DNA from: Narcine bancroftii
Lineage: Eukaryota
Length of the DNA stretch: 64,000 nucleotides
Assembly (NCBI RefSeq): GCF_036971445.1
Contig: NC_091473.1
Coordinates: 211,730,001 to 211,794,000 of the forward strand
Direction of reading: 5' to 3'
Shown here: one piece after another, positions 1 to 64,000 of the stretch
Layout: each line of letters starts with the position of its first letter
How positions within the stretch are numbered: the stretch's first letter is position 1
Program-made: the position numbers and the translations under genes
Notes under the pieces: generated by a model
The model's input: only the letters and a program-made list of their open reading frames with translations
Told to the model about the DNA's origin: nothing
Databases searched by the model: none

Positions 1-790
1 TGGATAGGCAAATGTGCATAGGTAACTCTAATGCATCAGACATTAATTACTCTAGACTTGACTCCTTATCACTAAACTAGAAGAGAATACCTTGGGGACC
101 ATAGAATATGTATAGATGCCATAGGAAAACCACATGGCATACCCAATGAATATGAGGTAAGAAATGAGATAGCTGCAGGTTTTGAGGCTTTCATCCCAGC
201 AACTGGAGTATCTAAGAATGCTGAATGGATTAACTATATTTATTATAACCAACAGAGATTTATCTATTATTCCAATTTTGCATTGAATGCCTTAGGAGAG
301 CAGGTCGATGCGACAACCAAGATGACATGGCAGAATTGATTGGCTTTGGACTGGTTAATGGCTGAAGAAGGAGGTGTCTGCATCATGTTTGGCAAGCAAT
401 GTTGTAACTTTATTCCTAACAGCACCACTCCAAATGGCTTTGTTACTCATGCTATGAATACATTTAAGACTCTGCAGCAAGAATTAAAGGACAATGCTGG
501 TTATGGCTACCAATTCTTAATTGGTTCCATATGAATTTTGGCCTTTGGGGTTCGTGGTTTACCAAGATTGTGTTGGTTGTAGTAGTAGTATTAGTAATTC
601 TCCTCTTGACCAGATGTTGCTTGTTGCCATTGATTAAGAAAGTTTTTTTTTGCTTGGGCAAGCCCAGCCGCCCTTATAATGCTGCAAAAGATGGAATCAG
701 TAGGGGTTGAGACTGGGCAGTGGGATGAGAAGGAGATACAGACTCAAATAGAACTGGAGCTTTGGGAAGCTGAGTGTCAGAGGCTGGGGA
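1..790 (+). pseudogene. env: Degenerate ERV env remnant (TM subunit)
   Basis: The frame of 112..534 reads IDAIGKPHGIPNEYEVRNEIAAGFE...NAEWINYIYYNQQRF...WQN*LALDWLMAEEGGVCIMFGKQCC: an immunosuppressive domain plus CX6CC, with an in-frame TGA at 337-339. A hydrophobic TM-like stretch follows at ~560-640. Confidence 0.85.
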
Positions 791-794
791 ATAT

Positions 795-1328
795 AGGGAG
801 GCTGTTCAGGAGTCATTAGGTTTCAGCCCTTTTGAAATTGTGTTTGGACATCAGGTTAGAGGACCTTTAATGTTGATAAAAGAACAGTGGGATAATGAAG
901 ATGTGCAGCTGAATTTGCTATATTATGTTTCTAAAATTAAGGATAAGTTACAAAAAGTGTGGACTTTGGCTCGAGAGAATTTAGAAACGGCTCAGGAAAA
1001 AATTGTGTTTATTTGACAAGAAAGCTCAAGTGAGGAATTTTAAGACAGGAAGTAAAGTTTTGATTTTCTAACACATGACAATCCTTTGAAAGCTAGATTT
1101 TCTGGACCATATGTAGTTATTACCTAAAGAGATCGAGAGTGATCAAGGATATAATTGATTTATGAGTTGGGAATAAAACAGATCACTTCATCTGCGTACC
1201 ATCCTGAAACTCAGGGGGCTTTGGAAAGATTTCATTCTACTCTTAAAAATATGATGAGAATTTATTGTCTGGAGAATGGAAAAGATTGGGATGAAGGTAT
1301 TCATTTATTGTTATTTGCAGCAAGGGAG
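795..1328 (+). mobile_element. Gypsy (Gmr1-like) integrase fragment, internally permuted
   Basis: 801-1119 encodes AVQESLGFSPFEIVFGHQVRGPL...ARFSGPYVV. 1120-1328 encodes LPKEIESDQG...SSAYHPETQGALERFHSTLK...LLFAARE. Confidence 0.8.
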
Positions 1329-2352
1329 ATAAGTAGTGAGGAAGGAGGGGGTTAAAAGCCAGTGAGAGCAGCCAGATTTTGCAGCATTCTAGTAAGGCAG
1401 GCAAGGCAATTCAAAGGGACCAATTAGCATGACTAAGTATAGGAATTTACTCTGAACCAATCAATGAGCAGGTCTGATAAGAGGCTGTCAATCTTCTGCA
1501 GCAATGGAATTTGTGCTACTAACTCAATAGGGTAAGAATGTATTGTGTAAACTTTATACTATTACTTCTAGGATGCTGCCTGCTACCATTGGTAAGAAGG
1601 ATGTTTTGGGCTCAAATTAATCCAGCTGACCCCATAATGCTGCAAAGAACGGAGGGAGATGAAGGTGAACCATGTAATATGGATGAGATAGAAAAACAAT
1701 TCAGACAGAAATTGTAGCAGAAGAGTTTCAGAGATTGGGAGAAATAGGGTCCTTGGAATGAGCATTGCAGTGTACACAGGATCAAATACAGGCAGGAGGG
1801 TTAGGGTATGAGCCATCCCAGAGGAATAGGAAACGGCACTAGGATCACTGAAGGAGACACCATTATGAGCTCCCTGTAAGTTTCCTTTTGCTGATGAGCC
1901 TTCGAGAGTGGACTTAGGGTACCCCAGGAGGTACCATAGTAGTTTTGCTTTGTGATCCTGTGTATGATGTGATAAAATCACAACAGGAGGGAATGAGGAA
2001 GTTGGCTAAACTGTAGTTAGAGCAAAAGGCTCTTATAGTGTAGTCAGGCTTTGCAACACGATGGGAAAACAGCAGGAGGAATAAATTAGCAAAAAGATGA
2101 CACTCAAAATACGTCAGAGCAATGAAGGTTGCAGCAGAATCTGAAAGAACAATAGAGCATTTGTTGATATGCTCCTGCACTGATTAGCCCCGAGACTTCG
2201 CAGATGCGAGAAACTAGCTACTAGTATTGATAAGCTGCGGTCTTATGATTGGGGAAATATTATACAGCAAGCGTAATAACTTAGAGATACTTGATATATA
2301 TGCGAGGAACTAATCATTGGATATTAAAAGATAAGGTCTTTTATGATTAGTG

Positions 2353-2608
2353 TGTGGTGGCACACTCTCTCGTGGTGAACTGGCTCCACTTGGCGGGGCA
2401 GCCATAAGAAGAGGGCACTGTTGGGGGTCCTCCTTACCCCGTGGTTCCAGCCCAGCACGCACCTCAGGCAACCATTATGACGTCACCGCTCATGCAGTGG
2501 CCGAGCTCACTCTGCCCTTATAGGGGCACGCGTGGGATTTGAATAAAACAGTTGTTTAGAGCATCCAAGGTTGTGGCTGTGAGTTTCTTTGCTGTAGCTC
2601 CCACTTCA
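2353..2608 (+). repeat. Gypsy 5' LTR
   Basis: TG...CA ends, AATAAA at ~2542, homologous to 6285-6533/8110-8140. Confidence 0.88.
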
Positions 2609-2651
2609 TTGGTGACCCCGATGAGCCCAGATGGTTTTTTGGTCTCCCAAC

Positions 2652-5600
2652 ATGGATCCAGCTGAGATCAATGCCGTGGCTGTGAAACGGCCCCCCTCTG
2701 GACCCATCACCCGCGTACATTGTTCGGGCAGGCAGAGGCACAGTTTCACCTCAGGAACATCTCCACAGACACCACGATGTTTTACCATGTTGTGAGCATG
2801 CTAGACGAGGAGACAGCAGCCAGGGTGGACAATCTCATCCACAACCCACCAGCTGCCAGATATTATAACGCTGCCCTCAAAAATCTCCTTCTGGGCACCT
2901 TCGATCTCTCCCCACAACAGTGTGCCTCCAGACTCCTGCATCTGGATGGCCTGGGATACCAAATGACATCGGCCCTCATGGATGACATGCTGGCACTGGT
3001 GGAGGATCACAAGCCCTGTTCCTTGTTCCACCAGATCTTCCTGGAGCAGATGCCTGAGGACATTCATCTCCTGCTGGCGGACAAAGACTTCAGTGACCCA
3101 CGGCGAGTCACGGCCCGAGCAGACATCCTCTGGCGCACCAAGAGAGAGTGAAGCCGCCCTCAGCCTGGTCACCCGTCCAGGAGCCAGCCGGTCATAGCCT
3201 CCCCCCCCCCCCCCCAAGCATAAGCCAGAGGAGCACCACCCCACTTGGTACCTCTATCATCAACACTGGGGTCACAAGCTCCCAAGTGCAGGCTACCCTG
3301 TACCTACACGGGAAACGACTCGGCCAGCCGCCGTTGCTGGCTGTGGCAGCTGGTCATGTGAATAGCCTCCAGCAGATGACCGATAAGTCCACCAGCCAGC
3401 ATTTCCTTGTGCACACTGGAGCGGAACTGAGTGTCTTGCCCTCGACCGCCCTCGAGACCCGCACCTGACCTCATGGTCCTACCCTGTGTGCAGCCAACAG
3501 TTCTGCCGTCAAAACTTTCGGAACCCGTAGGGCATAGATCCAGATTAGGAAAGATAAATTCCGGTGGAAGTTCATGCTGGCCTGAGTGGGTATTGCGGTC
3601 TTAGGGTCCAACTTCCTCAAGGCACATGGCCTGCTGGAAGACATGGGCAGAACCCTGCATGTTCCACTCGGTTTACCTCGATTCTACAGACTCCTCCAAG
3701 CCCAAAATAGCCATCACCACCAGGGACGGGTTTTTCAGCATACTCCAGGAGTTCCTCTCCATCCTGCAGCCCCAGTTCACCGCCGCCTTCCCCCAGCACA
3801 GGGTCTACCACCATATCTCTACGCAAGACCCCCCACTGCATGCCAAGCCTCGACGACTTCTGCCTGAGAAGCTGCAGTTAGCCAAGGAGGTGTTTTCCCA
3901 CCTACAAGAGTTGGGTATCGTCCACCACTCTGACAGCCCCTGGGCATCCCCTCTTCACATGGTCCTCAAATCTTCCAGAGGCTGGCAACCCTGCGGGAAT
4001 TATCGGCGCTTGAATGACACGACTACGCTGGACAGGTTCCCAATCCCTCACAACCAGGACTTTACAGCCAACCTCCACGGTGCCCAGGTCTTCTCGAAAG
4101 TCAACCTGGTTCGGGGCTATCATCAAATCCCAGTCCACCCCGAGGACATTGGTAAGATGGCGATCATCACCTCGTTTGGCCTTTTCGAAATCTTGCACAT
4201 GCCCTTCAGACTTAAAAACGTGGCCCAGACTTTCCAACGCCTCATGGACACAATGGGCAGGAACCTGGACTTTGTGTTTACATACCTCAATGACATCCTG
4301 ATCGCCAGTCGCACAAGGCCCATCGCCACACCCTGTTTGCCCGCCTGGCAGAATTCACCCTCACAGTCAACGTGGCCAAGTGCCAGTTTGGCAAGCACAC
4401 GCTGCAGTTCCTGAAACACACCATCAAGGCAGCAGGAGCTTCCCCGGCGCCAGAAAAAGTCACGGCCATACGGCAGTTCCCCAAACCCACCACCTTCAAG
4501 GGCTTGCAAGAATTTGAAGGAATGGTGAACTTTTATTATTGTTTCATCCCTGGTGCCACCAGCATCAGGCGGCCACTGTTCTCATTGATCACCGCTAAAG
4601 ACAAAGCCCTGGTTTGGTCTGAAGAGGCAGAGGGTGCTATTGCGGCCACAAAGTACGCACTGACCAGCACCATCTTATTAGTTCACCCACGCCCAGAGGC
4701 ACACATCGCGCTCTCAGTAGACGTCTCAGCCACAGCCATTGGGGCCGTACTCGAGCAGTGGCTCGACGGACAGTGGCACCCGCTGGCCTCCTTTAGCAGG
4801 CACCTTCGACCGCTGGAGCTCAAGTACAGTGCCTTTGACCGGGAGCTCCTGGCCATACTTAGCCATCCGGCACTTCTGGTACTTCCTGGAGGGCAGGCCA
4901 TTCACTGTGTTCACTGACCACAAGCCTCTCATGCAGGCCCTCGCGATGGCCAAGGATCCGTGGTTGGCCCACCAGCAACGCCATCTCTCCTATGTGTCGG
5001 AGTTCACCACCGATATCTGGCACAGGGCAGGTAGAGACAACGTCGTGGTGGACGCACTTTCCTGACCAGCAATCAACACCCTTGCCCCTGGCCTCAACTT
5101 CATCCAACTGGCGCAGGCACAGAGGGAAGACGCAGAGACGCAAGCCCTCCATACTGCCATTTCGGGGCTCCGCCTCCAGGACATTCAGTTGCCAAACAGC
5201 CCAGACACTCTGCTCTGCGATGTTTCCACTGGTTTACCGCGCCCGGTAGTCCCGCCGCAGTGGAGGTTGCAGGCCTTTGACACGGTCCATGATCTGGCAC
5301 ACCCCTCGGTGAAGGCATCAGTTTGAATAGTGGTGAAGCAGTTCATGTGGCACAGGCTGAAGAAGGAGGAAGCTGAGATGGCGAGGAGCTGCACTCAGTG
5401 CCAGGCCTCCAAGGTCCACTGGCATACGCAGGCCCCAATTCAGCAGTTCGACCCAGCAGTCAAAAGGTTCCAACACATACATGTTGACATCGTGGGCCCC
5501 CTGCCGGTGTCCAGGGACACCTGCTTATGGAGGTCAACCGTACTACAAGATGGCCGGAAGCCATTCCCATCAAGGAGGATTGGCCACCCACTGGATCACC

Positions 5601-6263
5601 AGGTTCGGATTTTTGGTGCACATCACCAGTGACAGGGGCACCCAGTTCAGTGAACCTACTGGGGGTTAAACTCCACCATACCACGGCTTATCACCCGCAA
5701 GCAAATGGTCTGGTGGAGAAATTTCACCGCCACCTGAAGTCAGCCCTCATGGCTCACCTCACAGGTCCTGGTTGGGCAAACGAACTACCCTGGGTCCTCC
5801 TTTGCATCAGAACAGCACCCAAGGAGGATCTACAGGCATCATCTGCAGAGCTTGTGTACAGCGTGCCACTCTCTGGTGAGTTCTTTGGCCTGGAATCCGA
5901 CTCTATGATTAAGCATGCGAACCTATTGGTGGATCTATGCAGCAAGCTCGCCTCGCTAACCCCCCCCCCCCCCATCCTCCTACACATCACGGCACCCGAC
6001 CAGCCCGCCTTCCCAAAGAGCGGAACTCGGTGGAATTCATTTTCATTTGGCGCAGACTGCACACTGCATCTTTGCAGCACCCTTATGAGGGCCCATTCGA
6101 GGTCCTCCAGTGGTCCGGCAAGACTTTTACATTAGAAATTGGGGGGGAAAAATGAACTGTTCACAGTAGACCGGCTAAAGGCAGCACATTTGGACCTCTC
6201 ACAACTGGTTCAAATGGCTAAGTCCAAGCACCAAGACCATCCGCCCAAGCAGCGGGATGCATA
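2652..6263 (+). pseudogene. gag-pol: Gypsy gag-pol, multiply frameshifted
   Basis: ORF pieces 2720-3151, 3148-3468, 3626-4414, 4372-4917, 4739-5065, 5330-5632 and 5527-6135 lie in PR-RT-RH-IN order. Catalytic motifs are mutated (DTG>HTG, YLDD>YLND). Confidence 0.9.
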
Positions 6264-6533
6264 ATCTGGTTCTGCGGGAGGTTGTCTGGCAGTGCACTCT
6301 CTCATGGCGAACCAGCCCCACTTGTACCATTGAGTGGTGGGGCAGTCATAAGAAGAGGGTGTTGTCGGGGGTTCTCCTTACACCATGGTTCCAGACCAGT
6401 GTGCGCCTCAGGCAGCTGTTATGACATCACCGCTCATGCAGTGGCCGAGTTTACACTGGCCTTAAAGTGGCGCGCACGGGATTTTAATAAAACAGTCGTT
6501 GAGAGCATCCAAGGTGGTGGCTGTGAGTTTTTT

Positions 6534-8109
6534 CCTTTCCTTTTCCAATCTTTTTATTATTATTATAATTTATAAACACATACAGTTCAAAGAGATATGA
6601 AAAATACATAGTAAATAACGAATTGATACAGAGATATTAAACAATAATATTGCAGAATAAAAATATATCATAAAAAAATTTTAGATCAGTTTAGAGTATG
6701 AACTATCTCTAAAAAAAAATATAATTAATAAAAATATATTAAAAAAAAGAGAGAAAAAAAAAACCCCAAAAAGGAAGAAAAAACAAATCTGAATTAAAAA
6801 CTAAAAAAAAATACCTACAGATATAGCTAAACCACGCCGATCATTCCGATCTCATCTAACAGCCCAATTATCATACATAATCATAAAAAGAAAACAGAGC
6901 CAGATCAACTCACCACAAATGAAAATATTGAATAAATGGTCGCCAGGTTAACTCAAACTTAGAAGGGGATTCATAGACAGAGTTTCTAATTTTCTCTAAA
7001 TTTAAACATAGTATAGTTTGGGTAAACCATTGGAAAACAGTGGGAGGATTAACCTCTTTCCAATTCAATAGTATAGATCTTCTAGCCATTAGTGTAAGAA
7101 AATCAATCATACGATCCACAGGAAGAGATAAATAAGTCAAATCTATCATAGGTAATCCAAAAATTGCAGTAATGGGATGTGGTTGTAAATCAATATTCAA
7201 AACGGTAGATATAATGGAAAAAATTTCCTTCCAATAATTATGTAAAGAGGGACAGGGCCAAAACATATGTGTAAGGGAAGCTATTTCCAATTGACATTTA
7301 TCACATATAGGATCGATATGAAAATAAAAGCGATGGAGTTTATCTTTAGACATATGAGCTCTATGAACAACTTTAAACTGTATCAGTGAATGTTTTGCAC
7401 ATAGAGAAGAGGAGTTTACCAGTCGCAGAATTTTATTCCAATTTTCATTGGAAATATGAAGGTTGAGTTCTCTTTCCCAATCATTTTTAAACTTTCCAAA
7501 AGTCCCAGAATTTATTTTTGTAATTATATTATATAATTTAGATATCACACCTTTTGGAGGGAATTTTGAATATAGTATATCCTCTAAAACAGTCGTAGTC
7601 TCCCGATTGGGAAAAGAGGGTAAAGTCGAAACTAAGAAACTCCTAATCTGCAAATATCGAAAGAAATGAGATCTAGGTAAATCATATTTCATGGATAATT
7701 GTTCAAATGACATGAAAGAGTTATCCAAGAATAAATCCGAAAAGCATGTTATACCTTTAACTTTCCAGAGTAAATAAGCTTGATCAATTAGAGAGGGATG
7801 AAAAAAGAAATTTAGTACAATAGGGGTTTCCAAGATAAAATGACTTAGGCCAAAAAATCTCCGGAATTGAAACCAAATACGTAGTGTATGTTTAGCCATT
7901 GGATTATCAATTAGTTTATATAGTTTAGTAAGAGTAAAAGGGAGAGCAGCTCCCAAAATAGAACTAATTGAGAAATTTTGTACCAGTTTAATTTCTAAAT
8001 TTACCCAATGGGGATTTAGAGATAATTCTGAATAATTCAACCAATACCTTAAGTAACTAATATTAATTGCCCAATAATAAATTCTAAAGTTGGGTAATGC
8101 CAATCCTCC
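6534..8109 (-). mobile_element. 5'-truncated LINE-1 (ORF2 C-terminus 8109-6910 plus 3' UTR)
   Basis: GGLALPNFRIYYWA...CDKCQLEIASLTHMFWPC (CCHC)...WRPFI, open to the stop. 13-bp TSD ctgtgagtttttt at 6521-6533 and 8110-8122. Confidence 0.93.
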
Positions 8110-8344
8110 CTGTGAGTTTTTTGCTGTAGCTCCCATTACAGGTGTAACATTATTCAGTATGCTACGGATCAGGATAAAAAAAATAATGTATTGTAGTTGT
8201 TTGGGGGAGACACTTTTGTCACTGATTTCTGAATGGCATTTCAGTAGTAGCAATGAATGAAAGTAACCCAATCTGTAGATTAAAGAATGATCCAACCAAG
8301 ACTGTAGTTGGAGTCAGTCATTTTGTGTGAGCACCCTGTGGACC

Positions 8345-11300
8345 CAGAATCCACACCAGTACCTGTTGGCTAGAGGCATAGCTACTAATAGGACCACAAG
8401 CTATAACCCCAGGGGAAATGGACAGGTGGAGCTAGAAATGCCATAATTTGGAAGGCGATTCTCGGCCAGCGCGGAACGGCTCAGTGAGTGGCGAAAGCAG
8501 GCAAGGAGAAAAGGTCAGCTGAGTTATTTGCCTTCGTATTCAGTCATGCCAATAGGGTGAAGTGCTCTGTACTGGGTGTCAGATGTGGGAACAATGGGTG
8601 ACCTCCACCCTCTCAAATGGCCACATCTGCACCAGGTGTACTGAGATGCAGTTACTAAGGGACCGAATTAGGGATATGGAGTTGCAGATTGATGACCTGA
8701 GGCTTGTAAGGGAGAGTGAGGAGTTGATCGACTCAACTTTCAGGGCGATAAATACTCCAGAACCCGTGTCAGGTAAGTGGGAAACCATCGGGGGGGGGGG
8801 GGGGGGGGGGGGGGGTGGAAACAAAGCGAGAAAAACGGAAAGCACACCAGCAACAGTTTTGTTGTGTTGGATTCTGTAGAGGGAGATGACCGGACAGAAG
8901 ATGGCCATGGGCACCAGGCCAATGGCAATGAGCCTGGCAGAGTGGTGCAAAAGAAAAGGAAAAGGAGAAATGCAGTAGTTATTGAGGACTCCATTGTCAG
9001 GAGTACAGACAGGAGGTTCTGTGAGCCAGGTAAGTATACCCGCATGATGTGCTGCCTCCCTGGTGCAAGGGTACGAGATATCACAAATCGGGTCCAAAAT
9101 ATTCCGAGAGGAGAGGAAGAGCAGCCTTAAGTCTTGGTACATGTGGGTACAAACAACATTGACAAGAAAAGGGAGGAGGTAATGAAAATGGATTACAGTG
9201 AGCTGGGACGAAAGCTGAAAGACAGGAACGCTAGGGTGGTGATCTCAGGATTACTACCTGTTCCAAATGCAAGTAATGAAAAGAATGTAAGGATAAGGAA
9301 AATGAACGTGTGGTTGAGGTGCTGGTGTACTGGGCAAGGATTTGGCTTCTTGGATCATTAGGATCTCTTTTGGGGAAGGCATGATCCTTACAAGAGGGAC
9401 GGGTTGCACCTAAATCCAAAAGGTGTAAACATTTTGGCAAGTATGTTTGGTACAGCAGTGGGCCAAGGTTTAAACTAATTTGGCAGGGATATGGGAACCA
9501 GAATGATAGGGAAAAGGGTAGGGAAGATAAAGTAATGGCCATGAAAAGTAAAATAGGAAAAGTAATGTTGGGAGGAGAAAGTAAAAAATCAGATGGTGCA
9601 GTGAGTTTTCGGGTCAATGATAGTGTTAAGAAAATTACAAAGAAAAATAGTGGGCAGAAAAATCAAAAGAAAAGGTTACAGAAGTCACTAGATATTAAAA
9701 GGACAAAGAGCATAAGGGCACTTTATCTGAATCCCCGCAGTATTAGAAATAAAGTTAGTGAACTTGAGGCGCAAATCGGTACCCATGCCTATGATTTGGT
9801 AGCCATCACGGAAACATGGCTACAAGGTGACCCTAAATGGGAATTAAACTTTCAAGGGTATCAGGTGGTGCAAAGACATAGACAGGATGGTAAGGGAGGT
9901 GGAGTTGCACTCTTAATCAAAGATGAGCTCCAGGCAGTAGTGAGGGTTGATATAAGATCTAAAGAGCATAATGTTGAGTCCATTTGCGTAGAGATAAAGA
10001 AAAACAAAAGGAAAAAATTATTGGTGGGTGTTATCTATTGCCCACCAAATAACAATAGTTTAGTGGCACAGGAAATAAATAGAGAGATAAGTGAGGCATG
10101 TAATAATGATACGGCAGTAGTCATGGGGGACTTTAACTTCCACATCGATTGGGAAAATCAAGTTGGTCGTGGGAGTTTGGAAGAGGACTTCATAGAATGC
10201 ATCCGCGATAGCTTTCTTGAGCAGCATGTTAAGGAACCCACAAGAGAAAATGCTCTCCTGGATCTAGTGTTGTGCAATGAGATAAGTAGAGTAAATGATG
10301 TAATAATCAGAGACCATCTGGGAAATAGCGATCATAGTATGATTGAATTTCTCATTCAGATGGAAGGGGAAATAGTTAGATCTAAAACTGATATATTATG
10401 CTTAAACAGGGGTGACTACCATAGGATGAGGGAGGAACTGGGCAGAGTGGACTGGAAGCAAAGGCTAATTGATGAAACAGTTGAGTAACAGTGGAAGATT
10501 TTCAAATAAATATTTTGTAATGCTCAACAAAAATATATTCCGGTCAGGAAAAAGGGCAGCAAGGGAGGGAAAAATTAACCGTGGTTAACAAAGGAAATAA
10601 AGGAGAGTATAAAATTGAAGGCGCAAGTGTACAAATCTGCAATTAACAGTGGGAAACTGGAAGATTGGGATAACTTTGAGACAACAAGGGGTTACAAAGC
10701 GGGTAATAAGAAATGGGAAAAAGGATTATGAAAGTAAATTGGCACAAAATATAAAAACAGAAAGCAAAAATTTTACAAATATATAAAATGGAAGAGGGTG
10801 GCCAGAGTTAAAATAGGACCCTTGGAAGATAAGAAAGGAAAACTGGTAGCAAAACATGAGGAAATGACCGAGGCATTGAACAAATATTTTGTGTCAGTCT
10901 TCACGGTGGAAGACACGTCCAGCGTGCCCAAGTGCAGAGTTAAGGATGTGAATGTTGGGGAGGGCCTTGATAAAATAGTTGTTACAAAAGAAGTAGTGAT
11001 GGAGAAACGAATGGGACTAAAGCCAGACAAATCACCTGGTCCTGATGATATGCATCCAAGGCTTCTGAAGGAAATGGCAGAAGTTATAGTTGATGCATTG
11101 GTGGTCATATACCAAAATTCTTTGGATTCTGGGCAGGTCCCAGCAGACTGGAAGACAGTAAATGTCATGCCACTTTTTTTAAGAAGGGATGTAGGCAGAA
11201 GACTGGAAATTATCGGCCAATTGGCTTGACGTCTGTAGTTGGAAAAATGCTTGAAGACGTCATTAAAGATGAAATAGTGAAACTTTTGGAACATAAGGAT

Positions 11301-13443
11301 TCAATCAGGCAGACGCAGCACGGTTTTAGAAAGGGAAGATCTTGTTAGGATTCTTTGAGGATATAATGGGTGTGGTGGATAGAGGGGAACAGGTTGATGT
11401 TGTATATTTGGATTTCCAGAAGGCATTTGATAAGGTGCCGCACAAGAGACTTATCAGTAAGTTACAGGAAAGTGCAGTCCGGGGAAGTATATTGGCATGG
11501 ATTAAAAACTGGTTGTCTGACAGGAAGCAGAGAGTCGGGATAAGTGGGAGTTTTTCAGGTTGGCAGAGAGTGGTAAGTGGGGTACCACAGGGGTCGGTGC
11601 TTGGCCCACAACTGTTCATCATTTATATTGATGACTTGGAGGAGGGGACCAAATGTGGTGTAGCCAAGTTTGTGGATGACACCAAACTGAGTTGAAGAGC
11701 AAATTGTAATGAGGATGTGGAGAGTCTGCAGAGGGATATAGTTAAGCTGGATGAGTGGGCAAAGGTCTGACAGATGGAGTACAATGTTAGTAAGTGTGAG
11801 GTTATCCACTTTGGCAAGAAAAATAAAAGAGCTGAATATTATTTAAAGGGTAAAAAACTACAGCATGCTGTTGTGCAGAGGGATTTGGGAGTGCTTGTGC
11901 ATGAATCGTAAAAAGTTAGGTTGCAGGTGCAGCAGGTTATTAAGAAGGCAAATGGAATGTTGGCCTTCATCGCTAGAGGAATTGAATTTAGGAGTAGGGA
12001 GGTAATGTTGCAACTGTATAAGGTACTAGTGAGACTGCACCTAGAGTACTGTGTCCAGTTCTGGTCTCCATATTTGAGGAAGGATATACTGGCTTTGGAG
12101 ACGGTCCAGAGGAGGTTTACTAAGGTTGATCCCTGGGATGAAGGGGTTGACTTATGATGAAAGATCAAATCATCTAGGATTGTATTCGCTCGAGTTCAGA
12201 AGAATGAGAGGAGATCTTATAGAAACATATAGGATTATGAAGGGTATGGATAGGATAGATGTAGGAAGGTTTTTTGAGCTGGCCGGGGAAACTAAAACGA
12301 GACGACACAGTCTCAAGATTCGGGGGAGTAGATTTAGGACAGAGATGAGGAAAAATAGTTTTTCCCAGAGAGTAGTGAATGTTTGGAATTCTCTAACCAG
12401 GGAAGTGGTTGAGGCTTCTTCATCAGACATATTTATGTTTCGGTTAGATAAATTTTTAGATGATAGAGGAATTAGGGGATATGGGGAGAAGGCAGGTAGG
12501 TGGAGTTAGGTCATAAATGATCATAAGCCATGATCTTATTGAATGGTGGAGCAGGCTGGATGGGCCATTTTTGGCCTACTCCTGTTCCTACTTCCTATAT
12601 CCCTTAAGTGCAGTGGTGTCTCACTGTCAGGAAGTCCTGCCAGAGGCACTCCATGCCATCCGATCTCTCCTATGCACTGCTACAAATATGACTCTAAATA
12701 AATGCATTTTTTCCTTCCCCAGGAGGTCGATGACCGGAACCACTCTGCCTCTCATCTCCGAGACCCATTCTACTGAGGAAACACACGAAGGCCCATAAGA
12801 CCGACCCATTGTTGGAAGTGCAAATCCACAATACACTTACGTGCAGTATCCCAATGACCATGGCGACACAGTCCCTGTCCGGGTCCTAGCATATGCTGGA
12901 GACACCCACCCACCCCCATCCCTGACCACCATAGACACACACGTCATCCCCTCAGGGATGGTGCAGGCTAACGACATATCCTGGGCACCCCGACCACCTG
13001 CCCGGGACCCTCACACAGCTGAGCTGACCACCACAACTGCCCACACAGAAAATCAAACACCACCCGCTATGGCAAAAACCTTGCCCTCCACCCCACCTCA
13101 AGACACACGACCAGCTACGGATTCTACCAGTACACCCCCGGTGGTGCTGCACAGGTCACAGAGGCAGAGGAAGCCACCTGACAAGTGGAACATTTAGGAC
13201 TGGGTTTTGTTTTTTAAAAAGAAGTGAATGGAGTGATATTTACATACTCTGATGTGCTGTCCTGTGTATAAGTGGCTGGGCCGCCCACTGATGAATCAAT
13301 CCCCTGTAAACCCTTCCCCTGTGACCTGACGATATAGGTCCACCTCCCTACCCCCTTCCATTCATTCCAGTACATGGAGATGGCACAGCTGATATCTAAT
13401 GCCTGTCGTTCCTTCCTTGGTCTTTGGAGTCAATTGCGTATCA
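8345..13443 (+). mobile_element. Second Gypsy remnant (integrase 3' part and probable 3' LTR ~13229-13443) split by a CR1
   Basis: 8350-8460 HQYLLARGIATNRTTSYNPRGNGQVE continues at ~12615 QEVLPEALHAIRSLLCTATN...ANPQYTYVQYP...RSQRQRKPPDKWNI*. A purine tract at ~13216-13228 follows. Confidence 0.75.
8462..12598 (+). mobile_element. Near full-length CR1 LINE (degenerate)
   Basis: ORF1 zinc finger/leucine zipper (CTGC...CTRC) and SGNH-esterase motifs (EDSIVR, HVGTNN, DGLHLN). ORF2 APE endonuclease (AITETWL, MGDFN, SDH) and RT (KSPGPD, YLDFQKAFD, GVPQGSVLGP, FVDD). CR1-type 3' end. Many stops. Confidence 0.93.
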
Positions 13444-14344
13444 ATTGTGGCACGATTATTTGTAGAAATCTCTGGTTCATCATGAGGGGGTGGGATTCAA
13501 CCCAAACCCATCTATGACTGGGAAGATGGATTCATTCTCAACGCTAAATCCAGGGAAAATCACACGAATTTGGGAATCCAATCGGCATCTGGCATTTTCT
13601 GGGAATGTGTGGGATTCCCCGTGGATTCTTTCTCCACGTGTGTCCCAGTCCCATTCCTCACTCTCACCTGCCAATCCACGGCAGAGTTGGAATTCAGGTC
13701 TTCCATATCAGTTCTGAGGTCTGTGGTCAAAATGTACTGGTCTCTTGTTTTACGTGAAAGACGTTTAAGAGATAAGGCGGATCACAATGAGACCGGGACC
13801 AGCACCGGCCTCAGAGAATTTAACAGTGTCTGAGCTGGGAAACCACAAGGAACACCCGAGAATCCGCACTCCAGACGAGTAAACCGGTGCTGGGAACTGT
13901 GCTCCCGTCTACTGTTTGTGCTGAGAAGGTGCAGAGGGGAACATTGTATCAGAGAGACTGTGTTCAAGGGGCGGTGACTTTGACTGGAGTCTCTGTGTTT
14001 TTGGATCCGACCTTAGCGCCGGATTTGCCGGCCCCTCCTGTGAAAGATGACAAGATTTTCCTGTTACCGGATAGCGCCGACCCCCTGTTTAGTGCTGAAG
14101 TGGGAATGAACGACAAAGTTTTGGTTAGTTTTAATATTTCTGTCGGAAAGCAGGAAACATGTCAGTGATTGAGGGAGAGAACGCGGTCGGTGTTGCAATG
14201 AAACGGGTTTAAACGGGAAGTGTCTCATTGAATTCGGATCAAAATCCCTTGACAACAAACATTCGGTCCTCGGAGACAGTCGAGGGTGAGTCCGGGACTC
14301 CGGGGTTTCCGATGTTAATAGGAATGGGAGAATTTTGGAGGGGA

Positions 14345-14420
14345 CAGAAACACAGAGAGGCGGTGGTGGCGGGAGCTGACAGCAGGATGTCTCCGCCCCG
14401 TCCGCTCGCTGCCTTTAAGT
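14345..14420 (+). promoter_or_regulatory. H1 promoter (H1/AC box, GC-rich element, TATA-like tttaag)
   Basis: AAACACA at 14348-14354, ~145 bp upstream of the ATG; conserved in unit 2 (~41935). Confidence 0.6.
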
Positions 14421-14496
14421 TGCTCTGTGCCACCGCTTCCCGCTTCATTTCTCACTCAGTTCTGAAACTCGGGGAGAAATTGTGAGAGTCGCCGAC

Positions 14497-15159
14497 ATGA
14501 CCGAGACCGCAGCGGCCGAAGCGGCTCCTCCTGCCACTCCCGGCGCCCAAACCAAGGCTCCCAAGAAGAAGAAGGCAGCTGCCCGGCCCAAGCCAGCCGG
14601 TCCCAAGCTGGGCGATCAGATCGACAAGATTGTGGCGGATTGCCGCGAGCGCGGGGGGATGTCCTACTTCGCCATAAAGAAGGCTCTGGCCGACGGCGGC
14701 GTCGATGTGCGCAAGTCCGCCTCGCACATCAAGACGAGCATCAAGAGGAAATTGGACAGCGGCCTCCTGGTTCAATGCAAAGGCTCGGGCTTGTCGGGTC
14801 ACTTCAAGGCCGGGAAGAAAGAAAGGACAGTGACATTGGCAAAGAAAGCGAAGAAACCAGCGGCCACGGCGTCGAAGTCCAGGAAGTCGGTGGCAAAGAA
14901 ATCTTCGGCCAAAAGACCAGTCACCAAGAAACCTCCCTCCAAGAAACCCGCGGCCAAGAAATCTCCCAGCAAGAAACACGGCGCCAAGAAACCAGCGGCT
15001 AAAAAGACGACGGCCAAGAAACCAGTGGCCAAGAAGGCGACCCCGAAGAAGATCAAGAGCCCCCCGAAGGCCAAAGTCACCAAGGTGAAGGCGACCAAAA
15101 AGGTTGTAAAATCCAGGGCCCGGCCAAAATCTAAACCCAAGGCAGCGGCCAAGAAGTAA
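14497..15159 (+). CDS. H1: Linker histone H1 (220 aa, divergent globular domain)
   Basis: MTETAAAEAAPPA N-terminus, winged-helix region (AIKKALADGGVDV...GLLVQCKGSGLSGHFK), Lys/Ala/Pro C-tail, no intron, histone stem-loop downstream. Confidence 0.95.
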   Translation: MTETAAAEAAPPATPGAQTKAPKKKKAAARPKPAGPKLGDQIDKIVADCRERGGMSYFAIKKALADGGVDVRKSASHIKTSIKRKLDSGLLVQCKGSGLSGHFKAGKKERTVTLAKKAKKPAATASKSRKSVAKKSSAKRPVTKKPPSKKPAAKKSPSKKHGAKKPAAKKTTAKKPVAKKATPKKIKSPPKAKVTKVKATKKVVKSRARPKSKPKAAAKK

Positions 15160-15195
15160 AAGAAAAAGCTCAATGTGTAAAGTCCTGACCCCAAC

Positions 15196-15211
15196 GGCTC
15201 TTCTCAGAGCC
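15196..15211 (+). terminator. Histone 3' stem-loop (H1, unit 1)
   Basis: GGCTCT-TCTC-AGAGCC, followed by a purine-rich HDE (gtgaagagctg). Confidence 0.92.
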
Positions 15212-15882
15212 ACTCACATCCCTCAGTGAAGAGCTGCTACCCAGTCACGTCACTCCTGTCCCGGAACCACGTTCACATTCCAGCGGGGAATCATTCACGT
15301 CAAGCCTCGGTAACTCCACCACATTCTCTGCACCCGCCCGGTCCCCAGTGTCCAAACAAAATCCAGAGAACGGGGTGTCCGGGACAGGCCTCACTCGGTC
15401 TCCTTAAATGCTTCCAAGCCTCAGATTTCTGAAAAGGAGGGGATGAAGGTTACGGGAAAATGGTGCCGAGTCTAAATGCGGATTAGCTCTGATCTAATTG
15501 AATAGCGTAGCAGTATCGACGGGCCGAATAGCCGTCTCCTGCTCCTAATTTTAATGTACCCTTGACTCCTTACCATTTTAACGAAGAGGCAGCGCTTCAG
15601 CGGGAATATCACCGTCAGTTCATTGTCACGGCGCTTATTTAAAGAATTTCAGAAAATCGGGAAAAATGTAACCCCGTGTGTGTTGTTCGCGGTCGCTGTT
15701 TCTGTTCTGCTAATAACGTTTGGAAATTAGCGATTTCCGGGGCCGGGGCGGAAGATGAGAGGCCGCTCTCTGCCCTGTCTGTCACTCTGACTCTGTCTCC
15801 TCCCCTCCCCTTCACTGCGTGTCCTCAGCCAGGTCGGGGCGCTGTGTATAAAAGGGGTCGGCAGCGGTGGGGCTGCCATTGA

Positions 15883-16218
<336 letters not shown>

Positions 16219-16249
16219 ACTCCATCCTTTCTCCACACAACAAAACAAA

Positions 16250-16265
16250 GGCTCTTCTAAGAGCC
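16250..16265 (+). terminator. Histone 3' stem-loop (H4, unit 1)
   Basis: GGCTCT-TCTA-AGAGCC followed by ACCCA. Confidence 0.92.
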
Positions 16266-16730
16266 ACCCACCGCCTCACAGAGGGAGCTACTGCAACGGG
16301 CACGAATTGGGATGAAACTATTAACTGTTGAAATTTTTTCTTCCGTGCATTTTAATCAAACCACAATAATTCATGATCAGGTCTTGTCTGACGAGGAAAG
16401 ATTATATGTCGACGTTTATGGTGGATCTCCAGCTGAGGTTTCCCTCGAGGCGAACTCCTCTCTGACCTGCACAACGATTTATAATGCGGTGTCGCTAAAA
16501 CGGCCTGGAAACTCCTTCCCGGGACCAGGCGCTTTTCTCCAGCCTCAGGGAGATCTCCTTAGATTCAGCAATGGTTCAGTTCATACACACTGGTTGAATG
16601 AGAAAATTCACTGATATTTAAAATGAATTTGATATTATGAGTTATAATTAGGGAGAATTGATTTCAATCAAATAGTTTTCCAAACTTGACGGCGATTTGA
16701 AAATAAACTACAGACAATTGCACTGCAGCC

Positions 16731-17083
16731 TGAATTTCAGTCACAAACGCAAAAGGCTGGCGAGTAAGTTCGGCGCTCAAGTCGGGTACCGGCATTGTTT
16801 CGAACAGTTTCCTTTCTCCCCTGCCGGCCGCTCCAGTTCCCGTTCTCCCCCGCCAGCTGTTCTCGCCCCCGCCGGCCGCTCCAGCCCTGCAGTTCCCGCG
16901 CTGACAGCCCAGCCACCTGCCCCTGCCCTGACGTCCTGTGACTGCATTCAGATGACTTGTGAGGCCACTGTACTGCGGTGATTATCCGTGCCTCCTGCAC
17001 ATTCACGTGGCCTCCCAACAGCCGCATATTGCCAAAATATGCGGATTTACAAGTGGGGCAATTGACCATCCTCCCGCCGCTGC
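16731..17083. mobile_element. Unit-1-specific insertion between H4 and H3, probable DNA-transposon remnant
   Basis: Absent from unit 2, where a (ct)n tract sits at ~44352-44372. GC-rich short internal repeats and the hairpin ccgcatatt-gccaa-aatatgcgg. Confidence 0.45.
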
Positions 17084-17268
17084 AGACCTGAAACAGCCCC
17101 GTGAGTCGCAAGGCCAATCACAGCCCCGGAACACGTTCATTGCCATCTCTGCTCCAGCCATTCAGAGAGGTGGGCGGATCTTCACCAACTGTTTATAAGT
17201 CCGAGCCTGAGTCGGTTTCATTATTCCAGTCCTGGTATCTCAGATTGTATTCTCACTGTTGAAGCGGA

Positions 17269-17673
17269 GTGGACCGGACCAAGCAGAAGGTGCGGGAATC
17301 GACCATAGGGAAAATGCCCTACAAGAAATTGGCCACCAAAGCAGTGCGCAAGAGCGCTCTGGCCATGGGTGGAGTGAAGAAGCCTCATTGCTACTGACCT
17401 GGCACTGTGGTTCTGAGGGAGATCCGGTGCTACCAGAAATACACTGAGCTGTTGATCTGCAAACTGCTCTTCCAGTGCTTGGTGAGGGAGATCGCTCAGG
17501 ACTTTAAAAAGATGGACTTGCACTGCCAGAGCTCAGCTGTCATGGCCCTGCAGGAGGCAAGTGAGGCTTACCTGGTGGGGCTCTTTGAGGGCACCAACCT
17601 GTGCACTAAGTGTGTCACTATCATACTTAATAACATCCAGCTGGCCCGCTGCATCTGTGGGAATCGCGCCTGA
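17269..17673 (+). pseudogene. H3: Histone H3 pseudogene
   Basis: ATG>GTG; premature TGA at 17395 (R42, CGA>TGA); many missense changes and small in-frame indels; decayed stem-loop at ~17697. Confidence 0.95.
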
Positions 17674-18304
17674 ACTCTGCATCAAGCACCACTAACAGCT
17701 CTTCAGAGCCACAATCCTAGCAGATTAGAGAGTTGTGACAGTCCCTGATGTCTTATTGTATTTCGAGCCCATCTGTTAAAACTGCAGCTCAGTGTTTTTT
17801 CATGGGCTTTTGTATGAAAACCTCAATGCTTCTCGTCCCCTCAAAACCCTCTGAACTTAGTCTGCATATGTTAAATGGGACCTTGTGATGGACGAACAAA
17901 GTCCTAACCGATTACATTTAACGCCGCAGAATCAACTACACAGTCCTGTCACACCACGGGGCCCCTGGCCTTTACTCTCCCTTCCGTCTGGTGGTCCTGG
18001 AATGAGAATACCCACACACCCCTGTATACGTCCAGATACTTCTTGTCTGCAAGGATTTCTCCGCTTTAGGGTTTAGCCAAATAAACGTCATCCTGTGTCG
18101 AGATATGAACTGTGGATCAGTTCTTAGATCTTAATTCTGTTCCGCTCCTGACCATTCTCCATTCAATTCGGCCCAGAAACTCGCCCATAATTGTTTATAA
18201 CAATTTCATACAGTTCTTTCGCTGGGCTCTCCCCAGCCCAGTCAGATCTTCCACAGACATTGTGAGTGGTTCTGAAAAGTGCCTTTGGTCACTGGGTTCC
18301 TTCA

Positions 18305-19130
<826 letters not shown>

Positions 19131-19339
19131 AGATGGAGTGACCCAAGTTCAAATGGTTTAAAAAGTGACAATCCTGCAGTGTTCATACTAAACGCTGAAC
19201 TTTATTTACACACGACACAAATATGCAACACACATACCCACATGGACACCTGTAATGCCCTGTTACAAGTGAACTAAACTGTATCCATGATATTTCGGCG
19301 CTTCCGTGTATTTACTTCAGGTTCAGCGGCTGCATTTGC

Positions 19340-19560
19340 TTGTATTTCTCTGATTGACACCCGTCCGCACGCTGCAGCTGTCAATCTGTTCATGGGGCGG
19401 GGCTAACGGCAATGAGTGGCACTGATTGGCTAGTAGGAGCGTTTGTTAGGACGTACTTTCCTGTCTGCCCACCCGCCGCCATTTTGAAGCGGGGTCCATG
19501 CTATTGTGCGTCCTTCTCCAACAGGTTCCACTTTGCAGCCGCCAACTTCCAGGTTTGTGT
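19340..19560 (+). promoter_or_regulatory. Orphan housekeeping-type promoter-like element
   Basis: GC box ggggcgggg, reverse CCAAT (ctgattggc), ETS-like tttcctg, YY1 consensus gccgccattttg (~19475), possible donor cag/gtttgt. The paralog at 45700-45900 has a CRE tgacgtca. Confidence 0.45.
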
Positions 19561-20903
19561 GTCCCCATCACCTCACTCTGTCCTCACTCGGCTCCCGGAC
19601 GTCGCCGTCTTTGCACCTAATCACAGCCATGCCCAAGGCTCCAGCTCTGGGGATCAGGAGGAGCACTAGCAGGGCTCCCCAGGGTCCTAAATAATTAGTG
19701 ATCTCACCAGGGAATAATTTTCTTACACTTTTGGATGGGCCAAATATATTTCTCATTGTTTGCAAATCATTGATTTCATTTGAAATGTTATCTTCTCAAT
19801 CTGGAATCAGCGTCACCACCTGTCAAATTTAGTTGTTTTTTAAAATTTATACATATATGTTCGGGCACTAAGGACTGCAGTGGAACGGAGGGATCTCGGA
19901 ATTCAGATACATAATTCGCTGAAAGTATTGTCACAGATGGATTAGGTTGTAAAGAGAGCTGTTGGCATATTGGCCATAAATTGAGTGTGGAGCTGGCATG
20001 TAATGGTAAAATTTATCATACATTTATGAGGCCAAATTTGGAGCATTGTGTGCAATTTTGGTCATCTAGCTACACAGAAAAGATATTGTTAGAAATAGAA
20101 TTACCTTTAAAGAAATTGCTCGAGACAAAAATTGAGAACAAAGAACATTTATTAAGGAACAATGCAAAGTTGGGTGCTTCCCCTTACCATGGGAATACAC
20201 ACATACACTGGGGCTCACCCAACTTTTATACAGTTGATTTCAGTATAGGAATACCCTCCCCCTTACATTCTTCTGCCTCCTGCTGGAGAGGTTTGCCATT
20301 AGGCAATCCTGCCTGCCTACCTGCTGTTTCTGTGCACTTGGTGGACCAGGGGGTATCCTGTCGGTGTCCCTTCATGTTATTGTCCTTATTCACACCTTCC
20401 TGTTTCTCGGAGCTACAGTCTCTTGATATGCAGAGTTCGCTAATCCTGTCTAGGGTTAACTAATTTAATATGTAGAACTTTGTAAATCTATGTAAGGTTA
20501 ACTAATTAGATATGTAGAACTTGGTACTTCTGTCTAGGGCTAGGAGACCCTTATCTCATCCAGACTACCTCAACTTCCTACACTCTATTGTTCCTTACTG
20601 CTCCTTATCTTATTCATATGGTGGGCTCATTGATCTTGTCACAAAGACTAGAAGATTCTTATCTTAAATGTGCTGACTCTGCTTTCCTGCATCCTAATTC
20701 CCAAGCTCATCCTGTTTGTACTGGTTACATTCATTTACTAATGTATGAATTTTAGTTTCCTTCATGTTCATAATTTTAGATCAGTTTTCTCATCTCTCAC
20801 AATCCTCACTTTTCTTTTAGATCAGTAATACTGATCTCTCACCATGATCAGTGTTACTGATCTTAGGGTTACTGGTCTCAGTGTTACTGATCCCTCCCCA
20901 TCC

Positions 20904-22059
20904 TCACTTTTCTTTTAGATCAGTATTACTGATGTTGTAAAGTGCAAGATGTTGTATTTCCCAGCTGGTCAATAACCGAATTGCAGTCTCTGTGTCGTTG
21001 GATAGAGTTAGGGAAACATAGTTTCTTTGGGGTATAGTGTTCTGACGAGGGGTTCGATTAATTAAAAACTGCAGCCAAGTCTTGAGGCAGGGGAGCACCA
21101 TAAAGGTCAGAGTAGCGAGTCCAGCTGCTATAAAGGTTGTGAGTATCAGACTCCAGTTTTTATTAAAGAGTCTAGTCCATCCCACATCAGTCTGAGGTTG
21201 CCAAGTCTGAACATGGGCATGGGCAGATTCTCGTCGAAGTCCTGAAGCAGTGTCTTTAACCGCCTGACTTTTGTAAGCATTGTCCTTAACCAGTCTTTCA
21301 GAAACGCTGCCTTCAGCAGCCAACGAGTAATCAAGAGCCAGGCGGTTTTGTTGAACTGTGGCTCTGTCGTTTTTCTTCAGCCCCTAAATTCAGGGCCATT
21401 GCTCTCTGTTTGATGATAATGCCCAAGGTTGTTTGGAGTCTGATTAAACGATTTAAATGCCAAGCAGCTTTAGCGTTCTGTAGCAGCTTACGTAGTTTAC
21501 AACTGGAACTCCCCTTAACGAGGTGGTGCTTATCATTTTGAATGTCTGAGGGACCCAAAGGATGTTTGAGAAGAGACCAAGCTGGGGAGGGTTGTTTCTT
21601 ATCGTTTAACCTGTGTGTTGCAGCTTGTCTGCTAACATTAGCATGAGTATCATTGAACTTGTGAGTGCAAGCCTGTTTGTGTATATTAGCATATGTATTA
21701 ACTCTCTCTCTGCGACATGTACAATCCTGACTACCATTCTGTCTGTATTTGTCCCACCATGTCCTTTGTGCTATCGCTTTAAAACTCCTGTCTTTAATAC
21801 CTGTGTAGGCTAAGATACAAATTAGATGTACTCCACTAAAGCTGTTCAGTTCCCCTGGTCCATGTTGGAATCCCTTGTTAACCCATACCCCACTATGACT
21901 ATACATTAAATCTATGCCCTGTCTACATTCTAAAGGTAAATAATTGTCACCTCTGCTGCCCCTATCCCAGGAAGACTTAATACATTGTGAGTAATTAAGT
22001 GATGTCCCAGAAATGGAGAAGCAACAATTAAACAATACAATAAATGGTAAAAACAACAT
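20904..22059 (-). pseudogene. env: ERV-A shortened env (242-aa signal-peptide ORF 22059-21331 plus frameshifted TM ORF to 20904)
   Basis: The ATG overlaps the pol stop (TAATG). LNRLIRLQTTLGII..ALNL, QNRLALDYSLAAEG, AHAHVQTW and a TM helix resemble ERV3/HERV-R-type TM. CX6CC is missing. Confidence 0.8.
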
Positions 22060-22328
22060 TACGGCACTTTTTCACGGCGTAGTGTAACTTTCAGGTCAGA
22101 AGGAAGAGGGACTGCACGCCAGGTGGAGGGTAGATTATCAATGTTGTTATTCTGTGGTTCAGTAGCTGGTTTAATTCGTTGGATGTGGCTCCAGCCTTTT
22201 TCTTTCGTTCGCACGGCAGTGTCTGTAATCAAAAGTACACAATAGGGGCTATCCCAGACAGGTTTCTGTTGGTGATGTTGGCATGCTTTTACATATAACC
22301 AATCACCAGATTTAATAAAATGAATAAC
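22059..22328 (-). pseudogene. pol: ERV-A integrase C-terminal remnant
   Basis: IKSGDWLYVKA...WDSPYCVLLITDTAVRTKEKGWSH, collinear with the end of ERV-B Pol. Confidence 0.9.
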
Positions 22329-23749
22329 AATCTGACTTTTCTTTGTGTTAGTGTAAAAATTGTAAAATGAAACACAAACCATATTTCCATGGGTTTTGAA
22401 TATATTAGACCTTATTCAAATGCAGTTGGAGCTGCTTGTCTGTATGAGGCAACCAACCTGCAATTTGTTAGAGTGAGTACATAACAGATATTGCAGCACA
22501 AGAGCCCCTGCGAGAGAACTTGAAACATATTCAACCTTTAGTTCTGCCTTAAGTAAAATGCCTGTGCCACAGCTCACAGGAGCTGGCCTTATTTAAAACA
22601 GTCTGTAAAACAGGCACCAAAAAAATTTAAAAGATGTTCTTATGAAGATTGCACACATAATCATTTAAGTACAGGCTAGTTTCTATTATATTCCACTTAA
22701 AAGTTCTGCTGCATGAATCCTGGAGCTTGTGGAGTCATTATTGAATCAAGAAATATTGGTGCTATGCCAATCTCATTCTAACATGCCAATTTCTCCAGTC
22801 CTTAAGTCAAGATGTACTGAATAGCATCTGGTACAAGATCTGTGAGTTATTAATGATATTATTATTCTTATGCACCCAATTGTTCTGAACTATGCCACCA
22901 ATTTAAATCATATTCCACCTATGGCAGTACTCACACAGCACCATAGACCAGTTCGCAGGTTTATTTCTCCATTAAACTAAATCCCGTCGCGCAGGGTTTA
23001 CCTCCATGATTATTTACAATGTAACTTCCGCACTACCGGATTTAAATATAAACCTGATGAATGGGGGGGGAAGTTATCATGAATTAAATAACAGCGGCAA
23101 TACAGAGAAATTGTGCTGAGGCATTAATTTCACTCCGGAGGAAAATGCACCAGAGAAATGAATGATTAAACTTATGGGAATCCCCAGAGGTATCTTTATT
23201 CTCCAGAGGTGGGCGATCTTTAAACTCACGGACCTTGACTGCTGAATGTGTAGAAGAAATGTACTAAATCTGTTGATAGGGCTCCATACCTCTAACTGCA
23301 AGACAAGAGCCTGAAACCTCAATTTCAAGTGCCACAGTGCACTTAAAGGGACATGCACACTCCCCCTTCAACTGGCTGATCCAGCCACTTTACACATCAG
23401 ATCCTTTCTTTATCTTACATACACTTAAAATAAGACGTGTAGAACTCACCCTATTTGCGCAAACATTTCTCCCTGCAAATGTTATAACATCACTCAACTC
23501 TCAGGTACTCACTGTGCAAAATCACATTTGAATACAATTTATTTCATAAATTGGAATTAACTGGTAGTTAAATTTGCTCATTCTACAGTATTGATAAATG
23601 ATCATTTATGACATTTAAATTTTAGCATGAATTTTAATCAATATTGGTCAGTGACTGAAGTGGGAAGTCGTGATTTATGAAATTATCTCTGGTTTCTACT
23701 CTCCCACTCCCTGCACTTCTCCCAACATTCAGGAGCTGGCACACAGTCC

Positions 23750-24867
23750 CTGCCTTTTTTCATGTTACTCATCTACTATTCCTTTAACTGCTTGCATCAA
23801 AATGTTAGCCTTTGCTTTCTGCTTATCCTCAGATGTCTGGACAAATGCTTTTTGTGCGATCTGTAGAAGCTGGGTTATTCCCTGCTCATGCCAATTTTCT
23901 GTCTTTTGTAATTTTCTTCTAATGTCTGGGGCTGAGTTGGTAACAAAACCTGTTAGTACCAATTGTTCCCCTGCTGGGGATTCTATGTGGAGACCCCCAT
24001 ATTGTATATATATTTGGTCCCAAAAATTGATCTAACTGTTCGGCACATCCCTGGGGATCTTCTATCAGGGAGGTCAGTTCTTTCTTAAAGTTACGCACTT
24101 CAGTACTGGTCAGGGGCACATTTACGAAACCGAGACCCTCTCCCACCGGAACTTTTCGCAGTGGTCTCATCCAGTTGGTTTCTGGCTTATTAGGTCTGGG
24201 TTCCTGCTCCCTGGGAAATGAATCAAAGGGTTCTACCCTTTCTTCCTGAAGAGTCTCACACTGTTCAGAATTAAAGTTACCTCTCTCTTCTGTCAACAGA
24301 GGTGGTAATCAAGTGCTTTGTGAGCGAGTCATCATACCACTCCTATTCTCTTCTCTTTTCTCTAGCTGTGGGGGAAGAGGGGAAGGTGCAGAAGGGTAGG
24401 GCATAGGAGGGGGAGGAAAGATAGGAGCCGGCAGAGGAGGAACATAAGGTGGAGGGAGGGAATGTAGCACATCCCACCCTTGTGGCTCAGGGACAAAAGG
24501 TTCCTCCTCTCTCTTGTCCTTGTACTCTTTTTCTTTCAAAACCAATTTATCACACGATCCCCTGAGCCAGCAGGCTTCATATTCCCTGCTCTCTAGGTTA
24601 TCTCTCTGGTTTTGATAGAGCCAGATGTTCAAAGCTTGACACATCCAGTCATCCTCGGATCCAAACTTTGGCCAGTACACGGAGCTCCCTTTAATCGGGT
24701 ATTTAACCCAGTCCCTACAACAATACCTGACCATGGTCAGTTTGTCCTTTCCACGGGTCCTTCCCGTGCCCCACTCAGATAACATCAACCCGGGCGGGCT
24801 GTACGTAGTTATCTGATTCTCACATCCTTTTACCAGGACTCTCTTCCTTGCTACCCATACTTCCCAT
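23750..24867 (-). pseudogene. gag: ERV-A gag (frameshifts, internal deletion at ~24003)
   Basis: YWPKFGSEDDW, LPPPY, PSAP, FVTNSAPDIRRKLQK; homologous to ERV-B Gag. Confidence 0.9.
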
Positions 24868-25516
24868 ACTGATAGGCAAGTAAAATTCCTCTTACCGGGT
24901 TCCGGTAGCAAGGCTCTAACGCGCTTCCTTCCGTCGTTTGTTCTCAATGCCTCTTCTCGGATATCACTCGCTTCTTCCACTGACCAGCCACCCGTCGTCC
25001 GTGAGTCCAGCTGAATCAGCTGGGGTGCACCTACTCTCGTCGTCGGGCACTCTGTCAGTGGAGGGAGTGTGATCCCGGACGAGTCCCCATTTGTTAGAAA
25101 CAGAAGTACCTTTAAAGAAATTGCTCGAGACAAAAATTGAGAACAAAGAACATTTATTACAACAACAATGCAAAGTTGGGTGCTTCCCCTTACCCTGGGA
25201 ATACACACATACACTGGGGCTCACCCAACTTTTATACAGTTGATTTCAGTATAGGAATACCCTCCCCCTTACGTTCTTCTGCCTCCTGCTGGAGAGGTTT
25301 GCCATTAGGCAATCCTGCCTGCCTACCTGCTGTTTCTGTGCACTTGGTGGACCAGGGGATATCCTGTCGTTGTCCCTTCATGTTATTGTCCTTATTCACA
25401 CCTTCCTGATTCTCGGAGCTACAGTCTCTTGATATGCAGAGTTCGCTAATCCTGTCTAGGGTTAACTAATTTAATATGTAGAACTTTGTAAATCTATGTA
25501 AGGTTAACTAATTAGA

Positions 25517-26501
25517 ATGGGCAACTAATTAGTTGCCCATTCAGAGCCAGCTCTTCAGCGCTTGACGTCCTGCTTTGCGGAAACTGCCAAAATGTTTGGC
25601 CTGGAAGTCAGCCTGAAGAAAACTGAGGTCCTCCATCAGCCAGCTCCCCACCATGACTACCAGCCCCCCCACATCTCCATCGGGCACACAAAACTCAAAA
25701 CGGTCAACCAGTTTACCTATCTCGGCTGCACCATTTCATCAGATGCAAGGATCGACAATGAGATAGACAACAGACTCGCCAAGGCAAATAGCGCCTTTGG
25801 AAGACTACACAAAAGAGTCTGGAAAAACAACCAACTGAAAAACCTCACAAAGATAAGCGTATACAGAGCCGTTGTCATACCCACACTCCTGTTCGGCTCC
25901 GAATCATGGGTCCTCTACCGGCACCACCTACGGCTCCTAGAACGCTTCCACCAGCGTTGTCTCCGCTCCATCCTCAACATCCATTGGAGCGCTTACACCC
26001 CTAACGTCGAAGTACTCGAGATGGCAGAGGTCGACAGCATCGAGTCCACGCTGCTGAAGATCCAGCTGCGCTGGATGGGTCACGTCTCCAGAATGGAGGA
26101 CCATCGCCTTCCCAAGATCGTGTTATATGGCGAGCTCTCCACTGGCCACCGTGACAGAGGTGCACCAAAGAAAAGGTACAAGGACTGCCTAAAGAAATCT
26201 CTTGGTGCCTGCCACATTGACCACCGCCAGTGGGCTGATAACGCCTCAAACCGTGCATCTTGGCGCCTCACAGTTTGGCGGGCAGCAACCTCCTTTGAAG
26301 AAGACCGCAGAGCCCACCTCACTGACAAAAGGCAAAGGAGGAAAAACCCAACACCCAACCCCAACCAACCAATTTTCCCTTGCAACCGCTGCAATCGTGT
26401 CTGCCTGTCCCGCATCGGACTTGTCAGCCACAAACGAGCCTGCAGCTGACGTGGACTTTTTACCCCCTCCATAAATCTTCGTCCGCGAAGCCAAGCCAAA
26501 G
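25517..26501 (+). mobile_element. 5'-truncated RTE-clade LINE inside the ERV-A 5' LTR
   Basis: Uninterrupted ORF to 26449 (LVAHSEPALQRL...FTYLGC...LRWMGHVSRMEDHRLPK...CNRCNRVCLSRIGLVSH). 11-bp TSD aactaattaga at 25506-25516 and 26502-26512. Confidence 0.93.
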
Positions 26502-27509
26502 AACTAATTAGATATGTAGAACTTGGTACTTCTGTCTAGGGCTAGGAGACCCTTATCTCATCCAGACTACCTCAACTTCCTACACTCTATTGTTCCTTAC
26601 TGCTCCTTATCTTATTCATATGGTGGGCTCATTGATCTTGTCACAAAGACTAGAAGATTCTTATCTTAAATGTGCTGACTCTGCTTTCCTGCATCCTAAT
26701 TCCCAAGCTCATCCTATTTGTACTGGTTACATTCATTTACTAATGTATGAATTTTAGTTTCCTTCATGTTCATAATTTTAGATCAGTTTTCTCATCTCTC
26801 ACAATATCAATAAGATTGAAAAAGTGCAGAAAAGATTTACTAGGACTTCAGGAACTGAGTTACAAGGATAGGTTTAACAGGTAAAGACTTCATTCCCCAG
26901 AATGTAGAAGATTATGGGGAGATTTGATAGAGGTATTTAAAATTATAAGTCAGAGTAAATGAGGATAGGCTTTTTCCACTTAGGGTACATGAGACGGAAA
27001 TAAAGGACATGGGTTAAGAATGAAAGGTGATAAGTTTAGGGAAACATGATGGGGAACTTCACACAGGAGTGGGTGGGAGTGTGGAACGAATTGCCAACTG
27101 AGATGGTGAATGTGGGCTCAATATTAACATTTAAGAAGAAGTTGGACAGGAACATGGATGGAAGAGATATGGAGGGCTGTGGACTGGATGAAGGTCTGTG
27201 GGATTAGGTGATTAAAAAGGTTTGGCACAGACTAGAAAGGCCAAAGTGGCCTGTTTCTGTGCTGTCATGTTCTATGGTAACGGGCGATTTGGCCCACAAG
27301 TCTGTGCCACCCAATTTATACCCAATTAACTGACACCCATGGTACATTTCAAATCCATCCTGTTTCTATTTCATACTTTAAAGGTGGTCAGTCTGTGGCC
27401 TTTCCAAATAGCTGTTAAAATCTGGAATTCATTAGTGACCTGGTTTGCGAATGCTATCAAGGTATAGATAACATTACCTATGAGTTTGGAGACACTGTGA
27501 TTGTAGAAA

Positions 27510-27828
27510 AAACACACAGAAATGCTGGAGAGACTCAGCCTGTCTCGTAGCATCCAGAGGAGGTAAAGATATAACCAACATTTCGGGGCTCAGTCCTTCA
27601 GGAATAAGCAGAGAACAGAAAGGCTCAAAATAAAGACAAGGCTGGCTGGGAGAGAAGTCCAGAATAACAAAAGGATATTGGATATGATAAATGGAAGGGT
27701 GAGAATTGTGAAAGGAGACAGAGGGAAAGGAAAGAGAGAGAGGCAGAGTTAGGGAAAGGCACAGGGTATGAAGGGGAGGTGTGGGGGGATTTAACAAAAA
27801 ACAGAAAGGTCGATGTTAATGCCATCCA
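27510..27828 (-). mobile_element. Penelope-like element terminal fragment (paralog ~62683-63003)
   Basis: acacagaaatgctggagagactcagc...catccagaggaggtaaagatata...tttcggggctcagtccttcagg resembles elasmobranch Penelope ends as recalled, not searched. Confidence 0.6.
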
Positions 27829-28120
27829 CTTACTTATGCAATCAACTAAGAAAGTTACTTCATGCCAAGGGAATAACAAGATTTCCCATTTTTCTCCATG
27901 TGAAATTGTCTAATGAAACGATTCTATGATATAGAATCAAGCCATCTCTTTTTCCATGAAATTTGTGGCATCAAATTTTCCTCTGCATGTGGGAATGGTG
28001 TCACATTTCATGTTCTGTTAAATCATAGATGTCATTTGATTCATAGAACACTACAGTATAATACAGGCATTTTGGTTTTCAGTGTTGTGCCCCAACCCAT
28101 AATAGTCCCTTTAATAAGTA

Positions 28121-28548
28121 CAGGTGCTCCCCTACTTACGATGGTGCGACGTGATTTTTCTACATTACAGTGGTTCAAATCCACGCTTTCAGTTTCGAAT
28201 TCTGATCTGCTCCCACGCTTGCGATTTGTGGTACACTAGTCTCTTGCGATGCTGACTCAACCATACTCGCAGTCTTTGTAGCAATCACACAAATGAGTGA
28301 AATTGATGACCCTGTCGCTTTAGCATTTCCACCATCCACCAATTAATTTGAGTTCAATGCTTCAAACATTTTTCATGTCCAGTGTGCTTTCAACTGTGTA
28401 GATTAATGTATTTTTTCAGTGTGTTATAAAGGTATTCAAAATTTAGTTCTAAAAATTGATAGATGCGGTATTCTTTATCAACTTACGATTTTATGACCTA
28501 TGATGGGTTTACTGGAACATAACCCCATCATATGTTGAGGAGCACCTG
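28121..28548. mobile_element. Tigger/pogo-type MITE
   Basis: TA-caggtgctcccctacttacg ... tatgttgaggagcacctg: terminal inverted repeats, left TA flank. Confidence 0.8.
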
Positions 28549-28578
28549 TTCAAAACCCTCCCTATTATGGTGCCTTAT

Positions 28579-29268
28579 TGTTAGGAATTAAAGTACCTTT
28601 AAAGAAATTGCTCGAGACAAAAATTGAGAACAAAGAACATTTATTACTACAACAATGCAAAGTTGGGTGCTTCCCCTTACCCTGGGAATACACACACATA
28701 CTGGGGCTCACCCAACTTTTATACAGTCAATTTCAGCATCAGAATGCCCTCCCCCCTTACATTCTTCTGCCCCCTGGATGGGTTTGGCATAGGCAATTCT
28801 TCCTGCCTACGTGCAACTTCAGTATACTTGGAGGACCAGGGGGTATCCTGTCGGTGTCCCTTCATGTTATTGTCCTTATTCACACCTTCCTGATTCTCGG
28901 GGCTACAGTCTCTTGATATGCAGAGTTGACTCATTCTATCTAGGGTTGGCTAATTTCATATGTATAAATCTGTGTATGGTTAGCTAATTAGAAATGTATG
29001 ACTTGGTACTTCTGTCCAGGGCTAGGAGACCCTTATCTGATCCAGACTACCTCAACTTCCTACATTCTATTGTACCTTACCATTCCTTATCTTAGTCCTA
29101 TGGTCTTGTCACAAAGGATAGAAGATTCTTATGTTAATCGTGCTGACTCTGCTTTCCTGCATCCTAAGCCCCAAACTTATCCTGTTTGAACTGGTTTCAG
29201 CCATTTTACTGATGAACTTTAGTTTCTTCAATGTTCATAATTTTAGGTCAATTTTCCCATCTCTCACA
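28579..29268 (-). repeat. ERV-B 3' LTR
   Basis: TG...CA; same sequence as 36710-37399 (offset 8131). Confidence 0.97.
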
Positions 29269-29640
29269 ATCCTCACTTTTCTTTTAGATCAGTAATACTG
29301 ATCTTTCACCATGATCAGTGTTACTGATCTTTGGTTACTAGTGTCAGTGTGACTGATCCCCCCCCCCCCCTTTCCTCACTTTTCTTTTAGATCAGTAACA
29401 CTGATCTTTCAAGTGTAAGGTGTAGTTTTACCCAGCTGGTCAATAACCGAATTGTAATGTCTGTGTAAAGTCTTTAGGTAGGGGAGCACCATGGAGGTCA
29501 GGGGAGTGAGTCCAGCTGCTTATTAGGGTTTGGAGTATCAGGCTCCAGTTCTCAGTAAAGAGTCTAGTCCATCCCATACGTTGAAATATGGAAGCAGTGT
29601 CTTTGAAGCACACGACCTTTGTAAGTGTTGTCCCGACGAA

Positions 29641-29920
29641 GTCTGTGAGAGGCGCTGCCTTCAGCAGCGAACGAGTCGCAGTCTATGAGAAGCGCTGCCT
29701 TCAGCAGCGAACGAGTCGCAGTCTATGAGAAGCGCTGCCTTCAGCAGCGAACGAGTCGCAGTCTATGAGAAGCGCTGCCTTCAGCAGCGAACGAGTCGCA
29801 GTCTATGAGAAGCGCTGCCTTCAGCAGCGAACGAGTCGCAGTCTATGAGAAGCGCTGCCTTCAGCAGCGAACGAGTCGCAGTCTATGAGAAGCGCTGCCT
29901 TCAGCAGCGAACGAGTAGCA
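29641..29920. repeat. 40-bp tandem array, 7 copies
   Basis: Unit gtctatgagaagcgctgccttcagcagcgaacgagtcgca. Confidence 0.97.
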
Positions 29921-30826
29921 GTAGTCAGGCGGTTCCGTTTGATTGTGGCTAGTATCTGATGTCCCCTTCAGCCCCGAACCCTAGGGCCACCGATCTCCGA
30001 AGGCTGTTTGGAGCCTGATATTAAAGTGTCAAGCAGCTCACGTTGTTGGAAACTGGTGCTCCCTTTCATGGGGTGATGAAAAGAGACCAAGCTGGGGGGG
30101 GATTGTTTCTTGTGATTTAACTGTGTGTTGCAGCTTGTCTGCTAACATTCATTGAACTTGTGAGTTGCAGCCTGTCTGTGTACATTAGCATATGTGTCAA
30201 CTCTCTCTCTCTCTGCTACATGTACAATCCAATGTCCTTTGTGAGGATTTTGACACCCTGCACTCTACTTCGCTCCTTTCCACGTTATATAACCACCAGA
30301 TGAGCAGCAGCTCCCTGAAAACAGGTGTTCCCCTTCAGGGATGCTCAGAGAGAGAGAGCCAGGTGGGGGATTATGTGTCTCGTGGTTGTGTGAAGTGTCT
30401 GTTTGTTTTGCGGTTAGCTTGTTAGTTTCCCCCTTTGTGTGAAATGTACATTGTTTATTTTGCGGTTAGTCTGTGTACACAGGTGCCTCACTGTGTGACT
30501 GCCTATCCCCACTGTGTTTCCCTGATCCGTATTCTAAATACCTTGCCTCTATGCCCTCTCTAGCCTGTAAAACAGTACAATCTGTAACCTCTGCTACCCC
30601 TTCTCCAGAAGTACTTAAAACATCGAGAGTAATCCACTAAAGCTGTTTAATTCCCCTGGTCCGAATTGGGATCCCTTATATCCCATTATGACTATACATT
30701 AAATCTATGCCCTGTCTACATTCTAAAGGAGCTGAATTGTAACCTCTGCTGCCCCTATTCCAGGGGGGCTTAAAACATTAACGAACAATATTCCAAAGAA
30801 ATTAGTAAAGAACAATGAAGAATACA

Positions 30827-31215
30827 TGTAAGCTCATTAAAATACAATAAGAACTGAATAAAACACAAAAAATGTAAAGATCATTGAAAACTGCAATAAA
30901 ACACAATAAGAACTGAATAAAACACAAGAAATGTAAAGCTCATTGAAAACTGCAATAAAACACAATAAGAACTGAATAAAACACAATAAATGTAAAGCTC
31001 ATTGAAAACTGCAATAAAACACAATAAGAACTGAATAAAACACAATAAATGTAAAGCTCATTGAAAACTGCAATAAAACACAATAAGAACTGAATAAAAC
31101 ACAATAAATGTAAAGCTCATTGAAAACTGCAATAAAACACAATAAGAACTGAATAAAACACAATAAATGTAAAGCTCATTGAAAACTGCAATAAAATACA
31201 ATAAGAACTGAATAA
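30827..31215. repeat. 59-bp tandem array, ~6.5 copies
   Basis: Unit tgtaaagctcattgaaaactgcaataaaacacaataagaactgaataaaacacaataaa. Confidence 0.95.
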
Positions 31216-31271
31216 TCAAAAGACAAGTAAAAAAAAAACAACAATAACTGAATAATCATAAAAAAATAACA

Positions 31272-34200
31272 TTACGGCACTTTGTCACGGCGCAGTGTAA
31301 GTTTCAGGTCTGATGGATAAGGAACTGCACGCCAGGTTGGGGTTTGAATCTGTGTGTCGTGGTGTTGTGGTTCAGAAGCCGGTTTAACCCTTTGAATGTG
31401 GGTCCAGCCTTTTTCTCTTGTTCTTACTGCGGTGTCTGTAATTAAAAGTACACAGAAGGGACCATCCCAGGCAGGTTTTAGTTGATCTTCTTGCCATGCT
31501 TTTATATAAACCCAATCTCCAGGTTTAATAGAATGTATAGGAAAGTCTAAGGGTGGTGTTTGGGCTAAGAGTCCTTTTTGCTTTAAATCTTGGATGGAAG
31601 TAGAAAGTCCTCGTAGAAATTTAGAAATGTATTGGTCATTAGCTTCAGGAATGGGAGAATCAGTGTGATATCCCATAAATGGGAGTCCAAACATCATCTC
31701 ATACGGTGAGACTGCGAGGTCTTTACGAGGTGCTGTCCTAATTCTAATCAGCGCTAACGGCAATGATTTAATCCAGGACAGACCAGTCTCTTCATGAAGT
31801 CGAGTGAGTTGGAGTTTCAATGTTTGATTCATACGCTCGACTCGCCCCGAGCTTTGGGGATGCCATGGGGTATGTAGTTGCCATTCTATTCCTAAGCTCT
31901 TGCAGACACCCTGTAGAATCTTAGAGGTGAAATGCGTACCTCTATCTGAATCAATGGTCTGCATCATACCGTATCGTGGAATGACACATTCAATAAGTAT
32001 TCGGATGACAGTGTTGGCACGATCATTCGGGGTAGGAAAAGCTTCAACCCATCTTGTGAAATGATCGACCATGACAAGGAGGAATTTGTAAATACCAATC
32101 TTAGGAAGTTCAGTAAAGTCTATCTGTATGCGCTGGAACGGGCGGACGGCAATGTCGCGACCGCCAGGTATTACTTGGCGCATCGATTTCTTATTAATCC
32201 TTTGACAAATGGGACAAGATCGAGTAGCAGATTTAGTAATATTGTATATGCCAAGGCAGTGAAGGGAACGTGTAAAAGCATCTATAAGGGACTGGGTTCC
32301 CCAATGTGTTTGTTGATGTAACTGATCTATGATTTGGCGGGCTATGGCTTTGTTAATAACTTGCCGTCCGTCTGCTGTCCACCACAACCCGTCGGCAGTC
32401 TGGCAAAATCCTTGATCTCTCATTGCAACCTCTTCTTCCCGTGTAAAGATGGGATTCTTTTTAATCTCTATTGACGTGGGTAGGAGCTGGTATAAATGAA
32501 TCCTTTCTGCTAATGCCGCCTGTTTGGCAGCTGCATCAGCCTGCCTGTTTCCTCTAGCTTCAGGACTGTTACCAGTCTGATGTCCACGTACATGTACAAT
32601 GGCAATATCGGACGGGAGTGCTAAAGCCTCTAGGGATCGGGTGATCAACTGTTCGTGAGCTAACTTTTGTCCTTTGCCAGTTATCATCCCCCTTTCCTTC
32701 CATATCTTACCGAAGGTGTGGACTACACCAAAAGCATATTTAGAATCAGTGTAGATCGTTCCTACCTTGTTTTCTAGTTCGTGGAGTGCTCTACAGAGGG
32801 CATATAACTCACAGGATTGTGCTGACCAATGGCCGGGGAGGCGACCAGCTTCGATCACAAGTCCCTGTTTACCGTCCACTACGCTATACCCGCTATAGCG
32901 GGTACCTGCAATACAACGTGAAGAACCATCAATAAACAGTTTTTCCCCTTCAGTTAAAGGGACATCGGTTAGGTCTTCCCTAATTTTTGTCTGTAAGTCG
33001 ATAACCTCTGAGCACGAATGTTCTAAAGTGTCCAAAGGCTGGTCATTAGCTGGGGAGATGAGGAAGGTTGCTGGGTTGAGAGTTTTGGTTGTAATTAAGG
33101 TCAAATCATTGCTGTCCATTAAGATCGTTTCGTATTTTAGGATTCTCGAATCCGTGAGCCACCTTCCAGCCCGCTGTAATAGAATATTGCGGACTGTATG
33201 AGGGGTATGCACTGTCATAGGGGCACCGAAAGTAATCTTTCGTCCTTCCTCTACCAAAATTGCAGTGGCTGCGACGGCTTGTATACATTCTGGCCAGCCG
33301 CGACAAACGGGGTCTAAAAGTTTTGACAGGAAAGCCACCGGTTGTCTATAGCCAGCCTTGCTCTGTGTGAGCACACCGGTGGCTGTTCCAGCTTTGGTAT
33401 TAGTGTACAAATCAAAGGTTTTGTTTAGATCTGGCAACACTAAAACTGGGGCACTCGTTAGGCATCGTTTAACAAAGTTGAATTTTTCAATCTCTTCATC
33501 CGTCCAGTCAAGGGTTTGGGATGTTACACTGGAAATCTTGTCATAAAGAAATTTGACCAGAATCGAATAATTCTCTATCCATATTCTACAGAATCCCACT
33601 AACCCAAGGAATTTCCTGAGTTCTTGAGTATTTTTGGGAGGGGGGATCTGTATAATACCAGTTATTCTTTCTGGGCTAATTTTCCTGGTTCCTTGACTAA
33701 CTAGATGACCTAAGTATTTGACCTCAGTTTGCACAAATTGTAATTTAGACTCACTGACTCTCAGACCTTTCTTCTCCAGAAAGTTTAAAAGTGCCACTGT
33801 GAAATCTTTAGCTAATTCCTGTGTTCTTGCAGTAATTAGCAAGTCATCCACATACTGTATGAGTTGGCAATTTTCAATCTTAGGAGCTTCATCTAATACC
33901 CGCTCTAAGACTTGACCAAATAAATTGGGTGATTCGGTAAAGCCTTGGGGAAGGACTGTCCACCGGTATTGGTTTTTACGGCCAGTAAAGGGGTTCTCCC
34001 ATTCAAAGGCGAACATGTCTCTGCTTTCTGTGGCCAATGGACAAGTCCAGAATGCATCCTTTAAATCAATGACACTAAACCATTGATTATGGGAGTCAAT
34101 TTTACTCATGATGGTATACGGGTTGGGTACAACCGGGTGACGGGCAAGAATGAATTTGTTAAGCTCTCTCATGTCCTGTACTAGGCGGTAAGTGCCGTCT

Positions 34201-34820
34201 GGCTTTTGAACAGGTAAAATCGGGGTATTAAAGGGAGACATACAGGGTTCGAGTATACCGTCTTGAATCAACTGGTCAATTACGGGCTGTAATCCTTTCC
34301 GGCCAGCCATCGGGATTGGGTACTGTTTCTGTCTAACAATTCGTTGAGGATCTTTTAGCGTGACTTGTAGCGGAGGAATATCAAGGATTCCTCTATTTCC
34401 CTTCCCTGCCCATACTCTTGGGTTTATCAGTTTGCGATCTTCTTCGTTTAAAACATAGAATTGAACTCCAATGCCTGATTGTAGAGGTCGAGTACCGATA
34501 GCCAATTGGTCCTGTAGATCCCTCCCTAGCAAGCATACTCCGGCTTGGGGAAGTAATAGAAGATCCTCAGTTATGATCTTATCTCCCATTTTTATACTGA
34601 CTTCTCGCAATACTGGGACTGGAAAGTCTCTACCTCCTACCCCAGAAACTGTGACTGTCCCTTCTATTTTCACCCCCTTCGGTTGGTATAGAACGCTAGA
34701 TCGGGCAGCTCCAGAATCGACCAGAAATGTCATCTTATCCCCGTGAGGTCCTATGCATAAATTAACTAACGGTTCTCCTTGCAGCCCCACAGTATGTATT
34801 AATTGAGAACCGTGACCCCC
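31272..34820 (-). CDS. pol: ERV-B Pro-Pol (PR-RT-RNase H-IN), expressed by readthrough
   Basis: Open frame of ~1182 codons with FLVDSGA, LPQGFTESP, YVDDLL, FIDGSS, YTDSKY, HHCC (LHQQTHWG...CPIC), IDFTE/DSDRG/GRVE. In frame with gag across one TAG. Confidence 0.97.
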   Translation of the reverse strand, partial: GGHGSQLIHTVGLQGEPLVNLCIGPHGDKMTFLVDSGAARSSVLYQPKGVKIEGTVTVSGVGGRDFPVPVLREVSIKMGDKIITEDLLLLPQAGVCLLGRDLQDQLAIGTRPLQSGIGVQFYVLNEEDRKLINPRVWAGKGNRGILDIPPLQVTLKDPQRIVRQKQYPIPMAGRKGLQPVIDQLIQDGILEPCMSPFNTPILPVQKPDGTYRLVQDMRELNKFILARHPVVPNPYTIMSKIDSHNQWFSVIDLKDAFWTCPLATESRDMFAFEWENPFTGRKNQYRWTVLPQGFTESPNLFGQVLERVLDEAPKIENCQLIQYVDDLLITARTQELAKDFTVALLNFLEKKGLRVSESKLQFVQTEVKYLGHLVSQGTRKISPERITGIIQIPPPKNTQELRKFLGLVGFCRIWIENYSILVKFLYDKISSVTSQTLDWTDEEIEKFNFVKRCLTSAPVLVLPDLNKTFDLYTNTKAGTATGVLTQSKAGYRQPVAFLSKLLDPVCRGWPECIQAVAATAILVEEGRKITFGAPMTVHTPHTVRNILLQRAGRWLTDSRILKYETILMDSNDLTLITTKTLNPATFLISPANDQPLDTLEHSCSEVIDLQTKIREDLTDVPLTEGEKLFIDGSSRCIAGTRYSGYSVVDGKQGLVIEAGRLPGHWSAQSCELYALCRALHELENKVGTIYTDSKYAFGVVHTFGKIWKERGMITGKGQKLAHEQLITRSLEALALPSDIAIVHVRGHQTGNSPEARGNRQADAAAKQAALAERIHLYQLLPTSIEIKKNPIFTREEEVAMRDQGFCQTADGLWWTADGRQVINKAIARQIIDQLHQQTHWGTQSLIDAFTRSLHCLGIYNITKSATRSCPICQRINKKSMRQVIPGGRDIAVRPFQRIQIDFTELPKIGIYKFLLVMVDHFTRWVEAFPTPNDRANTVIRILIECVIPRYGMMQTIDSDRGTHFTSKILQGVCKSLGIEWQLHTPWHPQSSGRVERMNQTLKLQLTRLHEETGLSWIKSLPLALIRIRTAPRKDLAVSPYEMMFGLPFMGYHTDSPIPEANDQYISKFLRGLSTSIQDLKQKGLLAQTPPLDFPIHSIKPGDWVYIKAWQEDQLKPAWDGPFCVLLITDTAVRTREKGWTHIQRVKPASEPQHHDTQIQTPTWRAVPYPSDLKLTLRRDKVP

Positions 34821-36485
34821 CTATTCGTGATCAGCTTCCATCAAGGCATAGGAACGTGTGTCCATTGCTCGCAGTGGGCAATCCTTTTTAAAGTGCCCTT
34901 CCTTTTTACAACGAAAACAAATGAGGGGTCCCGTTTCCCAATCTTTCCCAAAACTTCTAGGGGGCATACATCGTCCCCGGAATCCTCCTCTACTCCTCCA
35001 TCTGCTGGGGTCTCCACCTCCCCACCCTTGGCTCCCTTCTTTTTGGTGGTGGTCAGCTACTATTCCTTTAACTGTCTGTAATAGAATTTTAGCTTTCCCT
35101 TTTTGTTTATCCTCTGCCCTCTGTACAAATGCTCTCTGAGCAATCTGTAGTAACTGAGTAATTCCTTGCTCATGCCAATTTTCTGTCTTTTGTAACTTTC
35201 TTCGGATGTCTGGGGCTGAGTTGGTAACGAAACCCGTTAGAACCAATTGTTCCCCTGCTGGGGATTCTATGTCGAGACCCCCGTATTGTTGAATTGCCGT
35301 GCGCAGTCGATTGAGAAATGCAGAGGGGGTCTCCTCAGGACCTTGGGGAACCTCAAAGGCTTTTTTAAAGTTTTGTCCTTTGGGGACAGAATCCTTGATT
35401 CCTCTGATCAAATTTATCCTATACTCATCCATCAGTGCGCGGCCAGCACTGGTATTTTTGTCCCAATTAGGTTTTGTGAGAGGGAATTTGGCTTCTCCAG
35501 GGATCGCCTCGTGTCCCCCTTGGTGTTCCTTATCCCATGCTTTGATGCCTGCCTGTCGGATCATTCCCCGCTCATCTAAGGTAAACAAGGTTTTAAATAT
35601 GGCTGTTAATTCCTCCCAAGTATACAAATTTGGTCCCAAAAATTGGTCTAACTGTTCGGCACATCCCTGGGGATCTTCTATCAGGGAGATTAATTCTTTC
35701 TTAAAATTACGTACTTCAGTTCTGGTCAGGGGCACATTTACGAACCCAAGACCTTCTCCTACAGGAACCTCCCGTAGGGGTCGCATCCAGCTAATTTCTG
35801 GTTTCTTTGATTTGTTTTCCTGTTCCCTGAGGAATACATCGCAAGGTTCTGCCATTTCTTCCTGAGGGGTCTCACGCTGTTCGGAGTAACAATGCTCTAC
35901 CTCTACTGTTAACGGGGGTGGTAATCGAGCGCTTTGTGAGCGAGTCACCATACCACTCCGGTTCTCTTCTCTCTTCTCTAGTGGTATGGGAGGAGGAGGG
36001 GGAGGTGCAGAAGGGTAGGCAATAGGAGGGGAAGGAAAGATAGGAGCCGGCATAGGAGGAACATAAGGTGGAGGGAGGGAATGTAACACATCCCAACCCT
36101 GTGGTTCAGGGACAAGAGGTTCCTCCTCTCTCTTATTCCTGAATTCTTTCTCATTCAAAACCAGCTGTTCAATGGATCCCTTGAGCCAGCAGGCTGCATA
36201 TTCCCTGCTCTCAACATTGTCGGGCTGGTTTTGATAGAGCCATAAGTTCAAAGCTTCACACATCCATTCATCCTCGGATCCGAATTTTGGCCAGTACACG
36301 GAGCTCCCTTTAACCGGGTATCTCACCCATTCATTACAACAATACCTGACCATCGTCAGTTTGTCTTTACCGCGGGTCTTTCCTGTGCCCCACTCAGATA
36401 ACATCATCCCAAGCGGGCTGTACGTAGCTATCTGGTGGTCACGTCCTGTGTCAGGACTCTCATCTCTACTGCCCGCTATTCCCAT
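34821..36485 (-). CDS. gag: ERV-B Gag (554 aa)
   Basis: MGIAGS myristoylation consensus, PPPY and PSAP late domains, MHR QGPEETPSAFLNRL, zinc knuckle CFRCKKEGHFKKDC. Ends in TAG-GGG-GGT. Confidence 0.97.
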   Translation of the reverse strand: MGIAGSRDESPDTGRDHQIATYSPLGMMLSEWGTGKTRGKDKLTMVRYCCNEWVRYPVKGSSVYWPKFGSEDEWMCEALNLWLYQNQPDNVESREYAACWLKGSIEQLVLNEKEFRNKREEEPLVPEPQGWDVLHSLPPPYVPPMPAPIFPSPPIAYPSAPPPPPPIPLEKREENRSGMVTRSQSARLPPPLTVEVEHCYSEQRETPQEEMAEPCDVFLREQENKSKKPEISWMRPLREVPVGEGLGFVNVPLTRTEVRNFKKELISLIEDPQGCAEQLDQFLGPNLYTWEELTAIFKTLFTLDERGMIRQAGIKAWDKEHQGGHEAIPGEAKFPLTKPNWDKNTSAGRALMDEYRINLIRGIKDSVPKGQNFKKAFEVPQGPEETPSAFLNRLRTAIQQYGGLDIESPAGEQLVLTGFVTNSAPDIRRKLQKTENWHEQGITQLLQIAQRAFVQRAEDKQKGKAKILLQTVKGIVADHHQKEGSQGWGGGDPSRWRSRGGFRGRCMPPRSFGKDWETGPLICFRCKKEGHFKKDCPLRAMDTRSYALMEADHE

Positions 36486-36689
36486 ACTTAGGAACAAGTA
36501 AAATACTCTTACCGAGTTCTGGCAGTACTGCTCTAGCGCGCGTCCTTCCGCCGTTTGTTCTCATTGCCTCTTCTCGGATATCACTCGCTTCTTCCACTGA
36601 CCAGCCACCCGTCGCCCGTGAGTCCAGCTGAATCAGCCGGGGTGCACCTACTCTCGTCGTCGGGGCACTCTGTCAGTGGAGGGAGTGTG

Positions 36690-36707
36690 ATCCCGGACGA
36701 GCCCCCA
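36690..36707 (-). other. Primer binding site, tRNA-Pro
   Basis: TGGGGGCTCGTCCGGGAT, 2 nt from the 5' LTR. Confidence 0.95.
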
Positions 36708-36709
36708 TT

Positions 36710-37399
36710 TGTTAGGAATTAAAGTACCTTTAAAGAAATTGCTCGAGACAAAAATTGAGAACAAAGAACATTTATTACTACAACAATGCAAAGTTGGGTG
36801 CTTCCCCTTACCCTGGGAATACACACACATACTGGGGCTCACCCAACTTTTATACAGTCAATTTCAGCATCAGAATGCCCTCCCCCCTTACATTCTTCTG
36901 CCCCCTGGATGGGTTTGGCATAGGCAATTCTTCCTGCCTACGTGCAACTTCAGTATACTTGGAGGACCAGGGGGTATCCTGTCGGTGTCCCTTCATGTTA
37001 TTGTCCTTATTCACACCTTCCTGATTCTCGGGGCTACAGTCTCTTGATATGCAGAGTTGACTCATTCTATCTAGGGTTGGCTAATTTCATATGTATAAAT
37101 CTGTGTATGGTTAGCTAATTAGAAATGTATGACTTGGTACTTCTGTCCAGGGCTAGGAGACCCTTATCTGATCCAGACTACCTCAACTTCCTACATTCTA
37201 TTGTACCTTACCATTCCTTATCTTAGTCCTATGGTCTTGTCACAAAGGATAGAAGATTCTTATGTTAATCGTGCTGACTCTGCTTTCCTGCATCCTAAGC
37301 CCCAAACTTATCCTGTTTGAACTGGTTTCAGCCATTTTACTGATGAACTTTAGTTTCTTCAATGTTCATAATTTTAGGTCAATTTTCCCATCTCTCACA
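36710..37399 (-). repeat. ERV-B 5' LTR
   Basis: Adjacent to the PBS; TATA (tataaaa) and AATAAA on the minus strand. Confidence 0.97.
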
Positions 37400-38119
37400 T
37401 TATGGTTCCTTTTTTATAACCACTAGTTAAATCTCCATCAGCTATTCTTACTTTATAAAATGAAGACTTCTACATTAAACCATCACAGAGGCCATTTTAT
37501 CCCTATTTTCCCTATTCCTACTGGGGATCCACAATCCCTTCCTTTACCCAATAAGAACAATAAAAATAAATTACAGAACATAAAACAAAGATTTAATCTC
37601 AGTCTCTCATTTCCATGTCATCTGCAAGGTGCTGTTCGTGCCGTCCTCTCCTTCCTTCTCCTTCTCTTCCTCCCTGGCTGATGGAAATCTCCGACAGTGG
37701 TTGAGATGAATCTTGATCTCAGCGGGTGTTGATAAGATCACCTGGAATTGTCAGATTTGCCTAAGTTGTTCTTACTGCCTCTTAAACGTCTTCACGTACA
37801 TCCAGTGTCTGGGGTTCACTACCAGCCCAGTCTTTCAGTGGAGATCCCTGTGCTTCTTGTACTTGGAAATGAACAGATCTGAGAAAAGTTGGTCTTTTAA
37901 AGCACCTTCCTAATTTTCCTTCTGTCACTTCTAAGCTTACCTCGTTGCTGCTGGGCTTAGTCATTGACATTGATCTCACCCTTCCTGTAATCATTCTCAT
38001 GCAGTGTTAAATAGGTACACGTATTTCTACTATTTCCCATGGCCATGAGTGCCAATGGTAAATATTGTACCCAATTTAACCTGCTGTGTCTGCAGAGCTT
38101 TGCCACTTTAGCTTTCAAT

Positions 38120-38325
38120 CCACCATAATGAATGTTGATTTTTGGGTTTTCAAAAGGCCTTTGACAAAGTGCAACCCATAAGGCTGCAAAACAGGATGAG
38201 AGGCTATGAAATTACAGGAAGGATACTAACATTGGCTGATCGGCAAGAAACAGAGAGTAGGAATAAAGGAATCCTTTATTCTGTGGTGTTCCACAGGAGT
38301 CAATGTTGGGGCTGTTTCTCTTTAG
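38120..38325 (+). mobile_element. CR1 RT fragment
   Basis: GFQKAFDKV...GYEITGRILT motif. Confidence 0.65.
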
Positions 38326-38898
38326 GCTGTACAGGTCCTCCCTAACATGCGTCCCTGTTCCGCTCTGGTTGACCAGTTGTATCTCGGAATGGATGTATGT
38401 TGGAATGGCATACTTTCCTTGTTGCCATCTTGATTCCTGTGTACATGCACGAGTCTTTGATAAGAACATGCATGGTGTGTTTGCGTTTTGGAGTTCGGTA
38501 GGCACATGCATGGTGGGTTTGCGTATTGGAGTTCAGTTGGCACATGCGTGAGAGTTAAGTACCCTGATGATACTGAATTTGCGCCCTTAGATCATCATGT
38601 GTTCACTAAAATGTGGTTCAAAAAGCTAGACCCCATATAACAGTAAATCCTGGTTTCATAATGTTCTTTCCTCTCGAATGTTAGTTTCCTCCCCTCCTTT
38701 CCATCAAAACATATTACGCTTGTTTCTCTGTGCTAAATTTCACCCTCCATGTGTCTACCTGTCTGTGGTGGTACCCCTTGCAGTTCAGGACATTGCCACG
38801 GTTTGTCGTGTTGCTGGCCATGCCTCCAGGGTTTGTCCTGGAACATTGGCTGCAGAGAATGTCTTTCTTCCTCTCACTCCACCATCTCCTCTTCACAG

Positions 38899-40915
38899 CA
38901 CACATGTCAAACTCTGGCCTGCGGGCCAAATTTGGCCCGCGATATAATTATATTTGGCCCGCAAGATCATATTAAATATATATTAGAGTTGGCCCGCTGG
39001 CCGCCGCGTCAGTATAGCGCATGCACACTGAAGGTGAAAATGAAGACGCCGGAGATGTGGAGGGATCTCAGAGTCCTGAATCCCGGGGATTGGAGCGCCG
39101 CACTCAGCCCGCCCAGCTCCCGGACACACAGACGCGGCTGGAGTTGGGGACCATCCTCGCTGGGTCTGCGCTTCAGCGGAGACGCCGGACCGAACGTCTC
39201 ATTGGCGATGCCTTCCCCTTCGCTCCGTGCGCGGCGGACCCTGCCTCCCGCTCCTTTTGTTGGAGATGAGCCCGGCGCCGTGCGATCGCAGTTTAATCCC
39301 TCTCCAACTATGGGAGGGGGGGTGGGAGCAACGCGCTCTTCTCAGCCAATTCCTCCACCGCCCCGGACGCCGGCATTTCAACGGGGGGTTCTGGTGCCTT
39401 CGTCAGGCGACCAACCTGTTGGTCCAAGACAAGGGGAGAGCGTACAAACTCCACACAGACAGCACCTGAACTCGGGTGAACGTGGAGCTGCGACCCCACA
39501 TTCCACATCAGGACTGTGTGTAAGATTGGTAGCAGTGAGACAGAAGCTTATTTTGTTCCTGTGATTTAAGCCTTTCTTGGGGTGGGGGGGCTCCTTCTCT
39601 GACCACTTGCCTAACAATTAACCTAATCAGATGTGGAGTTACCACAATACAACAGTTCTCAACCTTTTTCTTTCCACTCGCGTCCTTGTGCCATTGGTGC
39701 TCTGTGATTAGTAAAGGATTGCTTAAGGTGGTCTGTGGGTGGGAAGAAAAAGTTTGAAGACCACAGCTTTAATCATCCCTCATTGACTCGTCATGTGCAC
39801 AGTTTTCAGAACGCTAAAAGAAATGGGCCAATGACAATTTTTCTCAAGCAAAATATTTCAGTGACAATTGGGTCTAGAGCAGTGATTCTCACCCTTTCCT
39901 TCCCACTCACATCCCACCTTAAGCAATCCCTTACTAATTACAGAGTTCCAATGGCATAGGGCACACATGTTAAACTCTGGCCCACAAGATCATTTCAAAA
40001 ATGTATTAGAGGTGGGCCGCTGCGCCAGTATAGCGCATGCACAGTAATACAACAAATCCCAGAATGCATTGGTGTCAGCCTGCTAATCGCCCCCACCTCC
40101 TCTGTTTACGTTGCAGGGTCTCACCGTGGACTCTGGTTTTGGGGCCTGGCCGGTGTCAGGGGAAGCCAAGGCCGCTTCCCAGTGCCCGGAACCGGAGGCC
40201 TCAGGCCTGACCTCGCCAGGACCGTTGCCTCCCTGCCGCAGGCCGATCCGCGACTCACTGATCCGCCGAGATGCCGCCCTGCAGCAAGAGCCGATGCCCC
40301 CGCACTGTCGTTGTCCAACCCGATCGTCCGCAAACCCCGCCCTCTCGCACACAGGCCTGAGTAAGTATTATGAACTTTAATCTCAGGATAAAATGATCTT
40401 CCAATAGTTTCATGTCACAGTGATAAATATATTCCTGGTTAAAAATGGTCCTGCACCTGGATACAAGCTCATTAGGCATAAAACTTGAAAAGTGTGTAAA
40501 TCAAAGGATATCTGTATCAATGGAAAAAGGCCATGGCAATTAACCCTGCTAGAGTTCATGCCCACAATCAGTCACCCATTTGATTGTTTCAGGAATCATG
40601 TTATTCTCCCACATTCTCAATAGCCCTCAGATTTTACTGTTCGACAGCACACTAGCAACATTTGACAAATCCTCTATAGAGAAATATTATTTATTGAATA
40701 TTTTATTTCTCATTTGTTAATGCTTCTGGAAAGAGTTTATCCAAAACTATTATTGAACATTTATTTTAATAAGAAAAAATTTAACATTACATATGTTGAA
40801 AGAAGAGAAAATATGCAGATGTGGTTGAAAATTTTCAATAAATATTTAGTTCAGCCCTCGACTTAGTCCAAGTTTTTAATTTTGTCCCTCTGTGAATTTG
40901 AGTTTGACACCCCTG
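38899..40915. mobile_element. Composite non-autonomous hAT element
   Basis: Ends cacacatgtcaaactc / gagtttgacacccctg. 8-bp TSD cttcacag/cttcgcag. Empty site in unit 2 at 63613-63620. A second left end at 39962 and other hAT-like termini at 39652-39960. Confidence 0.85.
39380..39500 (-). mobile_element. V-SINE-like fragment
   Basis: Minus strand gtctgtgtggagtttgtacgctctcccc resembles the V-SINE core. Confidence 0.6.
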
Positions 40916-42083
40916 CTTCGCAGGGTTAAGCAAGTGGTGCATGTCCAGGTGGGAAGCACATGGAGTAGGCACAGCTGATATCTAATGTGTATTAAAGCCT
41001 TTCTTTACTCACTCAGTCTTTGGAGTCATTTGTGCCAGGGTTATTCGTAGAGATCTCTGGTTCAACATGAAGGGGTGGGATTCAACCCAAACCCATCCAT
41101 GACCAGGGAGTTGGATTCATTCTCAACCTAAATCCAGGGAAAATCACACGAGTTTGGGAATCCAATCAGCAGCTGGCATTTTCTGGGAATGTGTGGGATT
41201 CCCTGTGGATTCTTTCTCCTCCTGTGTCCCAGACCCATTCATCACTCTCACCTACCAATCCAAGGCAGAGTTGGAATTCAGGAGGTCTTCCATATCAGTT
41301 CTGAGGTCTGTGGTTAAAATGTACTGGTCTCTTGTTTTACGTGAAAGTCGTTTAAGAGATAATGCGGATCACAATGAGACCGGGACCAGCACCAGCCTCA
41401 GAGAGTTTAACAGTGTCTGAGCTGGGGAAACCACAAAGAACTCCCGAGAATCCGCACTCCAGACGAGTAAACCGGTGCTGGGAACTGTGCTCCCGTCTAC
41501 TGTTTGTGCTGAGAAGGTGCGGAGGGGAACATTGTATCGAGAGACTGTGTTCAAGGGGCGGTGTCTTTGACTGGAGTCTCTGTGTTTGTGGATCCGATCT
41601 TAGCGCCGGATTTGCCGGCCCCTCCTGTGAAAGTTGACAAGATTTCCCTGTCATGGGATAGCGCCGACCCCCAGCTCAGTTCTGAAGTGGGAATGAACGA
41701 CAAAGTTTTGGTTAGTTTTAATATTTCTGTCGGAAAGCAGGAAACATGTCAGTGATTGGGGGAGAGAACGCGGTCGGTGCTGCAATGAAACAGGTTTAAA
41801 CGGGAAGTGTCTCATTGAATTCGGATCAAAATCCCTTGACAACAAACATTTCGTCCTCAGTGACGGTCTTGGGTGAGTCCGGGACTCCGGGGTTTCCGAT
41901 TTTAATAGGAATGGAAGAATTTTGGAGGGTACAGAAACACAGAGAGGCGGTGGTGGCGGGAGCTGACAGCAGGATGTCTCCGCACCGTCCGCTCGCTGCC
42001 TTTAAGTTGCTCTGTGCTGCCGCCTCCCGCTTCATTTCTCACTCAGTTCTGAAACTCGGAGAGAAATTGTGAGAGTCGCCGAC

Positions 42084-42746
42084 ATGACCGAGACCGCAGT
42101 GGCAGAAGCGGCTCCTCCTGCCCCTTCCGCTGCTCAAACCAAGTCTCCTAAGAAGAAGAAGGCGGCTGCCCGGCTCAAGCCAACCGGTCCCAGGCTGGGC
42201 GATCAGATCGACAAGATTGTGGCGGATTGCCGCGAGCGCGGGGGAATGTCCTACTTCGCCATAAAGAAGGCTCTGTCCGCTGGCGGTGTCGATGTGCACA
42301 AGTCCGCCTCGCACATCAAGACGAGCATCAAGAGGAAATTGGACAGCGGCCTCCTGGTTCAATGCAAAGGCTCGGGCTTGTCGGGTCACTTCAAGGCCGG
42401 GAAGAAAGAAAGAACATTGACATTGGCAAAGAAAGCGAAGAAACCAGCGGCAACGGCGTCGAAGTCCAGGAAGTCGGTGGCAAAGAAATCTTCGGCCAAA
42501 AGGTCAGTCACCAAGAAACCTCCCTCCAAGAAACCCGCGGCCAAGAAATCTCCCAGCAAGAAACACGGCGCCAAGAAGCCAGCGGCTAAAAAGACGGCGG
42601 CCAAGAAGCCAGTGGCCAAGAAGGCGACCACGAAGAAGCTCAAGAGCCCCCCGAAGGCCAAAGTCACCAAGGTGAAGGAGAACAAAAAGGTTGCAAAATC
42701 CAGGGCCCGGCCGAAATCTAAACCCAAGGCAGCGGCCAAGAAGTGA
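42084..42746 (+). CDS. H1: Linker histone H1 (220 aa), paralog of 14497-15159
   Basis: Same length, ~19 aa differences, stem-loop downstream. Confidence 0.95.
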   Translation: MTETAVAEAAPPAPSAAQTKSPKKKKAAARLKPTGPRLGDQIDKIVADCRERGGMSYFAIKKALSAGGVDVHKSASHIKTSIKRKLDSGLLVQCKGSGLSGHFKAGKKERTLTLAKKAKKPAATASKSRKSVAKKSSAKRSVTKKPPSKKPAAKKSPSKKHGAKKPAAKKTAAKKPVAKKATTKKLKSPPKAKVTKVKENKKVAKSRARPKSKPKAAAKK

Positions 42747-42782
42747 AAGAAAAAGCTCAATGTGTAAAGTCCTGACCCCAAC

Positions 42783-42798
42783 GGCTCTTCTCAGAGCC
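42783..42798 (+). terminator. Histone 3' stem-loop (H1, unit 2)
   Basis: GGCTCT-TCTC-AGAGCC followed by ACCCA. Confidence 0.92.
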
Positions 42799-43470
42799 AC
42801 CCACATCCCTCAGTGAAGAGCTGCTACCCAGTCACGTCATTCCTGTCCCGGGAACACGTTCATATTCCAGCGGGGAATCAATTCACGCGAAGCCGGGTAA
42901 TTCCACCACATTCTCTGCACCCGCCCGGTCCCCAGTGTCCAAACAAAACCCAGAGAACGGGGTGTCCGGGACAGGCCTCACTCGGTCTCCTTAAATGCTT
43001 CCAAGCCTCAGATTTCTGAAAAGGAGGGGATGAAGGGTTACGGGAAAATGGTGCCAAGTCCAAATGCGGATTAGCTCTGATCTGATTGAATAGCGTAGCA
43101 GTATCGACGGGCCGAATAGCCGTCTCCTGCTCCTAATTTTAATGTACCCTTGACTCCTTACCATTTTAACGAAGAGGCAGCGCTTCAGCGGGAATATCAC
43201 CGTCAGTTCATTGTCACGGCGCTTATTTAAAGAATTTCAGAAAATCGGAAAAAATGTAACCCCGTGTGTGTTGTTCGCGGTCGCTGTTTCTGTTCTGCTA
43301 ATAACGTTTGGAAATTAGCGATTTCCGGGGCCGGGGCGGAAGATGAGAGGCCGCTCTCTGCCCTGTCTGTCACTCTGACTCTGTCTCCTCCACTCCCCTT
43401 CACTGCGCGTCCTCAGCCAGGTCGGGGCGCTGTGTATAAAAGGGGCCGGCAGCAGTGGGGCTGTCATTGA

Positions 43471-43806
<336 letters not shown>

Positions 43807-43837
43807 ACTCCGTCCTTTCTCCACACAACAAAACAAA

Positions 43838-43853
43838 GGCTCTTCTAAGAGCC
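43838..43853 (+). terminator. Histone 3' stem-loop (H4, unit 2)
   Basis: GGCTCT-TCTA-AGAGCC. Confidence 0.92.
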
Positions 43854-44552
43854 GCCCAACGCCTCACAGAGGGAGTTACTGCAACGGGCACGAATTGGGA
43901 TGAAAATATTAACTTCTTTAAAATTTTGAATTCAGTTATAATAATTCATGATTAGGGCTTGTCTGAGGAATGCGGAGATTATATGTCGACATTTATGGTG
44001 GATTTAAAGAAAGGTGTGATCTCCAGCTGATGTTTCCCTCGGGGCGATCTCCGCTCTCTGACTCGCACAACTCTTGATAATGCGGTGTCGTTAAAACGGC
44101 CTGGAAACTCCCTCCCGGGAACGGTCGTTTTTCTCCAGCCTCCGCCAGAGCTGAATTCCATCCGCTTCAGCAGTGGTTCAGTCCATCCGCAGCCCAATTT
44201 CAGACACACTGGAGGAATGAGGAAATTCACTGATATTTAAAATGATATGAGTGACAATCAGGGAGAACCGGTTTCCATCAAACGATTCTCCAAAATTAGC
44301 GGGCTATTTGAAAATAAACGATAGCCAATTGCATTGCAGCCTCTGTGTGCGTCTCTCTCTCTCTCTCTCTCTCAGGTCTGAAACGGCCCTGTGAGCCATA
44401 TGATGATGGAGCCAATCACAGCCCTGGAAAACGATGATTGCCATCTCTGCTCCAGCCATTCAGAGCGATGGGGCGGATCTTCACCAACTGTTTATAAGTC
44501 GGAGCCTGAGCCGGTTTCATCATTCCAGTCCTGTGTCTGATTGCACTATTGA

Positions 44553-44969
<417 letters not shown>

Positions 44970-44997
44970 ACCCGGCCTCGGCACCAAGTACCAAAAA

Positions 44998-45013
44998 GGC
45001 TCTTTTTAGAGCC
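44998..45013 (+). terminator. Histone 3' stem-loop (H3, unit 2)
   Basis: GGCTCT-TTTT-AGAGCC. Confidence 0.92.
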
Positions 45014-45297
45014 ACAGACCTTGCAGATTAGAGTTGTGACTCCCTGATTTAGATGCGTTCTGTTAAAACGCTGCAGTCGTTCCTGCGGCTCCGCGTAGTT
45101 TGAGCTTTGGTATGAAAACCCCAATACTTTCAGCTCCTCACCATTCTCCGTTGAATTCGGTCCTGAAACTCGCATATAATGATTTATTATAATTTCATAC
45201 TGTTCTTTCGCCGCGCTCTCTTCATCCCAGTCAACCCTTCCATAGACATTGAGTGGTTCTGAAAAAGCATTTGGTCACTAGGTTCCTTCGATCCGCT

Positions 45298-45395
45298 TCA
45301 CTTATTTTTAGGCAACAGCACCCGCCCTGAGCGATGGTCACCCTCCCAGCAACCTGTTGAGCTCTCAGTCTTTACGGACGGACAACTACAGGTGT
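45298..45395 (-). pseudogene. H2A: Histone H2A pseudogene fragment (unit 2)
   Basis: Minus strand ctcaacaggttgctgggagggtgaccatcgctcagggcggggtg; same 5' truncation point as unit 1. Confidence 0.85.
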
Positions 45396-47607
45396 ATGCA
45401 GTGTGAGATGGTGGGGTCATTCTCTACCTCACCTCTGGACACAATTTGATAGAGGGGCATCATTCTGTACCTGTGACCTCTGGTTAGCGTGTGCGGGCGG
45501 ACAAGAAGTTCAAACGGTTTAAAAGGTGATAATCCTGCAGTGTTCATACTAAACGCTGAACTTTATTTACACACGACACAAATATGCAACACACATACCC
45601 ACATGGACACCTGTAATGCCCTGATAGAAGTGAACTAAACTGTATCCATGTTATTTCGGCGCTTCCGTGTATTTACTTCAGGTCCAGCGGCTGCAGTTGC
45701 TTGTATTTCTCTGATTGACACCCGTCCGCACGCTGCAGCTGTCAATCTGTTCAAAGAGCGCGGCTAACGGAAACGGGTGACTATTAGGAGCTGTTGTATG
45801 TGACGTCATTTCCTGCTGCCCACCAGTCTCCATTTTGAAGCGGAGTCAATGCCTATCGTGCATTCTTGTCCTTCAGGTTCCACTTCCAGGATTGTGTGTT
45901 CTTCCCCACCACCTCACTCTGTCCTCACTCGGCTTCCGGACTCCACAGGTTTCCGCCTCTGCCGTTTTTGCACCCACACACAGCCATGCTATGGGGATCA
46001 GGAGGAGCACTAGCAGGGCTCCCCAGGGTCCTAAGTAATCAGTGAGCTAGTCACCAGGGAATGATTTTCCTGCATTTTTAAATGGGCCGAATGTATCTCA
46101 TTGTTTGCAAATCATTGATTTCATTTGAAATGTTATCTTCTCAATCTGGAATCGGCGTCAACACCTGTCAAATTTAGTTGTTTTTTTAATTATATGATTG
46201 AGCACTGAGGACTGCAGTGGAACAGGGATCTCGGAATTCAGATACATAATTCGCTGAAAGTATTGTCACAAGTGGATTAGGTTGTAATCTCTTTTGATCC
46301 ATTGGGATCTCTTTTGGAGAAGGCATGACCTTTACAAGAAGGATGGGTTACACCTAAACCCAAAAGGGATCAATATATTGGCAGCTAGGTTTGGTACAGC
46401 CGTCGGATGTGGTTTAAACTAATTTGGCAGGGGGGTGGGAATCTGTATGATAAGGCAAAGGACAGATAAGATAAAATAGGAAAAGTTGGGTTAGGCAGCG
46501 AAAGTAAAAAAAATCAGAACGAGCAAGGAGGGTGAGAAAAGCAAATCTGAAGGCTTTATATCTTAATGCAAGAAGCATTCGGAACAAGGTAGATGAATTG
46601 GCTGTGGAAATTGAGACAAACATATACGATTTGATTGGGATTACAGAAACATGGTTGCAAGGTGGGCAAGCCTGGGAACTTAACATCCTGGGGTATACAA
46701 TATTTAGGAGGGATCGGCAAGAAAGAAAATGGGGTGGGGTAGCATTGATGGTGAGAGAAGGGACCGACACAATTGACAGGAAGGATATTAACTCGGAAGA
46801 TGCGAAATCTATATAGTGTTGGAATCTAGGGGTTAAAACAGTATGAAATAAATGATTAATCAATAAGTTTATTTGTACTGCATGAGTCAGGGAAAGAGGA
46901 ATGTGGCTAAGTGGCTGTCACAGCATGGAGCAAAGTTGGCTGAACAAAATTGGCTGCTCCCAAGATACAGGGAGAGGATATGCATAAAACGATTTAGGAG
47001 GAATGCTCAACTGAAGGAGGTGGGAAGTAGCACAGGAGACACAGGCCAGATCAGAACAAAGAATGGCCCGCAAGAATCAAAGGGAATGGAAAACCAGTCT
47101 AGGAGGAAGATTAAGGCACGAGGAGGTGTTAAAGAGAACAGCAGAAATTGGCCAGACAGGGACCGAATGGTGATTAGAAATATCTGGGGATGAATTAATT
47201 TCAGATCTAAACAACAGGATAGTCTGGCCTGGAGGATTAACATGGGAATGCTACACCCCAGAAATCTGCAAAACAGGAGATGACTTGTGATAACCCTTAT
47301 GCAAAAAGATCTAGCAGGGAAAACAACTTTTGTTCTGTGTGATAAGATTGACCTATATAAACTGTGCCAACTGGACAATAGGGGTCAGTCTCGGGGAGTA
47401 GCTCACTGGCAGGTGACCTATGAACTAACAGACTGACCCAGAGCTCTGTTAAGTTTTATTCTTGTGCTGTGCTGTGCTGTGTGGTGTAATAAACTGACTG
47501 TTGAACCGAATACCTTCTCCTATCACTTCATTCAACGAACGCGCTGGACTCAGTTCACACATAGACTAAATTAAGAGTAAATAAATTAAAGCCAGAGTCC
47601 AACAATT

Positions 47608-47625
47608 TGGTGACCCCGACGTGAT
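47608..47625 (+). other. Primer binding site, tRNA-Trp
   Basis: TGGTGACCCCGACGTGAT. Confidence 0.95.
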
Positions 47626-47819
47626 GAAGATGGAGAAGTGACGGAAGAAAAGATACGAAACACCGGTCGATTGTGGTGTGATAATAACAACAAGTGACCA
47701 TTCAACAGAGTGAGGTAAACAGACGCCTGTTCAAACGAAGTTCTGCTATTGGCAAAGATAAAATTGTGTGTTGTCACTACTCTGCAAAAGACCTAGTTAA
47801 AGACAAGAATAAAACAAAA

Positions 47820-48205
47820 GGAGGTTGGAATCCCTCTACGGAGGTTGAGGTCCCTCTAGGAAAAGGAGATTGGAATCCCTCTACGGAGGTTGAGGTCCCT
47901 CTAGGAAAAGGAGGTTGGAATCCCTCTACGGAGGTTGAGGTCCCTCTAGGAAAAGGAGGTTGGAATCCCTCTACGGAGGTTGAGGTCCCTCTAGGAAAAG
48001 GAGGTTGGAATCCCTCTACGGAGGTTGAGGTCCCTCTAGGAAAAGGAGGTTGGAATCCCTCTACGGAGGTTGAGGTCCCTCTAGGAAAAGGAGGTTGGAA
48101 TCCCTCTACGGAGGTTGAGGTCCCTCTAGGAAAAGAAGGTTGGAATCCCTCTAAGGAGGTTGAGGTCCGGTTGGAATCCCTCTAAGGAGGTTGAGGTCCC
48201 TCTAG
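47820..48205 (+). repeat. 45-bp tandem array (~8 copies) in the ERV-C leader
   Basis: Unit gaggttggaatccctctacggaggttgaggtccctctaggaaaag, itself made of two related half-units. Confidence 0.96.
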
Positions 48206-48269
48206 TAGAACGGGGTTGGAGCCCCTTGTAGCAATCTCGAGAGGTAGATTTAGACACTTGGCCAAGTAG

Positions 48270-48470
48270 TATAAGGTGTATGGGGTTATAGTTATTTGTT
48301 TCTATAGTGTGTAATAAGTATTTGTTTAAGAATCGTGTACCATAGTAGTGTATAATAAGTATCCGTATAAGGTGTATTGTGTTATAGTTATTTGTTTCTA
48401 TAGTGTGTAATAAGTATTTGTTTAAGAATCGTGTACCATAGTAGTGTATAATAAGTATCCGTATAAGGTG
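48270..48470 (+). repeat. ~96-bp tandem duplication in the ERV-C leader
   Basis: tataaggtgtat...taataagtatccg occurs twice. Confidence 0.9.
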
Positions 48471-48878
48471 TTCGGCATTTAACTGTTTTTTCATGCACGC
48501 TGGTATTGTTGCTGTGTATATCACTGTATTACTCTCGATGTTTTAAGTATTCTGAAAAAGGGGCAGCAGAGGTTACAGATTGTACTGTTTTACAGGGTAG
48601 AGAGGGCATAGAGGCAAGGTATTTAGAATACGGATCAGGGAAACACAGTGGGGATAGGCAGTCACACAGTGAGGCATCAGTGTACACAGACTAACCGCAA
48701 AACAAACAATGTACATTTCACACAAAGGGGGAAACTAACAAGCTAACCGCAAAACAAACAATAGACACTTCACACAACCACGAGACACATAATCCCCCAC
48801 CTGGCTCTCTCTCTGATCATCCCTGAAGGGGAACACCTGTTTTCAGGGAGCTGCTGGTCATCTGGTGGTTATAATAAC

Positions 48879-50412
48879 GTGGAAAGGGGCGAAGTAGAGT
48901 GCAGGGTGTCAAAATCCTACCAGGAGAGAGAGCCAGGGAGTACGAGGTCTAAAGGGATAAAAATCAGAACAGAGATGGAAGGAGTAATAAGGGATGTAGG
49001 GCAAGAGTTCGGGGAAGACAGAGGAGTTCCCCCATCTGTAGACAGACAGTGGGAAAATACAAGGAATCAATTACTGGGAGGATGGCCGAAGGGAGAGGAA
49101 GGACAGGCTAGGGAACGGTACGAACAGATTTGGAAAGAGCTGCAGAGTCAGGGGAAGGTACCACGAGGGTTTGAAAAAATCCGGCTGTTACTGTACTTAG
49201 GAGAAGCAGAGAGGGAAGCATGATCACACACAGAAGACAGGGTCAGGAGAACCCTCGCTTCCCTGTGGGATATGCGTTGCGGGAAAGGGGGGAAGTACGG
49301 CTTCCAGAAAGATATAGACAGATGCCGCTAATTTATGAGGGTCCGCAAATTGGGGAAAGGTATCAACCCTTCTCATTCACTGACATGAATTGTATTTTGG
49401 ACAAAATGCCACCTCCGACTGAGGGAGGTGGAGCGTGGATGGGAAAGTTCTGCCAATTTACGATGGGACATAAGATAGCCATAGGGGATTGGAGAGCATT
49501 ATTGGGGAAACAGCTTGGGCTGTGGGAGATTCAGCAGGTAGAAATGATCGCAGGAATCACTAGGTGCCTCGATGCTGAGCCATTTGCCAACCATGCTACG
49601 GCAATAGGAGGGGCAATGCGGGATAAGTTTCCCGTTCCCCCCGGTGTCATGCAGTCCCTGACTTTTTCCATAAAGGATGATGAGGAGATCTCTACTTTTT
49701 TGAGTCAGTGTAAGGAGAATTGGACCAATAAAGCAGGAGTACACCCGGCCGCAGATCCCTTGCAGACTACTCTCTTTAGGGCTGCAGTAACAAGCGGACT
49801 GCCAGCTGTTGTGAGGGAGACGTTAGATAATAACCCTGATATTCCTGGCTGCTCGAATGAGCAATGGGAAAAATATTTGACCAATCACCTGAAACGTTAC
49901 AGGGCTAAGCAAAAGGAGGACAAACAAACTACGGAGTCTGGCAACTCCTTAAGCTTCAATTGGCAGAGGCTAGGCAAAAGGCAAATGAGGAAAAAAAGAT
50001 TTCCTCAAAGGGTGCGAACCAGATGATTCAGCAGCCACCGCAGCCACCACAAGGGAATGATACTAATTGGCACCCGGCCCCATATTGGGCACCGGGTCCC
50101 ACCGATGGGGGCAGAATGGGAGGTCCAATGGGGGGATTCCGAGTAAGAGGGAGAGTTCGGAGTGCTCCACGAAGGCAGCCAGCCGTATGTTTTGGATGCG
50201 GTCAGCCAGGAAACTTGAAGAGAGACTGTCCCCTAGTTTGGGAGCCTCGGGACCCGGGGGCAAGGGGCTATGGACCACCACAACAGGAGCCTTGGGTCCA
50301 GCCCCAGAGATCGTCAGTGCCACCCCCGGTACATCAGGCACCCTATGCGGCTCTAGCTCCGAGGAGACAATTCCCTTTGCTGACAGAGGAGGAGCAATAT
50401 TGCCCACAGTGA
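48879..50412 (+). pseudogene. gag: ERV-C gag (frameshifted)
   Basis: YQPFSFTDMNCILDKMPPPTEGGGAW..., degenerate knuckle CFGCGQPGNLKRDC; ends TGA-CGG in frame with pol. Confidence 0.85.
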
Positions 50413-53294
50413 CGGAGCCCGAGTACCCACGAGCAGGCTAGGTTGGCAGACCCTTTCCTGCAGATGAAAGTCATGGACATGAAAGTATCCTTTTTAGTGG
50501 ATACAGGAGCCAGGTTTTCAACACTCACTGGCGCTGAGTTTCAAGATAAAACATCATCCTCTAGCGTCCAGCTGATAGGGTTCTCGGGTACACCAGAAAA
50601 TCTGCCGTTTTCTACACCACTAGTCACTTCTGTGGCAGGACAGACTTTTACACATCAGTACATTTTGTCAGCCAGGTGCCCTACCAATCTCTTGGGCAGA
50701 GACCTGTTGGTCAAGTGCGGAGCATCGATCCTTTGTGGACCCAGCGGAATACAGGTCACCTTTCCAAATGGATATTCTATGAACTGTTCAGTAACTACAC
50801 TGCATTCCGGTTCTCAGATGTTGTTGGCGGCAGCTGGAGGATCCGCGTCTGAGGGACAATGGGCTATCATTTACTGGGGGTTGTTGCAACCAGAGGACCC
50901 TCAGAAGGGGGGGCTGCTAAAACTTTATAATCAATGGAAGCCGCGGATCCAGACGTTACACCCGTATACCCCTCCCTCGGACCCTCCCCATATGACCCTC
51001 TTTTACGATAGGGATGGGGATGAAATGTATCAGCATGCCTTTTATGAAGAGGTAGAGGGCAGGCAATGGGAAATTAATTCGGACTACATAGTGATAGGAA
51101 AGGAGGGAGTGGCCGCTGCGGTGGCACTGACATCTGAACAGCTGGAATGGTATGAGATGGCAGGTGAGGCCATTCCTCATGTCACCCTTGCAATTGGCAC
51201 TACTCATCAGGCAAAAGATTTGGGACCGATGTGTCGGAACTTGAAGTCCCTAAGGGACTGGTCTGACACCCAAATACCGACAGTGCAGTTCTCCTCATCT
51301 GGTCAGGCATACAGAATTTTGTCTCCGACACATGATCAAGTCCTCCTTGAGCATAGACAGATTGAACGCTTTCATGGTAGAGAGAAGATGGATCACCCCG
51401 ACTCGGCCCCTATGCTAGATTCTCTCCCTGAGAACCTGTGGTCAGTGGGACCAGCAGATGTGGGTTTTTGTCAGCAGGTTGATCCCATAACCTTCGAACT
51501 GTCAGATTTCACCCCTATTTGGCAGATGCAGTATCCCCACAAACCTGATGCTGAGGAAGGTTTGGCAAAGACCATTGATGGCCTTAGGTATTCAGGGGTG
51601 TTGGAACATTCGCGTTCTAGTTGGAATACACCCATTTTACCGGTTCCTAAACAAGACACGGGCAAATATCGGATGGCCCATGACTTAAGGCGCATCAATG
51701 GTATTGTGAGTACACCCACAGTTCCAGTACCAAACCCATATACTGCCATGACTGCTTTAACCCCCAACCACAAGTGGTTCTCTTGCATTGATTTAGCGAA
51801 TGCTTTCTTTTGCTTGCCGCTGGCAGAACCATTAAGAGATGTGTTTTCATTCACGTATAGAGGAAGAAAGTTGCGGTATACTAGGCTTCTGCAGGGCTTT
51901 ATCTTATTTCCAGGAATTTTTAATCAGGTATTGAAAGAACAGCTGAGGGGGCTAGCACTGCCAGGTGGGGTTGTTCTGATCCAGTATGTAGATGACATCC
52001 TATTAGCTGCACCTGATCCCACTTCCTCTTTGGAGGCCACCTGCCTCCTGCTGGCGCAGCTGTTCAAGGCAGGCTTTAAAGTCTCTCGCTCAAAGCTGCA
52101 ATGCTGCAGACAGGTGGTCACTTTTTTAGGCAGAATGGTCTCAGCGAAAGGCACAGGGATTTCCCCGGCACATTAAACACTAATACTACATCATCCACGA
52201 CCAAAGACAGTTAAGGAAATGCTTTCCTTTTTGGGTTTGTCAGGGTATAGTAGGCAGTTTATCCCATCGTATGGTGAGTTAACACATCCACTGCGAACCT
52301 TGGTGAATGAGCAGGGGATGAGAAATCTGGGAGCTACTCTTGAGTGGACTGCACAGGCTGAGAGGAATTTTATTCTATTAAAGCAAGCTCTTACAACAGC
52401 TATAGATTTGACTATTCCAAATTATAAACTACCTTTCTTTTTGGATGTTTCTGAAAAAGCACACACAATTGATGGTGTTCTTTTTCAGAAAAAAGGGGGT
52501 GGAAGATGTGTGCTCATGTATGGGAGTATCACACTAGACCCAACGGAAGACAGACACCCACCATGTACAAGACATGCAGCAGGAGTAGCAAAGATTCTAC
52601 AAAAGGTGGCACACATAGTAATGGGACATGGCCTGACAGTATTAACAACACATAGTATTGTAGCATTTGTGAGCTCCACAGCATTTACAATGACTTCGTT
52701 AAGGCAGACGAGACTAGAAAAGATCCTGAATGCTCCAAATGTCACGTTTACCCATGAAGGCATTAACATGGCAGAAAATAGTGGAGAGGATGAACCAAAC
52801 AATAAAAGGTAAGATCGGGAAAGTACAGGCACGGACCAAACTAAATTGGGTGGATGCGTTGCCTCTGGCATTAATGTCAATAAGGAGTTCGGTAAGTTCT
52901 GTGACAGGATTCACTCCATATGAACTACGAACGGGGCACCAGTTCCCGGGACCGGGAGCCGGAAGTCAGACTACGAAGAATGAGGTAAGTTCAATGGGAT
53001 GCAAGCTGTATTATGATAAACTAACGGCTCTGGTGTCAGATTTTTCACAACAGGTCACAAGTCCCAACAGAGAAGGGGAAACACCGATACCTTCAGTCGC
53101 GGAGTGGATTCTGCTAAAGGTCATCAAGAGAAAGTGGTCGGAGCCCAGGTGGACAGGACCCTACCGAGGGGTGGAGAGGACGTCCCACGCGGTTCGACTA
53201 CAGGGAAAAGGCGAGACGTGATATCATTGGAGTCAGTGTGCAGCCACGGACCCACCAGCACGGACACTGGAACAGATTCGTACGGCGGCGACTG
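50413..53294 (+). pseudogene. pol: ERV-C pol: PR - 2H domain - RT - tether - [deletion] - IN C-terminal part
   Basis: FLVDTGA, PHMTL...PHVTL, YVDD, stop at 52174-52176. Jump at ~52775 to VERMNQTIK...WTGPY. Confidence 0.92.
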
Positions 53295-53379
53295 AGAACC
53301 TGTGAGCAACTACGGACTAAGAACTTTCTGAACGGGTCCCTTTAAAGAACATATTGGACTCCGGGGACTGTTGATGGTA

Positions 53380-53753
53380 GAATCTATTGTTGTTTAAAAA
53401 TCGATGACAATGGGCAAGCAGTAAAGGAGATTTCTTCAGGTATTCGCAAATTAGCTCACGTTCCGGTTCAGACCTGGCGACCCTTGGGCAGCGCATGGCT
53501 GGGAAATTTGTTCTCTGGAGACTGGGGATGGATACATACTATAGTGCTAGTTGCTGGATTTGTGGTTTTGGCGTTGATTCTGATCCCATGCATCCTTCCC
53601 TGCCTCCAGTGCCTCATTCAACGAGCGCTGTCACAGAGAGACATCCCCAGACCCCAAGGCATGTATTTGTCCCTACTGCCCTCTCAAGAGTGTAATGATT
53701 ACAAGGGATCAGAAATGCCAACCCTGGCATGTAACCCGGATTTCTCTATCTAA
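53380..53753 (+). pseudogene. env: ERV-C env remnant (TM C-terminus only)
   Basis: [30 protein letters not shown] followed by a TM helix (ERV3-type). Confidence 0.88.
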
Positions 53754-55471
53754 TAAGTTAACTGGTGGTTGGTCTCATTTTCATGAGACCAAAAGGGGGA
53801 CTGTTGGAATCTAGGGGTTAAAACAGTATGAAATAAATGATTAATCAATAAGTTTATTTGTACTGCATGAGTCAGGGAAAGAGGAATGTGGCTAAGTGGC
53901 TGTCACAGCATGGAGCAAAGTTGGCTGAACAAAATTGGCTGCTCCCAAGATACAGGGAGAGGATATGCATAAAACGATTTAGGAGGAATGCTCAACTGAA
54001 GGAGGTGGGAAGTAGCACAGGAGACACAGGCCAGATCAGAACAAAGAATGGCCCGCAAGAATCAAAGGGAATGGAAAACCAGTCTAGGAGGAAGATTAAG
54101 GCACGAGGAGGTGTTAAAGAGAACAGCAGAAATTGGCCAGACAGGGACCGAATGGTGATTAGAAATATCTGGGGATGAATTAATTTCAGATCTAAACAAC
54201 AGGATAGTCTGGCCTGGAGGATTAACATGGGAATGCTACACCCCAGAAATCTGCAAAACAGGAGATGACTTGTGATAACACTTATGCAAAAAGATCTAGC
54301 AGGGAAAACAACTTTTGTTCTGTGTGATAAGATTGACCTATATAAACTGTGCCAACTGGACAATAGGGGTCAGTCTCGGGGAGTAGCTCACTGGCAGGTG
54401 ACCTATGAACTAACAGACTGACCCAGAGCTCTGTTAAGTTTTATTCTTGTGCTGTGCTGTGCTGTGTGGTGTAATAAACTGACTGTTGAACCGAATACCT
54501 TCTCCTATCACTTCATTCAACGAACGCGCTGGACTCAGTTCACACATAGACTAAATTAAGAGTAAATAAATTAAAGCCAGAGTCCAACAATAGGTAGAAC
54601 TGAGGAATAGCAAGGGGTGGAAAACGTTAGTGGGGGTGGTATATAGGCCTCCAAATAGTAATGTAGAGGTGAGGGAAGGCATAAAAAGAGAAATTAGAGA
54701 AGTGTGCAATAAGGGAACAGCTGTCATCATGGGAGACTTTAATTTACATATAGATTGGACTAGCCAAATTAGTAAAAATACTGAGGAGGAGGAATTCCTT
54801 GAATGTTTAAGGGACGGTTATCTAGACCAATATGCCGAGGAACCAACTCGGGAGCAGGCTATTTTAGACTGGATATTATGCAATGAAATCAGCAATCTTG
54901 TTGTACCCTTTGGGTAGGAACGATCACAATATGGTCGAATTCTCACTCGACATGGAGAGTGAAGAAATTAAAACCGAGACTAAGGTCCTGAATTTAAATA
55001 AAGGGAATTATGATGGTATGAGATGGGAGTTGAGTAAGATCGATTGGGTGGTGTCTAAGGGTGGGTTAACGGTGAATAGACAATGGAAAGCATTCAAAGA
55101 TCTAATGGAAGAATTGCAGAAATCGTTGGCATAAAAATAAACCAAAAAAGGTGACTCAACCATGGATAACAAGGGAAATTAGAGACAGCATTAGGTCCAA
55201 AGAGAGAGCATATCAATTGGCCAAAAAAAGTACCAAATCCGAAGATTGGGAATAGTTCAAGATGCAGCAAAGGAGGACAAAGGGATTAATCAAGAGGGCA
55301 AAAATAAATTACGAAAGTAAGCTTGCGGCAAACATAAAAACCAACTGCAAAAGCTTTTATAGATATGTCAAGAGGAAAAGATTGGTGAAATCTAGAGAAG
55401 GTCCCTTGCAGTCAGAATCAGGGGAATATATAATGGGGAATAAGGAAATGGCAGACCAATTAAATTCTTAC

Positions 55472-56248
55472 TGTGAGAGATGAGAAAAACTGATATTGCA
55501 ATATGAACATGAAGAAAATAAAATAGATACATAAGTAAATGAATGAAGCCAGTACAAACAACATGAGACATGGATATTAGAAGGCAGGAAGCTGACACTG
55601 TCTGAGTAAGATAAGAATCTCCTAGCCCTTCAGACAGAAGCAGCAAGTTCACTGAATGAAGGAGATAAGGACAGACAATGGATGATAGAAGTAGAGTTAG
55701 TCTGAACGAGATAAGGGTCTCCAAGCCCCAGATAGAATTAGCAAGGCTTGCATAAATAATTAGAAAACCTTAGACAGTATTAGCCAGTTCTACATATATA
55801 ATTAGTAAGCCATACACAGATTTATCAAGTTATGCATATTTAATTAGTAAACCCTAGACAGGATTAGCGAACTCTGCATATGAAGGGACTGTAGCTCTGA
55901 GAGTAGGAAAGGTGTGAATGGGGACAAGGGCAAGGTTGTGAATAAGGACAATGGGGATAATGACATGAGAAGACACCGACAGGATACCCCCTGGTACTCC
56001 AAGTGCACAGAAACAGCACGTAGGCAGGATTGCCTACTGCCAAACCTCTCCAGCAGGAGGCAGAAGAATGTAAGGGGGGGTTATTCCTATACTGAGATAA
56101 ACTGTATAAAAGTTGGGTGAGCCCCAGTGTATGTGTGTATTCCCAGGGTAAGGGGAAGCACCCAACTTTGCATTGTTGTATAATAAATGTTCTTTGTTCT
56201 CAATTTTTGTCTCGAGCAATTTCTTTTAAGGTAATTCTGTTTCTAACA
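55472..56248 (+). mobile_element. Solo LTR of the ERV-A/B family
   Basis: tgtgagagatg...ttctaaca; TSD ttac/ttac; reverse-complement homology to 20087-20801. Confidence 0.93.
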
Positions 56249-58213
56249 TTACTTTAGTTCTGTTTTCACAAGAGAGGATACAAATAATCTCCCAAGGATG
56301 TTGGGAAACATAGAGATTAATGGAAGGGAGGAGCTGAAAGAAATCAGTATCTCTAAGGACATGATCTTGGGGAAATTGAAGGCCGATAAATCCCAAGGGC
56401 CTGATAATCTACATCCTAGGGTACTTAAAGAAATGGATATTCAGATAGCAGATGCTTTAAGAATTATTTTCCAGAACTCGATAGACTCAGGATCAGTACC
56501 CATGGATTGGAGGGTAGCTAATGTTACTCCACTATTTAAAAAGGGGGGTAGAGAAAAAGCGGGGAATTATAGGCCGGTGAGCCTTACATCAGTAGTGGGC
56601 AAAATGATGGAATACATTATTAAGGATGTAATAGCGGATGATATGACTAGCAGAGAAGGGATCGGACAGAGTTAACATGGATTTACAAAAAGTAAATCGT
56701 GCTTGACATATCTTTTGGAATTCTTTGAGATGGTGACAGGTAAAATAGATGGGGGAAAGCCAGTGGATGTGGTATACCTGGATTTCCAAAAGGCCTTCGA
56801 TAAGGTCCCACATAAATGACTGGCTTGCAAAATCAAGGCTCATGGGATTGGGGGCAAGGTATTGATGTGGATTGAGAACTGGCTAGCAGATAGAAGACAA
56901 AGAGTTGGGATAAACGGCTCATTTTCTGAGTGGCAGGCAGTGATCAGTGGGGTCCCACAGGGATCTGTACTGGGACCCCAGCTGTTAACAATTTACATTA
57001 ATGATCTAGATGAGGGGATTGGATGTAATATCTCCAAATTTGCAGACGACGCTAAGCTAGGAGGGGTTGTGTGCACTGAAGAGGGGGTCAGGAAGCTCCA
57101 GTGTAATTTGGATAAATTGGGGGACTGGGCAGATACATGGAAAATGCACTACAATGTGGATAAATGTGAGGTTATCCACTTTGGTAATACAAACCGGAGG
57201 GCAGATTACTATTTGAATGTCAATAGATTGGGAGATGGGGAAGTGCAGAGACCTAGGGGTTCTTGTGCACCAGTCACTGAAGGCGAGCATGCAGGTACAG
57301 CAGGTGGTTAAAAAGGCAAATGGTATGTTGGCCTTCATATTAAGAGGGTTTGAGTATAGGAATAAGGATACCTTACTGCAGCTGTACAGAGCCATGGTGA
57401 GACCACACTTGGAGTATTGTGTGCAGTTTTGGTCGCCTTATCTGAGGAAGGATGTTCTTGCAATGGAGGGAGTGCAAAGGCGATTCACCAGGCTGATACC
57501 TGGAATGGCAGGAATAACTTATGAGGAATGATTCCGCAATTGGGATTGTACTCGCTGGAGTTTAGAAGATTGAGAGGGGATCTCATAGAGACATAAAATT
57601 CTGGCAGGACTGGACAGAATGGATGCTGAAGGGATGTTTCCAATTGTGAGGGAGTCCAAAACCCGGGGCCATGGTTCGAGCATAATAGGCAAACCATTTA
57701 GAACTAAGATGAGGAGGAATTTCTTTACCCAGAGGGTGGTGAATCTGTGGAATTCATTGCCACAGAGTGCAGTAGAGGCAAGTTAATTGAATATATTTAA
57801 GAGGGAACTAGATATATTTCTTCAGTATAAGGAAATAAGGGGTTACGAAGAGAAGGTGGGAACAGGGTACTGAACTTTAAGATCAGCCATGATCTCATTG
57901 AATGGCAGAGCAGGCTCGAAGGGCCGAATTACCTTCTCCTGCTCCTATCTTCTATGTTTCAATGTAAAGAGAGCTGTTGGCATATTGGCCTTCATAACTC
58001 AGAAGTATTGAGTATGGAGCTGGCATGTAATGGTAAAATTTATCATACATTTGTGAGGCCAAATTTGGAGCATTTTTGTGCAGTTTTGGTCACCTAGTTA
58101 CACAGGAAAGATATCAATAAGATTGAAAAAGTGCAAAACCTTTCAGGAACTTTGCAAGACTTCAGGAACTGAGTTACAAGGATGGGTTCAACAGGTAAAG
58201 GCTTTATTCCCTG

Positions 58214-61200
58214 TGTGAAAAATGATTGAAAGTGATTGAACTCGCACCATTCTGTGATGGAATGCAAAGTATGTAGATTAGAGCTTGAGAGTAGACAGTA
58301 CTAGCTAGTGGGCCCCTTCTTATCTCGAGCCCCAAGGATGCAAGGATCTGGTTCAGGCTGGTACAGTGACCTAAGGTAGTCTATAGCTAGTACTGTGCTT
58401 GCTTAATAGAGACATGAATATTAACTTCAACGCCCCTAAGGAGGGAATGAACTAATTAACATAACATGCGATGTATGAAGAGGGAGTGATACCTGGATTG
58501 ATGGAAGGGAGAAGGAGAATGTTGTAATGTATTGGGATTCTGATTGGAAGAAGGTAAATGAAGGTGGGGTGATGTTGAGCGTGGGACTGTACAAAGGAGT
58601 GATGATTCTGAACCTCCAGTGTGTCTTCATCCAAGGGGAGTTGCCCCTTGGATGAAAATAGTCGGGACTTGTTTGCATTCAAGTGGGAGGACCCTCACTT
58701 GAGAAGAGAACACCAGTATCGATGGACAGTCCTTCCCCCAGGGGTTTATAGAATCTCCCAATCTATTTGGACAAGTTTTAGAGCAAGTTTTAGAAGAACA
58801 CCCAAAGAACTACAGGAAAACAGTTAATACAGTATGTAGACGACCTGTTGATTTCAGGAAAATGAAGTTCGTAAATCCACCATTGAGTTGCCAAACTTCT
58901 TGGGAGAGAACAAATTGCAATTCATGGAACAGGAAGTAAGGTATTTGGGACACTTGATTAGTCAAGGGAAAAAGAGAATCGGACCTGAACGAATTGCTGG
59001 TATCACCCGTCTGCCTATACCTAAAAATCAGAAGGAGATAAGGAAGTTCCTCGGATTAATCGGGTATTGCCGACTGTGGATAAATAGATATACACAGAAA
59101 GTCCGATTCTTAGATGAAAAACTGGGAAGCGAAAAAGAAAATGTGGAGTGGAACCTAGAGGAACAGCAGGAATTTAATCGCTTGAAGAAAGACTTGATTA
59201 ATGCTCAGGTCCTGGCTTTGCTTGATATTAATCAGCCTTTCCACTTGTTTGTAAATGTGAAAAAAGGGATAGCTTTGGGAGTGCTAGCTCAGAAAAGAGG
59301 AGGCCAGAGGCAACCTGTGACATTCCTCTCAAAAATGTTGGACCCAGTGTCACGAGGGTGGCCGGAATGCATTCAAGCAGTAGCAGCCATGGCAACATTA
59401 GTGGAAGAAATCAAAAAATTTTCCTTTGGAGGGAGTCTGGTTGTATTCACTCCCCACACTGTCAGAACCATTTTAACTCAGAAGTCTCACAGATGGTTGA
59501 CAGACTCGAGAATTTTAAAGTATGAGGCAATCTCAATGGAAAGAGATGACTTAACGATTAGATGGGAAGAAATAGAGTGGATATGCTATCATTGATGGAG
59601 TTACCGGAACCGAAGTGGAAACTGGGCGTCTACCCGGCAGCTGTTCTGCTCAGTCTTGCGAGTTGTATGCCCTAATGAGAGCCCTGGAACTGTTGGAAGG
59701 GCGGAAAGGTACCATATATACAGATTTGAAATATGCGTTTGGAGTGGTACACACATTTGGGAAAATTTGGAAAGAATGAGAGATGATAACAGCAAGAGGG
59801 ATGATAACAGACACTAATTGAAAAGACTTTAGAAGCATTAATCAAACCAGAAAGAATTGCCATAGTACATGTACCAGGACATCAGAAGGGGAACTCACTG
59901 ATAGCTCTTCTCAGAATTTGGACAGCCCCACGGCAAGAAATTAGAATATCCCCTTACGAGCTGTCATTTGGACTCCAATATTTGGGGCGGGTAGAAGGAA
60001 TACCTACAGTCAAATGTAATGCTGTGTTTTTAAGGAACTATTTATTGCCAGTCTCTTGTTCTCTTGCAGATTTAAAAACTAAGGGTCTGCTGGCACAGAG
60101 CCCTCCTCTGGATTTCCCTATCCACTCTGTGAATGCTGGTGACTGGGTCCTGATCAAATTGTGGTAAGAGGAAAAGCTTCCGCCCTGGTGGAACAGACCA
60201 TATCTAGACCATAGAAACAGCGGTCCGAACAAAAGAAAAGGGGTGGACACATGCTTCAAGAATAAAGGGACCAGTGGACCCACCACCTGCCACAGAAGGA
60301 AGGAAAGAGGAGTAAAAAGGGACAGAAAAGAAAACTACAATAATGAAACTTTTACGCTTACTATTTATACATATCATAGCTTTGCATGTTGAACCTAAAA
60401 ATTCTTTTATCTCTCTAATTATGCTAAGAACCAAAATCAAACAGATTGTTGGGTATGTGCGAAAATACCACATCATGGCAAGTCAGAAGCCCCCTTAGTA
60501 GCAGTCCCTCTCTCCCTACACAAATTATTTGATATATATATACCTTGCCCAACAACAGTGATCCAAGCACTGAAGATAAATACAATGGGTGGTCTATGCG
60601 ACCAAAACCAACCAAGTCAGCAACTACTCAGTCTGGAGTGTTGCTTCCTTTTGAGGAACCAACTAGGAGTTTCCAATTACATGCAGAATTGGACCATCGA
60701 ACGACTGTGAATCCCTCAGCCTGTAAATGGCACATATTGGGTGTGTGGGCGTAAAATTTATTCATGGTTACCCAGGGAAAAGGATTGTTGGAATCGGACA
60801 AAAGGGTTTAAATTGACCCATACCCCTAAAGTTGGAGTGGATGTTGTTACCTGGCCTATTTAGTTCCCCGTGTCCGTGTTCTTAACTAGCTAACTGTACT
60901 AGTCTCGTACCATGGGCAAAGCAAAAGAAGGGTGACTGAAGGCAATCGTCTCATGTGGACATTTTTTCCGACACATGGAGCCACACGAGATTCAAGAATT
61001 AGCAGCCACCCTAGATGAACTAGTAAATGATAAGGACCTGGCACTTGGGAAAGTCCAATCCCAAGTCCAGGCAATAACTACAGAAATTACATCCTCCAAA
61101 AACGCATGGCCCTTGATTTTATTTTATCAGAGAGAGGGGGGACTTGTGCTTTAATTGGCTCTGAATGTACACATACATCCCGGATGAATCAGCTAATATC

Positions 61201-62079
61201 TCGGATTTGGCGGTCCATATTAAAAAGTATAGAGAGAAGATCAGGGAGGCTGGAGACAAATATCAAAAAGGAGGTGTATGGGGAGATTGGAATTTCAGAG
61301 GTTGGGGGCATGGTTAATGCACCTTGCTATATATGGTTTAATGATTCTAGTGGGCTTATTTATTGGATTAGCCATCCTACAATGTTTTATCGCTAGATTA
61401 ATTTGCTCAGCTACTGGAGCGAAGCAGATGGTATTTTAAAAAAAACCCCATGGCAGATGAACAACGATAAATTCAACTCGTGTTACAACAATTTGAGGAA
61501 ACAAAAGATGAACAATAATGCAATTTAATCAGAAATACATGGTAATGAGAAAAAAGGAGTGAAAAATGGTTGAAAATGATTAAACTCGCACCATTCTGTG
61601 AAAAGTGATGGAATGCAAAGTATGTAGATTAGAGCTTGAGAGTAGACAGTACTAGCTAGTGGGCCCCTTCTTATCTCGAGCCCCAAGGATGCAAGGATCT
61701 GGTTCAGGCTGGTACAGTGACCTAAGGTAGTCTATAGCTAGTACTGTGCTTGCTTAATAGAGACATGAATATTAACTTCAACGCCCCTAAGGAGGGAATG
61801 AACTAATTAACATAACATGCAATGTATGAAGAGGGAGTGATACCTGGATTGATGGAAGGGAGAAGGAGAATGTTGTAATGTATTGGGATTCTGATTGGAA
61901 GAAGGTAAATGAAGGTGGGGTGATGTTGAGTGTGGGACTGTACAAAGGAGTGATGATTCTGAACCTCCGGTGTGTCTCCAGACCAGGGACTCCCGACTCT
62001 GCAGACTTGAAATAAAGCTGAACCTGTTCTCCAAGACTTTGTCTCCAGAGTAGTGATTATGAACACTTTATATTTCACA
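58214..62079 (+). mobile_element. ERV-D: older deleted class I provirus
   Basis: Truncated 5' LTR 58214-~58627 fused directly to RT (CPLDENSRDLFAFKWE). YVDD at ~58833. RH/IN remnants. env relic 60344-61500 (DCWVC; MALDFILSERGGTCALIGSEC). 3' LTR ~61558-62079. Flanks cctg/ccta. Confidence 0.9.
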
Positions 62080-64000
62080 CCTAGAAAGTAAAAAATTGAG
62101 GGGAGGTTTGATAAGGTATTTAAAATTATAAAGGAGATAGAGTAAATGAGGATAGACTTTTTCCACTGAGGTTACATGAGATGGAAAGAAAGGACATGGG
62201 TTAAGAATGAAAGGTGGAAAGTTTAGGGGAACATGATGGGGAACTTCACACAGAAATGATGGGAGTGTGGAATGATCTGCCAGCTGTGGTGAATGTGGGC
62301 TCAATTTTAACATTTAAGAAGAATTAGGGCAGGTACATGGATGAGAGAGCTGTGGACTGAGTGAAGGTTAGTGGGACTAGGCGAAAAAAAGGTTTGGAAC
62401 AGACTAGAAAGGCCAAGGGGTCTGTTTTTGTGTTGTCATGTTCTATGGTAACAGGCCATTTTGGACCATAAGACTGTGCCACCCAATTTATACCCAATTA
62501 ACTGACACCCATGGTACGTTTCGAATCCACCCTGTTACCATCTCATGCTTTAAAGGTGGTCAGTCTGTCACCTTTCTGAGTAGCTGTTAAAATCTGGAAT
62601 TCATTAGTGACCTGGTTTGTGAATGCTATCAAGGTGTAGGTAATGTTACTTATGAGTTTGTAGATGCTGTGATTGTAGTAAAAACACAGAAATGCTGGAG
62701 AAACTCAGTCTGTCTCACAGCATCCAGAGGAGGTAAAGATATATTACCAACATTTTGGGCCTCAGTCCTTCAGGAATAAGCAGAGAACAGAAAGGCTCAG
62801 AATAAAGACAAGGCTGGCTGAGGGAGAAGTCCAGTGTAACAAAAGGATATTGAATATGATAAAAGGAAAGGTGAGAATTGTGAAAGGTGACAGAGGGAAA
62901 GGGAAGAGAGAGAGGCAGAGTTAGGGAAAGGCAACGGGATAAAGAGGAGGTGTTGGGGGGGGGGGGTTTAACAAAAAACAGAAAAGTCGATGTAAATGCC
63001 ATCCTCTTATGCAATCAACTAAGAAACAAGATTTCCCTGACATACGTCCTTGTTCTGCTCTGGTCGACCAGTTGTATCTCAGAATGGACGCATATCGGAA
63101 TTGTATACTTACCTTGTTAGTCGGCATCCTGGGGTCTTGACTGGCCATATTGATTCCTGTGCACATGCGGAAGTCTTCGGTAGGCACATGCATGGTGAGT
63201 TTGCATATTGGAGTTCAGTTGGCACATGCATGGTGGGTTTGCGTATTGGAGTTCAGTTGGCGCATGCATGAGAGTTAAGTGCCCTGATGATACTGAATTT
63301 GCGCCCTTAGATCACGTGTTTACTAAAATGTGGTTCACAAAGCTAGACCCCATACAACAGTAAATCCTGATTTCATAATGTTCTTTGGTTTCTAGTGTTA
63401 GTTTCCTCCCCTCCTTTCCATCAAAATATATCACGCTTGTTTTTCTGTGCTAAATTTCACCTTCCATGTGTCTACTTGTCTGTGGTGGTCCCCCCTACAG
63501 TTCAGGACACTTCCACGGTTTGTCGTGTTGCTGGCCATGCCTCCAGGGTGGGTTGTCCTGGAACATTGACTGCAGAGAATGTCTTTTTCCCTCTCACTCC
63601 ACCATCTTCTGTCTTCACAGGGTTAAGCAAGTGGTGCATGTCCAGGCAGGAAGCTTCAAACAATGCAACATAGTGGTCGGACTGGATTCCTTGGGACCAT
63701 AGTTTCAGCCAGTTTTATTGGTGGATTAGGAGTGCAGGTATCGCCACATGGAGAAACTCAATACCCGATGAGTTCTTGAACAGGACTTCAGCCGAATGGC
63801 CGACATGGTGGGTCAGGTGGCCGGTGATACAGCAAATAAGACTCTCCAAAGTGAAGTGTGTGGTGAGGTGGGTCTTTCTCTGGACTTGCTGGAAACACAT
63901 CCCTGCAGTCACACTGAGTAGAGACCGTTCCCCTCTTCCGAGTGTGGGAAGGCACTGCTGCAACACCAGTGTATCCCCACTAAGGGAGCCCATTCCCTTG

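What the first reader, a model, noticed from the sequence alone, without database searches (positions are those of the whole stretch)
50860..51330. 2H-phosphoesterase domain between protease and RT in ERV-C Pol
Seen: an extra ~150-aa block absent from ERV-B Pol, with two intact HxT motifs 63 residues apart (PPHMTLFY, His at 50989; IPHVTLAI, His at 51178). Established: paired HxT/S motifs define the 2H superfamily; such domains have been noted in piscine retroviral polyproteins, and coronavirus NS2 and rotavirus VP3 2H enzymes cleave 2-5A to block OAS-RNase L. Inference: a virion-packaged enzyme that antagonises nucleotide second messengers (2-5A or cGAMP) or heals cyclic-phosphate RNA/tRNA ends. 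I know of no established function for it in fish ERVs.
Basis: partly seen in the sequence, partly recalled or inferred. Interest (0 to 1): 0.75.

Follow-up and report, generated by a model that had tools for sequence, protein, structure and literature searches.

The report
Cyclic-phosphate enzyme ahead of retroviral RT
A broken endogenous retrovirus of a ray carries, between its protease and reverse transcriptase, a conserved extra domain predicted to fold like the vertebrate enzyme CNPase; such domains have been noted in fish retroviruses since 2002, and this one likely opens cyclic-phosphate RNA ends rather than destroying the immune messenger 2-5A, though I found no test of its activity.

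Summary
Pol of the provirus at 46817-54589 has 207 more residues between protease and RT than the window's other provirus. The His codons are at 50989 and 51178. Both histidines are conserved in relatives (101 of 104; 100 of 106), and the domain is under purifying selection (dN/dS 0.10-0.49). The model (pLDDT 86) is a 2H fold of the CNPase branch: Z 16.5 against CNPase, versus 6.4-7.7 for NS2, VP3, AKAP18, Acb1 and poxvirus cGAMP PDE. It has a helix where CNPase has helix alpha7, which blocks the 2-5A-binding side. Both motifs are intact in 20 of 21 named proteins from ray-finned fish, which lost OAS-RNase L (PMC10400998). So the 2-5A idea is unlikely. The likely activity is 2',3'-cyclic phosphate to 2'-phosphate hydrolysis, with the domain probably staying on the RT N-terminus. 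Its role for the virus is inferred only. 2H/CNPase domains of fish retroviruses are already in print (Mazumder 2002 and Basta 2009, seen only as cited), and this scan reported the same domain in other genomes three times. New member of a known, untested kind.

The parts
46817..47604 (+). 5' LTR (788 bp, TG...CA), preceded by 4-bp target-site duplication ATAG
   Evidence: differs from the 3' LTR at 1 of 788 sites
47608..47625 (+). Primer-binding site; reads like the tRNA-Trp site (identity recalled, not from a call)
   Evidence: sequence
47771..48213 (+). 45-nt tandem repeats in the 5' leader
   Evidence: (family D2)
48765..50412 (+). gag region, split over three reading frames (broken); weak zinc-knuckle hit; ends in a TGA in frame with pol, the readthrough arrangement of gamma/epsilon-like retroviruses (established knowledge)
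50449..50730 (+). Aspartic protease (PF00077, E 1.1e-9)
50794..50856 (+). Linker predicted disordered (pLDDT <50); holds the likely protease/2H cleavage site (inferred)
50857..51363 (+). CNPase-type 2H phosphoesterase domain
50989..51006 (+). First motif H-M-T-L-F-Y: His230/Thr232 equivalents, and Tyr at the Phe235 base-stacking position
51178..51189 (+). Second motif H-V-T-L: His309/Thr311 equivalents
51211..51249 (+). Predicted helix starting 11 residues after the second His, at the position of CNPase helix alpha7; its Gly is in register with CNPase and conserved in 97 of 105
51403..52176 (+). Reverse transcriptase (PF00078, E 2.7e-20), starting about 12 residues after the 2H domain; the frame ends at a stop inside RT
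52177..53221 (+). Rest of pol: RT connection domain, then only the integrase C-terminal part (RNase H and most of integrase missing in this copy)
53346..53753 (+). Short remnant read as the end of env (hydrophobic, membrane-anchor-like stretch; no Pfam hit; assignment inferred)
53802..54589 (+). 3' LTR after a polypurine tract, followed by target-site duplication ATAG

Best explanation
This is a 2H phosphodiesterase domain built into the Pol of a fish-type endogenous retrovirus family, predicted to fold like CNPase and likely to hydrolyse 2',3'-cyclic phosphates to 2'-phosphate/3'-OH, most likely on RNA ends inside the particle or incoming core. Shown: position between protease and RT, conserved catalytic motifs, purifying selection. 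Predicted: CNPase fold with an alpha7-like helix, a disordered linker to the protease and no such linker to RT. Inferred from established retrovirus biology: made as Gag-Pol by stop readthrough and packaged. Inferred from the model: cut from the protease but left on the N-terminus of RT. Inferred only: that its job is to clear cyclic-phosphate ends left by host metal-independent RNases on primer tRNA, genomic RNA or RNA fragments, freeing a 3'-OH. Odds: about 0.8 for the chemistry, about 0.4 for this particular role.
For: Foldseek: all 50 PDB matches at E<=0.001 were counted, and all listed rows are CNPase/RICH. VIA over 48,161 chains: CNPase Z 16.5, rmsd 4.0, 169 aligned; next Z 8.4. Re-alignment: CNPase Z up to 17.6, rmsd 2.7, 165 aligned; the next family is a fungal RNA kinase entry, 6u05, at Z 12.1, rmsd 6.8 (that 6u05 is tRNA ligase kinase-CPD is recalled). 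Profile-profile against 17 fish CNPs: probability 94.5%, E 7.7e-8 over 86 columns, both motifs in register (75.8%, E 2.3e-5 with untrimmed profiles). ESM Atlas on homologue P0004: top hits are tRNA-ligase CPD clusters, PF08302, score 0.95-0.96. CNPase chemistry, Phe235 and alpha7: passages of PMC4643303 and PMC5283653. dN/dS 0.10-0.49 in 10 pairwise comparisons, similar to protease and RT. The domain sits at a constant spacing from the protease and RT motifs wherever those were found in relatives. Its last strand runs to residue 318, where the profile already aligns with the MLV RT N-terminus.
Against: No activity was measured. Identity to CNPase is only 12-18%. The Arg307 position is not conserved (Ala/Val/Ile), the Val321 position is Lys/Arg, and Tyr168 maps to Ile20 by ungapped extrapolation, so substrate preference may have shifted. 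No member reaches the Pfam CNPase cut-off (1 of 42 hits at E 0.011). The walleye viruses carry a similar fold in entries named Envelope polyprotein, so being fused to RT is not needed for the domain to be useful. Most retroviruses, including the window's other provirus, replicate without it. A 2'-phosphate next to the 3'-OH might itself hinder primer extension (not tested). pTM of the three-domain model is 0.55, so domain packing is unresolved.
Confidence: 0.6

Rival explanations
1. Same chemistry, immune purpose: the enzyme removes cyclic-phosphate RNA ends or 2',3'-cyclic mononucleotides that act as danger signals, so it dampens innate sensing rather than helping reverse transcription.
For: Cyclic-phosphate-ended RNAs are reported to signal through RIG-I/MDA5, NLRP3 and TLR8 (passage in PMC8406329). 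A similar fold occurs in walleye virus Env entries, away from RT. WDSV Env has a cytoplasmic loop of about 170 aa (PMC3185748 passage); that the domain lies there is my inference.
Against: The fixed position directly before RT across lineages about 38% identical points to a link with RT. TLR sensing is endosomal, while the enzyme would be inside the core or cytosol (established knowledge).
Confidence: 0.2
2. The domain cleaves 2'3'-cGAMP to blunt cGAS-STING sensing of retroviral cDNA, like Acb1 or avian poxvirus PDE.
For: Viral 2H enzymes have repeatedly evolved this activity (PMC11410667 passages). Host range does not exclude it, because fish have cGAS-STING (recalled, not tested).
Against: Z 7.7 to Acb1 and 6.5 to penguinpox PDE versus 16.5 to CNPase. 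[quoted passage not shown]
Confidence: 0.1
3. The domain is a 2-5A phosphodiesterase that antagonises OAS-RNase L, like coronavirus NS2 or rotavirus VP3.
For: Same superfamily. The host genome has two OAS-domain loci on C9, and cartilaginous fish have a functional pathway (PMC10400998).
Against: Viral 2-5A PDEs descend from AKAP7-like genes (PMC10835031 passages), and this domain scores Z 6.4-7.2 against them. In CNPase the 2-5A-binding side is blocked by alpha7. Both motifs are intact in 20 of 21 named proteins from 16 ray-finned fish genera, a lineage reported to have lost OAS-RNase L; I did not check those genomes myself.
Confidence: 0.05
4. The domain is an RNA-binding or structural module of RT (for example holding the primer tRNA), and catalysis is secondary.
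For: No disordered linker between domain and RT. CNPase binds RNA and lentiviral Gag (PMC5434554 passages).
Against: The best-conserved residues are the catalytic His/Thr/Ser and their neighbours, which points to catalysis.
Confidence: 0.05

Closest known systems
2H domains of fish retroviruses (Mazumder et al. 2002, as cited in PMC9503650) and CNPase-encoding epsilon-like ERVs of ray-finned fish (Basta et al. 2009, as cited in PMC4977317)
   Same: A 2H/CNPase-like domain in a fish retrovirus. The best viral structure matches are a 1072-aa entry Q2VF30_1 (E 2.5e-16, 32% identity; unnamed by the tool, recalled as salmon swim bladder sarcoma virus Pol) and walleye virus entries.
   Different: Here the host is a cartilaginous fish. 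Neither original paper was held, so I could not check whether they describe this protease-RT position or the alpha7 feature. In the walleye viruses the match is in entries named Envelope polyprotein.
Vertebrate CNPase catalytic domain (PDB 2xmi, 1woj; PF05881)
   Same: Fold over 165-169 residues (Z 16-17.6), both HxT motifs, aromatic at Phe235, alpha7-position helix and its Gly.
   Different: 12-18% identity, about 40 residues shorter, no N-terminal PNK-like domain, Arg307 and Val321 not kept, below the Pfam cut-off. The host keeps its own CNP gene on C24.
Fungal tRNA ligase cyclic phosphodiesterase (PF08302) and related RNA-healing 2H domains
   Same: Nearest clusters in the Atlas and the second-best structural family; these enzymes open RNA 2',3'-cyclic phosphates.
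   Different: No ligase or kinase domain is encoded here, so there is no complete repair pathway.
Viral 2-5A and cGAMP phosphodiesterases (MHV NS2, rotavirus VP3, Acb1, avian poxvirus PDE)
   Same: 2H superfamily, virus-encoded, two HxT/S motifs.
   Different: Different branch (Z 6.4-7.7); they lack alpha7.
Betaretroviral G-patch and retroviral dUTPase as accessory Pol modules
   Same: An extra module carried in the Pro/Pol region (G-patch papers seen in the search listing only; their position next to RT is recalled).
   Different: Unrelated fold and chemistry; an analogy only.

Membership tests
2H phosphoesterase superfamily | Two H-x-T/S-hydrophobic motifs | tested here: met
   H60 101 of 104, H123 100 of 106
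2H phosphoesterase superfamily | Two-lobed 2H fold | tested here: met
   the top 21 VIA rows (Z>=5) are 2H or 2H-like entries by title and recalled family
2H phosphoesterase superfamily | Metal-independent phosphodiester hydrolysis | not testable with these tools
   needs an assay
CNPase-type 2H | Closest fold is CNPase | tested here: met
   Z 16.5, rmsd 4.0, 169 aligned, vs next 8.4
CNPase-type 2H | Helix alpha7 after the second motif | tested here: met
   helix 134-145 starts at His+11; Gly in register; from a model, coordinates not inspected
CNPase-type 2H | Aromatic at Phe235 (base stacking) | tested here: met
   Tyr65: Y 89, F 5 of 105
CNPase-type 2H | Tyr168 ribose platform | tested here: inconclusive
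   range ends map it to Ile20; adjacent Tyr21 and Trp22 are conserved in 83 and 86 of 94
CNPase-type 2H | Arg307 and Val321 (affinity residues; mutants keep activity) | tested here: not met
   Ala/Val/Ile at His-2 and Lys/Arg at His+12; R307Q and V321A mainly raise KM
Vertebrate CNP gene family (PF05881) | Pfam cut-off and N-terminal PNK-like domain | tested here: not met
   best member E 0.011, 1 of 42; no PNK-like domain hit. So it works like CNPase but is not a CNP orthologue
AKAP7-derived viral 2-5A PDEs | AKAP7-like fold with an open 2-5A side | tested here: not met
   listed at Z 6.4-7.2, far below CNPase; alpha7-like helix present
AKAP7-derived viral 2-5A PDEs | AKAP7-derived sequence motifs (PMC10835031 Fig. 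2D) | not tested
   figure not held
AKAP7-derived viral 2-5A PDEs | Cleaves 2',5'-oligoadenylate | not testable with these tools
   needs an assay
Fish retroviral 2H/CNPase domains (Mazumder 2002; Basta 2009) | 2H domain inside a fish retroviral polyprotein | tested here: met
Fish retroviral 2H/CNPase domains (Mazumder 2002; Basta 2009) | Same position and lineage as in those papers | not testable with these tools
   papers not held

The most novel reading that the evidence does not exclude
A clade of fish retroviruses carries an extra Pol enzyme, a captured CNPase permanently fused to the N-terminus of reverse transcriptase. It heals 2',3'-cyclic-phosphate ends on nuclease-damaged primer tRNA or genomic RNA so that reverse transcription can proceed: RNA-end repair as a retroviral counter-defence, as in phage RNA repair systems.
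Probability: 0.25. Interest if true: 0.75.

Novelty: new member of a known kind. Interest (0 to 1): 0.33.

Why it matters
The domain itself is not new, but I found no paper testing it (searches; two recent viral-PDE surveys contain no occurrence of 'retrovir'). Placing it in the CNPase branch changes which assay to run first: cyclic-phosphate substrates, not 2-5A. Its retention in hosts reported to lack OAS-RNase L supports that. If it proves to be an RT-tethered RNA-end-healing enzyme, it would add an activity to the retroviral Pol toolkit. It would also bear on the open question of what CNPase's own physiological substrate is.

Tried and rejected
Sequence search of the PDB with the domain alone or a shallow profile found nothing relevant; the deeper profile hit only through flanking RT residues. 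Pfam gave only sub-threshold LigT/2-5 ligase hits (E 0.025-0.033), which would have mis-filed it as LigT-like; the structure corrected this. Viral contigs held no relative. RNase L in the host: the PF06479 search gave 3 matches at two loci, and the exon tested from each locus is IRE1. RNase L was therefore not detected, but an exon-by-exon search cannot show absence. Expression: no RNA holder listed; four runs only guessed to be RNA hold about half of the words, and contigs of two of them cover all 30 bins of the stretch, with many differences from this copy. That is no evidence either way. A tree to name the donor (host CNP versus another CPD) was not attempted, because 12-18% identity is too low. 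No complex prediction was run. Mazumder 2002, Basta 2009 and Paul 2006 were not held; their text or supplements may already state the position and CNPase affinity. Rows dropped: 63 of 169 hit proteins covered under 70% of the domain and were left out of the conservation count. One named teleost protein (P0029) lacks the second half of the domain and is the 1 miss in 20 of 21.

Full report
Setting. The window is from a 3.3-Gb vertebrate genome (G000). The host is a ray: its own CNP exon is identical to a database protein labelled as an electric ray, and the next hits are other rays and sharks. The finding lies in a provirus at 46817-54589. Its 788-bp LTRs differ at one site, and it has a 4-bp target duplication, a primer-binding site and a polypurine tract. 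This copy is broken: gag is split over three frames, the Pol frame stops inside RT, RNase H and most of integrase are missing, and only a short env-like remnant is left. The family is large and young: 1,697 candidates, of which the 150 scored are 94-100% identical over the domain and 5 of 150 have a stop in it (best scorers, so biased towards intact).

Observation. Confirmed. Protease (residues 13-106) and RT (411-573) are separated by a block with no Pfam hit above cut-off. Pol is 207 residues longer between DTGA and YxDD than in the window's other provirus. His codons are at 50989 and 51178. Two such motifs arise in 39 of 10,000 shuffles. I collected relatives by two word-indexed searches (13 and 14 hits) and one profile search (411 hits at E<=0.001, best 150 listed). 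Of 169 proteins hit by my domain profile, 106 cover at least 70% of it. Among them H60 is kept in 101 of 104, T62 in 95 of 105, H123 in 100 of 106 and T/S125 in 105 of 106. The domain sits at a constant spacing from the protease and RT motifs wherever those were found, and 15 of 16 long relatives scanned carry Pol domains. Mean pairwise identity among 24 Pol proteins is 38% in the domain, the same as protease (38%) and below RT (55%). Pairwise dN/dS between the window's copy and 10 other copies is 0.10-0.49 for the domain, 0-0.36 for protease and 0.13-0.30 for RT (small counts, pairs not independent). All 50 fetched copies of two families in this genome keep both motifs (chosen by score).

What it is. 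The AlphaFold model (24 sequences, pLDDT 86, pTM 0.81) matches CNPase. Every listed Foldseek row is a CNPase or RICH entry. In the Foldseek-independent search of 48,161 chains, CNPase scores Z 16.5 (rmsd 4.0, 169 aligned). The next is 8.4; Acb1 is 7.7, MHV NS2 7.2, AKAP18 6.8, rotavirus VP3 6.4-6.7 and penguinpox cGAMP PDE 6.5. Re-alignment gives Z up to 17.6 (rmsd 2.7), maps model residues 16-184 to mouse CNPase 164-378, and puts a fungal RNA kinase entry second at Z 12.1. Sequence profiles agree: ERV domain against 17 fish CNPs, probability 94.5%, E 7.7e-8, with both motifs and the stretch between them in register. The Atlas places a homologue next to tRNA-ligase cyclic phosphodiesterases. 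Passages of PMC4643303 and PMC5283653 name the CNPase determinants. His230/Thr232/His309/Thr311 have equivalents. Phe235 is matched by Tyr65 (aromatic in 94 of 105). Helix alpha7, described as unique to CNPase and as blocking the side where viral enzymes bind 2-5A, is matched by a predicted helix starting 11 residues after the second His. Arg307 and Val321 are not kept, and Tyr168 is uncertain. It is therefore a CNPase-type 2H domain, not a CNP orthologue by Pfam; the host keeps its own CNP gene.

How it most likely works. Gag ends in a TGA in frame with pol, so the domain would be made as Gag-Pol by readthrough and packaged (established retrovirus biology, not tested). A model of the whole open frame (34 sequences, pLDDT 87, pTM 0.55) has a disordered linker between protease and domain (residues 128-148), which holds a hydrophobic site resembling protease cleavage sites (inference). 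There is no such linker before RT. The domain's last strand ends at residue 318, the first RT helix starts at 331, and the profile aligns the MLV RT N-terminus over this junction. So the domain probably stays on RT. The likely chemistry is that of CNPase: one His activates water, the other protonates the leaving 3'-O, giving 2'-phosphate and 3'-OH. Metal-independent host RNases leave cyclic-phosphate ends on tRNA and other RNA (passages of PMC9503650 and PMC10275265). I infer that the enzyme clears such ends in the particle or core. Against a strictly RT-linked role, walleye virus entries named Envelope polyprotein carry a similar fold.

The 2-5A idea. The host has OAS loci and cartilaginous fish have the pathway (PMC10400998 passages), so the idea is possible for this host. 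But that paper reports loss of OAS-RNase L in the ancestor of ray-finned fish. Of 21 named proteins from 16 ray-finned genera, 20 keep both motifs. Together with the structural branch, and the AKAP7 origin of known viral 2-5A enzymes (PMC10835031 passages), this makes 2-5A unlikely (about 0.05). cGAMP is not excluded by host range (about 0.1).

Prior knowledge. PMC9503650 (passages) states that 2H domains occur in fish retroviruses including walleye dermal sarcoma virus, citing Mazumder 2002. PMC4977317 (passages) states that some epsilon-like fish ERVs encode CNPase, citing Basta 2009. The originals were not held. My literature searches (listings only) showed no functional test. PMC10835031 and PMC11410667 have no occurrence of 'retrovir'. 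The library omits most subscription journals. Three earlier notes of this scan describe the same domain in other genomes. I saw them after the structure searches and they agree; they are not independent support.

Verdict. A real, conserved, probably active CNPase-type domain; a new member of a known but apparently untested kind. Interest 0.33. The bold reading, an RT-tethered RNA-end-healing enzyme of retroviruses, has probability about 0.25 and would merit 0.75.

Noticed in passing
G000, loci L040-L049: A second high-copy ERV family in the same genome carries the domain at the same protease-RT position, only 36-37% identical to the window's, with both motifs intact in 10 of 10 fetched copies.
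   Followed up: partly
G000:C5:161431044-161446244: Four matches to the second family's domain spaced 4,879 bases apart, which looks like a tandem array of proviral sequence.
   Followed up: no
BFVD entries Q9WHI8 and A4GTG3: Walleye epidermal hyperplasia virus 1 and walleye dermal sarcoma virus entries named Envelope polyprotein match the fold (E 5e-10, 7.5e-9; 19-20% identity). The domain may have moved between pol and env or been captured twice.
   Followed up: partly
window 46500-46816 and 54590-54917: The provirus interrupts an endonuclease-like reading frame of a LINE (CR1-like by recall), with a 4-bp duplication; LTRs differ at 1 of 788 sites, so the insertion is recent.
   Followed up: partly
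G000 C9 and C24/C8: The host has two OAS-domain loci, but the RNase L-family search returned only IRE1 exons; RNase L may be missing or just missed.
   Followed up: partly
window 28578-37235 (minus strand): A second provirus with a Gag p30 hit and a Pol lacking the 2H domain; used here as the control.
   Followed up: partly
window 58254-61904: A third LTR-bounded element with an RT-connection fragment at 58852-59595.
   Followed up: no
protein P0024: A tilapia ERV Pol with this domain is named 'B-cell receptor-associated protein 31' by its source, apparently a mis-annotation.
   Followed up: no
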